Assembly (NCBI GenBank): GCA_018302135.1
Contig: JAGWAE010000006.1
Location: forward strand, 1 to 44,743
Length of the DNA stretch: 44,743 nt
Direction: 5' to 3'
DNA from: Candidatus Woesearchaeota archaeon
GTDB taxonomy: Archaea > Nanobdellota > Nanobdellia > SCGC-AAA011-G17 > PNOQ01
The position numbers were made by a program, and so were the translations under genes. The notes beneath the pieces are model-generated. The model was not told where the DNA came from and made no database searches. It saw only the letters and a program-made list of their open reading frames with translations. This document shows, piece after piece, positions 1 to 44,743 of the stretch (positions are counted from its first letter, which is position 1; each line of letters begins with the position of its first letter).

Positions 1-24
1 TTTTTTTAAATTTCAAATAAAATT

Positions 25-39
25 GTTTCTAATGGAAAT
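25..39. promoter_or_regulatory. Candidate mini-ORB-like origin recognition element upstream of orc1/cdc6
   Basis: GTTTCTAATGGAAAT resembles the archaeal mini-ORB core (TCCAGTGGAAA), matching about 9 of 11 positions. It lies about 70 nt upstream of the orc1/cdc6 start in very AT-rich DNA. Only one copy is visible because the window begins here. Confidence 0.2.
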
Positions 40-75
40 ATAGGTCTTGGTCTGTATCTTTTAGAATAATAATAC

Positions 76-83
76 TTATATAA
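76..83 (+). promoter_or_regulatory. TATA box for orc1/cdc6 (leaderless-type spacing)
   Basis: TTATATAA ends 22 nt before the ATG at 106, the same 21-24 nt spacing seen at many first genes in this window. Confidence 0.45.
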
Positions 84-105
84 CAAGTTTGGATTTAAGA
101 TTAAA

Positions 106-1320
106 ATGGTAAAAATAGATATTAATTCTTTTTTTCAAGGTTATATGGATAAGGAGTCTATATTTGAAAATAAAAAAGTTTTACAGTCAGGATACACACC
201 AGATAATATACCCCATAGAGATGATCAAATAAAAGAGGTTGCAGGAATGTTAGCGCCTGTTCTTAAAGGGGAAAAACCTTCGAATATATTCATTTATGGT
301 AAAACTGGAACAGGAAAAACGCTGTCCGTATTACATGTTGTTAATAACTTAACTAAAATTGCAGCATCAAAAAATCTACCCATTAAGATATCCTATATAA
401 ATTGTAAATTAAAAAAAGTGGCAGATACGGAATATAGGTTAATTGCTACATTGGCTAGAGAATTCGGAAAAGAAGAAATACCTATAACTGGATTGCCTAC
501 AGATGAAATATATAGAATTTTTATAAAACATATAGATAAAGATTCTAATTCTATAATATTAATATTAGATGAAATTGATCAATTAGTTAAAAAAGCAGGA
601 GATGAAATATTATATAACCTAACTAGAATAAATACAGAATTAAAGAATACTCAAATAACTTTTATAGGTATATCTAATGATTTAAAGTTTGCAAATGATC
701 TAGATCCTAGAGTAAGATCTTCTTTGGCAGAAGAAAATATGAGTTTTCCGTCTTATAACGCACTACAATTACAAGACATATTAAACGAAAGAGCAAAAGA
801 GGCATTTAAAAAAGATATAGTAACTGAGGGAGTTATAGAAAAATGTGCTGCACTTGCAGCCAGAGAGCACGGGGATGCAAGAAGAGCATTAGATTTGTTA
901 AGAGTTGCAGGAGAATTAGCCGAAAGAAAAGGACATAATAAATTAGTTATAAGTCATCTTGATGAAGCGGAATCAAAAATAGAAAATGATATGGTTCTTG
1001 AGACGATAAGTACATTACCAAAACAATCTCAAATTACTTTGTTGTCTATTTTTAGTTTATATGAAAAAAAAGGAAAAGAAAAATTTTTTACTGGAGACGT
1101 ATATGAAATTTATTTAGGACTTTGTGATAAAGTCGGATTAAAACCTTTAACACAGAGAAGACTTTCTGATTTAATCGCTGAATTAGACATGTTAGGAATT
1201 ATAAATGCTAAAGTTATTAGTATGGGAAGATATGGTAGAACTAAGGAGATTGGTTTAGCTATGCCTCAATCAAGTATACCTAACTTAATTTCTCAATTAA
1301 AGGGTTGGCTAAACGTTTAG
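106..1320 (+). CDS. cdc6: Orc1/Cdc6 replication initiator (AAA+ ATPase with C-terminal winged helix)
   Basis: Walker A GKTGTGKT, Walker B LILDEID and sensor region GDARRALDLLR. The 404 aa length is typical, and the gene sits directly upstream of the PolD genes. Confidence 0.95.
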   Translation: MVKIDINSFFQGYMDKESIFENKKVLQSGYTPDNIPHRDDQIKEVAGMLAPVLKGEKPSNIFIYGKTGTGKTLSVLHVVNNLTKIAASKNLPIKISYINCKLKKVADTEYRLIATLAREFGKEEIPITGLPTDEIYRIFIKHIDKDSNSIILILDEIDQLVKKAGDEILYNLTRINTELKNTQITFIGISNDLKFANDLDPRVRSSLAEENMSFPSYNALQLQDILNERAKEAFKKDIVTEGVIEKCAALAAREHGDARRALDLLRVAGELAERKGHNKLVISHLDEAESKIENDMVLETISTLPKQSQITLLSIFSLYEKKGKEKFFTGDVYEIYLGLCDKVGLKPLTQRRLSDLIAELDMLGIINAKVISMGRYGRTKEIGLAMPQSSIPNLISQLKGWLNV

Positions 1321-1324
1321 TATT

Positions 1325-2797
1325 ATGAAAGAAAAAATAAAATCTCTTATGGAAAAGGGATTTTTATTGGATCCAGAAGTGGCAGAAACTCTGGATGAGA
1401 ATACATATAATCTTATAGATAGACATCTCAACAGTGATGAAAATGTTGTTCTTACTAAATCTGTAATTGAAGAATTAAAACAAAAATATTCTAGTTTACA
1501 AGAATTAAATATAACATTAGTTGAAGAAAATTTTGGAGACGTAAAAATAATAAAAAATTATGAAGACATTCCAAAAAAAGTAGAAGTGTTGGACTTTGTG
1601 GAACATTATAAAATAAGATATAATGTTTTGAAAAAAATACTTCAAAATAGATCTGAACTTGCTGATGTTGTATCCATAAATAGATTATTTAATAAACCTG
1701 AAAGAGAAAGAGTTTCAGTGATTGGCCTAGTTTTGAGTAAGGAAATTACTAAAAATAATCACATAATTTTGGAATTAGAAGATGTAACTTCTTCTATAAA
1801 AGTTTTAATAAGTAATAATAATAAAAATGTCTATGATAAGGCTAAAGAGATTGTTTTGGATGAAGTTATTGGAATAACTGGTTCGGTAGGAAATAAAATT
1901 ATTTTTGCAAATGATGTATTTTTTCCAGATATTATTTTGAATGGAAATAATATTAAAAAGTCAGAATTTGAAGATTATGTGGTTTTTATTTCAGATATAC
2001 ATGTGGGATCTAAATTATTTTTGGAAGAAGAATTTTTAAAATTTATAAAATGGTTGAATGGTGAATTTGGGAATGCTGAACAAAAACAAGTTGCAAAGTC
2101 TGTGAAATATTTAATTATCGTAGGAGATATTGTTGATGGTGTAGGAGTATATCCTGGTCAGGACGAAGAATTGACTATAAAGGAGCTAAGTGAACAATAC
2201 GAAAAGTTATCTGAATATTTAAAAAAAATAAGGAATGATATTAAGATAGTTATGTGCCCTGGAAATCATGATGCTATAAGATTATCTGAACCTCAGCCGG
2301 TTTTTGATAAATGTTTGGCTAAGAGTATTTGGGAATTACCAAACGTAATATTGGTTACAAATCCTGCAGTAATTAATATTGGTTCGTATGAAAATTTTTC
2401 GGGTTTTAATATTTTACTATATCATGGGTATAGTTTTGATTATTATATAGACAAAATGGATAGCATAAGAAATAATGGAGGTTATGATAGGGCAGACTTA
2501 GTTATGAAGTTTTTATTACAAAAAAGACATTTGGCTCCATCTCATACTTCTTCTTTGTTTATAGTGGATCCTAATAGAGATCATTTGATTATAGATGAAA
2601 TACCTGACATATTTGCTTCTGGGCATTTACATAAGTCTAGTGTGAGTCAATATGGAAAGACAACTACAATATGTGGTAGTTGTTGGCAGGCTACTACAAA
2701 ATTTCAGGAAAAGGTTGGACACCATCCTGAACCTTGCAGAGTCCCATATTTAAATTTAAAAAATAGAGAGGTAAAGATTTTGAAGTTTATGGAATAA
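1325..2797 (+). CDS. dp1: DNA polymerase II (PolD) small subunit DP1, exonuclease/phosphoesterase
   Basis: Calcineurin-like phosphoesterase motifs (ISDIHVGS, GDIVDGVG, PGNHD, GHLH) with an OB-like N-terminal half. It is 490 aa and followed 1 nt later by DP2. Confidence 0.9.
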   Translation: MKEKIKSLMEKGFLLDPEVAETLDENTYNLIDRHLNSDENVVLTKSVIEELKQKYSSLQELNITLVEENFGDVKIIKNYEDIPKKVEVLDFVEHYKIRYNVLKKILQNRSELADVVSINRLFNKPERERVSVIGLVLSKEITKNNHIILELEDVTSSIKVLISNNNKNVYDKAKEIVLDEVIGITGSVGNKIIFANDVFFPDIILNGNNIKKSEFEDYVVFISDIHVGSKLFLEEEFLKFIKWLNGEFGNAEQKQVAKSVKYLIIVGDIVDGVGVYPGQDEELTIKELSEQYEKLSEYLKKIRNDIKIVMCPGNHDAIRLSEPQPVFDKCLAKSIWELPNVILVTNPAVINIGSYENFSGFNILLYHGYSFDYYIDKMDSIRNNGGYDRADLVMKFLLQKRHLAPSHTSSLFIVDPNRDHLIIDEIPDIFASGHLHKSSVSQYGKTTTICGSCWQATTKFQEKVGHHPEPCRVPYLNLKNREVKILKFME

Positions 2798-2798
2798 A

Positions 2799-5700
2799 AT
2801 GAAAACAGATAATATCAAAACATATTTTGAAAATTTGAATTTAGAAGTTGAAATGGCTTATGGTATTGCAAATATTGCTAGATCTAAATCATATGATCCT
2901 GAAAATAAAGTTGAGATTCCTTTAACAAAAAATATGGCAGAAAGAGTAGAAGGTCTAATAGGCGTTATAGCTCCACAAATTGTGGGTAAACATATTCCTG
3001 AAAGACTTCAAGAGTTAGAATTACAGTACGGTAAACTAGATTGGAGAGTTGCGTTAACTATCTCTTTGGAAGTTGCGCAGGAAAAGTTTTGTAAATTTGA
3101 TTCTAAAATTGATGCTATTAATACAGGTATAAGAGTTGGATTTGCATATGTTACTAATGGGGTTGTAGCTAGTCCTTTGGAAGGATTTACTGGTCTGAAA
3201 ATTAGAAAGAGATCGGATGGAAAAGAATATTTTGCTTTATGTTATTCTGGCCCGGTAAGAAGTGCAGGAGGGACTGGTGCATCTGTTTCAGTATTAATTG
3301 CAGATTATATACGTAAAACTTTTGGTTACGCTACTTATGATCCTACTGAAAAGGAAATTAAAAGGGCTTATACAGAACTTAGAGATTATCATGAAAGAAT
3401 AACCAATCTACAGTATTTTCCTTCAGAAGAAGAAACTGAATTTTTGGTTTCAAATCTTCCTGTTCAAATAGATGGTGATCCTTCTGAAGATTTAGAAGTT
3501 TCAAATTATAAGGATTTACCTAGAATAGAAACAAACAGAATAAGAAACGGTTTTTGTTTAGTTATGGGTGAATGTTTGGCACAGAAGGCAAAAAAAGTTT
3601 CAAAACAATTAAATAAATGGGGAAATGATTTTGGTTTTGATGACTGGAAGTTTATGGATAAATTTTTGAATATTCAATCTAAGTCTAAATCTAAAGGATC
3701 AAAAAAAGAAGGCGTATTAATATCTCCTGATTATACTTTTATTAAAGATCTTGTTGCAGGAAGACCTGTTTTGACTCATCCGATGAGACAAGGAGGATTT
3801 AGATTAAGATATGGTCGTGCTAGAAATACCGGATTAAGTTCTACCGCTATACATCCTGCAACTATGAAGGTGTTGGATCGTTATATTGCAATAGGAACAC
3901 AATTGAAAATGGAAAGGCCTGGCAAAGGTACTGCATTAAGCTCTTGTGAAAGTATAGAAGGCCCAATTGTGAAATTAAATAACGGAAATGTTTTATTTTT
4001 GGATGAAAATAATGTTGATGAAAATTTAGATAAAGTAAATTCTATTTTATTTTTAGGAGATATATTAATTCCTTATGGAGATTTTTTTAATCGTGCTCAT
4101 AAATTGGTCCCACCAGGATATTGTGAAGAGTGGTGGTTTAAAGAATTATTATCAAAACATAAAGACCCAGAAACTATAAGTAAATCCACTGGTGTCAGCT
4201 TACCAATAATTAAAGAATTGTTTAGTAATCTGTTAAAAACGCATATTTCTGCGTCTGATGCTTTTAATGTATCTAAAAAATATAATATACCTTTTCATCC
4301 TAGATATACATATCATTGGAAAGACATAGATGCAAAAGAATTGTTGATTTTAATAGAATGGTTATTGAGGGCAGTTATAGATAAGAAAGATGAAAAAATA
4401 ATTTTTCCCTATGACATTAATAAAGATGAGTATAAAAAAGAAGTACTTGAAAAATTAGGCATCCCTCACATAGTTTCTAATAAAGAATTTATTGTTTTAG
4501 AAAAAGACTGGGCTATCGCATTTATGGTAAGTTTGGGATTTTATGAAAATGAATTAAATATTAAAGGATTAGTTCAATATATAGATGAAAAAAAGGAAAT
4601 TTTAGATGTAATCAACAAATTTTCCGAAGTTAAAATAAAAGATAAGTCTGGATTATATATCGGTGCTAGAATGGGTAGACCTGAAAAGGGAAAAATGCGT
4701 AAATTAACTGGAAGTCCACATGTTTTATTTCCAGTGGGAGATGAAGGAGGTAGGCTGAGATGTTTTCAGGCCGCTATGACAAGTGGAAAAATAAACGGAG
4801 ATTTTCCACTTTTTAAATGTGAAATTTGTAATAAAAATACAATTTATTCTGTTTGTGAGTCTTGTAATAGTAAAACTATTAAGACTTATTATTGTGCTCA
4901 GTGTAAACAATATATGGATAATCCTGTTTGTGGGAAACATGGAGAGAATCATACTTATTCTAATCGAGAGATAGACATTAATTATTATTTTGACAGTGCA
5001 AAAACTAAAATAAAATTAGATACTCTGCCAGAATTAATTAAAGGAGTTAGAGGGACTTCCAATCAAGAGCATATACCTGAAAATATTATAAAAGGAATTT
5101 TGAGGGCGCTCCACAGTGTTTATGTCAATAAAGATGGAACAATAAGATATGATATGTCTGAAATGTCTCTAACCCACTTTAAACCTATCGAAATTGGGAC
5201 AAGTATGGATAAATTAAAAAAGTTAGGATACGACTTAGATATTTATGGAAAAGAATTAGTTGAGGATAGTCAAATTTTAGAATTAAAACCTCATGATGTT
5301 GTGTTGCCTGGATGTAATGAATCTGATGAAGAAGGTGCAGATATTGTTTTGTTTAGGATTGCAAATTTTATAGATGACTTGTTAAAAAGATTATACGATT
5401 TAAAACCTTTCTATAATTTGAAATCGAAAGAAGATTTGATAGGGCACTTAATAATTAGTTTGGCTCCCCATACTTCTGCAGGCATAATTGGTAGGATAAT
5501 TGGGTTTTCTCAAACTCAAGTTTGTTATGCTCATCCATTATGGCATTCTGCACAAAGAAGAGATTGTGATGGTGATGAAAATGGAATTATGTTAATGTTA
5601 GATGGATTTTTGAATTTTTCAAGAAAATTCTTGCCCGCTCATAGAGGTTCAACCCAGGATGCTTGCTTGGTTCTTTCTACTAATATGGTTCCGAGTGAAG

Positions 5701-6314
5701 TAGATGATATGGTATTCGATATGGATGTATGTTGGGAATATCCTTTAGAATTTTACGAAGCATGTGAGCAATACAAAGACCCTTATGAAATTAAAATTGA
5801 GCAGTTAAAACAGCATTTAGGAACTCCTCGGGAATTTGAAGGGTATGGATATACCCATGAAACTTCAAATATTAATAATGGTGTTTTGTATAGTGCGTAT
5901 AAATCTATTCCTACTATGGAAGAAAAAGTAAATGGCCAAATGATATTGGCTAATAAAATTAGGGCAGTAGATAAAGATGATGTTGCAAGATTAGTCATCG
6001 AAAGACATTTTATTAGAGATTTAAAAGGAAATTTAAGAAAATTTAGTATGCAACAATTTAGATGTGTAAAATGCAATGAAAAATTTAGAAGACCTCCTTT
6101 GAAGGGTAAATGTACTAAATGTGATGGAAAATTAATATTTACTATCTCTGAAGGATCTGTGATAAAATATTTATCTCATACTTTAATGTTAGTAGCTAAC
6201 TATAATATTCCTGATTATATTAAACAAACAATAGAATTGACTAGACAAAGAGTTGAAAGTGTATTTGGTAAAGATGTGGAGAAACAAGAGGGTTTGAAGA
6301 AATGGTTTGGTTAG
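2799..6314 (+). CDS. dp2: DNA polymerase II (PolD) large catalytic subunit DP2
   Basis: 1171 aa with several Cys4 zinc modules (CEICNKNTIYSVCESCN..YYCAQCK; CVKCNEKFRRPPLKGKCTKCDG) and conserved PolD segments (RPGKGTALS, GARMGRPEK, RDCDGDEN). No intein-sized insertion is present. Confidence 0.92.
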   Translation: MKTDNIKTYFENLNLEVEMAYGIANIARSKSYDPENKVEIPLTKNMAERVEGLIGVIAPQIVGKHIPERLQELELQYGKLDWRVALTISLEVAQEKFCKFDSKIDAINTGIRVGFAYVTNGVVASPLEGFTGLKIRKRSDGKEYFALCYSGPVRSAGGTGASVSVLIADYIRKTFGYATYDPTEKEIKRAYTELRDYHERITNLQYFPSEEETEFLVSNLPVQIDGDPSEDLEVSNYKDLPRIETNRIRNGFCLVMGECLAQKAKKVSKQLNKWGNDFGFDDWKFMDKFLNIQSKSKSKGSKKEGVLISPDYTFIKDLVAGRPVLTHPMRQGGFRLRYGRARNTGLSSTAIHPATMKVLDRYIAIGTQLKMERPGKGTALSSCESIEGPIVKLNNGNVLFLDENNVDENLDKVNSILFLGDILIPYGDFFNRAHKLVPPGYCEEWWFKELLSKHKDPETISKSTGVSLPIIKELFSNLLKTHISASDAFNVSKKYNIPFHPRYTYHWKDIDAKELLILIEWLLRAVIDKKDEKIIFPYDINKDEYKKEVLEKLGIPHIVSNKEFIVLEKDWAIAFMVSLGFYENELNIKGLVQYIDEKKEILDVINKFSEVKIKDKSGLYIGARMGRPEKGKMRKLTGSPHVLFPVGDEGGRLRCFQAAMTSGKINGDFPLFKCEICNKNTIYSVCESCNSKTIKTYYCAQCKQYMDNPVCGKHGENHTYSNREIDINYYFDSAKTKIKLDTLPELIKGVRGTSNQEHIPENIIKGILRALHSVYVNKDGTIRYDMSEMSLTHFKPIEIGTSMDKLKKLGYDLDIYGKELVEDSQILELKPHDVVLPGCNESDEEGADIVLFRIANFIDDLLKRLYDLKPFYNLKSKEDLIGHLIISLAPHTSAGIIGRIIGFSQTQVCYAHPLWHSAQRRDCDGDENGIMLMLDGFLNFSRKFLPAHRGSTQDACLVLSTNMVPSEVDDMVFDMDVCWEYPLEFYEACEQYKDPYEIKIEQLKQHLGTPREFEGYGYTHETSNINNGVLYSAYKSIPTMEEKVNGQMILANKIRAVDKDDVARLVIERHFIRDLKGNLRKFSMQQFRCVKCNEKFRRPPLKGKCTKCDGKLIFTISEGSVIKYLSHTLMLVANYNIPDYIKQTIELTRQRVESVFGKDVEKQEGLKKWFG

Positions 6315-6315
6315 T

Positions 6316-6323
6316 TTTATAAA
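6316..6323 (+). promoter_or_regulatory. TATA box for the 67-aa ORF
   Basis: TTTATAAA ends 21 nt before the ATG at 6345. Confidence 0.4.
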
Positions 6324-6344
6324 TTCTATTCAATTTTCTAATTA

Positions 6345-6548
6345 ATGGGTTTGTTAAATTTGCTTGGAATAGAAACTGAACAAGATAATTTACAATTCGC
6401 TTACATACCTAGAGATAATAGTATGGGCAAAGGAATTGTAGAAGTCCAAAAGTATAATAGTTTTACTGGAGAAATTTCTATTTTTTATGTTCGCACTATT
6501 TCTATAGGCCAATTAATGGAGATTCAGAGAGCTCAAGGTAATATATAA
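6345..6548 (+). CDS. Small hypothetical protein (67 aa)
   Basis: Stand-alone ORF in an intergenic gap with a canonically spaced TATA box. No recognisable motif. Confidence 0.4.
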   Translation: MGLLNLLGIETEQDNLQFAYIPRDNSMGKGIVEVQKYNSFTGEISIFYVRTISIGQLMEIQRAQGNI

Positions 6549-6560
6549 TTTTTATTCAAT

Positions 6561-7760
6561 TTAAATAAAGTATAATATAACTGGTAATAATAGACTACCC
6601 ATTAAATGATTTCTTCCAATTCCTACTAAAGGTGGAATAATTCCTAGTGCTGTCGAAACTATTAAAATTAATATTCCTAATAAGCCAGATAATACAGCAG
6701 TCAATATAATTATTAAGAATATTATAAATAAACAAACTTTTTGATAATTTATTTTTGACATTATTCTTGAAAATATTTTTGTTATTTTTATAGTTAGTAT
6801 TGTAGAAATTCCTGCAACGATTAACATTGCACCCAAACAAACAATTAAATCTGTTATTGTGAATTTTTCCATTAATTGTGAAACTGCGACTATAGCACCA
6901 TTTCTTGCTTTGTCAATAACGTATAAAGCTATTACACTTAATCCCATTGTGATTGTGTTTAGACCACCAACTAGGATTAAAAATCCATCGTCACCCAAAT
7001 CTTTGGATAACTGTGATCCTATTATTGCTGCTTGTGATGGACCTAATGCAGGTAAAAATGAACATAGGTTTCCAGCTACAAAACATGAACCCATCGCTTT
7101 TGATATCTTCTTTTTACTAATTTTTAATTCTGAAATTTCTTGTTTAGGTATTTTTACTTTTTCAGATAAACTGATTATTAATCCACTAATACCGAACATT
7201 CCAGAAAATAAAGGAAGTAATGGATTTTTTAGTTGAGACATGTTTAAAGTAGATATACCTAAAACTCCCGCTAAGGTAAATATAAAAAATGCCCAAAACC
7301 TTGATTTTTTCTCTCTAATAATTAAAAATAATGATGAGGTTATTAATATTATTCCTATAAACTTTGAGATAGTAGGATATGTTTTTTCGACTGCTAGTGC
7401 AACTGGCCAAGCAAATATCACTATTAAAATTATACTAAAAAGACTTCCAATTAGAGTTAATAAAACTGCATGATACCCTCTCCCTTCCAATAACATTCTG
7501 TGTCCAGGTAACACAGAAAGAACTGTATCTGCATCTGGAGCACCAAGAAATATAGAAGGAATTGCATCTAAGAATGTGTGGGTTATTGCTACAGAAATTA
7601 TAAATATCGCAATAACTAAAGGATTTGTAAATCTTAACAAATAAGCAGAGATACTAACTACTATCAAAGCTACTAAATTAATGTGTACTCCGGGAGTTAA
7701 ACCCGTTAATATCCCTATTATACATCCGAGTATTATTGCTATTAGTATTTCTAAAAACAT
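6561..7760 (-). CDS. TctA-family (DUF112) polytopic membrane transporter-like protein
   Basis: 399 aa with about 10 or more hydrophobic helices and G-x3-G-x2-PG signatures (GILTGLTPGVH, GAPDADT, LPALGPSQAAIIG) typical of tripartite tricarboxylate transporter TctA/DUF112 proteins. Confidence 0.65.
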   Translation of the reverse strand: MFLEILIAIILGCIIGILTGLTPGVHINLVALIVVSISAYLLRFTNPLVIAIFIISVAITHTFLDAIPSIFLGAPDADTVLSVLPGHRMLLEGRGYHAVLLTLIGSLFSIILIVIFAWPVALAVEKTYPTISKFIGIILITSSLFLIIREKKSRFWAFFIFTLAGVLGISTLNMSQLKNPLLPLFSGMFGISGLIISLSEKVKIPKQEISELKISKKKISKAMGSCFVAGNLCSFLPALGPSQAAIIGSQLSKDLGDDGFLILVGGLNTITMGLSVIALYVIDKARNGAIVAVSQLMEKFTITDLIVCLGAMLIVAGISTILTIKITKIFSRIMSKINYQKVCLFIIFLIIILTAVLSGLLGILILIVSTALGIIPPLVGIGRNHLMGSLLLPVILYFI

Positions 7761-8117
7761 TTAAGTCAACTTCTTTATTTTTATTAAATCTGCTTGAATT
7801 TCTAATTTATTTTGATATTCTACTAATTTACCTTCTACGTAGATGTTTTGATATTTTTCTATTGTTAAATTGTCTTCTTTGAAAATTATTACTGTAATAT
7901 TTCCTGTATTGTCTCCCACATTCAATATTATTAATCCGGGAGTTTCTGTTATGTAGTTGACTGATCCCGAAACTGAAACTTTTGTATCTATTTGATTTTT
8001 TGTTAAGTTTGCAATATTAGAATTTGGAAGATTTGTGTTTTCTGCTATAAATAAGATTATTAGAATTCCAAAAAGTGAACATATTAGAGATATTTTTAGT
8101 AAATTTTCTTCTTTCAT
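7761..8117 (-). CDS. Membrane-anchored OB-fold (tRNA_anti-like) protein
   Basis: N-terminal TM helix followed by an OB-like core (KVSVSGSVNYI..GNITVIIFKE..IYVEGKLVEYQNKLEI). Its stop directly abuts the downstream TctA-like gene. Confidence 0.55.
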   Translation of the reverse strand: MKEENLLKISLICSLFGILIILFIAENTNLPNSNIANLTKNQIDTKVSVSGSVNYITETPGLIILNVGDNTGNITVIIFKEDNLTIEKYQNIYVEGKLVEYQNKLEIQADLIKIKKLT

Positions 8118-8169
8118 TCATTTTTTGAGAATTTAGAAAAAGTTATAAATCTTTTTTAAAAGAGGAATT

Positions 8170-8177
8170 TTTATAAA
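8170..8177 (+). promoter_or_regulatory. TATA box for PAN
   Basis: TTTATAAA ends 22 nt before the ATG at 8200. Confidence 0.5.
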
Positions 8178-8199
8178 CTCACCCATATTTTTCTTTTTT

Positions 8200-9324
8200 A
8201 TGAGTTTTTTAGGGAAAAAAGTAGGTGATAATAATAATTATTCTATTATTGAAGAAAATAAGAAATTGAAAGAAACTTTATTTTCTTTAAAACAGGAATT
8301 AAATTCTTTGAAAGAACCTCCTTTAGTTGTTTGTGATGTTCTTTATGTGTTTGATAAAAAAGCTATAGTTAGATTGGCCAATGGTGGAAACTTCTTTGTT
8401 AATATATCTTCCAATTTCATAGATAAAATAAAAGTTGGAGATAGAGTTTTATCAGAACAAAAATCATTGACAATAATAGATAGGTTAGATAAATCAAAGA
8501 ATTTTGATGTAGAAAATTTTGTAATAATTGAAAAACCAAAAATTACTTGGGCAGAGATAGGTGGTTTAAAAAAACAAATAAGGGAAATTTATGAAGTTGT
8601 TGAATTGCCTTTGAAGAATCCTAAATTATTTGAAGAAGTTGGAATTGAACCTCCTAGAGGAATATTACTTCATGGTCCAAGTGGAACAGGTAAAACTATT
8701 CTTGCTAAAGCAGTTGCTTCTAGTACTAATTCTACTTTTATTCAAATAGTAGGTAGTGAGTTAGTACAAAAATTTATTGGGGAGGGTGCCAAGCTAGTCA
8801 AGGATATTTTTAAACTTGCTAGAGAAAAAGCCCCTAGTATAATCTTCATAGATGAAATAGATTCTATTGCTTCGGAGAGAATTGATATTGGTACTAGTGG
8901 AGAGCGAGAAGTACAGAGAACATTTATGCAATTGTTAAATGAAATTGATGGTTTTAAACCTTTAGATAATGTGAAAATAATAGGGGCAACTAATAGAATA
9001 GATATACTCGATAAAGCAATATTAAGACCAGGTAGATTAGATAGATTAATACACGTTCCTTTACCTAATGAAGAAGGAAGAAAGGAGATATTCAAATTGC
9101 ATACAAAGAATATGAAGTTAGAAAATGTAGACTTTAGGGAAGTAGTTGCGATTACTGATTCTTTTTCTGGAGCAGAAATAAAGTCTGTGTGTACTGAAGC
9201 AGGCTATTTTGCAATAAGGGATAAAAGAGTTAATGTTAGAAAAGAAGATTTTGTAACTGCTGTCAGTAAGGTAAAACAGGGAGACTTGGAAGAAGGAGAC
9301 GTTCCGGTTACAATGTTTGGTTAA
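8200..9324 (+). CDS. pan: Proteasome-activating nucleotidase (PAN, AAA+ Rpt-like ATPase)
   Basis: Short N-terminal coiled coil, an OB region, then an AAA+ module with Walker A GPSGTGKT, Walker B IIFIDEID, the second region of homology and GATNRIDILDKAILRPGRLDR. Confidence 0.9.
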   Translation: MSFLGKKVGDNNNYSIIEENKKLKETLFSLKQELNSLKEPPLVVCDVLYVFDKKAIVRLANGGNFFVNISSNFIDKIKVGDRVLSEQKSLTIIDRLDKSKNFDVENFVIIEKPKITWAEIGGLKKQIREIYEVVELPLKNPKLFEEVGIEPPRGILLHGPSGTGKTILAKAVASSTNSTFIQIVGSELVQKFIGEGAKLVKDIFKLAREKAPSIIFIDEIDSIASERIDIGTSGEREVQRTFMQLLNEIDGFKPLDNVKIIGATNRIDILDKAILRPGRLDRLIHVPLPNEEGRKEIFKLHTKNMKLENVDFREVVAITDSFSGAEIKSVCTEAGYFAIRDKRVNVRKEDFVTAVSKVKQGDLEEGDVPVTMFG

Positions 9325-9325
9325 A

Positions 9326-9427
9326 ATGAACGATCTTTTAATATTTATTTTGTCTTTGAGTAGTTTGGGTGTAATATATTGGGTTTTATTTGGTGAGAAG
9401 AAGTTTAGGGAAAAAATAAAAAAATGA
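9326..9427 (+). CDS. Possible 33-aa single-TM micropeptide
   Basis: Reads MNDLLIFILSLSSLGVIYWVLFGEKKFREKIKK. The ATG is 2 nt after the PAN stop and the TGA overlaps the ligT ATG (ATGA). Absent from the ORF track because it is under 60 aa. No homology is recognisable. Confidence 0.25.
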   Translation: MNDLLIFILSLSSLGVIYWVLFGEKKFREKIKK

Positions 9428-9954
9428 GATTTTTTATTGCTGTAAGTTTACCTAGTGAAGTTAAGAATGAACTTTATAGAATTCAAAAAAGTATAAATCC
9501 TGAATTTGCAAAAATAAAATGGATTAGTAAAAAAAATTTACATTTAACTTTAAAATTTATAGGGGAGTATAAAAATGAGGAAGATATTAAGAAACAACTA
9601 TCTACAATAAAATTTGAAAAGTTTGAAATAATTTTGAATAAACTTGAAGTTTTTCCTGATTATTTTAATATAAGAATAATGTGGGTTGATCTTGAGCCTA
9701 AAGAAAAAATATTAAATCTTCAAAAACAAGTTGATGAGAATTTAATAGAAATTATACAGAGAGATCAGAAATTTTCTTCCCATCTAACTTTAGGGAGAGT
9801 AAAGTCTATAAAACATAAAAAAGAATTTTTGGAATCTTTAAAATTAGTTAAAGTAAATCCCATTAAATTTGAAATGAATGAGTTTAGATTAATGAGTAGT
9901 AGATTAACTAAGGAAGGTCCAATTTATAGAATTATTGAAACTTTTAAAGCATAA
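9424..9954 (+). CDS. 2'-5' RNA ligase / 2',3'-cyclic phosphodiesterase (LigT/ThpR, 2H family)
   Basis: Two H-x-T-x motifs (HLTLKF and HLTLGR) at the expected spacing in a 176-aa protein. Confidence 0.85.
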   Translation: MRFFIAVSLPSEVKNELYRIQKSINPEFAKIKWISKKNLHLTLKFIGEYKNEEDIKKQLSTIKFEKFEIILNKLEVFPDYFNIRIMWVDLEPKEKILNLQKQVDENLIEIIQRDQKFSSHLTLGRVKSIKHKKEFLESLKLVKVNPIKFEMNEFRLMSSRLTKEGPIYRIIETFKA

Positions 9955-9956
9955 TA

Positions 9957-9964
9957 TTTATATA
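9957..9964 (+). promoter_or_regulatory. TATA box for the M64-like peptidase gene
   Basis: TTTATATA ends 21 nt before the ATG at 9986. This supports 9986, rather than 9935, as the real start. Confidence 0.4.
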
Positions 9965-9985
9965 GATTTAAACATAATTTTTTCT

Positions 9986-11151
9986 ATGATAAGCAATAAT
10001 AGTAAGAGCTGGATGCCATTTATCTTCCTGTTAATTTTAGTTTCCTTTGTTGTTATTTATGTTTTTCTTGGAGATTTATTTGTTTCAACAAGACAACCAG
10101 TTCAACCTTCCCCAGGATGTATTGCTGTTCAAAATAATGGAGATCAAGAAAATAGTATAGATATTGTTTTTTTACCGGATAATTTTCAAAGTGTTGAAAA
10201 ATTTAGAGAAAAAACAGATAAGATGATAGAATCTTTTAAAGGTACTAAACCTTATGTCATAAATATGGTGGGGATGCTATTGTATGTGATCCTTCAAGTG
10301 TTAAAAAATCTGCTACTTTGTGTCCCCATGATTATGTTATTGTAGCGGTTGATTCTGAAGGAATACAAAATCTTTTTGATTTACTTAGATCTAGTGCTTG
10401 GATGGGAATTGCATCTTTGAACACTGCAGATGATCCATTAGTTTTTAGTCATGAATTTGCACATCTGTTTGCTAATTTTGCTGATGAGTACGAGTATGGC
10501 GGAAAGATAAGCTGGGATGCACCTAACTGTGATTCATCTTGGGAAACTTGTCCAAAATTTAATGTTGTTGGTGATTCTGAATGCGTCCAGGGTTGTGTAA
10601 ACAATGAAAATTCTAGGTCTATTAATGTGGGTATAATGAGAGATTATTGGAAATCAAAAGTTTATGGTAGTTATAATGAGCATATTTTAACTGCCTTCAT
10701 ATTAAAAAACACCAAGGCATCTTCAAATGATCAAATCGCCAAATCCATGCCAATCAATATTGTTCAATTAAATTATATAGATAATAACTGGCAAATTTTA
10801 AATGTTGAAGAATCTGTGGGTTATCCTGATGGTTTTAATCAAGGGGCAGTTTCAACTTTTAAAGTTGTAGTGGAAAATGAAAATTACGAAAATATTTTTG
10901 AATTAGATCTACCTCTGCCTGTTTTGTATTTAGATGGTCACGATAGTGAAAACAATCCTTATTATGATGCCGTTTTAACTGATGGTGTAATTTATACTGT
11001 TAGTGTTCCAAAGACAGATAAGGAGTCTAGAATAGTTGTTAAAAATAATAATAGAATTGTTAGTGCTTATAATTTACAAAAAAATCAGATAGAATCAATT
11101 TCATATAATAAAGTTAATATTGGAATACCTCAAACATTTTCGTCTTCATAA
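9986..11151 (+). pseudogene. M64-like zinc metallopeptidase, membrane-anchored, interrupted by a single -1 frame change
   Basis: Track ORFs 9935..10345 and 10318..11151 are two halves of one gene. The first half carries an N-terminal TM helix and IDIVFLPDNF..FKGTKPY; the second carries YGGDAIVCD..HEFAHLFANFADEYEYGG (HExxH followed by ADEY). The downstream frame is open from 10249, so both frames are open across 10249..10345. Confidence 0.6.
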
Positions 11152-13337
11152 ATTTCATCTAATACTCTTTTTATTTCACCTGCCTTTTTTTGACCAAGCT
11201 GATCTATTTTAATTAATTTTTCAGGTTTGGCATTTATAATTTTTTTAACTGTTTTAAATTCCTTTAATAATGATTTTGCTAATGAAGGACCTATATTCGG
11301 TAATGATTCTATAATAAACTCTTGTTGTTCTTTTGTTGTCATTGGTTTTTTCTCTGTCCTTACTCCAATATCTTTTTCTTCATAATTTTGTTCTCTGTTT
11401 GTGATAGCTTTTATAATCTCTGCAGTTTCTTGGAAATTTTTTGTTTGAATTATTGGAATACCATAAGATATCGCTATTGTTGCTAACATTCCTCTTATTG
11501 CATTTGGGTGGATGTTTCTTAACGAATAAATGTCTTCTTCTCCTTCTAGTATCAACAATGGTCTTTCAAAATTATTTTTTAAGTCTTTTATTTGATGGAG
11601 TAATCTTTTGTCTATTATTGAATCTACGAAATCTTTTTTTGTTTTTCTTTCTACCCCTACTCTTTTAGATAAAACAAAATCTGCAGTGGTTAATGTTCTA
11701 GTTCTTACGTTCATTCCAATTTCATTTAAATATTTTATAACTCCTGATGCACCTTCTCTATTATCTGCATAAACTATTAGCTCTGATTCTTTTTTTTCAT
11801 CCATATATTCTTTTAATGTTGGTTGGTTTGAAATTTTTATTTTATTCTTAAGATCTAACAAAAGTCTGTGCATTCTTTTTTCTTTGTGAAATGCAGTCCA
11901 ATGATATGCTTCATCTCTAGTATTTTTTGTCATTAAAACTATTAACCTTCCAGATGAATGCCTTGCAGTTCTACCTTTTCTTTGAATATATCTTATTGCA
12001 GAGGGTACTGGCTCATAAAAAATAACTAAATCTACTTTTGGAATGTCTAATCCTTCTTCTCCAATTGATGTAGATATTAAACAATTGTAAATACTATTCT
12101 CAAAATCTTTTATTATACTTATTTGTTCTTTTTGAGTTAGACCCGTACCATTTTTCTTTGCTTGACCAACGAATAGTTTTGCATGTATATTGTCTAATTT
12201 GTTTAATTTTTTTTCAATTTCTTGTGCTGAATCTCTATACTGATTGAATACCATTATCTTTACATTCTTGTTATTTTCTATTTCATTTTTTACTAATTCT
12301 ATTAATTTTTCTTCCTTAGGGTGAACTACATTTTTTTCTAAAGCCAATTTTGATTTTATATAAGCTGATTTAAAATTTAAATCTTGAATCAAATTTTTTA
12401 CTGCTTTCGATTTAAGATTACTTTCAAATATAGATTTTAAATAATTATAAACACTTTTTATTCCTTGAGTTTCCAATAGTTCTATTGCATGGTTTGTTTT
12501 TATTGCTTCTGCAGATATTGAAACTGCTCGGAATATTTGAAAGTCTTTTTCGCCTCTAGCGATTTGACCTTGTAACGATGATTGTATACTTAATAAATCT
12601 TTTTTCGAGATATCTGAAGTTGACCTAGTATAACCAAATTTTTTTAGTTCTTCTAACTTTGATTTTAATGAGTATTCTAAATAATTTTTTATTTCTTTTA
12701 ATTCTTCAGGTAAATCTATTTTTATCCAATCTATGTTTATATCTTGAACATATTGTTTTACATCGGGATCTTCTTCTGTTCTTGATTCTATTTCTTTTGT
12801 GAATAAATTATTGCAAACTTCGGTTACTGTTTCTAAATCAGATCCTGGTGAAGCAGTTAAACCAACTATTCTTTCATAATTTGCTTTTTTATGATATTGT
12901 TTTGCTATCCATGTATATGAGTAATCTTTTACTGCCCTATGTGCTTCATCTAAAATTAATAAAGAAACTTCTTTTAAATTAATAGAATCATTGATTATAT
13001 CGTTTTCAACTCCTTGGGGCGTACTTATTATTATTTTTGAATTTTTCCATAATTCTTCTCTTTTTTTTGGGGAAATCTCTCCAGTAAATAAATTTATTTC
13101 ATCCACATCTGTGTTATTTTTAAATTCTTGAAATATTTGATTTACTAACGGTTTTGTTGGAGTAAGAAATAATATTTTTGAGTTAGGATATTTGTTTAAT
13201 CTTTGAATCGAAGTCATAATGCCTATCTTTGTTTTTCCTAATCCTGTAGGTAATACAACTAATGTGTTCTCTCTTGAACAAGTATCTAATATCATTTGTT
13301 GATATAATCTAGGTTCGAAATCTTTTATTTTAAACAT
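11130..13337 (-). CDS. hef: Hef (helicase-associated endonuclease for fork-structured DNA; FANCM/XPF-like)
   Basis: SF2 helicase motifs (PTGLGKT, LILDEAH, LTASPG, QRKGRTAR), then a C-terminal ERCC4 nuclease (ADNRE, VERKTKKDF) and an (HhH)2 tail (LPNIGPSLAKSLL..LGQKKAGEI). 735 aa. Confidence 0.9.
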   Translation of the reverse strand: MFKIKDFEPRLYQQMILDTCSRENTLVVLPTGLGKTKIGIMTSIQRLNKYPNSKILFLTPTKPLVNQIFQEFKNNTDVDEINLFTGEISPKKREELWKNSKIIISTPQGVENDIINDSINLKEVSLLILDEAHRAVKDYSYTWIAKQYHKKANYERIVGLTASPGSDLETVTEVCNNLFTKEIESRTEEDPDVKQYVQDINIDWIKIDLPEELKEIKNYLEYSLKSKLEELKKFGYTRSTSDISKKDLLSIQSSLQGQIARGEKDFQIFRAVSISAEAIKTNHAIELLETQGIKSVYNYLKSIFESNLKSKAVKNLIQDLNFKSAYIKSKLALEKNVVHPKEEKLIELVKNEIENNKNVKIMVFNQYRDSAQEIEKKLNKLDNIHAKLFVGQAKKNGTGLTQKEQISIIKDFENSIYNCLISTSIGEEGLDIPKVDLVIFYEPVPSAIRYIQRKGRTARHSSGRLIVLMTKNTRDEAYHWTAFHKEKRMHRLLLDLKNKIKISNQPTLKEYMDEKKESELIVYADNREGASGVIKYLNEIGMNVRTRTLTTADFVLSKRVGVERKTKKDFVDSIIDKRLLHQIKDLKNNFERPLLILEGEEDIYSLRNIHPNAIRGMLATIAISYGIPIIQTKNFQETAEIIKAITNREQNYEEKDIGVRTEKKPMTTKEQQEFIIESLPNIGPSLAKSLLKEFKTVKKIINAKPEKLIKIDQLGQKKAGEIKRVLDEIYEDENV

Positions 13338-13358
13338 GCTTTAAAGAATTCGTTTTTC

Positions 13359-13366
13359 TTTATAAA
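13359..13366 (-). promoter_or_regulatory. TATA box for hef
   Basis: The palindromic TTTATAAA ends 21 nt upstream of the hef ATG (13337..13335 on the minus strand). Confidence 0.55.
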
Positions 13367-13376
13367 TCATTTTGCT

Positions 13377-13390
13377 GTGGTTGGCAAGCT
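13377..13390 (-). promoter_or_regulatory. GC-rich 14-nt motif AGCTTGCCAACCAC, copy 1 (upstream of hef)
   Basis: Read on the minus strand as AGCTTGCCAACCAC, it lies exactly 10 nt upstream of the hef TATA box. An identical 14-mer with identical spacing and an identical TATA box occurs at 29522..29535 in front of the radA operon. Confidence 0.55.
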
Positions 13391-14196
13391 CACAAAGTTC
13401 TGTATAAAAAGATTGTTAGTAATAATATTGCAACTATTGCAGATAAGATTAAAGTTAATACCGGAGATAGAATTTGCATTAGTGCTACAGAGATTAGTAT
13501 AAATGTTCCACTGCAAATATATAAGGGTAAAGATCCAAAAAAGATTTTTGAACCGTCTAAACCAGAGAAAGGAATCATAGAAAATATTGCTAACGTATAG
13601 CTTATTTCTACTAATTTATCAAAACCTGGAAATTGTTTGAATATTAACGCCATTAATAAACATGTTAGTGGCCCAACTAAGAAGATTAATGCTTCTTCAT
13701 ATTCGCTTATATGTTTATACTCTCTACCAACATTTCTTCCTTTTCTTTGAGATATTTCTGAACTACCTACTGTTGCAAATTTTAGTATTCCGTTTGTTAG
13801 AAATGCAAATAATAATGGGATTATTACACCCATTTTTATAGATTTTATTTTCATTCCAAATAATTTTGTTTCATTTACTTTGGAACTTTTGGTGAACCAA
13901 AATCGTTTCATTGACCAGATTGTAAATCTGGAATTTAGTTCGAATTTTTTTGCGATAAGCTTATGAGATAATTGATATATTGATAACACTATTAATGAAA
14001 GAATAGTTGCTCTTATTAAATTTGAAAGACCCAAATCTATATTTACGCTACCGTATCCCCATTCTTTGAATGAAAATATAAAACCTAAAACTAATGATCC
14101 AATGATCAAACTGATTATTTCTTTAGAATCAATTATTTTTTCTTTTGGCATTTTTACTATTTTATTAATAATTAACCTATTTAAGTTTTTTGCCAT
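13390..14196 (-). CDS. M50/site-2-protease-like membrane protein with a degenerate active site
   Basis: Polytopic, 268 aa. The C-terminal motif MIPFSGLDGSKIF matches the S2P NxxPxxxLDG motif. The position expected for HExxH reads YQLSHKLIAKKF, so the first His and the Glu are replaced. Confidence 0.5.
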   Translation of the reverse strand: MAKNLNRLIINKIVKMPKEKIIDSKEIISLIIGSLVLGFIFSFKEWGYGSVNIDLGLSNLIRATILSLIVLSIYQLSHKLIAKKFELNSRFTIWSMKRFWFTKSSKVNETKLFGMKIKSIKMGVIIPLLFAFLTNGILKFATVGSSEISQRKGRNVGREYKHISEYEEALIFLVGPLTCLLMALIFKQFPGFDKLVEISYTLAIFSMIPFSGLDGSKIFFGSLPLYICSGTFILISVALMQILSPVLTLILSAIVAILLLTIFLYRTL

Positions 14197-14339
14197 AATT
14201 TAGTTAAAACTATAGTTTTTTCGATTAAAATGATTATGTTAATATGTTTTTGAAGTTAGGAAATTGACTTTTTGTGCTTTGCTTGGGAAAAGAAAAGTAT
14301 TTAAACTTAAAAAGAGTTCTACTTTTCATAAAGGAGGTC

Positions 14340-14645
14340 ATGATAATGTTAAAGACAAAAAAAGTAACTGACGTTTATAATATGCCTGTGTATACTGATT
14401 CTGGTGAATACTTTGGAGAAATAGATGAATCTATATTATCGGGTAGTAAAATATTTGGTTGGAGAGTTAGGGCCACAAAGAAATCTTATTTAAATAAGGT
14501 ACTTGGTGGAGCTAAAGGTGTAATAGTACCCCATAATATGGTGAAGTCATTTGGTGATGTTGTCATAATAAGCAAAGCAGCAATACCAAATAGTGGAAGT
14601 TCTGAGGAATCTATGCCTGCAAGTAATAATGACTCCGGCATGTAA
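14340..14645 (+). CDS. PRC-barrel domain protein
   Basis: V.DVYNMPVYTDSGEYFGEIDESIL..GWRV....GVIVPHNMVKSFGDVVII is a typical PRC-barrel pattern. A strong Shine-Dalgarno sequence (AAGGAGGT) sits just before the ATG at 14340, so the track start at 14274 is probably too far upstream. Confidence 0.65.
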   Translation: MIMLKTKKVTDVYNMPVYTDSGEYFGEIDESILSGSKIFGWRVRATKKSYLNKVLGGAKGVIVPHNMVKSFGDVVIISKAAIPNSGSSEESMPASNNDSGM

Positions 14646-14686
14646 AAAACATAACTTTTAAATACTTATAATTTTTATTTTCTTTA

Positions 14687-15238
14687 ATGGCATCGGTTTT
14701 AAGAGGTACGATAGATTTTCTAAAAGATTTTGGGCTATTTGATGTAATATTACCTTTCTTGTTTATTTTCGCAATAATCTTTGCTATACTAGAAAAAACA
14801 ATGATTCTTGGTAAAGAAAAAGATTTGCCTAAGAAGAATTTAAATTCTATTGTTGCTTTGGTTATAGCTTTGATATTTGTTTCAGCTAATAAATTAGTTA
14901 ATATGTTAACTGATGCTTTGCCAAATATAGCTTTGATGATCGTAATATCTGTTTCTTTCTTAATGATGCTCGGAGTATTTTGGAAAACAGAAGAATTTGA
15001 TTTTAAAACAAATGAAAAGAATTGGTATAGATTATTTTCGGTTGTAGCATTTATTGCTTTAATTTTAATATTCTTGGGTGCTTATGAAGTTACACCTGGA
15101 ACTAGTTTATTATCTCAATGGATTGATTCGATTGGGTCTGGAAGACTTAATGATATTATATCTGGGGTTGTTATTTTGGGAGTTATAGTTGGATTGTTAA
15201 TTTATGTCACTAGGAGACCTTCGGGAGGTAACTCATAA
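14687..15238 (+). CDS. Membrane protein, paralog 1 of a tandem triplet (unknown family)
   Basis: 183 aa with about 5 TM helices. The N-terminal module DFGLFDVILPFLFIFAIIFAILEKTMILGKEKD is shared with the next two genes. Confidence 0.7.
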   Translation: MASVLRGTIDFLKDFGLFDVILPFLFIFAIIFAILEKTMILGKEKDLPKKNLNSIVALVIALIFVSANKLVNMLTDALPNIALMIVISVSFLMMLGVFWKTEEFDFKTNEKNWYRLFSVVAFIALILIFLGAYEVTPGTSLLSQWIDSIGSGRLNDIISGVVILGVIVGLLIYVTRRPSGGNS

Positions 15239-15750
15239 TGGTTGATTTTTATACAATATTTTATCAGTTAGAGGATAGTGGATTTTATACTTATTTTTTA
15301 CCGTTTATGTTAGTATTTGTAATTTTGTTTGCAATACTTGAGAAAACGTTTATATTTGGTAGAATTGGCAAGGAAGAAAATGCGCTACCAAAAACTAATA
15401 TCAATGTTGTTGTTGCTTTGATAATAAGTTTATTCATGATAACTAGAACTGACTTAGTATTAATAATGAATAATTATTTGTCTAAAATGTCTTTTTTTAT
15501 TGTCATAGCAGTTATGGTATTAATCGTTATTGCAATGTTTACGGGATCAGATAGTTCTGTTCCAATGAAATATGCGGCATGGATTGCTATTGTAGCAGGC
15601 ATATGGTCTTTAGCATCTGGAACTTTGGGAGACAATTTCCCTTATTGGGGTTATTTGGTTGATGGATCCTTAACATGGATATTAGGATTAGGATTATTCG
15701 TGTTAGTTGTAGTGGCTTTGATGAATTCAAGTAAACCTCCTAAACCTTAA
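15238..15750 (+). CDS. Membrane protein, paralog 2 of a tandem triplet
   Basis: 170 aa with the N-terminal module DSGFYTYFLPFMLVFVILFAILEKTFIFGRIGKE. Its start overlaps the previous stop by 1 nt (TAATG). Confidence 0.7.
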   Translation: MVDFYTIFYQLEDSGFYTYFLPFMLVFVILFAILEKTFIFGRIGKEENALPKTNINVVVALIISLFMITRTDLVLIMNNYLSKMSFFIVIAVMVLIVIAMFTGSDSSVPMKYAAWIAIVAGIWSLASGTLGDNFPYWGYLVDGSLTWILGLGLFVLVVVALMNSSKPPKP

Positions 15751-15762
15751 TTTATTTTTAAT

Positions 15763-16281
15763 ATGGCAACCTTTTGGGACATAGGAACAATAGAATATAT
15801 AACTCCTGTTCTAATCTTTGTTTTAGTATTTGTAATAATTTACGCAATAATGCAGAAGACTAAGTTGTTAGGTGGGTCAAGTAAAGTTGATTTTATGGTT
15901 GCATTGGTTTTATCTTTAGTTGCTTTAGTATCTGAAAATACTGTTAAACTTATTTCAGTTTTATCTGGTTGGTATGTTTTATTATTGGTTGCAATTATCT
16001 TAATAACCTTAGTTTTAGCAGTTGGTGCAAAAGGTGGTGATTCCTTGGTAGATGCAATTCCAAAAATGCCTACATTAATGAGTATTGCTTTCTATTTATC
16101 TTTGGTAATACTTGTTGTTAGTATCTCTCATGTTTTTGGTCCAGTGTTTCAACCGTATTCTGCTGATGCAGATCCTAGTTGGTGGGCATTGAGAACAATA
16201 TTTAATCCAAAAGTTGTAGGCACTGTTTTGATAATGCTAATAGCTTTGGTAGTAATTAGTAAATTAACAAAAGAATCTTAA
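15763..16281 (+). CDS. Membrane protein, paralog 3 of a tandem triplet
   Basis: 172 aa with the N-terminal module TIEYITPVLIFVLVFVIIYAIMQKTKLLGGSSK and the same TM layout. Confidence 0.7.
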   Translation: MATFWDIGTIEYITPVLIFVLVFVIIYAIMQKTKLLGGSSKVDFMVALVLSLVALVSENTVKLISVLSGWYVLLLVAIILITLVLAVGAKGGDSLVDAIPKMPTLMSIAFYLSLVILVVSISHVFGPVFQPYSADADPSWWALRTIFNPKVVGTVLIMLIALVVISKLTKES

Positions 16282-16899
16282 TTATTTTTTAAGTTTTTCA
16301 GTTATTTTTTCAAGATCTTTTACATTTCTAGTTAAAGGTTCTAGAATTTTTTCAAATACTTTTTCCATTGCTTTTACTTCAGTATTTAATTCTGAAATAT
16401 TATCATTATAATCACTTACTTTACTTAGAACCGCTTTTTGTAAATTATCAACTCTTGTTTGGATTCTAATAACTTCTTGTTTTACTCCTGACATATCAGT
16501 TTCTACTTTTTCTTTCCACAATCTTAAGTCACCAATATTTTTTATCATATCGTCCCATTTTTCAGCAACTACTGATTCTGCTATTTCTTCTACCATTTCG
16601 TAATTAGCTCTTCCTGGGGGCTCTTGTGAAAATATTGGCATTCTTGTTTGCATTTGCTGAACTTCTGGTTGAATTTGTTCTGTTTGAAATTCGGGTTCAG
16701 GTAATTTTTCGGATGGGGAAGGAACATCATTTATATCTATTTCTTGTTTTACTGCTGCTTGATCGAGTGAATTATAAATCTCTTGAGGGGAGTATTTTTC
16801 TCTTTCTAATCTATTGAATATTTGAGAATTATCCATTCCTTCTCTTCTTAAATCAAGAACTCTATCAGTTGGTGCAGATTTATTTCCTTTTCCTAACAT
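16282..16899 (-). CDS. Coiled-coil protein with small helical N-terminal domain and acidic/Pro-Gln linker
   Basis: 205 aa: a UBA/HTH-like N-terminus (DRVLDLRREGMDNSQIFNRLEREKYSPQEIYNSL), a low-complexity PE/Q linker, then about 110 aa of heptad-like sequence. It overlaps the upstream 127-aa gene by 20 nt. Confidence 0.6.
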   Translation of the reverse strand: MLGKGNKSAPTDRVLDLRREGMDNSQIFNRLEREKYSPQEIYNSLDQAAVKQEIDINDVPSPSEKLPEPEFQTEQIQPEVQQMQTRMPIFSQEPPGRANYEMVEEIAESVVAEKWDDMIKNIGDLRLWKEKVETDMSGVKQEVIRIQTRVDNLQKAVLSKVSDYNDNISELNTEVKAMEKVFEKILEPLTRNVKDLEKITEKLKK

Positions 16900-17263
16900 T
16901 TTTTGTCCTCTTTTTTTCTATTAATTCTAAAACTTGTTCTTCTGTTACGAAATTTAATGGATTCCACATATTAATATATTTTTCTAAAACTTTCATTTGT
17001 TCCTTTCTTGCAAAAAAGGACATTTCTTTTACTATATTTCTTGTTGTTTCTTTTATTAATTCTAAACTTTCTTTTATTTCTCTTAATTCTTCATTCATAG
17101 ATTTTATTTCGGTAGTTAGTATTTTGTAATGATCTATCATATTTTGATTTATTAAAAGCATTCTTTCTCTAGTTACAGTATACTTTCCTTCTAAAATTCT
17201 AATCCTTGTACCCAATTCGTTTAATGGGCTGTATATGTCTTGTGCTGGCGATATGGATGTCAT
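16880..17263 (-). CDS. Small coiled-coil protein
   Basis: 127 aa, predominantly heptad-like (RIRILEGKY..EIKSMNEELREIKESLELIKETTRNIVKEM) with a basic tail. It is the first gene of a two-gene minus-strand unit that diverges from the pilus ATPase gene. Confidence 0.6.
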   Translation of the reverse strand: MTSISPAQDIYSPLNELGTRIRILEGKYTVTRERMLLINQNMIDHYKILTTEIKSMNEELREIKESLELIKETTRNIVKEMSFFARKEQMKVLEKYINMWNPLNFVTEEQVLELIEKKRTKNVRKRK

Positions 17264-17344
17264 TTTAAATCGAAAACTATTTAATAAGCTTAATATATAA
17301 AATCTTTTATAATAAAACTTATGTTGTTAGAGTAGAGTGGTGAT

Positions 17345-19636
17345 ATGGCAATTTCTCAAAAAAAGTTGAATCCTGGAGAGTATGAAATAATTCAAGAAGG
17401 GGAAGACCATATTATGAGAATAAATTTTTTTGGTTTGGACTATCCTCCTTCTTTAGAAGATAACAATATTTGTATGGCTAGTGTTATTAATGATTTAATT
17501 GAAAGCCCAAATGTTAGCAGAATAATTTTTTCTTCAGATAGAAATTATCAGTACAACAATGAACAGACTCAAATGTTAAGGGAATTTGGAAATATTTATG
17601 TTTATTTGACCAAACAGAGAAAAATTTTAAGTTTGAACTCTTTGGGTTTTGATCCTAATTATCCTACTTTAATATCAGACAAAATTGCAAATATACAATA
17701 TATAGTCACCAATTTATTAAAATCTGATCCTGTTGGTGCTTATGTTGATGTGAAACGACAGATAAGGGAACAAAAAATAAAATTGAATAAACCTATGTCT
17801 GTAAATGAGTTAAGACAAGAAAATTTGTATCTTAATGTTTTGGAAGAATTATTTGGTTTATTAGATAAAACAAAATTAATTGAATTATTAAAAAATGATT
17901 TAGATGGTCACCAAATTGGGAATAGAAGAATTTATTCTAATTTTTTCAGACCCGCTATAACTCCTAATTTTGTACATACGAGATTAATGGCTGAACCTCC
18001 AATGGATTCAGATGAAATTGATAGTTATATTGTTGATGAAAACATTAACATTATGATTTTTAATATACCTGAAGATATAAAAAGTAGATATCATGTTATT
18101 CCTCCAGAATTTAATTTAAGTGAAGATAAACTTGAATTATTAGACCTAGCAAGATCTGTTTTATCTGAGCATGAACCGGTTGCAGAAGAATTTACAAATC
18201 CAGAAAGAATGAGAGAAACTTTTTTTAATATAGGGAAAGATTTAATTAGTGAGCTAGCTGATCAGAAAAATATTAGAATTAGTTTTGAAGAAATTGAAAT
18301 TTTAGCAGGTATATTAGTTAGATATACTGTTGGTTTTGGTTTGCTGGAAGTTCTATTAAAAGATGAGAAAATACAAGATTTGGTTATTAATGGTCCAATT
18401 GGTGAATCTCCTATCTACATAGTTCATCAAGATTACGGTGAATGTAGCACAAATATTATACCTAGTAGAGAAGATGGTGAAAGTTGGGCAACAAAGTTTA
18501 GAATGATTTCTGGAAGACCTTTGGATGAGGCTAATCCTGTTTTAGATACAGAACTTTTAATTCCTGGTGCGAGAGCGAGAGTTGCAATAATAACAAATCC
18601 TTTGAATCCTTATGGGCTCGGTTATGCATTGAGAAGGCATAGGGATAATCCTTGGACATTGCCTTTATTTATGAATAATAAAATGATAAACTCTTTAGGA
18701 GCGGCTTTATTGAGTTTTATAATTGATGGATCTAGAACTTTATTAATTGCTGGTACGAGAAGTAGTGGTAAAACTTCCTTACTTGGTTCTTTGATGGTTG
18801 AAATAATGAGAAAATATAGAGTTATTACGGTTGAAGATACGTTAGAATTACCAGTTAGACAATTAAGAAGATTGGGATATAATATTCAGCCCATGAAAGT
18901 TAGATCCTCTTTATCTGAAGGTGGTGCCGAGCTTGCCGCAGAAGAAGGAATTAGGGCTAGCTTAAGAATGGGAGATAGTAGTTTAATTGTTGGAGAGGTT
19001 AGAAGTAGAGAAGCATTAGCATTATATGAAGCTATGAGAATTGGTGCATTGGCCAATGTGGTCGCTGGAACAATACATGGTGGAAGTCCTTATTCTGTTT
19101 TTGATAGAGTTGTAAATGATTTGGGTGTGCCAAGAACTAGTTTTAAAGCTACAGACATAATTGTAGTTGTTAATCCAATAAAAACTCCAGATGGTTTAAA
19201 AAAAGTTAGAAGGGTATTGAGTATTACAGAAGTTAGAAAAGAATGGGAAAATGATCCTTTAAGAGAAGGAGGTTTTGTCGATTTAATGCTTTATAATCCT
19301 GAAACTGATCAATTAGAACCTACTGATAATTTGATGAATGGTGATTCTGAAATAATAAAACAAATAGCCGCAAATGTTAAAGAATGGGCAGGAAATTGGG
19401 ATGCGGTTTGGGAAAATATATTATTGAGGAAAGAATTAAAAGAAGAACTTCTAACGATGTATAATGAAACTAAAAATAAAGATATTTTAGAAGCACAGTT
19501 TGTGGTTATGGCCAATGATGCTTTCCATAAAATATCTGATGAAGTTTTAACTAAATATGGTATGTTAGATAATAAAAAAATATCTTTTAGATGGAAGGAA
19601 TGGTTGAAAAAAGAAATGAAAAAGAGGAATATATAG
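17345..19636 (+). CDS. Type II/IV secretion-family ATPase (FlaI/PilB/VirB11-like) with long N-terminal extension
   Basis: Walker A GTRSSGKTS begins at residue 470. Also present are the Asp box ITVEDTLEL, Walker B SLIVGEVRSREA and the His box AGTIHG. A Shine-Dalgarno-like GGTGAT precedes the ATG. 763 aa. Confidence 0.85.
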   Translation: MAISQKKLNPGEYEIIQEGEDHIMRINFFGLDYPPSLEDNNICMASVINDLIESPNVSRIIFSSDRNYQYNNEQTQMLREFGNIYVYLTKQRKILSLNSLGFDPNYPTLISDKIANIQYIVTNLLKSDPVGAYVDVKRQIREQKIKLNKPMSVNELRQENLYLNVLEELFGLLDKTKLIELLKNDLDGHQIGNRRIYSNFFRPAITPNFVHTRLMAEPPMDSDEIDSYIVDENINIMIFNIPEDIKSRYHVIPPEFNLSEDKLELLDLARSVLSEHEPVAEEFTNPERMRETFFNIGKDLISELADQKNIRISFEEIEILAGILVRYTVGFGLLEVLLKDEKIQDLVINGPIGESPIYIVHQDYGECSTNIIPSREDGESWATKFRMISGRPLDEANPVLDTELLIPGARARVAIITNPLNPYGLGYALRRHRDNPWTLPLFMNNKMINSLGAALLSFIIDGSRTLLIAGTRSSGKTSLLGSLMVEIMRKYRVITVEDTLELPVRQLRRLGYNIQPMKVRSSLSEGGAELAAEEGIRASLRMGDSSLIVGEVRSREALALYEAMRIGALANVVAGTIHGGSPYSVFDRVVNDLGVPRTSFKATDIIVVVNPIKTPDGLKKVRRVLSITEVRKEWENDPLREGGFVDLMLYNPETDQLEPTDNLMNGDSEIIKQIAANVKEWAGNWDAVWENILLRKELKEELLTMYNETKNKDILEAQFVVMANDAFHKISDEVLTKYGMLDNKKISFRWKEWLKKEMKKRNI

Positions 19637-21787
19637 ATGCCTATTTCAAATAAAGAGATAAGTGAAATATTAGATAAATATAAAAAAAAGTTGGATAAGA
19701 ATTTGACTGCGAAGGATATGCAAGAATATAGGCCTAGCTCAAATTTTTCTAGAGAATACTCTAAGTTTAGAGATGAAGCATTAGGTAAGAATCTTTCACT
19801 TTATGAAAAACTTTGTAAATTCTCCGATAGTGTTGTTAAAATAAGCCCTTCTAAAAAAGATTTTGATAAAATCCAAGAAGCAATAAGTGTTGCCCATTTG
19901 AATATAACTCCAAATATGGCTGCAAGTTTTTCTTTGCTCGTCGTAACATTTTTATCTTTAATAGGATTGGTTGTAGGGTTAGTTTCTTATTTCTTATTTG
20001 GTAATCTTGGTGTTCTTGCTATAGGCTTATTATTAATACTTGTTTCTGTATTAATTTTAAATCCATTAACAAGATTGCCCGTGTCTATTTCAAATAGATG
20101 GAGAATGTCTGCATCTAATCAAATGGTTTTATGTATTTTATATATAGTAATTTATATGAGACATACATCTAATTTAGAAAATGCAATAAAGTTTAGTGCA
20201 GATCATATAGATAATCCTCTTTCTTTAGATTTAAGAAAAGTTTTTTGGGATGTTGAAACAGGAAAATATTCTACTGTAAAAGAATCTTTGGATAATTATT
20301 TGGTTAGATGGAGAAAAACTAATTTAGAATTTGTAAATTCTTTTCAATTGATTCAAAGTAGTTTATATGAACCAAGCGAAAACAGAAGAATAGAACTTCT
20401 TGATAAATCTTTAAATGTAATTTTAGATGGAACTTATGAAAATATGTTGCATTATGCACATAACTTGAAGAATCCAATAACTATGCTACATATGTTAGGA
20501 GTTATTTTACCTATTTTAGGATTGGTTATATTCCCTTTAATCGGTGCATTTATGAGTGGATCTATTAAATGGTATCATCTATTTATTTTGTATAATATTT
20601 TGTTGCCTTTGATAGTTTACAATGTTGGAATAAATATATTGAATAAAAGACCTGGTAGTTATGGTGAGATAAATATTCCACTTATGCCTAAGAAAGGAGT
20701 AGCTATTATGTCTATAATTGTTGTTTTAATATTTACTATAATTGGTTTTAGTCCTTTTATAATTCATGCTGCGGATTCAACTTTCGATTTTAGTTTTTGG
20801 CAGGCCGAGGATGGGACTGGTGGCGAGAAATTTTTAGATTTTTATTGTAATGAAGGCAAATGTGTTGGTCCATTTGGATTGGGAGCTTTATTGATAAGTT
20901 TACTAATTCCTTTAGGTTTAGCTTTAGGAATTGGTTGGTATTATGTGAGTAAAACTAGTTTAGCTATGAAAATAAGAAATGAAACTAAAAGATTAGAAAA
21001 AGAATTTTCAACTGCATTATTTCAATTGGGAACTAGAATTGGAGACGGAATACCTGCCGAACTAGCTTTTAAAGATGTTGCAAAAACAATGTCAGGAACT
21101 CCTTCTGGAAAGTTTTTTGAAAAAGTTCATATGAATCTAACTAAAAATGGTTTGAGTTTGAGAGATGCAATTTTTGATCCTGATTTGGGAGCTATTCTGG
21201 AATTTCCAAGTCCTTTAGTTCAAAGTTCTATGGAAGTTTTAATTGAAAGTTCAAGGAAAGGCCCTTTAGTTGTTTCTCAATCATTAACAAGCATTTCTAT
21301 TTATGTGAATAATGTTCATAGTGTAAATGAAAGATTAAAAGATTTATTATCTGAAATAATTTCAAGTATGCAAAGTCAAATAAGTTTTATGGCTCCAGTT
21401 ATATCTGGGATTGTTGTTGGTATTGCTAGCATGGTTGTTGGTGTAATTTCTAAATTAACTGTTATGCTTGAACAAGTCGGTAGCGATCAAACATTAGCTA
21501 CTGGTACAAATTTGGCCAGCCTTGCAAATCTATTTGATAAATCAAGTACTGTTCCTGGATATTTTTTCCAAGTTGTTGTTGGAATCTATGTTGTTCAGAT
21601 AATTTACATATTAAGTATACTAGCAAGTGCAATTGAATATGGGCCTGATAAATTAAATGAAAAATATAGTGCAGGAAAGAATGTTTTAAAAGGAACATTG
21701 ATATATTTAATTGTGTCATTGATAGTAATATTACTATTTAATAAAATTGCATCATCTGTTTTAGCTACAAGTATGGGTGCTGTTTGA
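19637..21787 (+). CDS. Pilus/archaellum-type assembly platform membrane protein (FlaJ/TadC/PilC, T2SSF-like)
   Basis: Starts 1 nt after the ATPase stop. Polytopic, 716 aa, with two cytoplasmic T2SSF-like helical segments (LSLDLRKVFWDVETGKYSTVKESL and EKEFSTALFQLGTRIGDGIPAELAFKDVA), each followed by TM clusters. Confidence 0.7.
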   Translation: MPISNKEISEILDKYKKKLDKNLTAKDMQEYRPSSNFSREYSKFRDEALGKNLSLYEKLCKFSDSVVKISPSKKDFDKIQEAISVAHLNITPNMAASFSLLVVTFLSLIGLVVGLVSYFLFGNLGVLAIGLLLILVSVLILNPLTRLPVSISNRWRMSASNQMVLCILYIVIYMRHTSNLENAIKFSADHIDNPLSLDLRKVFWDVETGKYSTVKESLDNYLVRWRKTNLEFVNSFQLIQSSLYEPSENRRIELLDKSLNVILDGTYENMLHYAHNLKNPITMLHMLGVILPILGLVIFPLIGAFMSGSIKWYHLFILYNILLPLIVYNVGINILNKRPGSYGEINIPLMPKKGVAIMSIIVVLIFTIIGFSPFIIHAADSTFDFSFWQAEDGTGGEKFLDFYCNEGKCVGPFGLGALLISLLIPLGLALGIGWYYVSKTSLAMKIRNETKRLEKEFSTALFQLGTRIGDGIPAELAFKDVAKTMSGTPSGKFFEKVHMNLTKNGLSLRDAIFDPDLGAILEFPSPLVQSSMEVLIESSRKGPLVVSQSLTSISIYVNNVHSVNERLKDLLSEIISSMQSQISFMAPVISGIVVGIASMVVGVISKLTVMLEQVGSDQTLATGTNLASLANLFDKSSTVPGYFFQVVVGIYVVQIIYILSILASAIEYGPDKLNEKYSAGKNVLKGTLIYLIVSLIVILLFNKIASSVLATSMGAV

Positions 21788-21792
21788 AAAAG

Positions 21793-21800
21793 TTTATAAA
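21793..21800 (+). promoter_or_regulatory. Internal TATA box in front of the pilin-gene train
   Basis: TTTATAAA ends 21 nt before the ATG at 21822, matching the leaderless spacing seen elsewhere. Confidence 0.45.
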
Positions 21801-21821
21801 AAATAAAAGAGTGAAAAGAAT

Positions 21822-21941
21822 ATGAACAAAAAAGGAGAGATTAAAGAATATTTAGAAACTATATTTATTATTCTTTTTATTATACTTGCTTTGTATTTAT
21901 TATATTCATTTGTTTCTGGGAGAGTTGTAAAAATTGTTTAA
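21822..21941 (+). CDS. Mini pilin-like protein (39 aa; class III leader plus one hydrophobic helix)
   Basis: Reads MNKKGEIKEYLETIFIILFIILALYLLYSFVSGRVVKIV. Not in the ORF track because it is under 60 aa. It has the same MNKKG leader as the downstream genes and overlaps the next gene by 8 nt. Confidence 0.5.
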   Translation: MNKKGEIKEYLETIFIILFIILALYLLYSFVSGRVVKIV

Positions 21942-22737
21942 TGGAAAAAAAGGTTTGGAATCTAGCGTTATGGTTGCAATTGTTATAATTTTGTCTGCCA
22001 TAATATTACTCATAGGAACTAAATCCATTGCTGATACTGGAGAGGATGCTGTAGATAGAGAATCTTGTAAAGCTAGCGTTTTGTTTAAGGAACGAAGTAA
22101 ACTTCTTGGAAAACCTTTAATTGATGATGTAAGTTGTGAAACTAATTTAATTGATATTAACTCTAAAGATGAAATTGAAATAAAGAAAACTATTGCTAAT
22201 GAAATGTATGATTGTTGGTATCAATTTGGTCAGGGTGAGAGAGACTTCTTGGATACATGGGATTTTGGTAAAGGGGATAATTATTGCTTTGTTTGTTCTA
22301 GGATTGATTTTAGTGAGGAAACTCAGAAAGAAATTAGTCAGGTAACTGGATTGTTTGATTATTTGAGTAATGAACCTTTGCCTTTACATAACCAAGAGAG
22401 CTTTTTTGTTAATATGTACGGAGAAGATGCTAATCAACTTGATTCTCAAAGTATTTTGGATGTTTATTCTACTGATAAACCTCTTTATATTGTCTTTTTT
22501 GCAGATAAGAGAACAGTTAATGATCTTGGTAGTTCTTGGGTAACCGCTGGAGCGAGTGGATTATGTGCAGCAGGAATTGTTCTTAGCCCTATAACTTTTG
22601 GTACTTCTGCTGCTGTTGGATGTTTGACTGCTGGAATTGTTACTGGAACGGTTTACACTACTACTCATAAAAATACATTTGTCAATGGTTTATATGTTGG
22701 ACAAGACAGTCAAATAATGGAGATATGTCAACAATGA
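21934..22737 (+). CDS. Class III signal peptide (pilin-like) protein, 267 aa, Cys-rich, with C-terminal Gly/Ala-rich hydrophobic segment
   Basis: The N-terminus reads (TTG)FNGKKGLESSVMVAIVIILSAIILLIG. A stop lies 2 codons upstream, which forces a TTG start. The body contains multiple Cys, and the C-terminus reads AGASGLCAAGIVLSPITFGTSAAVGCLTAGIVTG. Confidence 0.65.
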   Translation: MFNGKKGLESSVMVAIVIILSAIILLIGTKSIADTGEDAVDRESCKASVLFKERSKLLGKPLIDDVSCETNLIDINSKDEIEIKKTIANEMYDCWYQFGQGERDFLDTWDFGKGDNYCFVCSRIDFSEETQKEISQVTGLFDYLSNEPLPLHNQESFFVNMYGEDANQLDSQSILDVYSTDKPLYIVFFADKRTVNDLGSSWVTAGASGLCAAGIVLSPITFGTSAAVGCLTAGIVTGTVYTTTHKNTFVNGLYVGQDSQIMEICQQ

Positions 22738-22886
22738 AAAAAGGAGAATTGGCTTGGGATAAATTAGGAAAATGGATTTTACTTTTAATCTTCTTAATTT
22801 TAATTTTAATAGTTGTCTTTAAACAAAAAGATCAAATAATGAATGCTATTAAAAGTTTGGGAATTGCTTTGAGGTTTGGCGGATGA
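22734..22886 (+). CDS. Mini pilin-like protein (50 aa)
   Basis: Reads MKKGELAWDKLGKWILLLIFLILILIVVFKQKDQIMNAIKSLGIALRFGG. Not in the ORF track. It has ATGA overlaps with both neighbouring genes. Confidence 0.5.
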   Translation: MKKGELAWDKLGKWILLLIFLILILIVVFKQKDQIMNAIKSLGIALRFGG

Positions 22887-23485
22887 AAAAAGGAAATTTA
22901 ACTGGAACACAAATAATTGTTGCAACTATTACTATTATTATTGTCTTTGTTATTTCTGGATTTGGTTCTGAAGCTTTTGCTAAAATTGGGGATAGTTTGG
23001 GGTTCGGTGTAGATTTAACTCCAGAAGAATTAGTAGCTCAAGAACAAGCTAAATCTCAAGTTGAAGATAATTTAATCAGAGTTATTTATAGTTGTCAAGA
23101 TAAAATGAAAATTGGTTGTTTTTGTACTAATAATTCATTAAAATTGCCAAATGATTATGTTTTAAACTTTGAAGTAAAAGATGGAACAAAGTTTAGTTTA
23201 TTTAATAATAAAGGTGGAAAAGTAGAAGATTACAATTTAAACAATGTACAATTATGTATCCCAGATGAAAGTTGGAATTTGATTAATTTAAATGTACAAG
23301 CTAAAGATGCTGGCGCGAGTTTGCTTTTTGGAAGTACAAATTATTTAGTTTACAAGAGTTTAGATGGAAAAGATGTAAAAAAAGCAATTGATCCGGCTTA
23401 TTTTATTTTTAAACCTAGTTCAGGAACTATTTGTATATTAGATGAAAATAGTGCTAAAGTAAGAGAAAAAGATATTTGTAGTTAA
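22883..23485 (+). CDS. Class III signal peptide (pilin-like) protein, 200 aa
   Basis: The N-terminus MKKGNLTGTQIIVATITIIIVFVISG is followed by a soluble Cys-containing domain. Confidence 0.7.
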   Translation: MKKGNLTGTQIIVATITIIIVFVISGFGSEAFAKIGDSLGFGVDLTPEELVAQEQAKSQVEDNLIRVIYSCQDKMKIGCFCTNNSLKLPNDYVLNFEVKDGTKFSLFNNKGGKVEDYNLNNVQLCIPDESWNLINLNVQAKDAGASLLFGSTNYLVYKSLDGKDVKKAIDPAYFIFKPSSGTICILDENSAKVREKDICS

Positions 23486-23533
23486 CCAAAAAATTTAAAT
23501 AAACATTTTTATAGGAAAAATGGAGGTGATTGA

Positions 23534-23878
23534 ATGATAAACTCAAAAAAAGGTCAAAGTCTTTCTGTTAATACTATAATTATTATGATTTTAGCAATAT
23601 TTGTTTTAATAATCTTAGTTGTTGCTTTTACCGGGGGAACTGGCGATTTTATGAATAATATTGCTCAATTGTGGAGTGGTTCAGGAATAGACTCTCAGAA
23701 GGCTGCTGTAACTTGTAATGGAATGTGTAATACTTATAATACTGCGCAGTCTGCAAAGGTGAAAACTGATTTTTGTACCAAAGTCTTTAAAATAGATTAT
23801 GATGGTGATAAAAAAGTTGATGAAGAGTTAACCTGTCCTGAAATGTCATCAGTTTCTTGCCCAACAATACAATGTTAA
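23534..23878 (+). CDS. Pilin-like protein, 114 aa (candidate structural pilin), Cys-rich head
   Basis: Shine-Dalgarno GGAGGTGA lies upstream. The leader MINSKKG is followed by QSLSVNTIIIMILAIFVLIILVVAF. The C-terminal 55 aa contain 7 Cys. Confidence 0.75.
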   Translation: MINSKKGQSLSVNTIIIMILAIFVLIILVVAFTGGTGDFMNNIAQLWSGSGIDSQKAAVTCNGMCNTYNTAQSAKVKTDFCTKVFKIDYDGDKKVDEELTCPEMSSVSCPTIQC

Positions 23879-24081
23879 ACTCTTTTTTTTCTTATTTTAA
23901 AAATAAGAAAGGCCAAGGATTGTCTGTTGAAACCATAATTGTTTTAGTTCTTTTATTAATTGTTCTTGTTGTAGTGGTTTTAATATTTACAGGTCAATCT
24001 AAAATGATTTTCGATAATGTTAGAGAATTTTTTGGTTTGATTAATGAAACTCCTAAGAATTTAACTGGTACGATAAAATGA
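23872..24081 (+). CDS. Short pilin-like protein, 69 aa (candidate structural pilin)
   Basis: The leader ...FKNKKG is followed by QGLSVETIIVLVLLLIVLVVVVLIF, close to the mature N-terminus of the previous gene. The probable start is the ATG at 23872, which overlaps the previous stop. Confidence 0.7.
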   Translation: MLNSFFSYFKNKKGQGLSVETIIVLVLLLIVLVVVVLIFTGQSKMIFDNVREFFGLINETPKNLTGTIK

Positions 24082-24578
24082 ATAAGAAAGCAGTATTGGG
24101 AATGAATTTGAAGACTATAATAGGTCTGATTATGGGTGTCATAATGTTATTGTTTGTTTTTAATGTGGGAGATAGTATTATTGGTATATTGTTTCCAGAT
24201 ATTTCAGAATTAACAGAAAAATCTTTAGAAGGATTAGATAATTTAATACAAACAACAAGTTCTGGTCAAAAGGAAGATTATTTGTTTTTTATGTCAAATG
24301 GATTTCAGTTAGTTGCCTTCGATAAAGGTACAAATGAAAAATCTGGAGATTATGAAAGGCCTGCATCATGTTTTCAGAAATCTTGTTTAGTCGTTTGTAA
24401 AAAAAGTAGTAAACCTAATGCATGTGAAAACTCTGATTTAATAAAAACATATGATTTTGATAAAATAATTCCTACAAGTGTTGAAAGTGGAATTATAACT
24501 ATGGTTCAAAAAGAATATGTTAATCTCGAAGTTGAAGTGGGTAATAATTCTATTAAGATAACAGAGAAGGATAAATGA
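24078..24578 (+). CDS. Pilin-like / pilus-locus membrane-anchored protein, 166 aa
   Basis: The N-terminus is MNKKAVLGMNLKTIIGLIMGVIMLLFVF, i.e. an MNKK leader with a displaced Gly. The body is Cys-containing (CFQKSCLVVCKK..NAC). ATGA overlap with the previous gene. Confidence 0.6.
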   Translation: MNKKAVLGMNLKTIIGLIMGVIMLLFVFNVGDSIIGILFPDISELTEKSLEGLDNLIQTTSSGQKEDYLFFMSNGFQLVAFDKGTNEKSGDYERPASCFQKSCLVVCKKSSKPNACENSDLIKTYDFDKIIPTSVESGIITMVQKEYVNLEVEVGNNSIKITEKDK

Positions 24579-24606
24579 TTTAAATAGTAAATGATTAAAA
24601 TGAACA

Positions 24607-25017
24607 ATGGCTGCAGTAGAAGAGAGAACTTATTTTTGGACGGGTTATCTTGTAATAGCAATTGTTGTTTTTATACCTTTGTTAATGTTTATGAATAAAT
24701 CTGCAGATGCAGATTCTTTTAAAGAAAAAATTATTTCTAATGAATTAGCTTTAATATCTGATTTTGTTATGGGTAGCAATGGTGAAATATTAGTTGAATA
24801 TAATATTAATCAAGAAAAATCTTATAAAATTGGTTTTAATGAAAAATGTTTATTTGTTGTTTCTTTAACTGGTACTAGTTTGGAAAGTGGAAGTAAAACT
24901 TATTGTGCTGATAATTTATTATTGAATAAAAGATATCTTGATGCTGGAGAATATGTAAGAATAATATTAGATAAAAAAGAAGATAGGTTAGTTATTACAG
25001 GTGGTATAAGTGAATAA
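24607..25017 (+). CDS. Pilus-locus membrane-anchored protein without KKG leader, 136 aa
   Basis: It has an N-terminal TM helix (YLVIAIVVFIPLLMF) but no K-K-G motif. It is embedded in the pilin train. Confidence 0.55.
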   Translation: MAAVEERTYFWTGYLVIAIVVFIPLLMFMNKSADADSFKEKIISNELALISDFVMGSNGEILVEYNINQEKSYKIGFNEKCLFVVSLTGTSLESGSKTYCADNLLLNKRYLDAGEYVRIILDKKEDRLVITGGISE

Positions 25018-25489
25018 AAAAGGTCAAGAATTTGAGCAGGAATTGTTGAAAATGATACCTTACTCTTTTATAGTAATATTAGTTGCATTAACTTATGTCT
25101 TTGCATTTTCTAATATATTAAATGTTAATGTTCAAAGAGCAGAAATTGATGAACATGTTGCAGTTTATAGATTGTTCAATAGTAAAAGTTGTTTAGGTTA
25201 TAGTAATGGTGTAATAAATTTAGATAAATTTTATAATGAAAATCTTGAAAAATGTTTTGATCTAACATCTCAACAAAGAACAGGAGTTGAATTAAAATTA
25301 TACAATCTAAATGGAACCGAGGTTAGAACTGCAGAAATAAATAGTTTATTAGTTTCTCAGAAAGTTACGTGTAAATTAAAAAGTTCTGATGTTGATTGTT
25401 ATTCAACAAGAAAATATGTTTTGTTTGAAGAAGATAATGAGATGAAACAAGGAATGATAGATATTTTGGTGGTGACTTATGCTGAATAA
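25010..25489 (+). CDS. Class III signal peptide (pilin-like) protein, 159 aa
   Basis: GTG start. The leader (M)NKKG is followed by QEFEQELLKMIPYSFIVILVALTYVFAF. Overlaps the previous gene by 8 nt. Confidence 0.6.
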   Translation: MNKKGQEFEQELLKMIPYSFIVILVALTYVFAFSNILNVNVQRAEIDEHVAVYRLFNSKSCLGYSNGVINLDKFYNENLEKCFDLTSQQRTGVELKLYNLNGTEVRTAEINSLLVSQKVTCKLKSSDVDCYSTRKYVLFEEDNEMKQGMIDILVVTYAE

Positions 25490-25907
25490 AAAAGGAGACG
25501 AAATAATAGCTAGTTTATTTAGTATGATATTTATTGTTATAATCTTAGCTCTTGTTGTTATATTTTCTATCTTAGGTGGAAAAGATAGCGAGTTAGAAAT
25601 TGGAGAGTTTTCTTATGGCAATGAAAATATTTTTGTTATTGAATCTTATTTGGAAACTAATTCTGATATTGTAAACTTGTATTTGATTGATGAAGAAAAG
25701 AAAGATGAACTAGAATTGCAAACTAAAAATATTTTTGATAAGGTTTATGGTAAATGTTATGGTTTTGAGATTTCTAATTTAAAAATTAATGAATTAACTA
25801 ATAAGAAAACCTGTGTTGATTATCCTATAGATAACAAATTATGTTTGGATATATCTGAATATGATAAAAAGATGGAAGATAATGAGGTTGCAAAATGCTT
25901 CGAATGA
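25479..25907 (+). CDS. Class III signal peptide (pilin-like) protein, 142 aa
   Basis: The leader MLNKKG is followed by DEIIASLFSMIFIVIILALVVIF. Overlaps the previous gene by 11 nt. Confidence 0.65.
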   Translation: MLNKKGDEIIASLFSMIFIVIILALVVIFSILGGKDSELEIGEFSYGNENIFVIESYLETNSDIVNLYLIDEEKKDELELQTKNIFDKVYGKCYGFEISNLKINELTNKKTCVDYPIDNKLCLDISEYDKKMEDNEVAKCFE

Positions 25908-26650
25908 ATAAGAAAGGAATATTACCAGTTATAACTTTAGTATTTACTCTTTTGTGTTTAAGTGCTTTTTTATTTTTTAGCCCGGAAGCTATGGATAATC
26001 AGAAAGATGTAGTTGGTGCAACAACTATAGAATTAATGAATTTAGATTTTAAATCTAAAGCAGATGCAATTTATGATGAACAAATTATAAAACAAAAGTT
26101 TAGTGAGAATTTTGTTAAGCTTGCTGAAAATGGTGGATATTATGAACAAAGTAAAACTGATGATGGATATGTTTATTGGAAAAGAGATAAAACAAATTGT
26201 TTTCCGAATGTTGAATTATTAAAAACTAATCTAATTAAATATATTAATTCTAGTGAAAAAGCTAGTTATGATTTTGATTTAATTTTCGATAAAACTAAAA
26301 TTGTTATTAATTTGAAAAATAATAAAGAATACATTGTTGAAAAAGATAATTATAAAATCAATATGAAACCTAAAAATGGTTTTGCAATAAGCTATAATTA
26401 TAATATTGATTCTTTGATGAATAACGTTTGGAAGGTTGAAAGAATCGTTAATTTATGTGAAGATGATAGGTCTTGTTGGGTTGATAATGCAGATTTCGTG
26501 TGGAAAAATGAGGACAAATTATATAAAGTAGAGCTAACTTCTGATAAAATAGTAGATGCCTTTGGGGAAAAAGAGGTGATCCTGAAGGCAGCTATTGATT
26601 TCGAAGAGTTGAATCCTTTAGAAGGAGAGGTGTTTGAATGCTTGGTTTAA
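25904..26650 (+). CDS. Class III signal peptide (pilin-like) protein, about 248 aa
   Basis: The leader MNKKG is followed by ILPVITLVFTLLCLSAFLFF. The ATG at 25904 gives an ATGA overlap with the previous stop and is preferred over the track start at 25895. Confidence 0.65.
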   Translation: MNKKGILPVITLVFTLLCLSAFLFFSPEAMDNQKDVVGATTIELMNLDFKSKADAIYDEQIIKQKFSENFVKLAENGGYYEQSKTDDGYVYWKRDKTNCFPNVELLKTNLIKYINSSEKASYDFDLIFDKTKIVINLKNNKEYIVEKDNYKINMKPKNGFAISYNYNIDSLMNNVWKVERIVNLCEDDRSCWVDNADFVWKNEDKLYKVELTSDKIVDAFGEKEVILKAAIDFEELNPLEGEVFECLV

Positions 26651-27636
26651 GTTATGAAGATATAATTGAAAAAATTGTTAAAGAGACTGCTATGTCCCGA
26701 GCAGTTTTAGAAAAAAAAATTGAGGATAAAATAAAACAGTTATCTGATTTAATTAGTAGGGAAGGTGCAGCACAGATAATCGCTAATCAACTTGGCGTTA
26801 AATTAGTTGAAAGTTTTGGAAGTAAAAGTTTAAAATTGAAAGAAATACCTAAAGGAACTAGTTCTGTTAATTTTTTAGCAAGAGTTATTCAAATTTATGG
26901 TGTAAGAGAGTTTAACAAAGAAGGTAGAATTGGGAAGGTTGCTAATTTGTTAATTGGAGATGAAACTGGAAGTTTGAGAATGGTAATATGGGATGATAAA
27001 TTAATCAAAGAGCTTGAAAATGGAGCTATTAATGAAGGAGATGTGATAAAAGTTAGTAATGCATATTCAAGAGTTAATAATAATTTTAATGAGTTACATT
27101 TGGGTTCTAGAGCAGTAATAAATATTAATCCAGATGGAGAAAAAATTCCAGAAATTCAAGGCAGAGTTAGTGTTTTAGAAAAGTTTGAATCTGTAAAAAT
27201 CTCAGAATTGAAAGAAGGAATGCAAGTTGAATTAAATGGAACTGTAGTTCAATTGTTTGAACCAAGACATTATTTGGCTTGTCCACATTGCAATAAAAAA
27301 GTATTTCAACAAGGATTAGAATATAAATGCAATACTCATGATGTGGTTGAACCTAAAAAATCTCCAATTGTAAATATGTTTTTTGATGATGGTTCTGGAA
27401 ATGTTAGAGTTGTTTTATTTGCTAATCAAGCTATGCAGTTGTTGAATAAAACTTCTGAGGAAATAGTAAATACTAATAATGAAAAAATTGAATTATTTAA
27501 AAAGGATGTTTTAGGAAAACAAATGTTAATTAGTGGGAGAGTTATAAGAAATCAAATGATGGATAGGTTAGAAATAATATCTAGTAATGTAAAAGAAGCA
27601 AACCCTGTAGAGCTAATTCAAATGTATGAAAAATGA
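26638..27636 (+). CDS. Replication protein A (RPA/RFA-type ssDNA-binding protein; OB folds plus zinc ribbon)
   Basis: Helical N-terminus (AMSRAVLEKKIEDKIKQLSDLISREGAAQIIANQLGV), an OB fold (VNFLARVIQIYGVREF..GKVANLLIGDETGSLRMVIWDD) and a Zn motif (CPHCNKKV..YKCNTH) inside a second OB fold. Confidence 0.8.
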   Translation: MLGLSYEDIIEKIVKETAMSRAVLEKKIEDKIKQLSDLISREGAAQIIANQLGVKLVESFGSKSLKLKEIPKGTSSVNFLARVIQIYGVREFNKEGRIGKVANLLIGDETGSLRMVIWDDKLIKELENGAINEGDVIKVSNAYSRVNNNFNELHLGSRAVININPDGEKIPEIQGRVSVLEKFESVKISELKEGMQVELNGTVVQLFEPRHYLACPHCNKKVFQQGLEYKCNTHDVVEPKKSPIVNMFFDDGSGNVRVVLFANQAMQLLNKTSEEIVNTNNEKIELFKKDVLGKQMLISGRVIRNQMMDRLEIISSNVKEANPVELIQMYEK

Positions 27637-28085
27637 TGTTTAAAACACATTTAATCTTTGGTATATTGGCGGGTTTATTTTTTGCTCGTGCATTTATTAT
27701 TGAATATAGTTATTTGTTTGTTGCGGTTGTTGCATTTTTTGCTATTTTTCCAGATATTGATATGTATAAAAGTAAAATTGGAAGTAAAGTAAAACCAATC
27801 TCTTTTATTTTGAACTTTTTATTTGGACATAGAGGATTTGTACATAGCTTATTATTTGCTTTTGGAATTTATGGTTTATTTTATTTCTTTGTAAATAGTA
27901 CTTATGCAGCTGCTAGTTTTATTGGATTTAGTTCGCATTTATTATTGGATGGGCTTTCTCCAGATGGAATAAAACCTTTGTTTCCTTTTAGGCCTAGGAT
28001 AAATGGAATAATAAGAAGTAATGGTATTGTAGATTATGCTTTGTTCTTTACGTTTTTAGCAGGAATTGTTTGGATGTTAATTTGA
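27633..28085 (+). CDS. Membrane-bound metal-dependent hydrolase (YdjM/DUF457 family)
   Basis: 150 aa with 4 TM helices and the motifs FPDIDM, GHRGFVHS and SHLLLDG. Confidence 0.7.
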   Translation: MMFKTHLIFGILAGLFFARAFIIEYSYLFVAVVAFFAIFPDIDMYKSKIGSKVKPISFILNFLFGHRGFVHSLLFAFGIYGLFYFFVNSTYAAASFIGFSSHLLLDGLSPDGIKPLFPFRPRINGIIRSNGIVDYALFFTFLAGIVWMLI

Positions 28086-28571
28086 GGGTAGATAACTTAT
28101 TATTTCTCTAATACATTTATCTAATGGTTTTGTAGCATCTATTTGAGTACCATATGTGAATTTTGTAGATTTTTTATAAACTGCTCTTGCTGCATCTTCA
28201 CCGTGTGTTTTTCCTCTTTCAACATCTCTAGCTATACAAACTTCTAATGGGGCTGTTAATGTGAAAACATAATGTGAAAATTTCAATCTTTTAATTAAAT
28301 CATCAACTTGAGATTTATGATAAAAATTTCCATCAAAAACAACAACTTTTCCTGTTTCTAAAAATGTTTTTGCTTCCGGAACAATTAGTTCATTTCCATG
28401 GATAAATGTTTTTTGTGAAATATATCCGTCTTCCCACACCCATTCTTTTTTGAAAGTATCAATAATTCGGTCTATGGATATATGTTTTGCTTTGATTTTT
28501 TCTGATAGGCTTTTCGCTATTGTTGACTTTCCTATCCCTAATGGGCCACGAATTATAACATAATATACCAT
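28077..28571 (-). CDS. P-loop kinase-like ATP-binding protein (AAA_33/zeta-like fold)
   Basis: Walker A GPLGIGKST is at the extreme N-terminus of a 164-aa protein. The substrate is not assignable. Confidence 0.55.
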   Translation of the reverse strand: MVYYVIIRGPLGIGKSTIAKSLSEKIKAKHISIDRIIDTFKKEWVWEDGYISQKTFIHGNELIVPEAKTFLETGKVVVFDGNFYHKSQVDDLIKRLKFSHYVFTLTAPLEVCIARDVERGKTHGEDAARAVYKKSTKFTYGTQIDATKPLDKCIREIISYLPSN

Positions 28572-28644
28572 CTTAATATTGAATTTTTTAATTTATTTAT
28601 TAATCTATCGTAAAACTTAAATACAACTATTTTTTAGTAAATTT

Positions 28645-29178
28645 ATGAAAAAGAAAATAGTTATTTTGTTAGTAGTTGTTTTAATTGTAATATTGGGGGT
28701 TTTTACTATGGTTGGAAATGCTAAAAAAGTAGTTTTGTTAGAGACTAATATGGGAAATATAAAAATTGAAATGTATGATGATATGCCAATAACAACTGGT
28801 AATTTTGTAAAATTAGCAAATGATGGAGTTTATGATGGTGTAATATTCCATAGAGTTATATCTGGATTTATGATTCAAGGTGGAGATCCTACTGGTACAG
28901 GTTATGGTGATCCTAGTATTCCAAAAATAAAAGATGAGTTTGGTAAGAACAATAGAAACAATCGTGGAACTATAGCTATGGCTAATGCTGGTCCTAATAC
29001 GGGTTCGAGTCAGTTTTTTGTTAACTTAGTAAATAATAATTTCTTAGATAGTAAACATCCGGTTTTTGGTAAAGTAGTAGAAGGTATGGATATAGTTGAT
29101 AAAATTGCTAAAGTTGAAACGGATTCTAGTGATAAACCTATTGAAGAAGTTGTTATATTAAAAGCAAAAGTAATGTAA
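28645..29178 (+). CDS. Cyclophilin-type peptidyl-prolyl cis-trans isomerase with N-terminal signal anchor
   Basis: Motifs FHRVISGFMIQGGDP, GTIAMANAGPNTGSSQFFV and HPVFGKV are preceded by the hydrophobic segment KKKIVILLVVVLIVILGVF. Confidence 0.9.
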   Translation: MKKKIVILLVVVLIVILGVFTMVGNAKKVVLLETNMGNIKIEMYDDMPITTGNFVKLANDGVYDGVIFHRVISGFMIQGGDPTGTGYGDPSIPKIKDEFGKNNRNNRGTIAMANAGPNTGSSQFFVNLVNNNFLDSKHPVFGKVVEGMDIVDKIAKVETDSSDKPIEEVVILKAKVM

Positions 29179-29186
29179 AAAAGGGT

Positions 29187-29402
29187 TTATTCCGGTTGAG
29201 GAATTCCCATTTGTTTTAATTTAGCTTTTATATCTTGTTCAGATATTAACTTTTTGTCTAAAAGAACTCCAATCATTGCGTTTAATAATATATGGTTGTG
29301 TTCAACTATTTGCTGTACAGATATTTGTTGTTTTGGATGATCGTGACCACAATCGCAATTTTCTCCGCATTCTTCTTTCTTTACTTGTTTTTTAGTTGCC
29401 AT
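29187..29402 (-). CDS. Small Cys/His-rich protein (71 aa)
   Basis: A strong Shine-Dalgarno (GGAGGC) lies 5 nt before the ATG. The N-terminal CGENCDCGHDH cluster is followed by an amphipathic helix. No family is recognised. Confidence 0.5.
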   Translation of the reverse strand: MATKKQVKKEECGENCDCGHDHPKQQISVQQIVEHNHILLNAMIGVLLDKKLISEQDIKAKLKQMGIPQPE

Positions 29403-29521
29403 TTTATGCCTCCATGTGATTGATTTGAGTTTAAATTACTGGTTTTAAATGTTTCGGAATAAATTATTAATAATTTAAGTGGATTCTTTTAAATAGAAAT
29501 TAATTTATTTAAACGCTTGCC

Positions 29522-29535
29522 AGCTTGCCAACCAC
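29522..29535 (+). promoter_or_regulatory. GC-rich 14-nt motif AGCTTGCCAACCAC, copy 2 (upstream of the radA operon)
   Basis: Identical to the motif at 13377..13390 read on the minus strand. It lies exactly 10 nt upstream of TTTATAAA and is preceded by a partial tandem copy (GCTTGCC at 29515..29521). Confidence 0.55.
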
Positions 29536-29545
29536 CAGGAAATTA

Positions 29546-29553
29546 TTTATAAA
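29546..29553 (+). promoter_or_regulatory. TATA box for the 83-aa gene/radA operon
   Basis: TTTATAAA lies 63 nt upstream of the ATG at 29617. Here a leader with a strong Shine-Dalgarno (GGGGAGG) is present. Confidence 0.5.
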
Positions 29554-29616
29554 TGACATTAAACTAACTAGTTTTAACTCCATGAAATAAAAACCGAAAA
29601 GGGGAGGCGATATGGA

Positions 29617-29868
29617 ATGAATAAACCTATACAAAAATATAAATCTGGTTCTATAGAATGTGCAATTTGGGCAAATGAAAGAGAACTTAATGGGAATGTA
29701 GTTGAATTTAAGACTGTGAGCTTGAGAAAGGCTTGGAAAGATGACAAAGTTTGGAGAGATTCTGTGATTAATTTTAGGAGAGGTGATCTACCTCGAGCAA
29801 TTTTAGTTTTAGAAAAAGCTCAAGAAAATTTGTTGTTAGATAATAATGAGGTGGAAGAAAATGAATAA
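29617..29868 (+). CDS. Small conserved-looking protein coupled to radA, possibly PC4/YdbC-like ssDNA-binding fold
   Basis: 83 aa. The pattern GSIECAIWANE...G.VVEFKTVSLRKAWKDDKVWRDSVINFRRGDLPRAILVLEKA resembles PC4/YdbC-like beta-sheet-plus-helix proteins, ending in an acidic tail. It overlaps the radA start by 8 nt. Confidence 0.35.
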   Translation: MNKPIQKYKSGSIECAIWANERELNGNVVEFKTVSLRKAWKDDKVWRDSVINFRRGDLPRAILVLEKAQENLLLDNNEVEENE

Positions 29869-30817
29869 GGAAGAATTTACGTTAAAAGATTTACCAGGTG
29901 TAGGACCGGCAACAGTTGAGAAATTACAAGAAGCAGGTTATGATAATATATTAGCTATAGCAGTTGCTAGTATTAGTGAGCTAACTAATGCAGTTGGTGT
30001 TGGTGAAGGTGTTGCAAGAAAAATGATTCAAACTGCAAGATCTAAGTTAGATATGGGCTTTGAAACTGGAATTGACTTATTAGAAAAGAGAAAAAATGTT
30101 TTCAAAATAACTAGTGGAAGTGAAGCATTTGATACTTTGATAGGTGGTGGTTTTGAAAGTGGATGCATTACTGAATGTTTTGGTGCTTATGGTAGTTCAA
30201 AAACTCAGATAGCTAATTCTTTAGCAGTTCGTGTACAATTGCCTAAAGATAAAGGTGGTGCTGATGGTATGGCCGTTTTTATTGATACTGAAGGAACATT
30301 TAGACCTGAGAGAATAAAACAGATTGCAGAAGCCGTTGGAATTGATGCTGAGGAAGCATTAAAAAATATTAGAATTGCTAGAGCTTTTAATTCAGATCAT
30401 CAAATGATTTTAGTTGAAAAAATTGAAGAATTAATAACTAAAGAAAACTTACCAATTAAGCTTATTATTGTTGATTCTCTGACATCTCATTTTAGGGCGG
30501 AATTTGCTGGAAGAGGCTCTTTGGCTGAAAGACAACAGAAATTGAATAAACATATGCATGATTTAATGAAACTGTCTGCTAATTATAATGTTGCAATTTA
30601 TGTAACTAATCAAGTAATGGCTAGACCAGATACTTTCTTTGGTGATCCAAATGAGGCTATTGGAGGTAATATAGTAGGGCATAATTCAACGTTTAGACTT
30701 TACTTAAGGAGGGGCAAAAAAGGTTCAAGAGTGGCTAAACTTGTAGATAGTCCGAATTTACCTGAAGCGGAAGCTATATTCTATATTACTGAAAGTGGTG
30801 TAAGAGATGAGGAATAA
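29861..30817 (+). CDS. radA: DNA repair and recombination protein RadA (Rad51/RecA family)
   Basis: N-terminal HhH (LKDLPGVGPATVEKLQEAGY), a Walker A-like GAYGSSKTQ, Walker B LIIVDSLTSHFRAEF, and L1/L2 regions. The probable start is the ATG at 29861, preceded by GAGGTGG. Confidence 0.92.
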   Translation: MNKEEFTLKDLPGVGPATVEKLQEAGYDNILAIAVASISELTNAVGVGEGVARKMIQTARSKLDMGFETGIDLLEKRKNVFKITSGSEAFDTLIGGGFESGCITECFGAYGSSKTQIANSLAVRVQLPKDKGGADGMAVFIDTEGTFRPERIKQIAEAVGIDAEEALKNIRIARAFNSDHQMILVEKIEELITKENLPIKLIIVDSLTSHFRAEFAGRGSLAERQQKLNKHMHDLMKLSANYNVAIYVTNQVMARPDTFFGDPNEAIGGNIVGHNSTFRLYLRRGKKGSRVAKLVDSPNLPEAEAIFYITESGVRDEE

Positions 30818-30840
30818 TTCCTTTTTTTCTTTTCAAAAAC

Positions 30841-30848
30841 TTTATAAA
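30841..30848 (+). promoter_or_regulatory. TATA box for the Zn-ribbon/aEF-1beta pair
   Basis: TTTATAAA ends 24 nt before the ATG at 30873. Confidence 0.45.
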
Positions 30849-30872
30849 TAGCTCAATTACCCATGAAATATC

Positions 30873-31055
30873 ATGAAAACTGAAAATAACAATTTACACT
30901 GTGTATCTTGCAAAGTGGACTTGACAAATATGGCCGGATCTGTAGTTTTTGATTGTCCTGCTTGTGATAAGTCTAAAATAATTAGATGTAATAATTGCAG
31001 AAACAATGCTATAAAATATAAATGTTCTGAATGCGGTTTCGAAGGGCCAAACTAA
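30873..31055 (+). CDS. Zn-ribbon protein (COG2888-like, translation-associated)
   Basis: 60 aa with four CxxC pairs (CVSC, CPAC, CNNC, CSEC). It sits immediately upstream of aEF-1beta, the usual archaeal neighbourhood for this family. Confidence 0.7.
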   Translation: MKTENNNLHCVSCKVDLTNMAGSVVFDCPACDKSKIIRCNNCRNNAIKYKCSECGFEGPN

Positions 31056-31057
31056 AA

Positions 31058-31339
31058 ATGGCAAGAGCTGTAGCAACATTAAAAATAATGCCTTCTTCTC
31101 CCGATGTTGATTTGAATAAGTTAGAAGCAAAGGCTAAAGAAATAATATTTAGATTTCTTGGTGAAAAATCTGAAACCAAAATAAATATTGAGCCTGTTGC
31201 TTTTGGATTAAAAGCATTAATTATATTTTTTGTTATGGAAGAAAGTTTAGGAAGTCCTGATCCAATAGCTGAAAAGGTTGCTAATTTAAAAGAAGTTAAT
31301 TCTGCTGAAATAACTGATGTAAGAAGAGCTATTGGTTAA
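31058..31339 (+). CDS. ef1b: Translation elongation factor aEF-1 beta
   Basis: MARAVATLKIMPSSPDVDL..IEPVAFGLKALIIFFVMEE..VNSAEITDVRRAIG is the typical 90-aa aEF-1beta pattern. The ATG at 31058 is preferred over the track start at 31031. Confidence 0.85.
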   Translation: MARAVATLKIMPSSPDVDLNKLEAKAKEIIFRFLGEKSETKINIEPVAFGLKALIIFFVMEESLGSPDPIAEKVANLKEVNSAEITDVRRAIG

Positions 31340-32202
31340 AAAATAAAGTTTCCTAATAAAATACTAATTATTGTCCCTATCAAAAATGCAGGAATAAAAG
31401 CGATTCCATCTTTTACTAAAACTTTTTTCTTGTGTTTTTGTATTACTTCTATTTGTTTTTTTGTAACACCTAAAGATTTTTTTGAATAAACTAATTTATT
31501 ATTTATTATAATATCTTCTGCTATCCAGTCTCCATCTACTAATTTTTTTGTGTCAATCAATTTATACATTGAAATATTCTCTATAGACTTAACAGATAAG
31601 TAAAGATATAAGAAAGTTAATGGAACTATTGCCAACGCAAAAAATGCAAGTTGCAATGAATAATTTTTTATTATTAAAGCTAAAATTATAAATAAGAAAG
31701 ATAATATTAAGATAATTAATCTTATACTTTTGATATTCTTTTCTTTTGTTAATTCTCTAAAATGTTTTGTAAATTTTTTAATATTTTTTAAAATTAAAGT
31801 AAGGCTAACTAAAATACCATAAACTCCACCAGCAATTAATATGTTCATAAATAATATTATTGGAAAGGGTAAACTTAAGTTTGGATTAAATACGTTAATT
31901 AATTGTGCAGGATATTCTGGGAGAATTGCACCTAAGCCCATTAATATTTTTGAATCTCCGCCACCCCATTGTTTTGAAAGATACATTAATTCTGAAATTG
32001 CGAAAAATATTCCTAAAACTGTTAAACTTTTCAATATTGGTGAAAATGAATTTTCTTGTATTGATTTTAAAGAATAAATAGACAATCCTAGTAATATTAA
32101 ACTGTAACTTAACCAGTCTGGGACTTCCTTTGTTTTTATATCGCAGATAGCTGCGAATGTTAACCAGACTAAAACTATTGCCAATATTATCCAATCAAAC
32201 AT
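31336..32202 (-). CDS. Prepilin/preflagellin peptidase (A24 family; PibD/FlaK/EppA-like)
   Basis: Polytopic, 288 aa. The first catalytic Asp context is AAICDIKTKEVPDW and the second is the GxGD-type WGGGDSKILMGLG. A soluble insert precedes the last TM helix. Confidence 0.8.
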   Translation of the reverse strand: MFDWIILAIVLVWLTFAAICDIKTKEVPDWLSYSLILLGLSIYSLKSIQENSFSPILKSLTVLGIFFAISELMYLSKQWGGGDSKILMGLGAILPEYPAQLINVFNPNLSLPFPIILFMNILIAGGVYGILVSLTLILKNIKKFTKHFRELTKEKNIKSIRLIILILSFLFIILALIIKNYSLQLAFFALAIVPLTFLYLYLSVKSIENISMYKLIDTKKLVDGDWIAEDIIINNKLVYSKKSLGVTKKQIEVIQKHKKKVLVKDGIAFIPAFLIGTIISILLGNFIF

Positions 32203-32223
32203 AATCTTTTTTTGATAACTATA

Positions 32224-32231
32224 TTTATAAA
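32224..32231 (+). promoter_or_regulatory. TATA box for the 136-aa HExxH gene
   Basis: TTTATAAA ends 22 nt before the ATG at 32254. Confidence 0.45.
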
Positions 32232-32253
32232 CCTTTTTTAGTTAGGTTAAAAT

Positions 32254-32664
32254 ATGTTTGATGAAAAGGATGTTTTGAAAATATACAACACTGCTTATTC
32301 TGATTTTTCTAAAAAAAATAAAATAACTTGTGAATTAAAATTAGTTAAACAAGAAGAATTCAATCAAATTGCTAGAAAATCTAAATTAATCCAAGATTCT
32401 ATTAAGCAATCTATTGTCCCTTTTGCGGGTGCTTTAACGGATCATCTTTTAGGTAAGAGTGTGATTTATGCAAGTGCAGATATTTTGAATCAGTTATCAG
32501 ATGACAAGAATTTTGTTAAAGCTATTTTCATGCATGAGTTTTATCATATACTTCTCAAACAAAAAGTAAAAAAAGATAATGTAAAAGAAGAGTTGAAATC
32601 GGAAGAAAGGGTAAATAAGCAACTAGCTAAGGAATTTCCCAAACTAGCTAAGTACCTAGATTAA
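32254..32664 (+). CDS. Small soluble protein with HExxH motif (putative minimal metalloprotease-like)
   Basis: 136 aa. The only recognisable feature is FMHEFYHILL near the C-terminal third. Confidence 0.4.
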   Translation: MFDEKDVLKIYNTAYSDFSKKNKITCELKLVKQEEFNQIARKSKLIQDSIKQSIVPFAGALTDHLLGKSVIYASADILNQLSDDKNFVKAIFMHEFYHILLKQKVKKDNVKEELKSEERVNKQLAKEFPKLAKYLD

Positions 32665-32703
32665 TAGAAAACCTTTTAAATTATTTTCGGGTAAATTTAA
32701 GAT

Positions 32704-33846
32704 ATGTTAAAAAACAAAAAAGGGTCAATTGCTTCTTTGGCTATTTTTATAGCTGTTTTTATTGTTGTTTATTTATTATTAATGCCTGCTTGTGATAGGT
32801 GTATGTTGTTAAAAAATGAGAATTGCCAGGATTATTGTAATGAACCTCAAAAATTAGGAACTGTTCTTTACGATAAGCCTGGAGATATAGAAGTAAAGAA
32901 TAGTTTTACTCATGAGTTAGAGCCAGTTAGTATGTACATGAAAATCAATCCTGAAAATGAAGTTTTGGCTGATTCTCTTGTTGTTTCTAGGAGTTTATTT
33001 GGGACCGTAGATCAAGATATTAGTTTTGAAATAGACGACTTAGATAATTTAAGAAGTATTAATTTAGCTTTTAAATCTGTAAGTTCTAAAGGTAAACTTT
33101 TTATCGAATTGAATGGACATAATATTTTTGCTGAAGAAATTGAAGGAGTAGAATACAAACAGATACAGTTACCAATTACTTATTTGGAACCGGTTAATAA
33201 ATTGAAAATATATACAAGCAGTTCTGGACTTGCTTTCTGGGGAAAGAATGAATACGAGTTAAAATCTTTGGAATTGAAAAAAGAGTTTGAAATCGTTCAA
33301 TTTACTCAGTCTAGAGTTTTTTCAGTTAGTAATAAAGAATTAAATTATTTACAAAGTTCTAGTTTACAATATTCTATTGTTTGCAGTGAAGCGGAAAGAC
33401 AAACAATATTGAAAATATTTTTGAATGATCAACAAATAAATAGTGAGTTTATTATGTGTGAAAGTGTGGATAGAAACGTAGCTATTCAACCTAGTGAGTT
33501 AGTGGTTGGTGAAAATAAAATAGATTTTGTTATTGATAATGGTAATTTTATTTTTAGTCCGGTTCGAATTATTAATAATCTAAATCAAGATACTTATCCT
33601 TCATATTCATTTGATATTGGTGATGGAGAATTTGAAAGTGCCGAAAGATATTATTTATCTTTTAAAATGGCTGGAGATAACAAAAAAGCTAAAATTATGT
33701 TGAACGATCATGAAATTCAATTAGACACAAGTGATAATTTTTATGAAAGAGATATAACAACATATGTTAAAAAAACAAATAACTTTTTAGAAATAATTCC
33801 TGATAACTTATTTAAGATTAATGAATTAAAAATTTGGTATGAATAA
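32704..33846 (+). CDS. Class III signal peptide surface protein with three internal repeats, 380 aa
   Basis: The leader MLKNKKG is followed by SIASLAIFIAVFIVVYLLL. Three repeat modules share K-h-x-h-x-LN-[GD]-[HQ] (KLFIELNGHNIF, ILKIFLNDQQIN, KAKIMLNDHEIQ). Confidence 0.65.
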   Translation: MLKNKKGSIASLAIFIAVFIVVYLLLMPACDRCMLLKNENCQDYCNEPQKLGTVLYDKPGDIEVKNSFTHELEPVSMYMKINPENEVLADSLVVSRSLFGTVDQDISFEIDDLDNLRSINLAFKSVSSKGKLFIELNGHNIFAEEIEGVEYKQIQLPITYLEPVNKLKIYTSSSGLAFWGKNEYELKSLELKKEFEIVQFTQSRVFSVSNKELNYLQSSSLQYSIVCSEAERQTILKIFLNDQQINSEFIMCESVDRNVAIQPSELVVGENKIDFVIDNGNFIFSPVRIINNLNQDTYPSYSFDIGDGEFESAERYYLSFKMAGDNKKAKIMLNDHEIQLDTSDNFYERDITTYVKKTNNFLEIIPDNLFKINELKIWYE

Positions 33847-33866
33847 TCATTGCTTGGAGAAAAAAG

Positions 33867-35138
33867 GTGATAAATTATTATAGAAACAGTAGTTCAACAG
33901 GAGGTAAGATATTAAGAGGGATATTATATGTTCTTCTTATTGGTATCGTAATTGGGTTAGGGTTTTTAATTGTTTTTGCTTTTAAAAGTGGTCAAGCACA
34001 AAGTTTAGCAAAAGATACTAATATTGCTCTAGACAATCAGAATCCTGTTAGTGGGCTTTCTCTGTGGTGGGATAAGATTAATCCTATGAAGATGGAAACT
34101 TACAGTTCTGAAATAGATGATAGTGAAGAATATCAAGATTTGGGCGTAGAAATTGTAAGTTTTGAACCAACGCAGACTGTTTTCTTTGAAGATGATAGTA
34201 TTCAGGCTTTTGCAACAGTGGATGCTGTAAGCTTATCTGATGAAGTTTCAATGCTAAATTTTAATTGTTCTTTGGAAGATTATTATGGTGAATCTTTAGT
34301 ATTACCTGCATCGCGTTCTTATTATAAAAACACTAGAGTAAGCCCTCGTTGTAGTTTTGAAGGTGGGAAAATTGGATTAGGTAACACTGCTTTGAATACG
34401 AAAGCTATGACATTTAGTGTAAATTTTGATTTTGTTAATCAAGCTTATTATAATATTTATGTTATGCGTAAAGATGTTTATGAAAACTTAGTATTTGAAA
34501 AACAAGAAGATCCTTTTGATTATTATGATGTTTCTGATAAGAATTTGAATGTTATGACTAATGTAGTTGAGTCAAGAGCTACACCAGGTCCAGTAAATCT
34601 AGGATTGGGTTCTGTTAATTCACAACCATTCTTTGAAGGCACAGATCCGAACTTTTTACAAGTTTCGTTAACTCGAAACTCCAATAATGGAAATATAAAA
34701 TATGTTAAAAATTTGACTTTAAAAGTTACTCCTGAAATAGTTTTGAGTAATGACAATAAGACTTGTGACTTTGAATTATATGGTGAAGAATTTGATGAAG
34801 AAAGAGGGATAAAATTGTATGATCTTTATAGATTAACTCCTTATGCGTTTAGTGAAAGAGTTAATATTGGGTGTACGAAAGAAGAACTTAATGGGACCGG
34901 GTTAAGTGTTAGAAGTTGTATGAATGATTTGAAATCTAACATTCAACTACAATGTTTATTTACAATACCAGAATTTCCGGAAGAAAGCGTGCAAAGCGAT
35001 GAAAAGGTCGATTTTGTTTTATTATCCCCAATAATAGCAACTGTTGATTATGTTTATGAAATTGAGCGAAAAATAAATGTAGATATAAGGAAAAGCAGGA
35101 TTTTGAGAGAGGAAGAAGAAGTTGAGTTTGTTACATAA
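33867..35138 (+). CDS. N-terminally anchored extracellular protein, 423 aa, paralogous to the two downstream lipoproteins
   Basis: GTG start preceded by GGAGA. Signal anchor ILRGILYVLLIGIVIGLGFLIVFAF. Beta-rich body with several Cys and an acidic tail. Confidence 0.6.
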   Translation: MINYYRNSSSTGGKILRGILYVLLIGIVIGLGFLIVFAFKSGQAQSLAKDTNIALDNQNPVSGLSLWWDKINPMKMETYSSEIDDSEEYQDLGVEIVSFEPTQTVFFEDDSIQAFATVDAVSLSDEVSMLNFNCSLEDYYGESLVLPASRSYYKNTRVSPRCSFEGGKIGLGNTALNTKAMTFSVNFDFVNQAYYNIYVMRKDVYENLVFEKQEDPFDYYDVSDKNLNVMTNVVESRATPGPVNLGLGSVNSQPFFEGTDPNFLQVSLTRNSNNGNIKYVKNLTLKVTPEIVLSNDNKTCDFELYGEEFDEERGIKLYDLYRLTPYAFSERVNIGCTKEELNGTGLSVRSCMNDLKSNIQLQCLFTIPEFPEESVQSDEKVDFVLLSPIIATVDYVYEIERKINVDIRKSRILREEEEVEFVT

Positions 35139-35177
35139 TTAGAAAGTTTTTTAAAATACTCTGAATATAAATTAATT

Positions 35178-36077
35178 ATGAAGAGTTTGATATTTGTTTT
35201 ATTAATTAGTGTAGTTTTAGTTATTTCTGGATGTGGACCTGCTGGAAAAGGAACTAATATTGGTGGAGTAGATATGGAGTTTCAAGTTGATAGGCCACCC
35301 TTAGGAAGTATTCCGGATGAACAAACTTTTAGTGTTGACTTTGTGTTGAATAATAAGTTGACTAGAGAAGTGTCTGATGTCAAATTATGTATATATGATA
35401 CTGCACCAGAATCTGCAGGAGGGATAATTGGGAAACCATGCCAGACAGTTACTTTACCACCTGCAGATAAATTAGATGGTAAAATAGTCCCTTCAAGAGT
35501 TGGGCTATTATACTTTCCTGAGAATGGAGGAAAATATGCCTATACTGTTGGACAACAAGGAGTTAGTGATGTCACAATACATGCTGAATTAACATATACT
35601 GCAAATAGTATTGCGGTGATAAAGAGTGCATGTTTTAAGAAAAGTTCGGATATTGAAACTGACTTTGAGTGTGAGTCTCAGGAAGAATTTACTGGAAATG
35701 ATATTGATGCAGATCCGGCGCCAATTATTGTGACTAGAGTTGAAAAAAATATTTATCCTGAGGGTACACAGAATAGATTAAAGTTGACATTGTATTTGAC
35801 TAAAGCGGAAGGAGAAGTTATTTGGAATGAGGATGAAACTAAAAATTTAATGGATATAAAAATTAGTTCTTCTGATGCACAAGACTTTGTTTGTTCACCT
35901 AGTGAGAATGGTTTAATAAAATTTGATGAAAACACTGAAAAAATAATTTGTGATTCAGAATTTTCATTATCGCAAGATTTTTATAGAGATTCAATAGTTA
36001 TTGAACTATATTATAAATATAGATCAAAGTTATCAAGTGGTCCAATCACAATAGAAAAGAAAAGAGATGGAGGTTAA
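35178..36077 (+). CDS. Lipobox-containing secreted protein, 299 aa (beta-sandwich/CARDB-like by pattern)
   Basis: The signal peptide ends in the lipobox LVISGC. GGVDMEFQVDRPP...FSVDFVLNN aligns with the next gene, and there are multiple Cys. Confidence 0.65.
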   Translation: MKSLIFVLLISVVLVISGCGPAGKGTNIGGVDMEFQVDRPPLGSIPDEQTFSVDFVLNNKLTREVSDVKLCIYDTAPESAGGIIGKPCQTVTLPPADKLDGKIVPSRVGLLYFPENGGKYAYTVGQQGVSDVTIHAELTYTANSIAVIKSACFKKSSDIETDFECESQEEFTGNDIDADPAPIIVTRVEKNIYPEGTQNRLKLTLYLTKAEGEVIWNEDETKNLMDIKISSSDAQDFVCSPSENGLIKFDENTEKIICDSEFSLSQDFYRDSIVIELYYKYRSKLSSGPITIEKKRDGG

Positions 36078-36082
36078 TTGTC

Positions 36083-37003
36083 ATGAAAAAAATATTGGTG
36101 GTAATTTTAATATTGGCTTTGTTTATTGTAGCTGGTTGTAATAAAGATGTTGTTGAAGATGGTCCGTTTGTTGGTGGAACTAATGGAGTAAGTATTTCAT
36201 TCCAAGAAGGTACACCAATTTCTGAATTTGTAGTTGAAGATAGTATTCCTGTTAAAGTTGTTTTAAAGAATAGCGGAGAGAATGATGTTTTAACTGGTCA
36301 AGCTGAAGTTAAATTATACGGATTGTTAATGCAAGAATATAGTTTAGATGAGAGTTACAAAGTAGTTAATCAAAATATTATTGGTTTGAAAAAAGATGTT
36401 GTTGAAGAAGGTGGAGAAGCAGTAGTTGATATGGGAACTTTGAAGTATACTGGAGTTTATAGTAATTCATTAGAGCCTGTATTAAAAGCAAAAGTTTGTT
36501 ATCCATATAAAACGATATCTACTATAACTGCGTGTGCAAGTTCTAGAGAAATAATAGAAGCTGGTGGCGAATCAACTTGCGTTATAGATGGTGAAAAGAT
36601 ATCTACGACTAAAGTTTCTAGTTCACCTATGCAAGTAACTAGCTTTACTGAACAATTGTCTGGAAAAGATAGTGTAACTTTTAGAGTTGTTATAGAAAAT
36701 AGAGGAATTGGTGAAGTGTATAAAGATGATCAAACATGTACCAATTTAGATATACCTGTAACTAAATCTGAAAGCCAAGATAAAATAAAGTTTACTGTAA
36801 CACCAGAAGATATAACTTGTACAACTTACGAAGGAACTCAAAGTAATAGTGGTTATATTAAATTAGAGACAGGTAAGAAAACTTTGATTTGTAATATGAA
36901 AGTGAATAATGCAGGTTCTAATTATATAAGACAGATAAACATAAATTTAGATTTTAAATATATGGAATCTGTATCCAAGCAATTAAAGATTTTAGAAGCA
37001 TAA
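36083..37003 (+). CDS. Lipobox-containing secreted protein, 306 aa, paralog of the previous gene
   Basis: The signal peptide ends in FIVAGC. GGTNGVSISFQEG...IPVKVVLKNSGEND and SSPMQVTSF..VTFRVVIENRGIGEV are CARDB/Ig-like patterns. Confidence 0.65.
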   Translation: MKKILVVILILALFIVAGCNKDVVEDGPFVGGTNGVSISFQEGTPISEFVVEDSIPVKVVLKNSGENDVLTGQAEVKLYGLLMQEYSLDESYKVVNQNIIGLKKDVVEEGGEAVVDMGTLKYTGVYSNSLEPVLKAKVCYPYKTISTITACASSREIIEAGGESTCVIDGEKISTTKVSSSPMQVTSFTEQLSGKDSVTFRVVIENRGIGEVYKDDQTCTNLDIPVTKSESQDKIKFTVTPEDITCTTYEGTQSNSGYIKLETGKKTLICNMKVNNAGSNYIRQININLDFKYMESVSKQLKILEA

Positions 37004-37033
37004 GTTTTTAAATTCTTTATCTTTTTTATTTTT

Positions 37034-37579
37034 ATGATTGAATTTACTGAGTTGGAAGATGCTGCGAAGAAACATAAGTTATATCAGAATGTTATTTCTA
37101 CTAAAGGAAATTTGGTTTTTTTTCGTGGCAATTTAAATAATCCTGAATATTTATTTATTGGTGAAGCTCCTGGACAAGAAGAAAATAAAGTTGGAAAACC
37201 TTTTATTGGGAGAAGTGGGAAATTATTAGATGGTTGGATTAATAGTTCTAATATTAAAGATTTTGTTATTATAAATACAGTTCCAATTATTCCTTTAGAT
37301 GCGAGTGGAAAAATTAGAAAACCTACTAGCGATGAAATAAATTACTTTAAACCTTATGTCGATAATTTGATTAAGTCTATTAATCCCAAATGGATAATTT
37401 GTTTGGGTAAAAGTGCTTTAGAGTATATGGATTTGAGTCTTATTAACTTAACTTGGAAAGAGAATATCGGATTTATTTATCATCCTTCTTATTATTTGCG
37501 TAATGGTAGAGACGGGAAAGATGATTTTAATAAATTAATTTTAAATAGGGCTATACAAAAAAGTTTAAGCGAGTTCTGA
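37034..37579 (+). CDS. udg: Uracil-DNA glycosylase superfamily protein (family 4-like motifs, no Fe-S cysteines)
   Basis: Motif A is GEAPGQEEN and motif B is HPSYYLRNG. The 181-aa protein contains only one Cys. A TTTTTAAA box ends 21 nt upstream of the ATG. Confidence 0.8.
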   Translation: MIEFTELEDAAKKHKLYQNVISTKGNLVFFRGNLNNPEYLFIGEAPGQEENKVGKPFIGRSGKLLDGWINSSNIKDFVIINTVPIIPLDASGKIRKPTSDEINYFKPYVDNLIKSINPKWIICLGKSALEYMDLSLINLTWKENIGFIYHPSYYLRNGRDGKDDFNKLILNRAIQKSLSEF

Positions 37580-37592
37580 TCTTGCTATATTT

Positions 37593-37862
37593 CTATACTT
37601 GCTCTTCAGTTTTAAAATCACTTCCGTGTAATTCTCTTAATATGTGATAATATCTTCCTAATAACATTGTTTCTATAGATAAATTTAAACAAACTTCTGC
37701 TCTGTTTAATATTAATTCATGGTGTTTTGATTGATTTTTAGGTATTACACTTCTTGTTGTATCAAGATATTCTCTTTGTGCAGCAATCAAAATACAATGT
37801 CTCTGTTTTTTTGTAGTTGAATCCTTTTCAATAAGATACCTATTTATTAATTCATTAAGCAT
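37593..37862 (-). CDS. Hypothetical helical protein (89 aa), second gene of a two-gene cassette
   Basis: ORF with 3-nt spacing from the upstream 108-aa gene. No motif recognised. Confidence 0.45.
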   Translation of the reverse strand: MLNELINRYLIEKDSTTKKQRHCILIAAQREYLDTTRSVIPKNQSKHHELILNRAEVCLNLSIETMLLGRYYHILRELHGSDFKTEEQV

Positions 37863-37865
37863 ATT

Positions 37866-38192
37866 TTATCTTTCCTCTGTTAGTTGTGCATATCTTTCGG
37901 TAGTTGCATACTCTCGAATCGTTTGAACTATCCCTTCAAACATTTTTATTCGTCTAAACATCAATTCTTCATTTTTTATTGGATCTTCGTGATCTAACTC
38001 AGATGTTGCAACCAAATATTTTAGTTGTAAATCATAATTTTGTCTGAGATATCCAAATATGTTTTCCCATGTAAATGAGGAGTCTGATATATTCTCTAAT
38101 TTAGGTAGATCTATTGTCAATTTTGTGACAGTTTCATCTAAATCCGCCATTAATTCATCCAATCTATTTGTTTTATTTCCCATTTTTATCAC
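37866..38192 (-). CDS. Hypothetical helical protein (108 aa), first gene of a two-gene cassette
   Basis: ORF divergent from the TrmB-like regulator. No motif recognised. Confidence 0.45.
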   Translation of the reverse strand: MIKMGNKTNRLDELMADLDETVTKLTIDLPKLENISDSSFTWENIFGYLRQNYDLQLKYLVATSELDHEDPIKNEELMFRRIKMFEGIVQTIREYATTERYAQLTEER

Positions 38193-38285
38193 TGTAATGT
38201 AAAACTAGAATAATATTTAAATTGTTGTAGTATTATATTTAACGACAATAGTAAACCTTAAATAGATGTATTATTCTTATTTTAC

Positions 38286-39017
38286 ATGGATAAAGAACAA
38301 GTTTTAAGGAATTTTGGATTGACTGAAAGAGAAATAAAAGTGTTTTTAGCTAGCATGACTTTAGGACAAGCTACAGTTAACGAGATAGCTAAAAAATCTA
38401 ATACTTTTAGAACATACTCCTACGACATCTTAAAATCTTTAATGGAAAAAGGATTAGTTAGATATTTTATTAAATCTGGAGTAAAATATTTTGAAACTAT
38501 TGAACCTGAAAAATTGGTTTATATCTTGCAAGAAAGAGAAGATCAAGTTAAAACAATTTTACCTGAGTTAAAATCATTAAGAGCAAGAACTACGGAAAAA
38601 CCAAAAGTAGAGTTCTATGAGGGAAAAGAAGGAATAAAAACTATACATGAGGACATAATTAAAACAAAACCAAAAGAAGTTTTAGTTTATGGAAATACAG
38701 AGAAACATTATGAAGTTATGCAATGGTATTTTCCAAGGTACATAAAAGAGAGAATAAAAAATAATATTCGAACAAGAGTTATTACAGAAAAAACTAAATT
38801 AACTAAAGAACAAATTAAAGATAAAGAAAACGTAGAATTAAGACAAACAAAATATTTTCCTATAGGTTTTTCTTTTCCAACACTAAAATATATTTATGGA
38901 AATAAATTAGCAATGATTTCTTTAGGAGATAATATTGTTGGGTTAATATTAGAAAATAAAGATATAACTAACACGGAAAAAATGGTGTTTGAACTGTTAT
39001 GGAAAACAATTAAATAA
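38286..39017 (+). CDS. TrmB-family transcriptional regulator (N-terminal wHTH plus C-terminal sensor-like domain)
   Basis: GLTEREIKVFLASMTLGQATVNEIAKKSNTFRTYSYDILKSLMEKGLV is a TrmB/MarR-type winged HTH. 243 aa. A CTTAAATA box ends 21 nt upstream of the ATG. Confidence 0.75.
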   Translation: MDKEQVLRNFGLTEREIKVFLASMTLGQATVNEIAKKSNTFRTYSYDILKSLMEKGLVRYFIKSGVKYFETIEPEKLVYILQEREDQVKTILPELKSLRARTTEKPKVEFYEGKEGIKTIHEDIIKTKPKEVLVYGNTEKHYEVMQWYFPRYIKERIKNNIRTRVITEKTKLTKEQIKDKENVELRQTKYFPIGFSFPTLKYIYGNKLAMISLGDNIVGLILENKDITNTEKMVFELLWKTIK

Positions 39018-39020
39018 TTT

Positions 39021-39179
39021 TTATATTTGATTTCTAGCAATATTTCTATACTTGCTAAACTTATCATTTTCTGAATATTTTGCAGGTTTTGGATTTACAG
39101 TTTTTTTGCCGCATTTTGGGCAGTCTTTTTCTAATGTAAAGAGATTACAAAATTCACATTTCAATATTTGAACTTTCAT
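39021..39179 (-). CDS. nop10: H/ACA RNP protein Nop10
   Basis: Not in the ORF track (52 aa). Reads MKVQILKCEFCNLFTLEKDCPKCGKKTVNPKPAKYSENDKFSKYRNIARNQI: a Zn ribbon CxxC..CxxC plus the P-x-K/R-Y/F-S-x-x-D-K-F/Y-x-x-Y-R tail. ATGA overlap with the aIF2-alpha stop. Confidence 0.85.
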   Translation of the reverse strand: MKVQILKCEFCNLFTLEKDCPKCGKKTVNPKPAKYSENDKFSKYRNIARNQI

Positions 39180-39946
39180 TCTTTAGTAAATTCGCCAAAA
39201 CCTTTTTTAGCTTTTATTTTTGTTATTATTTCTTCTTGTGTATTTTTTAGAATTCCTTCAGCCGTTTTGTAATCAGAAGCTTTTACAACAATTCTGTATT
39301 TTGGTGCGCTAATATAAGTTATTTTTATTTCGCCTTCTTCTGCTTCGATTAATATCTTTTTTATTATTTCTGCTCCGGTAGGTTCTTCACTTTTTAATGT
39401 TAATACTCCATGAACTTCAACTTCTGCAGGCTTTATCTTTTCTTTTATAATTTGTAGCATTAACTCTTCTGTTTTTTTATCTAGTTTTAACTCTTGAATT
39501 AATTCTTCATCTAAAACAAATCTTTGGAATCCATCATACAATGCACCATAGATTTCTATTATTTTATAACCGATTTCATCATACATCTTTTTTAGGTCTT
39601 TGTTTATTTGTTTTCCTATCATTTCTAGTAACTTTTCTGCTTTTTGTTCTTGTTTATAATCATTTAATTTGTTAACTTGTTGCATTGTGTTAACTCTTCT
39701 AATTGAAAGATCGATTTGATTTTTTTCTTTATTTATTCTTAGAACTTTACAAACTATTGTTTTTCCTTCTTTTACAAAATCTCTAATATTTCTAATTCTA
39801 CCTGGTGAAATTTCAGAAATATGAATCATTCCTTCTAAACTTTTATATTCATCTAATCTTGCGAAAACGCTATGATAAAGAATCTTAGAAACTGTACAAA
39901 TCGCTATTTCCCCTTCTTCAGGTAAACCTGATTTTTTATAAAACAT
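39176..39946 (-). CDS. eif2a: Translation initiation factor aIF2 alpha subunit
   Basis: N-terminal S1/OB domain (LPEEGEIAICTVSKI..GMIHISEISPGRIRNIRDFVKEGK) followed by helical and alpha-beta domains. 256 aa, in a conserved neighbourhood. Confidence 0.9.
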   Translation of the reverse strand: MFYKKSGLPEEGEIAICTVSKILYHSVFARLDEYKSLEGMIHISEISPGRIRNIRDFVKEGKTIVCKVLRINKEKNQIDLSIRRVNTMQQVNKLNDYKQEQKAEKLLEMIGKQINKDLKKMYDEIGYKIIEIYGALYDGFQRFVLDEELIQELKLDKKTEELMLQIIKEKIKPAEVEVHGVLTLKSEEPTGAEIIKKILIEAEEGEIKITYISAPKYRIVVKASDYKTAEGILKNTQEEIITKIKAKKGFGEFTKE

Positions 39947-39948
39947 TT

Positions 39949-40122
39949 TTAGGCTAGTATTTCTAGAATGCTTGTCTTTAGTTTTGCTTTTCCACCAGTT
40001 GATGTTGCTAAAACTTCATTACAAACTAGACATTTAACTTCTGTTGAAGCTTTGTCAAAAATTATTTGTTCGTTTTTGCATTTAGAGCATCTAACTTTTA
40101 TGAACTTGCTTTTTGGTCCCAT
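39949..40122 (-). CDS. rps27e: Ribosomal protein eS27 (S27e)
   Basis: Not in the ORF track (57 aa). Reads MGPKSKFIKVRCSKCKNEQIIFDKASTEVKCLVCNEVLATSTGGKAKLKTSILEILA, with a C4 zinc ribbon. It starts immediately after the L44e stop. Confidence 0.85.
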   Translation of the reverse strand: MGPKSKFIKVRCSKCKNEQIIFDKASTEVKCLVCNEVLATSTGGKAKLKTSILEILA

Positions 40123-40434
40123 TTATTCAAACTCCACTTTCTTTAATCTTCCAATGACTGAAATTGTTGATTTTTTGCAATCCTTGCATGTTAGTTTTAA
40201 ACTAATTCTTTTTGTAGATTTTACACCAGTTCTTTTAAATTTACTCATTGCTGGCTTAGAACCCCATTTACCTAAGTTACCATAACCTATTCCTAAACCT
40301 CTTTTGTGAGCTCTAGCGATAGAACCATGTTTTAAACTACCTCTTTTACCAGTAGTTTTATGTTCAGTTATTTTGTGTTCGGTGTGTTTTTTACACTTTC
40401 TACAGTAAGTTATTTTTGATTTTGGTATTTTCAT
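40123..40434 (-). CDS. rpl44e: Ribosomal protein eL42 (L44e)
   Basis: MKIPKSKITYCRKCKKHTEHKI...GKRGS..YGNLGKWGSKP..LKLTCKDCKK is basic with a C4 zinc ribbon. 103 aa. Confidence 0.88.
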   Translation of the reverse strand: MKIPKSKITYCRKCKKHTEHKITEHKTTGKRGSLKHGSIARAHKRGLGIGYGNLGKWGSKPAMSKFKRTGVKSTKRISLKLTCKDCKKSTISVIGRLKKVEFE

Positions 40435-41060
40435 GTTTCTTCTGCTCGTTTTTGTTTGACTAAAAGCTCAGCAATGTCAGGAGATATTTCTATTGTTTCT
40501 TGATCTTTGAACGGACCGTACGTTTCTAAGTCTGTTCCTATAAACCTAGGAATATCGCAAAGCAACTTTAAGCTTTTGGTTGATTTGTTTGGTTTTTCGG
40601 TTATTTTTAAGTCTTTTGGTTTATAATGTTTTAATTCGACTTTAGGAAGATTGCCAAGAGTTAGCTCATAAAGTATGTTTTCTCTGAAAAAATTAAGTTT
40701 TCCGGCTATTTCTTCATATAATTCTTGTTCTTCTGGAAGCATAACCCTTTTTTCTTCTGTACCTATATTTGTTCTTGAAGATATTATGGCTAGTTGTATT
40801 ATCTTAGATTCTCTTCTTTCATATAACTCTTTTATTATTTTTTCTATATTTTCTATTTGTTTTCTTGTCTTTTGGACCTCTATACTAGTAAATATACTCT
40901 TTTTACTTTCTTGTGATTCTAATATTTCTTTCTTTTTTTTAATGTAGCTTATTAAGTCTTCTAAGAAGTTATTTGGGAGGTCTTGAAGCTCTGGCCTGGC
41001 TTTTTCTCTTCTTAAAATATCATATAAAGTTTCATAAGTTATAACAATATTTTCGGACAT
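40431..41060 (-). CDS. GINS subunit (Gins51/Gins15-like)
   Basis: The N-terminal A-domain pattern is ITYETLYDILRREKARPELQDLPNNFLEDLISYIK. The C-terminal B-domain pattern is FIGTDLETYGPFKDQETIEISPDIAELLVKQKRAE. 4-nt overlap with the L44e start. Confidence 0.55.
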   Translation of the reverse strand: MSENIVITYETLYDILRREKARPELQDLPNNFLEDLISYIKKKKEILESQESKKSIFTSIEVQKTRKQIENIEKIIKELYERRESKIIQLAIISSRTNIGTEEKRVMLPEEQELYEEIAGKLNFFRENILYELTLGNLPKVELKHYKPKDLKITEKPNKSTKSLKLLCDIPRFIGTDLETYGPFKDQETIEISPDIAELLVKQKRAEET

Positions 41061-41153
41061 GGTTCCAATAAAACAACTTCTATTCTTAAAGTTTTTTAGT
41101 TTCTGTTATCTATGATTAGACAACTTAATAAATAAGCAATAATAATTTATTTT

Positions 41154-41828
41154 ATGGAAAAAGAGAAGCTAACTTATGATATAATTGAAAGTTTCTTAAG
41201 AAAAGAGCTAAAAAAAACTAAACACATTATGACTTGGGGTACAATTGGTTCTTTAAATATAAATCATGATATTGATACAATAATAACAAAAAAACCATAT
41301 TCTCCATCTGCAGATTTTTTTAAAGAAATTCATACTATTTTTGAAAAACTTGACAGGTATCTTTATAATAATTTTAAATTTAAATTGATCAGATTTGCTC
41401 ATTCAGTTGATGAATATTTAATTGCTGAATATACTCCTGAAAGAAAAATTATGTTCCATACAATGGTATATATTTCATTTCCACAAATAAAGAAGGATTG
41501 GGAATGGGCTATAGATGATAAAGAAAGTATTGCATTGATATTGAAAAGGAGTTATAATTGCATTTATGGGGAAGTTGAAAACCTATTTTCTAAAGATTTC
41601 CAAAAGGAAATAAAATTTGAAAATGTTTTTACGTACCTTTATTTATATGATTATTTAAATTCAAATCTTCCAAGAGAATTATTAATAAAAATTATGAACT
41701 CTTGTTTTGAGTACCTTTACAAAAAAAGACTTAAAATTGAAAATCCTGTTGCAAATAATGAAAAAGAAATAAAAAAATATTTTTATAAGTTATGTAATAT
41801 TCTTGATGAGATGAACAAACCTAAATAG
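41154..41828 (+). CDS. Hypothetical protein, possible Pol-beta-superfamily nucleotidyltransferase fold
   Basis: A G-[ST]-x(n)-D-x-D-like segment (WGTIGSLNINHDIDTII) lies near the N-terminus. 224 aa. A TATA-like TTAATAAA ends 21 nt upstream of the ATG. Confidence 0.35.
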   Translation: MEKEKLTYDIIESFLRKELKKTKHIMTWGTIGSLNINHDIDTIITKKPYSPSADFFKEIHTIFEKLDRYLYNNFKFKLIRFAHSVDEYLIAEYTPERKIMFHTMVYISFPQIKKDWEWAIDDKESIALILKRSYNCIYGEVENLFSKDFQKEIKFENVFTYLYLYDYLNSNLPRELLIKIMNSCFEYLYKKRLKIENPVANNEKEIKKYFYKLCNILDEMNKPK

Positions 41829-41862
41829 AAACATTTTTAATTTGATAAACTAAATTTAGATT

Positions 41863-42438
41863 ATGGTTTCACATATCTATCTTTTTAGACATGGAATGAC
41901 TAAAGATAATACAAATGGTGTTTTTTCTGGTTGGAGAGATAGTCCTTTAACTAAAAGAGGAAGAGATGATGCTAAAATTATAGCTTTGAGATTAAAAGAT
42001 AAAAAAATACATATTGCTTATCAAAGTGGATTAGTTAGGTCTAAGGATACATTAAAAGAAGTTCTAAAATTTCATCCTGAATGTAAAATTATTATAACTG
42101 ATAATAAAATCATAGAAAGAAATTATGGTAAATTACAAGGATTAACACATTACAAATATATCTCTAAAACTTCTCCTAAAAAGTATGATAGTTTTCATAG
42201 GGGTTATTATAAAAAACCATTAAAAGGGGAATCTATAAAAGATGTTGAGAAGAGAGTTAATAAATTTTTGAAAGAAATGTTCAAAACTGTCAAAGGAAGA
42301 AATGTAAATGTTGCTATTTCTGCGCATGGCAATTCAATGAGACCAATAAGAAAATATTTTGAAAAGTTAAGCACAAAACAAATGATGAAGGTAGAAAGTG
42401 CTTTTGATAACTTTTATGAATACATAGTGCATTCCTAA
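41863..42438 (+). CDS. Histidine phosphatase (phosphoglycerate mutase-like) family protein
   Basis: An RHG motif at the N-terminus (LFRHGMTKDN) and a distal His motif (ISAHGNSMR). 191 aa. Confidence 0.8.
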   Translation: MVSHIYLFRHGMTKDNTNGVFSGWRDSPLTKRGRDDAKIIALRLKDKKIHIAYQSGLVRSKDTLKEVLKFHPECKIIITDNKIIERNYGKLQGLTHYKYISKTSPKKYDSFHRGYYKKPLKGESIKDVEKRVNKFLKEMFKTVKGRNVNVAISAHGNSMRPIRKYFEKLSTKQMMKVESAFDNFYEYIVHS

Positions 42439-42443
42439 TTCTT

Positions 42444-43322
42444 ATGAGTTACTTAAATAGATTATATCAGAGTGTTGTAATTATTAAAAAGAATTGGAAG
42501 ATATTGATTCCTTCACTGTATTCTTTGTTTGTTACTATCTTATTATCCTTGGCGTTTTTGTATATTAATGGATTACTTAGTTTGTTAGTTAGAGATCCTT
42601 CTGATCTGTTCGTTTCTGGAGGGATATCAGTATTAACTAAGAAACTATCTTCAGTTTTGTTATCTCAATCTCAAATAATAAAAATTAGTTTGACATTTAT
42701 TGGTTTTTTTATTGTAAATTTTTTGGCAGGTTCTTCTTTGTTAGCTATGAAATATTGTATGATAAATGATGCTTTAAAAAATGAAAGAGTTAGTTTAAGA
42801 AAAGGATTTAGAGAAGGAGTTTCTTATTATTTTAAAATTGTTGAAATGAGAATATCTGTTTTTGTTTTAATGATAATTCTTTCTTTGATTATTGGTTTGC
42901 CTTTATACATACTTTCTAAATATTTTGGGAATACTATGTTTTTAATTTTAACCGGAGTAGTTTTAATTCTCTTATTTGTAAATTTAATATTGTTATTTAG
43001 ATTCCCGGTTATGATCCGGAAACAAATTAAACCTGTTGAAGCTTTGAATGAATGCTTGGGGTTATTCAAATCAAAAACAAAAGAAATAAGCATTGTTTTT
43101 GGAATTTCTTTATTAATTATGATTAGTGCAGTTACGTTTTTTGAGTATTTCAGATTGATAATTAGTGACTATTTATATTCATATTCTGGGTTGTATATTA
43201 TTTTGTTAGGTTTTTATTTAATGAAAGAAGTATTTATGAGAATTTTCAATAGTATATCAGATGTTTTTATATTTATTTCTTATTTTAAACTTCAACCTCA
43301 AGAAAATCTTCAGCACACTTAG
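42444..43322 (+). CDS. Polytopic membrane protein of unknown function
   Basis: 292 aa with about 6 TM helices and no catalytic motif recognised. It converges on, and overlaps, the 3' end of rnz by 38 nt. Confidence 0.55.
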   Translation: MSYLNRLYQSVVIIKKNWKILIPSLYSLFVTILLSLAFLYINGLLSLLVRDPSDLFVSGGISVLTKKLSSVLLSQSQIIKISLTFIGFFIVNFLAGSSLLAMKYCMINDALKNERVSLRKGFREGVSYYFKIVEMRISVFVLMIILSLIIGLPLYILSKYFGNTMFLILTGVVLILLFVNLILLFRFPVMIRKQIKPVEALNECLGLFKSKTKEISIVFGISLLIMISAVTFFEYFRLIISDYLYSYSGLYIILLGFYLMKEVFMRIFNSISDVFIFISYFKLQPQENLQHT

Positions 43323-44175
43323 TATTTTTAAAAACTTTTTTTGCTTCATGTTCTATTTCTTTAGTCGTTTTGTTTCTTTGGCTAAAATGAGTTAATACTA
43401 ATTTTCTTGATTTTGATTTTTTAGCTAGATATGCTGCCTGCTCTGAAGTCATGTGGTAAAATTCTAATGCTTTTTGTTTTAAATCTTTAGTAAATGTGGC
43501 TTCTGAAATTAGTAAATCTGAGTTATTTGCGAATTTTTCTAAGTTTTTATCTGCAGTTGTATCTAAAACAAAAGTTATTTTTTTACCTAAAATTAATGTT
43601 GTTCCTTTTTCAGGAGTTATTTTTTTACCTTCGTAAGTTATTGTTTTTCCTTTCTGTAGTTGTCCTAACAAAGGATGATTAGTCAATCCAAATTTTTTAG
43701 TATAATTGACATTAACTTTTCTTCTGTCTTTTTCTTTAAATGAATATGCTAGACATTTTGCAGTGTGTTTAACTTCTTGTGAATAAATTTCAAATTCTTT
43801 TTCATTTAAAAATAATCCAGATTTTATTTCATTAACTTCTAGCTTGATTTTATCTTCGTAGTTAAAACTATGCAATATATTACTTACGAATTTTTTAGTT
43901 CCAATTGGACCATATATCTTTATTTCTTTATTTGGATCTGATTTTGCTACTGATTGTAATAAACCAGGTAAACCTAAAACATGGTCTCCGTGCCAGTGAG
44001 TTATTAAAATTCTGGTTATTTTTGTTGGACTAATATCTAATTTTCTCAATTGTCTTTGAGTTCCTTCTCCACAATCTACTAAAATATTTTCATTCTTATA
44101 ATTAAGCAAGATTGAGCTAGTATTCCTTTCTTTAGTAGGAAGCATCGCGGAAGTTCCTAAAAACGTAATTTTCAT
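43285..44175 (-). CDS. rnz: Ribonuclease Z (tRNA 3' endonuclease, metallo-beta-lactamase fold)
   Basis: MKITFLGTSAMLPT..., an HxHxDH motif (THWHGDH), an exosite-sized insert and a C-terminal LTHFSQR. 296 aa. Confidence 0.85.
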   Translation of the reverse strand: MKITFLGTSAMLPTKERNTSSILLNYKNENILVDCGEGTQRQLRKLDISPTKITRILITHWHGDHVLGLPGLLQSVAKSDPNKEIKIYGPIGTKKFVSNILHSFNYEDKIKLEVNEIKSGLFLNEKEFEIYSQEVKHTAKCLAYSFKEKDRRKVNVNYTKKFGLTNHPLLGQLQKGKTITYEGKKITPEKGTTLILGKKITFVLDTTADKNLEKFANNSDLLISEATFTKDLKQKALEFYHMTSEQAAYLAKKSKSRKLVLTHFSQRNKTTKEIEHEAKKVFKNTKCAEDFLEVEV

Positions 44176-44224
44176 GATATATCTTAAACAAAAGGTTTTT
44201 AAATATTTTTTGTTTTAATTTATT

Positions 44225-44743
44225 ATGGAAAAAATAAGCTCTATATTTTCGAATGATATAATAATGGCAGGAGAAAGCGATTATGCTAAAGAGCTTTATG
44301 AGAAAAGTAGATTTGGTGAGTTTAAGTCTAAGAAGTACTATTATTCTTTGTTTGAGGCTTTATATTTAGTTGAAGAAGAAAAAATGGATGTTTTGGATGA
44401 TAAAGGCAAAATAGTTAGTTTTGATAATATCATTAAAAGAGCTAAGAAGTTAGAACCTAATTTTTGGGTTAAATACTGTGCTTATAAAGAAATGCGTAAA
44501 AGAGGTTATATTGTTAAAACTGCTTTAAAGTTTGGTGCAGATTTTAGAATTTATGATAGAGGTATAAAACCTGGTGAAGATCATGCCAAATGGATATTAT
44601 ATCCTGTGCATGAGAGACATGTATTTACTTGGTATGACTTTTCAGCTAAAAATAGAGTAGCACATTCAACTAAAAAGAGATTATTGCTTGGAGTTGTTGA
44701 TGATGAGGGTGATGTTACTTTCTATGAAGTCAACTGGACAAGG
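44225..44743 (+). CDS. endA: tRNA-splicing endonuclease EndA (partial; runs off the window end)
   Basis: The frame is open from the ATG at 44225 to the window edge (173 codons). Motifs: YKEMRKRGYIVKTALKFGADFRIYDRG..HAKWILYPV..RVAHSTKKRLLLGVV (catalytic Tyr/His/Lys contexts). Not listed in the ORF track. Confidence 0.8.
   Translation, partial: MEKISSIFSNDIIMAGESDYAKELYEKSRFGEFKSKKYYYSLFEALYLVEEEKMDVLDDKGKIVSFDNIIKRAKKLEPNFWVKYCAYKEMRKRGYIVKTALKFGADFRIYDRGIKPGEDHAKWILYPVHERHVFTWYDFSAKNRVAHSTKKRLLLGVVDDEGDVTFYEVNWTR

Follow-up and report, generated by a model that had tools for sequence, protein, structure and literature searches.

Our analysis of a 44,743-nucleotide stretch of DNA from Candidatus Woesearchaeota archaeon (GCA_018302135.1 JAGWAE010000006.1:1-44743; here called the window) makes it highly probable, judged from sequence, that the locus encodes an assembly system for a type IV (type IV pilus-like) filament. 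Its ATPase, platform protein and signal peptidase are homologous to known components, most of its small proteins carry class III-like leaders, and its gene order is conserved among related genomes. The fuller statement, that a type IV filament machine sits in a conserved module and has a role in adhesion or host contact, is likely when taken whole; the role considered by itself is evenly poised between adhesion or host contact on the one side and uptake or surface display on the other. The general kind of system is already known, and the conserved seven-gene core looks to be undescribed in print.

Results

A scan for open reading frames (ORFs) returned an ATPase gene, a platform gene and eleven small plus-strand ORFs, at the same coordinates as in the first-pass annotation of this DNA. 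The secretion or assembly ATPase (17345..19636, plus strand) is, as claimed there, 763 aa long with a P-loop that starts at residue 470, and it is matched by Pfam T2SSE (1.7e-15), NCBIfam FlaI, PDB profiles and Foldseek. Its layout comprises an N-terminal extension (residues 1-~227), a FlaI-like N-terminal domain (~228-455), the core (456-684) and a C-terminal helical extension (685-763). The Walker A motif GTRSSGKTS from residue 470 is followed by an Asp box (496), Walker B (544) and a His box (575); the key residues of these motifs are invariant in 30 homologues, and in some homologues the Asp box harbours an intein. The best-scoring NCBIfam model is FlaI (NF058587; residues 228-702, 3.8e-38, 131.5 bits, cutoff 550). 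PDB profile matches, which span residues ~298-659 only, are headed by afGspE (1e-30), followed by CpaF (8e-28) and FlaI (5e-18), and Foldseek returned 2oap (4e-16), FlaI (1.6e-14) and CpaF (2.5e-11). The protein is thus classified, by its sequence, as a predicted ATPase of the GspE/FlaI/CpaF type. The N-terminal region had been described as lacking an assignable domain, and both residues 1-~227 and 685-763 indeed found no match among Pfam, NCBIfam and PDB profiles. Both extensions are confidently folded in the AF2 model (pLDDT 80-93) and show 46-55% identity across the family. Additional N- or C-terminal domains are frequent in archaeal pilus ATPases, and a role in binding accessory proteins has been proposed for the variable terminal domains (bioRxiv 10.64898/2026.04.22.720090).

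The ATG of the platform gene (19637..21787, plus strand) follows immediately after the ATPase stop. Its product has 716 aa, at least eight transmembrane (TM) segments and two GspF/PilC-type helical domains (~178-305 and 471-616). The whole protein had no Pfam, NCBIfam or PDB sequence match, a sequence-level comparison of its internal repeat was not significant, and the first domain alone aligned with T2SSF at E=0.14 (positions 12-125 of 125). The AF2 model (pLDDT 76, pTM 0.70) contains two repeats, each made of four short helices and a long TM helix. The only high-probability Foldseek matches were the cytoplasmic domains of EpsF, OutF and PilC (prob 0.99-1.0, TM 0.68-0.77, rmsd 2.6-3.0 Å), together with a PilC model (prob 0.87); E-values for the whole model were weak (0.1-1.6). 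T2SSF was matched, at either domain position, by seven of ten distant members of the platform family, two of them over the Pfam cutoff, and one member carries the NCBI name 'type II secretion system F family protein'. Since the structural matches are confined to EpsF, OutF and PilC and most of the distant relatives match T2SSF, we regard the 716-aa protein as a divergent two-domain T2SSF platform. The two T2SSF-like segments proposed in the first-pass annotation are therefore borne out by the structure model and by transitive homology, without a direct Pfam match. The same annotation had called both proteins oversized. The lengths are right, but they are not exceptional: such sizes are the norm in this large family, in which the ATPase has ~750-775 aa and the platform, among the best 150 of 1301 representatives, mostly 620-770 aa.

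An A24 prepilin/preflagellin-type signal peptidase (288 aa; 31336..32202, minus strand) is encoded 4.7 kb downstream of the train of small genes and has its own TATA-like box at -29. The Pfam Peptidase_A24 match (3.3e-15) and the presence of both catalytic Asp motifs (D21 and GGGD83) agree with the earlier call of such a peptidase at this position; the best NCBIfam model is FlaK (1e-17, under its cutoff). Beyond the peptidase lies a gene for a twelfth class III-like protein (32704..33846, plus strand; 380 aa, MLKNKKG leader, six Cys), for which Pfam and NCBIfam gave no known family. The ATPase, platform, class III substrates and A24 peptidase by which the type IV filament superfamily is recognised are thus all represented here by predicted proteins, the platform counted on structure and transitive homology despite having no direct Pfam or NCBIfam match.

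For comparison, 80 related loci were used, nearly all from metagenome-assembled genomes (MAGs) of Woesearchaeota and Nanoarchaeota. The ATPase is present in all 80 and the platform lies nearby in 75, so that the gene order withstands the comparison. Downstream sequence was long enough for a test in 37 loci. In 22 of these there are trains of 5-12 class III-like genes, all on the plus strand after the platform; the other 15 have no such train (0-1 matches in 14, two in one). The module occurs in many Woesearchaeota and Nanoarchaeota genomes and once in Aenigmarchaeota, where the ATPase can be aligned end to end, extensions included, with 47% identity across phyla. It is not peculiar to this organism; the first-pass annotation had considered a lineage-specific filament possible. 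At locus L014 the ATPase is 68% and RadA 66% identical, which places the conservation of the module, as judged from sequence identity, at housekeeping level.

The machine had also been described as compact, but five further conserved genes lie in its neighbourhood, upstream of the ATPase (14687-17263). Three of them, on the plus strand, encode paralogous membrane proteins: A (14687..15238; 183 aa, about five TM segments), which is related to the other two at 1.4e-20 and 1e-7, B (15238..15750; 170 aa) and C (15763..16281; 172 aa). In 49 of 54 loci there are exactly three such genes, and their place upstream of the ATPase is constant; the trio has no consistent Pfam family, and protein B has no PDB relative. 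The remaining two genes, on the minus strand, encode cytoplasmic coiled-coil proteins, up1 (16282..16899; 205 aa, no TM segment) and up2 (16880..17263; 127 aa, TATA-like box at -38). In up1 a small N-terminal helical domain and a P/Q-rich linker precede a conserved C-terminal coiled coil of ~110 aa, and its Pfam and PDB matches are only generic coiled-coil ones; it has 1585 relatives, and the names among those listed are 'hypothetical' or unrelated automatic labels. No known family was found for up2. By tblastn, up1 was found in 59 of 80 loci and up2 in 63 of 80, always alongside up1. In 47 of the 59 loci whose flank is long enough, the pair immediately precedes the ATPase, and it still adjoins the ATPase in the rearranged loci L059, L060 and L080; linkage of pair and trio holds for about 47-48 of 59. 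All five genes stand in the same order in the Aenigmarchaeota genome (L083), where the trio profile matches three genes at the same position (7e-11 to 6e-20) and homologues of up1 (1.6e-34) and up2 (2.4e-19) are present. That the trio belongs to the machine, and that the coiled-coil pair plays a part in it, is suggested by synteny, although in genomes as compact as these the synteny of housekeeping genes is high in general.

Such coiled-coil partners in the cytoplasm bring FlaC/D/E or FlaX to mind, and a diverged archaellum, i.e. a rotary swimming organelle, would share with this locus the same three core protein families (FlaI/ArlI, FlaJ/ArlJ, FlaK/PibD). FlaI and FlaK are the best NCBIfam models for ATPase and peptidase, JGI labels many ATPase homologues FlaI (in the form 'archaeal flagellar protein FlaI'), and fla genes are listed for Woesearchaeota and Aenigmarchaeota (PMC11606122, PMC8407114). 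The FlaI score of 131 bits, however, is far below the family cutoff of 550, afGspE and CpaF are closer to the ATPase by sequence profile than FlaI is, and FlaC_arch matches up1 at E=2.7 only. Archaellin, FlaF/G and FlaH profiles (Pfam/NCBIfam) had no match in the products scanned from 14274 to 33846, and, apart from that up1 alignment, neither had FlaC/D/E or FlaX. The fla operon is not known to run from ATPase to platform and then to subunits, the order found here. Archaellum ATPases also lack the terminal extensions seen in this family (bioRxiv 10.64898/2026.04.22.720090). With FlaI under its cutoff and FlaH, archaellins and FlaF/G not found at the locus, a diverged archaellum is disfavoured and very improbable. 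The first-pass reading, which took the locus for a type IV pilus-like machine and not for an archaellum, held in the ATPase, platform, small-protein, synteny and archaellum checks alike.

The train itself comprises eleven plus-strand ORFs (s01 to s11) from 21822 to 26650, which encode proteins of 39-267 aa and are separated by intergenic gaps of -13 to +48 nt. The pilin-like s01 (21822..21941; 39 aa, MNKKG leader) consists of the helix only and has homologues in four loci. The most widely conserved small gene is s02 (21934..22737; 267 aa, KKG leader, eight Cys; detected in 26 loci with tblastn and in 30 with a profile), whose product does have the second, C-terminal hydrophobic segment ascribed to it earlier, which is Gly/Ala-rich. 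It is followed by pilin-like s03 (22725..22886; 53 aa, MSTMKKG leader; nine loci) and s04 (22883..23485; 200 aa, MKKG leader, six Cys). A candidate major subunit is pilin-like s05 (23534..23878; 114 aa, leader MINSKKG followed by QSLSV, six Cys), which has a TATA-like box of its own at -40 and the ribosome-binding site GGAGGTGA; its homologues reach 16 loci by tblastn and 31 by profile, and its paralogue (1.2e-10) is the neighbouring s06 (23872..24081; KKG followed by QGLSV). Also pilin-like and without a globular domain, s06 has 69 aa from the ATG at 23872 or 74 aa from an alternative TTG start at 23857, and its match to Flp1_like (E=3.9) is not significant. The pilin-like s07 (24078..24578; 166 aa, four Cys) has an MNKKA/VLG leader. 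An N-terminal TM helix without a K-K-G leader characterises s08 (24607..25017; 136 aa, TATA-like box at -28), a weak paralogue of s10 (2e-4). The last three are pilin-like again: s09 (25010..25489; 159 aa, NKKG leader, GTG start), likewise an s10 paralogue (2e-7), s10 (25479..25907; 142 aa, MLNKKG leader) and s11 (25895..26650; 251 aa, MLRMNKKG leader; seven loci). Neither s02, with its additional hydrophobic segment, nor the leaderless s08 fits a simple fibre subunit.

An internal TATA box had been claimed at 21793, and a TATA-like box, TTTATAAA, is present there (21793..21800, plus strand), identified by sequence and by its spacing of 29 nt ahead of s01. Boxes of this kind at -28 to -32 precede 8 of 47 window genes, s01 and seven others, at a background of 0.82/kb. 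The element is probably an internal promoter with a leaderless transcript.

Class III signals were assessed with our own rule-based scan, which asks for x(0-13)-K-K-G and then a hydrophobic stretch no shorter than 17 residues. Nine train ORFs fit the rule and s07 has the KKA/VLG form, so that ten of the eleven genes pass the scan and bear a leader, as previously proposed; none was found at 24607 (s08). Many leaders have 4-10 polar residues ahead of the hydrophobic stretch and are looser than those of textbook pilins. The small proteins had no significant match to pilin, archaellin or class III models in Pfam or NCBIfam, and their pilin nature is suggested by leader pattern and context. At a genome G+C of ~29%, AAA AAA GGN arises easily and Lys-rich N-termini are common, and the smallest ORFs have only 39-69 aa; the motif might thus be a chance product of AT-rich base composition, or the small ORFs unreal. 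In sharp contrast, the density of rule matches in 75 related loci is 0.72/kb on the plus strand downstream of the platform vs 0.069/kb elsewhere, with the consensus N-K-K-G at -4..-1, and this 10-fold enrichment, limited to that strand and position, shows that the leader pattern is not chance. Outside the train the window holds a single other KKG protein (32704), the ORFs overlap tightly in the same direction, and their translated similarity extends to as many as 26-31 loci. Accidental or unreal small ORFs are refuted by these data and retain practically no probability.

Discussion

Among known systems, the locus resembles the Epd-type pilus (system 1) of Methanococcus maripaludis and its bacterial descendant Tad/Flp in its CpaF/TadA-like ATPase, and the Epd-type pilus also in its class III peptidase and in a cluster of ~11 genes with many different pilin-like members, very short helix-only subunits included. 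System 1 has been reported for some DPANN (Sivabalasarma and Albers, bioRxiv 10.64898/2026.04.22.720090). The differences are substantial: system 1 has two platform genes (same preprint), whereas here both domains lie in one 716-aa gene product, the ATPase has ~227 extra N-terminal and 79 C-terminal residues, a coiled-coil pair and a membrane trio are linked, and the best peptidase model is FlaK-like. The rank of CpaF above FlaI in the PDB profiles is only a hint of system 1 membership. A DPANN pilus locus is further known from an ATPase and a TadC-like gene, whose unannotatable neighbours with signal peptides were predicted to be pilins and which was presented to illustrate a dark-matter island (Fig. 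2A in Makarova, Wolf and Koonin 2019, PMC6393860). The idea of 'dark matter' pilins is the same here, the likeness being one of description. Compared in the same way, the coiled-coil pair, the membrane trio, the ATPase extensions and the N-K-K-G consensus are not described in the part of that text available to us.

A pilus for uptake of DNA or other macromolecules, similar to the Com pilus (comGA-comGG) of monoderm bacteria, would deliver extracellular DNA to the membrane by a short retractile or pseudopilus fibre and serve a cell unable to make its own nucleotides. In the comG operon, ATPase and platform genes are followed by a train of one short and several minor pilin-like genes, an order which the present locus resembles, and NCBIfam ComGA matches the ATPase at 1.7e-10. 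An RPA-like ssDNA-binding gene overlaps s11 by 13 nt and, in one orientation or the other, is found next to the ATPase/platform pair in 30 of 80 loci; RadA follows 3 kb further on, and conservation at housekeeping level would fit an essential uptake role. The window, however, is filled with housekeeping genes for replication and repair (Cdc6, PolD, Hef, GINS, UDG), so the proximity of RPA and RadA may be incidental. The locus has no retraction ATPase, and the window products that were scanned yielded no uptake channel: ComEC, ComEA and DprA are absent from the 38 Pfam-scanned products, with seven ORFs of at least 90 aa outside that scan. The Com pilus, moreover, belongs to another lineage, has another leader motif and has far fewer subunits. 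We consider an uptake pilus unlikely.

Ten or more different class III-like proteins, mostly with sizeable Cys-rich extracellular domains, could instead be arranged as a short, surface-anchored array of binding proteins, or serve to push proteins through the S-layer, with no long fibre being made. The second membrane anchor of s02 would suit such a bindosome-like or pseudopilus device, and binding proteins with class III signals are said to functionalise such archaeal systems commonly (bioRxiv 10.64898/2026.04.22.720090). The NCBIfam BasE model (NF053672) of the Sulfolobus-type bindosome (Bas) does match the ATPase at 7e-18, but with 64.6 bits it stays far under its cutoff of 1000 and below the FlaI and TadA scores. 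No substrate-binding-protein domain was found in the small proteins, and three helix-only members (39, 53 and 69 aa) resemble fibre subunits of the Flp/Epd type. There is accordingly a small chance that the locus encodes an array of this kind.

For the type IV filament machine that we favour, we infer the following mechanism. The A24 peptidase would remove the short N-K-K-G leader from some ten to twelve prepilin-like proteins, whose hydrophobic N-terminal helix would stay embedded in the membrane. The 763-aa ATPase, as a hexamer, would dock onto the two GspF-type cytoplasmic domains of the platform, and ATP hydrolysis would extract the processed subunits from the membrane into a helical fibre. 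The likeliest bulk subunits are the short helix-only proteins and s05, with its promoter-like box and strong ribosome-binding site; the larger Cys-rich proteins may be minor or tip subunits and the source of binding specificity. The ATPase extensions probably bind the divergently encoded up1 and up2 as a cytoplasmic scaffold or regulator, and the membrane trio probably forms a subcomplex around the platform. Such a filament would most likely serve the cell in adhering to, or making contact with, a surface or a host cell. Given that related genomes and one from Aenigmarchaeota have the same module, it probably plays a central part in the contact of these host-dependent cells with their surroundings.

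Results and Discussion

Our open reading frame (ORF) map exactly reproduced the gene layout described in the first-pass annotation: a 763-aa secretion ATPase (17345-19636, plus strand), a 716-aa platform protein (19637-21787, plus strand) that starts at the nucleotide right after the ATPase ORF, and eleven plus-strand ORFs of 39-267 aa from 21822 to 26650 (here s01 to s11), spaced by -13 to +48 nt. The Walker A motif GTRSSGKTS of the ATPase starts at residue 470, as claimed before, and the Pfam T2SSE domain covers residues 410-608 only. A PDB profile search with 30 ATPase homologues found afGspE (1e-30), CpaF (8e-28) and FlaI (5e-18), spanning residues ~298-659 only, and the same three proteins were the Foldseek matches of the AF2 model (pLDDT 75). 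Both terminal extensions are confidently folded in this model, the N-terminal one (residues ~10-200) as alpha/beta and helical structure and the C-terminal one (685-762) as helices; no relatives were assignable to either. Dicer fragments returned for the N-terminal fold were not credible (E>0.5), and the whole-model Foldseek run was dominated by the ATPase core. Genome papers (PMC11606122, PMC8407114) and automated 'FlaI' names on homologues imply an archaellum, a reading that is rejected: the NCBIfam FlaI model (FlaI 34-499) aligns to ATPase residues 228-702 with 131 bits against a cutoff of 550. The TadA-like and BasE models scored below FlaI.

The ATPase family comprises 6289 proteins at E<=0.001; the best 120 of these are nearly all 750-775 aa long with a full-length identity of at least 61%, and the family is both large and uniform. 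The length called 'oversized' in the first-pass annotation therefore stands as a number, not as a peculiarity, since it is the family norm. Subsystem-specific terminal domains are also reported to be common among archaeal pilus ATPases (2026 preprint, bioRxiv 10.64898/2026.04.22.720090). Within the family, identity amounts to 46-55% in both extensions and 81% in the core, and a 750-aa Aenigmarchaeota ATPase is 47% identical with the extensions aligned end to end. By sequence identity, conservation of the ATPase equals that of RadA in the same genomes (68% and 66%, respectively, in locus L014). Some homologues (P0036, P0038, P0099 and P0110; 1276-1277 aa) carry an intein (Pfam Intein_splicing and LAGLIDADG_3), which in P0036, the sole homologue compared, interrupts the conserved Asp box following ...ITVED (window residue ~499). 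The usual hosts of inteins are highly conserved, essential proteins.

The platform protein as a whole matched no Pfam or NCBIfam model, and a PDB profile search with its alignment returned noise only. Close relatives are called 'hypothetical' in the sources that name them, as are all but one of the named platform relatives listed, and none of the listed close relatives has a Pfam domain. Taken alone, the first cytoplasmic segment covers positions 12-125 of 125 in the T2SSF profile, with E=0.14. In the AF2 model (pLDDT 76, pTM 0.70) a set of four short helices leading to a very long one that enters the membrane occurs twice (H180-305, H474-616), and the only high-probability Foldseek matches were the cytoplasmic domains of EpsF, OutF and PilC (probability 0.99-1.0, TM 0.68-0.77, rmsd 2.6-3.0 Å) plus a PilC model (probability 0.87). 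An exhaustive profile search yielded 1301 representatives at E<=0.001, the best 150 mostly 620-770 aa long. Of ten distant members (E~1e-95 to 1e-107), some of them from Aenigmarchaeota or Nanopusillaceae, seven match T2SSF at the first or second domain position, two above the Pfam cutoff, and one distant member bears the NCBI name 'type II secretion system F family protein'. The two T2SSF-like segments noticed at first reading are borne out by these results, and the weak direct match, the structure and transitive homology together identify the platform as a divergent T2SSF (GspF/PilC/FlaJ/TadC-type) protein. The secondary-structure pattern of the model and the Pfam matches in relatives also suggest an internal duplication; hhalign comparisons of N-half with C-half and of cytoplasmic domain with domain were not significant (E=0.076 and 0.4). 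Residues ~350-415 (20684-20880) contain an internal MPKKG plus TM helix resembling the pilin leaders; next comes a Cys-containing beta-hairpin loop of low conservation (33% identity), for which an outside location is predicted. The leader-like element could be just a positive-inside TM segment or a pilin-like insertion.

Ten of the eleven small genes carry the short basic leaders reported earlier: nine have K-K-G plus a hydrophobic stretch, the one at 24078 has KKA/VLG, and only s08 (24607) has a TM helix without such a leader. A twelfth KKG protein (380 aa, 32704) lies outside the range annotated before. No pilin, archaellin or class III model of Pfam or NCBIfam matched the small proteins significantly, and their pilin-like assignment comes from leader and context, which are strong in aggregate. 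In a rule-based scan for leader plus hydrophobic stretch across 75 loci, the plus strand within 8 kb after the platform gave 231 matches, i.e. 0.72 per kb against 0.069 per kb elsewhere, which upholds the proposed class III signals and leads us to reject a reading of the small genes as chance ORFs. The leader consensus at -4 to -1 in these loci is N-K-K-G. Three of the small proteins (39, 53 and 69 aa) are barely more than a helix and resemble Flp/Epd-type subunits; the larger ones have even Cys counts except s11 (five). Paralogue pairs are s05/s06 (1.2e-10) and s09/s10 (2e-7), with s08 weakly related to s10 (2e-4). The protein described as having a second hydrophobic segment, which is Gly/Ala-rich, is s02, the most widely conserved of the small genes. 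The previously noted A24 peptidase (31336-32202, minus strand) was recovered with Pfam at 3.3e-15, with D21 and GGGD83 present. After the 380-aa KKG protein, three Pfam-less proteins (33867-37003) may form a second surface-protein cluster beside the peptidase: the leading 423-aa protein carries ...KILRG and a TM segment at its N-terminus, and the 299-aa and 306-aa proteins after it, paralogous to each other at 2.9e-10, both have a lipobox-like N-terminus (...ISGC, ...VAGC).

The TATA-like TTTATAAA at 21793 was found as annotated, 29 nt ahead of the first small gene. Boxes at -28 to -32 precede 8 of 47 window genes (background 0.82 per kb), examples being 21793, 24579, 32231 (minus strand) and 8170, where TTTAWAWA starts 28-32 nt before the start codon. 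This spacing is the normal register of the genome and implies mostly leaderless transcripts; operon-internal genes in the window have GGAGG-like ribosome-binding sites instead. The same box test also points to starts at s08 (-28) and, with a box at -40 plus GGAGGTGA, at s05, so the train of small genes probably forms three transcription units. Downstream (26638-28085), an RPA-like ssDNA-binding gene shares 13 nt with the last pilin-like gene, and the gene for a YdjM-family membrane protein in turn overlaps the RPA gene by 4 nt; both look co-transcribed with s08-s11 because neither has a TATA-like box. The overlap of the RPA and pilin-like genes would also fit a DNA-uptake machine, as would the finding that in 30 of 80 loci the RPA gene, in one orientation or the other, adjoins the ATPase/platform pair; against this speak the failure to find an uptake-channel gene among the window products scanned and the housekeeping nature of the surroundings. 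The window (archaeal, G+C about 29%) also encodes Cdc6/Orc1, both PolD subunits, PAN, Hef, RPA, RadA, EF-1 beta, GINS51, eIF2 alpha and UDG, and the locus therefore lies amid replication/repair housekeeping genes. tRNA and Rfam scans of the window found nothing.

Upstream of the ATPase, five linked genes were absent from the first-pass annotation: a trio of paralogous ~170-aa membrane proteins (14687-16281, plus strand) and two cytoplasmic coiled-coil proteins without TM segment, up1 (205 aa, 16282-16899, minus strand) and up2 (127 aa, 16880-17263, minus strand). None of the five belongs to any known family; member-by-member Pfam searches and PDB profile searches gave generic coiled-coil noise only for up1 and up2 and membrane noise only for the trio (PDB search for trio member m170 only). 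A DUF6827 lead (E=0.0011) from these partner-protein searches was dropped, being limited to 2 of 37 members. When window proteins were compared by tblastn with 80 related loci, the ATPase matched in 80, the platform in 75, up2 in 63 and up1 in 59. In 49 of 54 loci the trio genes number exactly three, and up1/up2 stay beside the ATPase even where the platform has switched sides (L059, L060, L080). Of 37 loci for which 6 kb or more of downstream sequence is present, 22 have trains of 5-12 class III-like ORFs after the platform, with zero such ORFs on the opposite strand, which bears out conservation of gene order; the remaining 15 have essentially none, and no pilins were found within 10-kb flanks of train-less loci.

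An Aenigmarchaeota locus (L083) has the same order of trio, coiled-coil pair (opposite strand), 750-aa ATPase, 767-aa platform and small class III-like genes, with one unrelated 541-aa gene inserted (profile E-values: trio 7e-11 to 6e-20, up1 1.6e-34, up2 2.4e-19). A core of seven genes is thus conserved across at least two DPANN lineages. The L083 train (13097-22231) includes very large class III-like proteins of 729 (CARDB domain), 449, 607 and 846 aa, with leaders that terminate in (M)KG|D or RG|A, not NKKG. Conserved neighbours of the module are a 268-aa membrane protein of no family (in 13390-14645, minus strand; 32 of 84 loci) and a PRC-barrel protein gene (14274-14645; 34 of 84), the latter coming after the coiled-coil pair in the rearranged L059 and L060. 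The nearest relatives in public data are MAGs that carry the labels Nanoarchaeum sp., Woesearchaeota, Nanoarchaeota or Nanoarchaeia. Several contigs with this DPANN-type locus (L027, L033, L036, L037, L045, L057 and others) have 'uncultured Methanosarcinales archaeon' or 'Patescibacteria group bacterium' as their deposited organism name and are probably mislabelled or chimeric bins.

Conclusions

ATPase, platform, peptidase and class III-like substrates together define what, by gene content, appears to be a type IV filament machine; from this we infer leader cleavage, polymerisation, subunit roles, partners of the extensions and a biological role. Adhesion or host contact, the default role of archaeal pili, would fit a host-dependent lineage. 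A bindosome-like surface assembly, the second rival besides DNA uptake, was weighed and set aside. A more far-reaching scenario, which we consider possible but rather doubtful, sees the seven-gene core as a distinct, undescribed type IV filament subsystem that would be ancestral, within DPANN, to the Woesearchaeota/Nanoarchaeota and Aenigmarchaeota branches at least, and maintained by selection of housekeeping strength. This subsystem would serve episymbiotic cells for host contact or for uptake of what they cannot make; the two coiled-coil proteins would sit on the ATPase extensions as a cytoplasmic ring, and the trio would make up a membrane complex resembling a stator.

A passage in PMC6393860 already notes DPANN loci in which ATPase and TadC genes can be recognised but the pilins cannot, and a recent classification reports systems 1 and 4A in some DPANN (bioRxiv 10.64898/2026.04.22.720090). 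Our literature search found no paper describing the module, nor any account of the ATPase family extended at both ends, of the platform family that Pfam does not see, of the linked pair of coiled-coil proteins, of the trio of membrane proteins or of the N-K-K-G consensus. The system is an elaboration of a familiar machine, real and widespread, and probably important for DPANN biology, as far as its function can be read from the genes. DPANN archaea make up a large share of archaeal diversity, and to our knowledge all cultivated ones live attached to host cells. For Patescibacteria, the bacterial counterpart, experiments have demonstrated that episymbiosis is driven by type IV pili (PMC9894109, PMC12206443). 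Defining the families would improve the annotation of more than 1,000 platform representatives and ~1,600 up1 relatives, plus the trio and up2 genes. Set amid replication genes, common to DPANN phyla and equipped with uncharacterised partner proteins of its own, this pilus-like module with about RadA-level conservation would be a concrete, testable candidate for how DPANN archaea attach to and exchange with their hosts.

Follow-up and report, generated by a model that had tools for sequence, protein, structure and literature searches.

A tandem direct-repeat element next to BRE and TATA box in promoters of radA, hef and further recombination and nuclease genes of Woesearchaeota-like DPANN archaea

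Two promoters with a common element

The window considered in this work, that is the whole stretch of DNA that was analysed (44,743 nucleotides, 71% A+T), carries a radA operon on the forward strand and a hef gene on the reverse strand, both of them preceded by the same promoter element. The sequence derives from a metagenomic contig of 268,613 bp. Neither Rfam nor a tRNA scan gave a match in the window. The two promoters and the genes behind them are composed of the following parts:

29515..29522, forward strand: distal unit GCTTGCCA ahead of the radA operon; 6/6 radA-operon promoters ascertained by homology have a distal unit in tandem
29523..29530, forward strand: proximal unit GCTTGCCA with the core TTGCCA at 29525-29530; the TATA box follows 15 nt downstream
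29531..29545, forward strand: 15-nt spacer of the radA operon, ACCAC with the conserved AC at 29534-29535, then purine-rich, BRE-like GGAAATTA
29546..29553, forward strand: TATA box TTTATAAA of the radA operon
29554..29616, forward strand: leader of the radA operon, 63 nt, with the Shine-Dalgarno sequence GGGGAGG at 29601-29607
29617..29868, forward strand: 83-aa ORF, first gene of the operon, its end overlapping radA
29861..30817, forward strand: radA, 318 aa as in the public gene call; Pfam Rad51 (1.6e-92) and HHH_5
13390..13397, reverse strand: degenerate distal unit CTTTGTGA of the hef element, overlapping the TGA stop (13392-13390) of the upstream 268-aa gene
13382..13389, reverse strand: proximal unit GCTTGCCA of hef; the TATA box follows 15 nt downstream
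13367..13381, reverse strand: 15-nt spacer ACCACAGCAAAATGA of hef, AC conserved, 3' half A-rich and BRE-like
13359..13366, reverse strand: TATA box TTTATAAA of hef
11130..13337, reverse strand: hef, 735 aa, SF2 helicase (DEAD, Helicase_C), ERCC4 nuclease and HhH

Judged by its composition, the A-rich 3' half of the spacer would fit a TFB-recognition element. At every locus examined the 83-aa gene lies directly upstream of radA and overlaps it.

In both promoters the 14-mer AGCTTGCCAACCAC (29522-29535 on the forward strand ahead of the 83-aa/radA operon, 13390-13377 on the reverse strand ahead of hef) is followed after 10 nt by TTTATAAA (29546-29553 and 13366-13359, respectively), exactly as described in the first-pass annotation, which had also named the downstream genes correctly as hef and the 83-aa gene/radA operon. 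The complete arrangement occurs twice and no more in the whole 44.7-kb window. In agreement with the earlier visual scan, in which no further copies were noticed, the window contains no other match to the 14-mer with fewer than two mismatches; with up to three mismatches there are four matches versus 1.42 expected, and those with two and three mismatches (2679-2692 and 8782-8795, the latter within 8776-8802) are intragenic and score at chance level.

It could be put forward that a GC-rich word recurred by accident near two AT-rich, TATA-like strings, as just two copies are present in the window and TTTATAAA itself occurs there 11 times. The probability of such an accident is vanishingly small. 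AGCTTGCCAACCAC is the sole repeated 14-mer with at least eight G/C in the window, and not a single word of this kind was found in 30 shuffles. A weight matrix built from 32 training sites, both window sites among them, scores these two at 52.4 and 43.6 bits versus 5.4 bits at the next-best position of the window and shuffle maxima with a mean of 4.2 and a maximum of 12.7 bits. The original argument against coincidence is thus borne out by these figures, and coincidence is already refuted by the conservation data given below: more than 15 independent orthologous promoters conserve the element, which is in strong excess in one archaeal clade. Nor do the two copies represent a duplicated segment, since identity between the flanks of the radA and hef copies is near random beyond the 32-nt core (30/60 and 19/60).

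Typical promoters in the window contain a TTTAAAT-type box, unlike TTTATAAA, about 22-25 nt ahead of the ATG, so that most mRNAs of the window are probably leaderless. The same is probable for the hef mRNA because of the short distance between TATA box and ATG, which amounts to 21 nt here and to 19-24 nt in relatives. Alignment with relatives reveals that the radA-operon leader conserves AACTCC and the block [AGT]TGAAATAA[AG]A..CGAA[AT]AG. RNAalifold found no consensus structure for this leader, and single-sequence folds were mixed, with the 5' CUCC pairing with the Shine-Dalgarno/start region in some relatives.

In the window, the element is absent from the promoters of the genes for Orc1/Cdc6, both PolD subunits, an OB-fold protein, PAN, an RPA-like protein, UDG, GINS51 and a TrmB-like protein. 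As it is missing at these replication and base-excision genes, the element marks recombination genes. The regulon for DNA repair that had been proposed at first therefore persists in part: recombination and nuclease genes belong to it, the RPA-like, UDG, cdc6, polD and GINS genes of the window do not.

Conservation and gene-class specificity of the element

Proteins homologous to the 83-aa protein, to Hef and to other proteins are annotated at source as Candidatus Woesearchaeota, Nanoarchaeota or just "archaeon". Promoters of radA operons were retrieved from relatives via the 83-aa protein and hef promoters via an alignment of Hef, and all were aligned on their TATA boxes. The architecture is kept in 6/6 radA-operon promoters and in 10 hef promoters of Woesearchaeota-like relatives, ascertained by gene homology; the phylogenetic footprinting that had been recommended for both genes thus bears the element out, as orthologous promoters retain it while their flanks diverge. 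The functional unit is an 8-nt nnTTGYCA, mostly arranged in tandem, the proximal copy of which is located 15 nt before TTTATAAA with AC at spacer positions 4-5. The full element reads (nnTTGYCA)1-2 + NNNAC + N10 + TTTATAAA. The 14-mer as such, originally taken for the functional word, has to be given up in favour of a TTGYCA repeat with 8-nt period plus AC; it represents the proximal unit plus ACCAC, because it is the nnTTGYCA units, the AC and the spacing that relatives keep. What had appeared as a partial repeat upstream of radA is a perfect tandem of GCTTGCCA (29515-29522 and 29523-29530) and a conserved feature: all six radA-operon promoters contain two tandem 8-nt units that end 15 nt ahead of TTTATAAA. 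These units read:

Window and L016: GCTTGCCA-GCTTGCCA
L012: GCTTGCCA-GCTTGTCA
L014: TTTTGTCA-TATTGTCA
L221: GGTTGACA-TCTTGACA
L220, the most distant (46% identity of the 83-aa protein): CTTCTCAC-ATTTCTCA

The 10 hef promoters, which stem from organisms with Hef identities down to about 56-61%, keep a proximal [GC]TTG[CT]CA at 15 nt from the TATA box (16 nt in L018 and L020). A tandem is present in one of them, and most hold the proximal unit only, the distal position being coding sequence. In relatives more distant than these ten, hef promoters are devoid of the element. Taken over the 16 homology-ascertained promoters, AC occupies spacer positions 4-5 in 12 (counted by eye) and TTTATAAA serves as TATA box in 15; purines prevail in the 3' half of the spacer, which is BRE-like across the alignment. 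The hexamer varies between TTGCCA, TTGTCA, TTGACA and TTCTCA, the latter two occurring in distant relatives, while period, spacing and TATA box are fixed. Such a combination of fixed geometry and drifting hexamer is the signature expected of a protein-binding site that co-evolves with its reader. A palindromic reading, TTGCC-N7-GGCAA, was dismissed in favour of a direct repeat since the inverted partner is found in a minority of sites. In 937 kb of related loci, TTGYCA-N14-16-TTTAWAW has 20 matches, 14 of which are hef or radA-operon promoters. The element adjoins BRE and TATA box of protein-coding genes that are either probably leaderless or provided with a Shine-Dalgarno leader.

Scanning one genome per species of the GTDB collection with CTTGYCA-N3-AC-N10-TTTATAAA resulted in at least 119 matching stretches. 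Of the matches listed, 20 come from 10 Woesearchaeota/Nanoarchaeota MAGs, each of which contributes five at most, and the other 99 are lone matches in unrelated bacteria plus one Ferroglobus. Two properties unforced by the scan pattern separate these groups among the matches listed: a distal unit (at most one mismatch, exact 8-nt offset) accompanies 13 of the 20 archaeal matches versus 0 of the 99 others, and an ATG follows the TATA box at 19-26 nt in 15 of 20 versus 10 of 99 cases. In related genomes, gene context was read from blocks of 8-20 kb around the matches; the resulting gene-class proportions are not unbiased, because the pattern forced part of the motif and matches number at least 119. 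The archaeal sites listed precede genes for Hjc (Pfam 5e-29), hef and three radA operons, two of which contain a gene for a nuclease-like zinc-ribbon protein of 351/363 aa between leader and 83-aa gene. The sites in question (L138 and L151) had at first been mistaken for those of an independent gene sharing the radA leader, but in fact belong to radA operons into which a first gene has been inserted; the radA operons of L151, L138 and L011 contain inserted nuclease-like genes. Further archaeal sites listed belong to a 151-aa winged-helix protein, a 680-aa protein with HTH and Hjc-like parts, a RhuM protein and three unclear cases. Nine of the 20 archaeal matches listed precede LAGLIDADG_3 genes, all above the Pfam cut-off, and all nine encoded proteins hold both acidic LAGLIDADG motifs. 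Several of these genes adjoin tRNA genes, and free-standing homing-endonuclease genes are often situated beside tRNA genes. With hjc, nuclease-like genes and the metallophosphoesterase operon introduced below, the expectation that other recombination genes of related genomes share the element has come true. A dispersed repeat lacking promoter bias, the finding that the first-pass annotation had named as fatal to its own proposal, was not seen: the archaeal copies among the matches listed all sit in promoter register, and the flanks of the two window copies are near random in identity. A scan of viral contigs for the strict tandem plus TATA box gave one match, antisense inside a phage terminase gene, and this was rejected as chance.

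The abundance of LAGLIDADG genes bears the possibility that the element is selfish DNA, a promoter cassette or target site moving with these genes, in which case radA, hef and hjc would be secondary. Their location behind nine of the 20 archaeal matches listed, several beside tRNA genes, would agree with this, as would the nuclease-like genes inserted into the radA operons of L151, L138 and L011. We nevertheless consider it very unlikely, since orthologous and syntenic radA and hef promoters keep the element down to 46% identity for the 83-aa protein and about 56% for Hef and since sequence similarity does not extend past the promoter. The LAGLIDADG proteins are mutually divergent, so that the site appears to be kept by selection at each promoter and not to have been copied recently. 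Furthermore, mobile DNA of this kind would still need a shared regulator. What this reading does suggest is that homing-endonuclease-like genes adopted a host recombination promoter.

In the window's species a third copy is located outside the window, on a contig of the same population carrying the protein P0154, for which the longest contig is that of the window. It consists of AAACGCTTGCCAGCTTGCCAACCACC, 9 nt and TATATAAA, keeps the 15-nt register and is identical to the radA copy over 27 nt. Downstream follow ORFs of 38 and 34 aa and the gene for a 195-aa metallophosphoesterase, and the MAG CAYFOF has the same small-ORF/metallophosphoesterase operon with the same tandem site. The element thus precedes three units in the window's species (the radA operon, hef and the small-ORF/metallophosphoesterase operon), that is several related units per genome as in a regulon, and the related MAGs contain up to five strict sites each among the matches listed. 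The gene for the 151-aa winged-helix protein has a site in CAYFOF (L104) and none in the window's species, which makes regulon membership partly plastic.

Predicted mode of action and candidate regulators

We give an even chance to the reading that the element is a BRE-adjacent upstream binding site for a predicted activator by which recombination and nuclease genes are co-expressed. The lineage-specific cis site would comprise one or two TTGYCA direct repeats with 8-bp period and the AC and would abut BRE and TATA box, making promoters with a TTTATAAA box a probable class of their own. When start-relative positions are estimated from the leaderless ATG distance, the proximal repeat would lie at about -51 to -46, the distal repeat at about -59 to -54 and the TATA box at about -30 to -23. 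A putative sequence-specific DNA-binding protein would occupy the repeats, with the proximal one obligatory and the distal one adding cooperativity, and would contact TFB/TBP such that pre-initiation-complex formation increases. In this Woesearchaeota-like DPANN clade, the 83-aa/RadA operon is thus predicted to be expressed jointly with Hef, Hjc and other nucleases. Free-standing LAGLIDADG genes bear the same element and would thus be expressed together with the recombination machinery. Whereas the architecture of the element, its conservation and its specificity for a gene class are shown directly, protein binding to the repeats, activation over repression and a physiological signal are what we infer from sequence. 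Activation is favoured by analogy, because BRE-adjacent position and rigid spacing match known archaeal activator sites. On the other hand, a TATA box close to consensus combined with a purine-rich BRE is less typical of activator dependence and would fit repression as well. With a period of 8 bp the two hexamers would face different sides of the helix, an unusual arrangement for simple tandem dimers, and regulon membership is plastic, as seen for the 151-aa gene.

The main rival to an activator is a repressor that would occlude TFB at the adjacent BRE or lock the promoter and be released, in a LexA-like manner, upon DNA damage or replication stress. Basal activity may be high, given that the TTTATAAA box looks strong and the BRE is rich in purines; the conserved columns run continuously from the repeats into the BRE, and bacterial recombinase regulons are under repressor control. 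Characterised archaeal repressors mostly bind over TATA box/BRE or start site, and a position upstream of the BRE is typical of activators such as Ptr2 and TrmBL1/Tgr. Here, the repeats leave the TATA box free of overlap and are situated upstream of the BRE, as are the sites of GvpE (PMC2241852) and EarA (PMC5512572), and we therefore regard a repressor as rather unlikely.

A minor rival dispenses with a separate regulator: a specialised TFB/TBP paralogue would read repeats and TTTATAAA together as one extended promoter. Known contacts of TFB with DNA end about 7-9 bp upstream of the TATA box, whereas the repeats are found at 15-31 bp and hence past these contacts. No TFB or TBP paralogue was seen within the window. 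The rigid spacing to the TATA box would be accounted for, as would a TATA variant unlike the housekeeping TTTAAAT type of the same genome, and a precedent exists in haloarchaea, for which regulation directed by paralogues of general transcription factors is described (PMC2396416). All in all, a specialised factor is improbable.

Returning to the predicted activator, several proteins may be named as candidate binders of the element, all of them unsupported. For the 83-aa protein, AF2 predicts four antiparallel strands followed by a C-terminal helix (pLDDT 89). Sequence matches to Pfam, NCBIfam and PDB are lacking, and Foldseek yields weak matches alone, namely a COMM domain (E 0.02) and Sub1/PC4 (E 0.4), so a PC4-like role in ssDNA binding would be a guess from a predicted fold. 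The family had at first appeared confined to the motif-bearing clade (26 clusters), and this view had to be abandoned when an exhaustive profile search retrieved 1411 representative clusters. Such a distribution does not single out a regulator role, and the argument from co-distribution was dropped, leaving the 83-aa protein an unsupported candidate. The 151-aa protein, predicted to consist of a winged helix and a coiled coil (AF2 pLDDT 81), resembles Fur, PadR, Sso10a and MarR weakly in Foldseek and is likewise an unsupported candidate; a role as autoregulated regulator is unsupported too, as its own promoter is without site in the window's species. Equally unsupported are the TrmB-like protein encoded at 38286-39017 of the window and the HTH-LAGLIDADG proteins. 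Orc1/Cdc6 is represented in the window's species by at least two paralogues (window 106-1320 and L217 8100-9143), the second of which is encoded about 0.6 kb from the third site and may be listed, again unsupported, by analogy with Orc1-2 of Sulfolobales (PMC6061795).

What stands out is that many LAGLIDADG endonuclease-like genes share the element with RadA, Hef and Hjc, which suggests that homing-endonuclease-like genes are wired into a host recombination programme. Tentatively, it is possible that in this DPANN clade one putative regulator couples 83-aa/RadA, Hef and Hjc with a family of probably active, free-standing LAGLIDADG endonucleases and other nucleases. If true, makers of double-strand breaks and the machinery for repair by gene conversion would be expressed as one programme, either because selfish homing endonucleases captured a host recombination promoter or as a domesticated break-and-repair system that could serve, for example, genome diversification or the processing of acquired DNA in an episymbiont. 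The element predicts genes co-regulated with RadA, in particular those for its 83-aa partner, the two small ORFs with the metallophosphoesterase and the winged-helix protein. It could be used as bait for finding the regulator by heterologous expression and binding assays, and the drift of the hexamer (TTGCCA/TTGACA/TTCTCA) opens the way to a co-variation search.

Comparison with known regulatory systems

The literature that was searched contained nothing on this motif or on a recombination regulon in DPANN archaea. We are not aware of any transcriptional regulon known from a DPANN archaeon, nor, outside the Sulfolobales, of a promoter element defined for archaeal recombination or repair genes.

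The upstream activating sequence (UAS) for GvpE in haloarchaeal gas-vesicle promoters has two portions of 8 nt that adjoin the BRE, the proximal one being essential, and altering the distance between UAS and BRE in any way abolishes activation (PMC2241852). The element described here resembles it in having two 8-nt units, an invariant proximal unit and a fixed spacing of 15 nt to the TATA box. It differs in that the portions of the GvpE site are separated within a 20-nt UAS whereas the units are contiguous here, in its unrelated sequence, in its target genes and in its occurrence in DPANN archaea instead of haloarchaea. Repeated short hexamers are also characteristic of the sites bound by EarA. 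This activator acts on the fla operon of Methanococcus maripaludis from upstream of the BRE and is proposed to aid TFB recruitment (PMC5512572). Action from upstream of the BRE is what we propose as well; EarA, however, serves a single operon with a weak BRE, whereas many promoters with consensus-like BRE/TATA are concerned here.

We know of only one well-documented archaeal motif, the ANTTTC element of Orc1-2, that defines a damage- or recombination-related regulon through an activator. In Sulfolobales, ANTTTC is embedded in the 20-bp consensus AATAGTTTCRGWDTACTCWS 23-55 bp upstream of the ATG, and the targets are ups, ced and tfb3 (PMC6061795). Like it, the present element is a promoter motif with a putative regulon, and the window's species possesses Orc1/Cdc6 paralogues; the targets differ, being radA, hef, hjc and endonuclease genes here. 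The conserved columns TTGYCA, TTGYCA and AC have no counterpart in the Sulfolobales consensus (PMC6061795). As in the SOS response, the recombinase gene and other repair genes are linked by a motif that they share. LexA, a repressor that cleaves itself, binds the SOS box, an operator of palindromic structure overlapping elements of the bacterial promoter. The element differs from this box as a direct repeat located upstream of an archaeal BRE/TATA: the repeats have an 8-nt period and an inverted GGCAA partner occurs in a minority of sites. A LexA-like protein was not found among the window ORFs scanned. By analogy, then, the element resembles the BRE-adjacent upstream activating sequences of archaea and may be regarded as their functional kin. 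The putative regulon is by the same kind of reasoning the DPANN counterpart of the Orc1-2/ANTTTC regulon and, more loosely, of the SOS box, with which the element shares neither motif nor geometry.

Further promoters with the tandem element

The tandem element consists of 8-nt TTGYCA repeats and has its proximal copy 15 nt before the TATA box at the radA operon and at hef, the helicase-nuclease gene of the window. The same tandem element, together with a TATATAAA box, forms the promoter of a small operon that is kept in the window's species (locus L217, outside the window) and in another species (locus L104, from the MAG CAYFOF). It comprises two tiny ORFs of 33-38 aa and 34-35 aa, the second of which is acidic and bears a ...GF motif, plus a calcineurin-like metallophosphoesterase of 194/195 aa. 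Judged from sequence, this operon is a third candidate regulon member in the window's species.

L217 7245-7452 (-) and 6625-7212 (-); L104 3563-4392 (+): small-ORF/metallophosphoesterase operon
L217 10001-10456; L104 445-897 (-): gene for a 151-aa protein
L044, ~50-100 nt 5' of hef: CTAGCCA repeats

The 151-aa protein is extremely conserved in Woesearchaeota/Nanoarchaeota (4899 clusters, 60-93% identity), is predicted to fold into a winged helix followed by a long C-terminal helix and could have a chromatin-like or global regulatory role; the element precedes its gene in one species only. In the more distant relative represented by L044, whose Hef is 52% identical, the hef promoter carries CTAGCCA three times in tandem with a 7-nt period, 19 nt before TTTAAATG, and this triple repeat may represent the element in diverged form.

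Leader and first gene of the radA operon

The leader of the radA operon is conserved in seven loci from relatives (L012, L014, L016, L125, L138, L151, L221). From 5' to 3' its conserved blocks are a TSS-proximal AACTCC, [AGT]TGAAATAA[AG]A..CGAA[AT]AG and the SD.

29554-29616: leader of the radA operon
29617-29868: gene for an 83-aa protein, always immediately 5' of radA and overlapping it

In the predicted folds of several relatives the SD/start region is able to pair with a 5' CUCC-type segment of the leader. The fold reaches z -4.1 in L016 and about -2.4 in both L138 and L151, pairing in the window is weak (z -1.5), and RNAalifold yielded no consensus structure for the leader. The leader may be a translational control element.

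The 83-aa protein belongs to a family of ~1400 representative clusters at profile level. It matched no named family, and its predicted fold of four antiparallel strands and a C-terminal helix (pLDDT 89) gave weak fold matches to the COMM domain and Sub1/PC4. The protein may assist RadA or bind ssDNA.

Other loci of the window

106-1320: orc1/cdc6, first gene of the window
1325-6314: genes for the small and large subunits of PolD, after orc1/cdc6
8170-8177: palindromic TTTATAAA box in the short divergent intergenic region 7761-8117(-)/8200-9324(+)
17345-26650: long same-strand gene cluster, running into an RPA-like gene (26638-27636)
32224-32231: palindromic TTTATAAA box in the short divergent intergenic region 31336-32202(-)/32254-32664(+)

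The window may start just downstream of a replication origin. At the head of the long cluster stand the genes for a 763-aa ATPase of the T2SSE/archaellum-pilus type and for a protein of 716 aa, and ~10 small proteins without family matches follow; this locus probably encodes a type IV pilus-like or surface structure. Both divergent-region TTTATAAA boxes are devoid of TTGYCA repeats and may serve as shared or bidirectional TATA boxes.

Nuclease-like genes in relatives

The radA operons of relatives host inserted nuclease-like genes.

L151 4611-5666 (-), same arrangement in L138: gene for a 351/363-aa zinc-ribbon protein, between leader and 83-aa gene
L011 1273-1846: 329-aa gene, directly 3' of radA

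The zinc-ribbon protein has an endonuclease-like C-terminus ('AFEYQGRQHF'). The 329-aa gene has only a 'faint' precomputed LAGLIDADG_3 match, and the N-terminal 191 aa, searched against Pfam, gave no match. Free-standing LAGLIDADG_3 genes that bear the element often adjoin tRNA genes (L139, L166, L174, L185, L202, L204), namely those for Met, Thr, Arg, Asn and Ser, which suggests insertion next to conserved targets in the manner of homing endonucleases.
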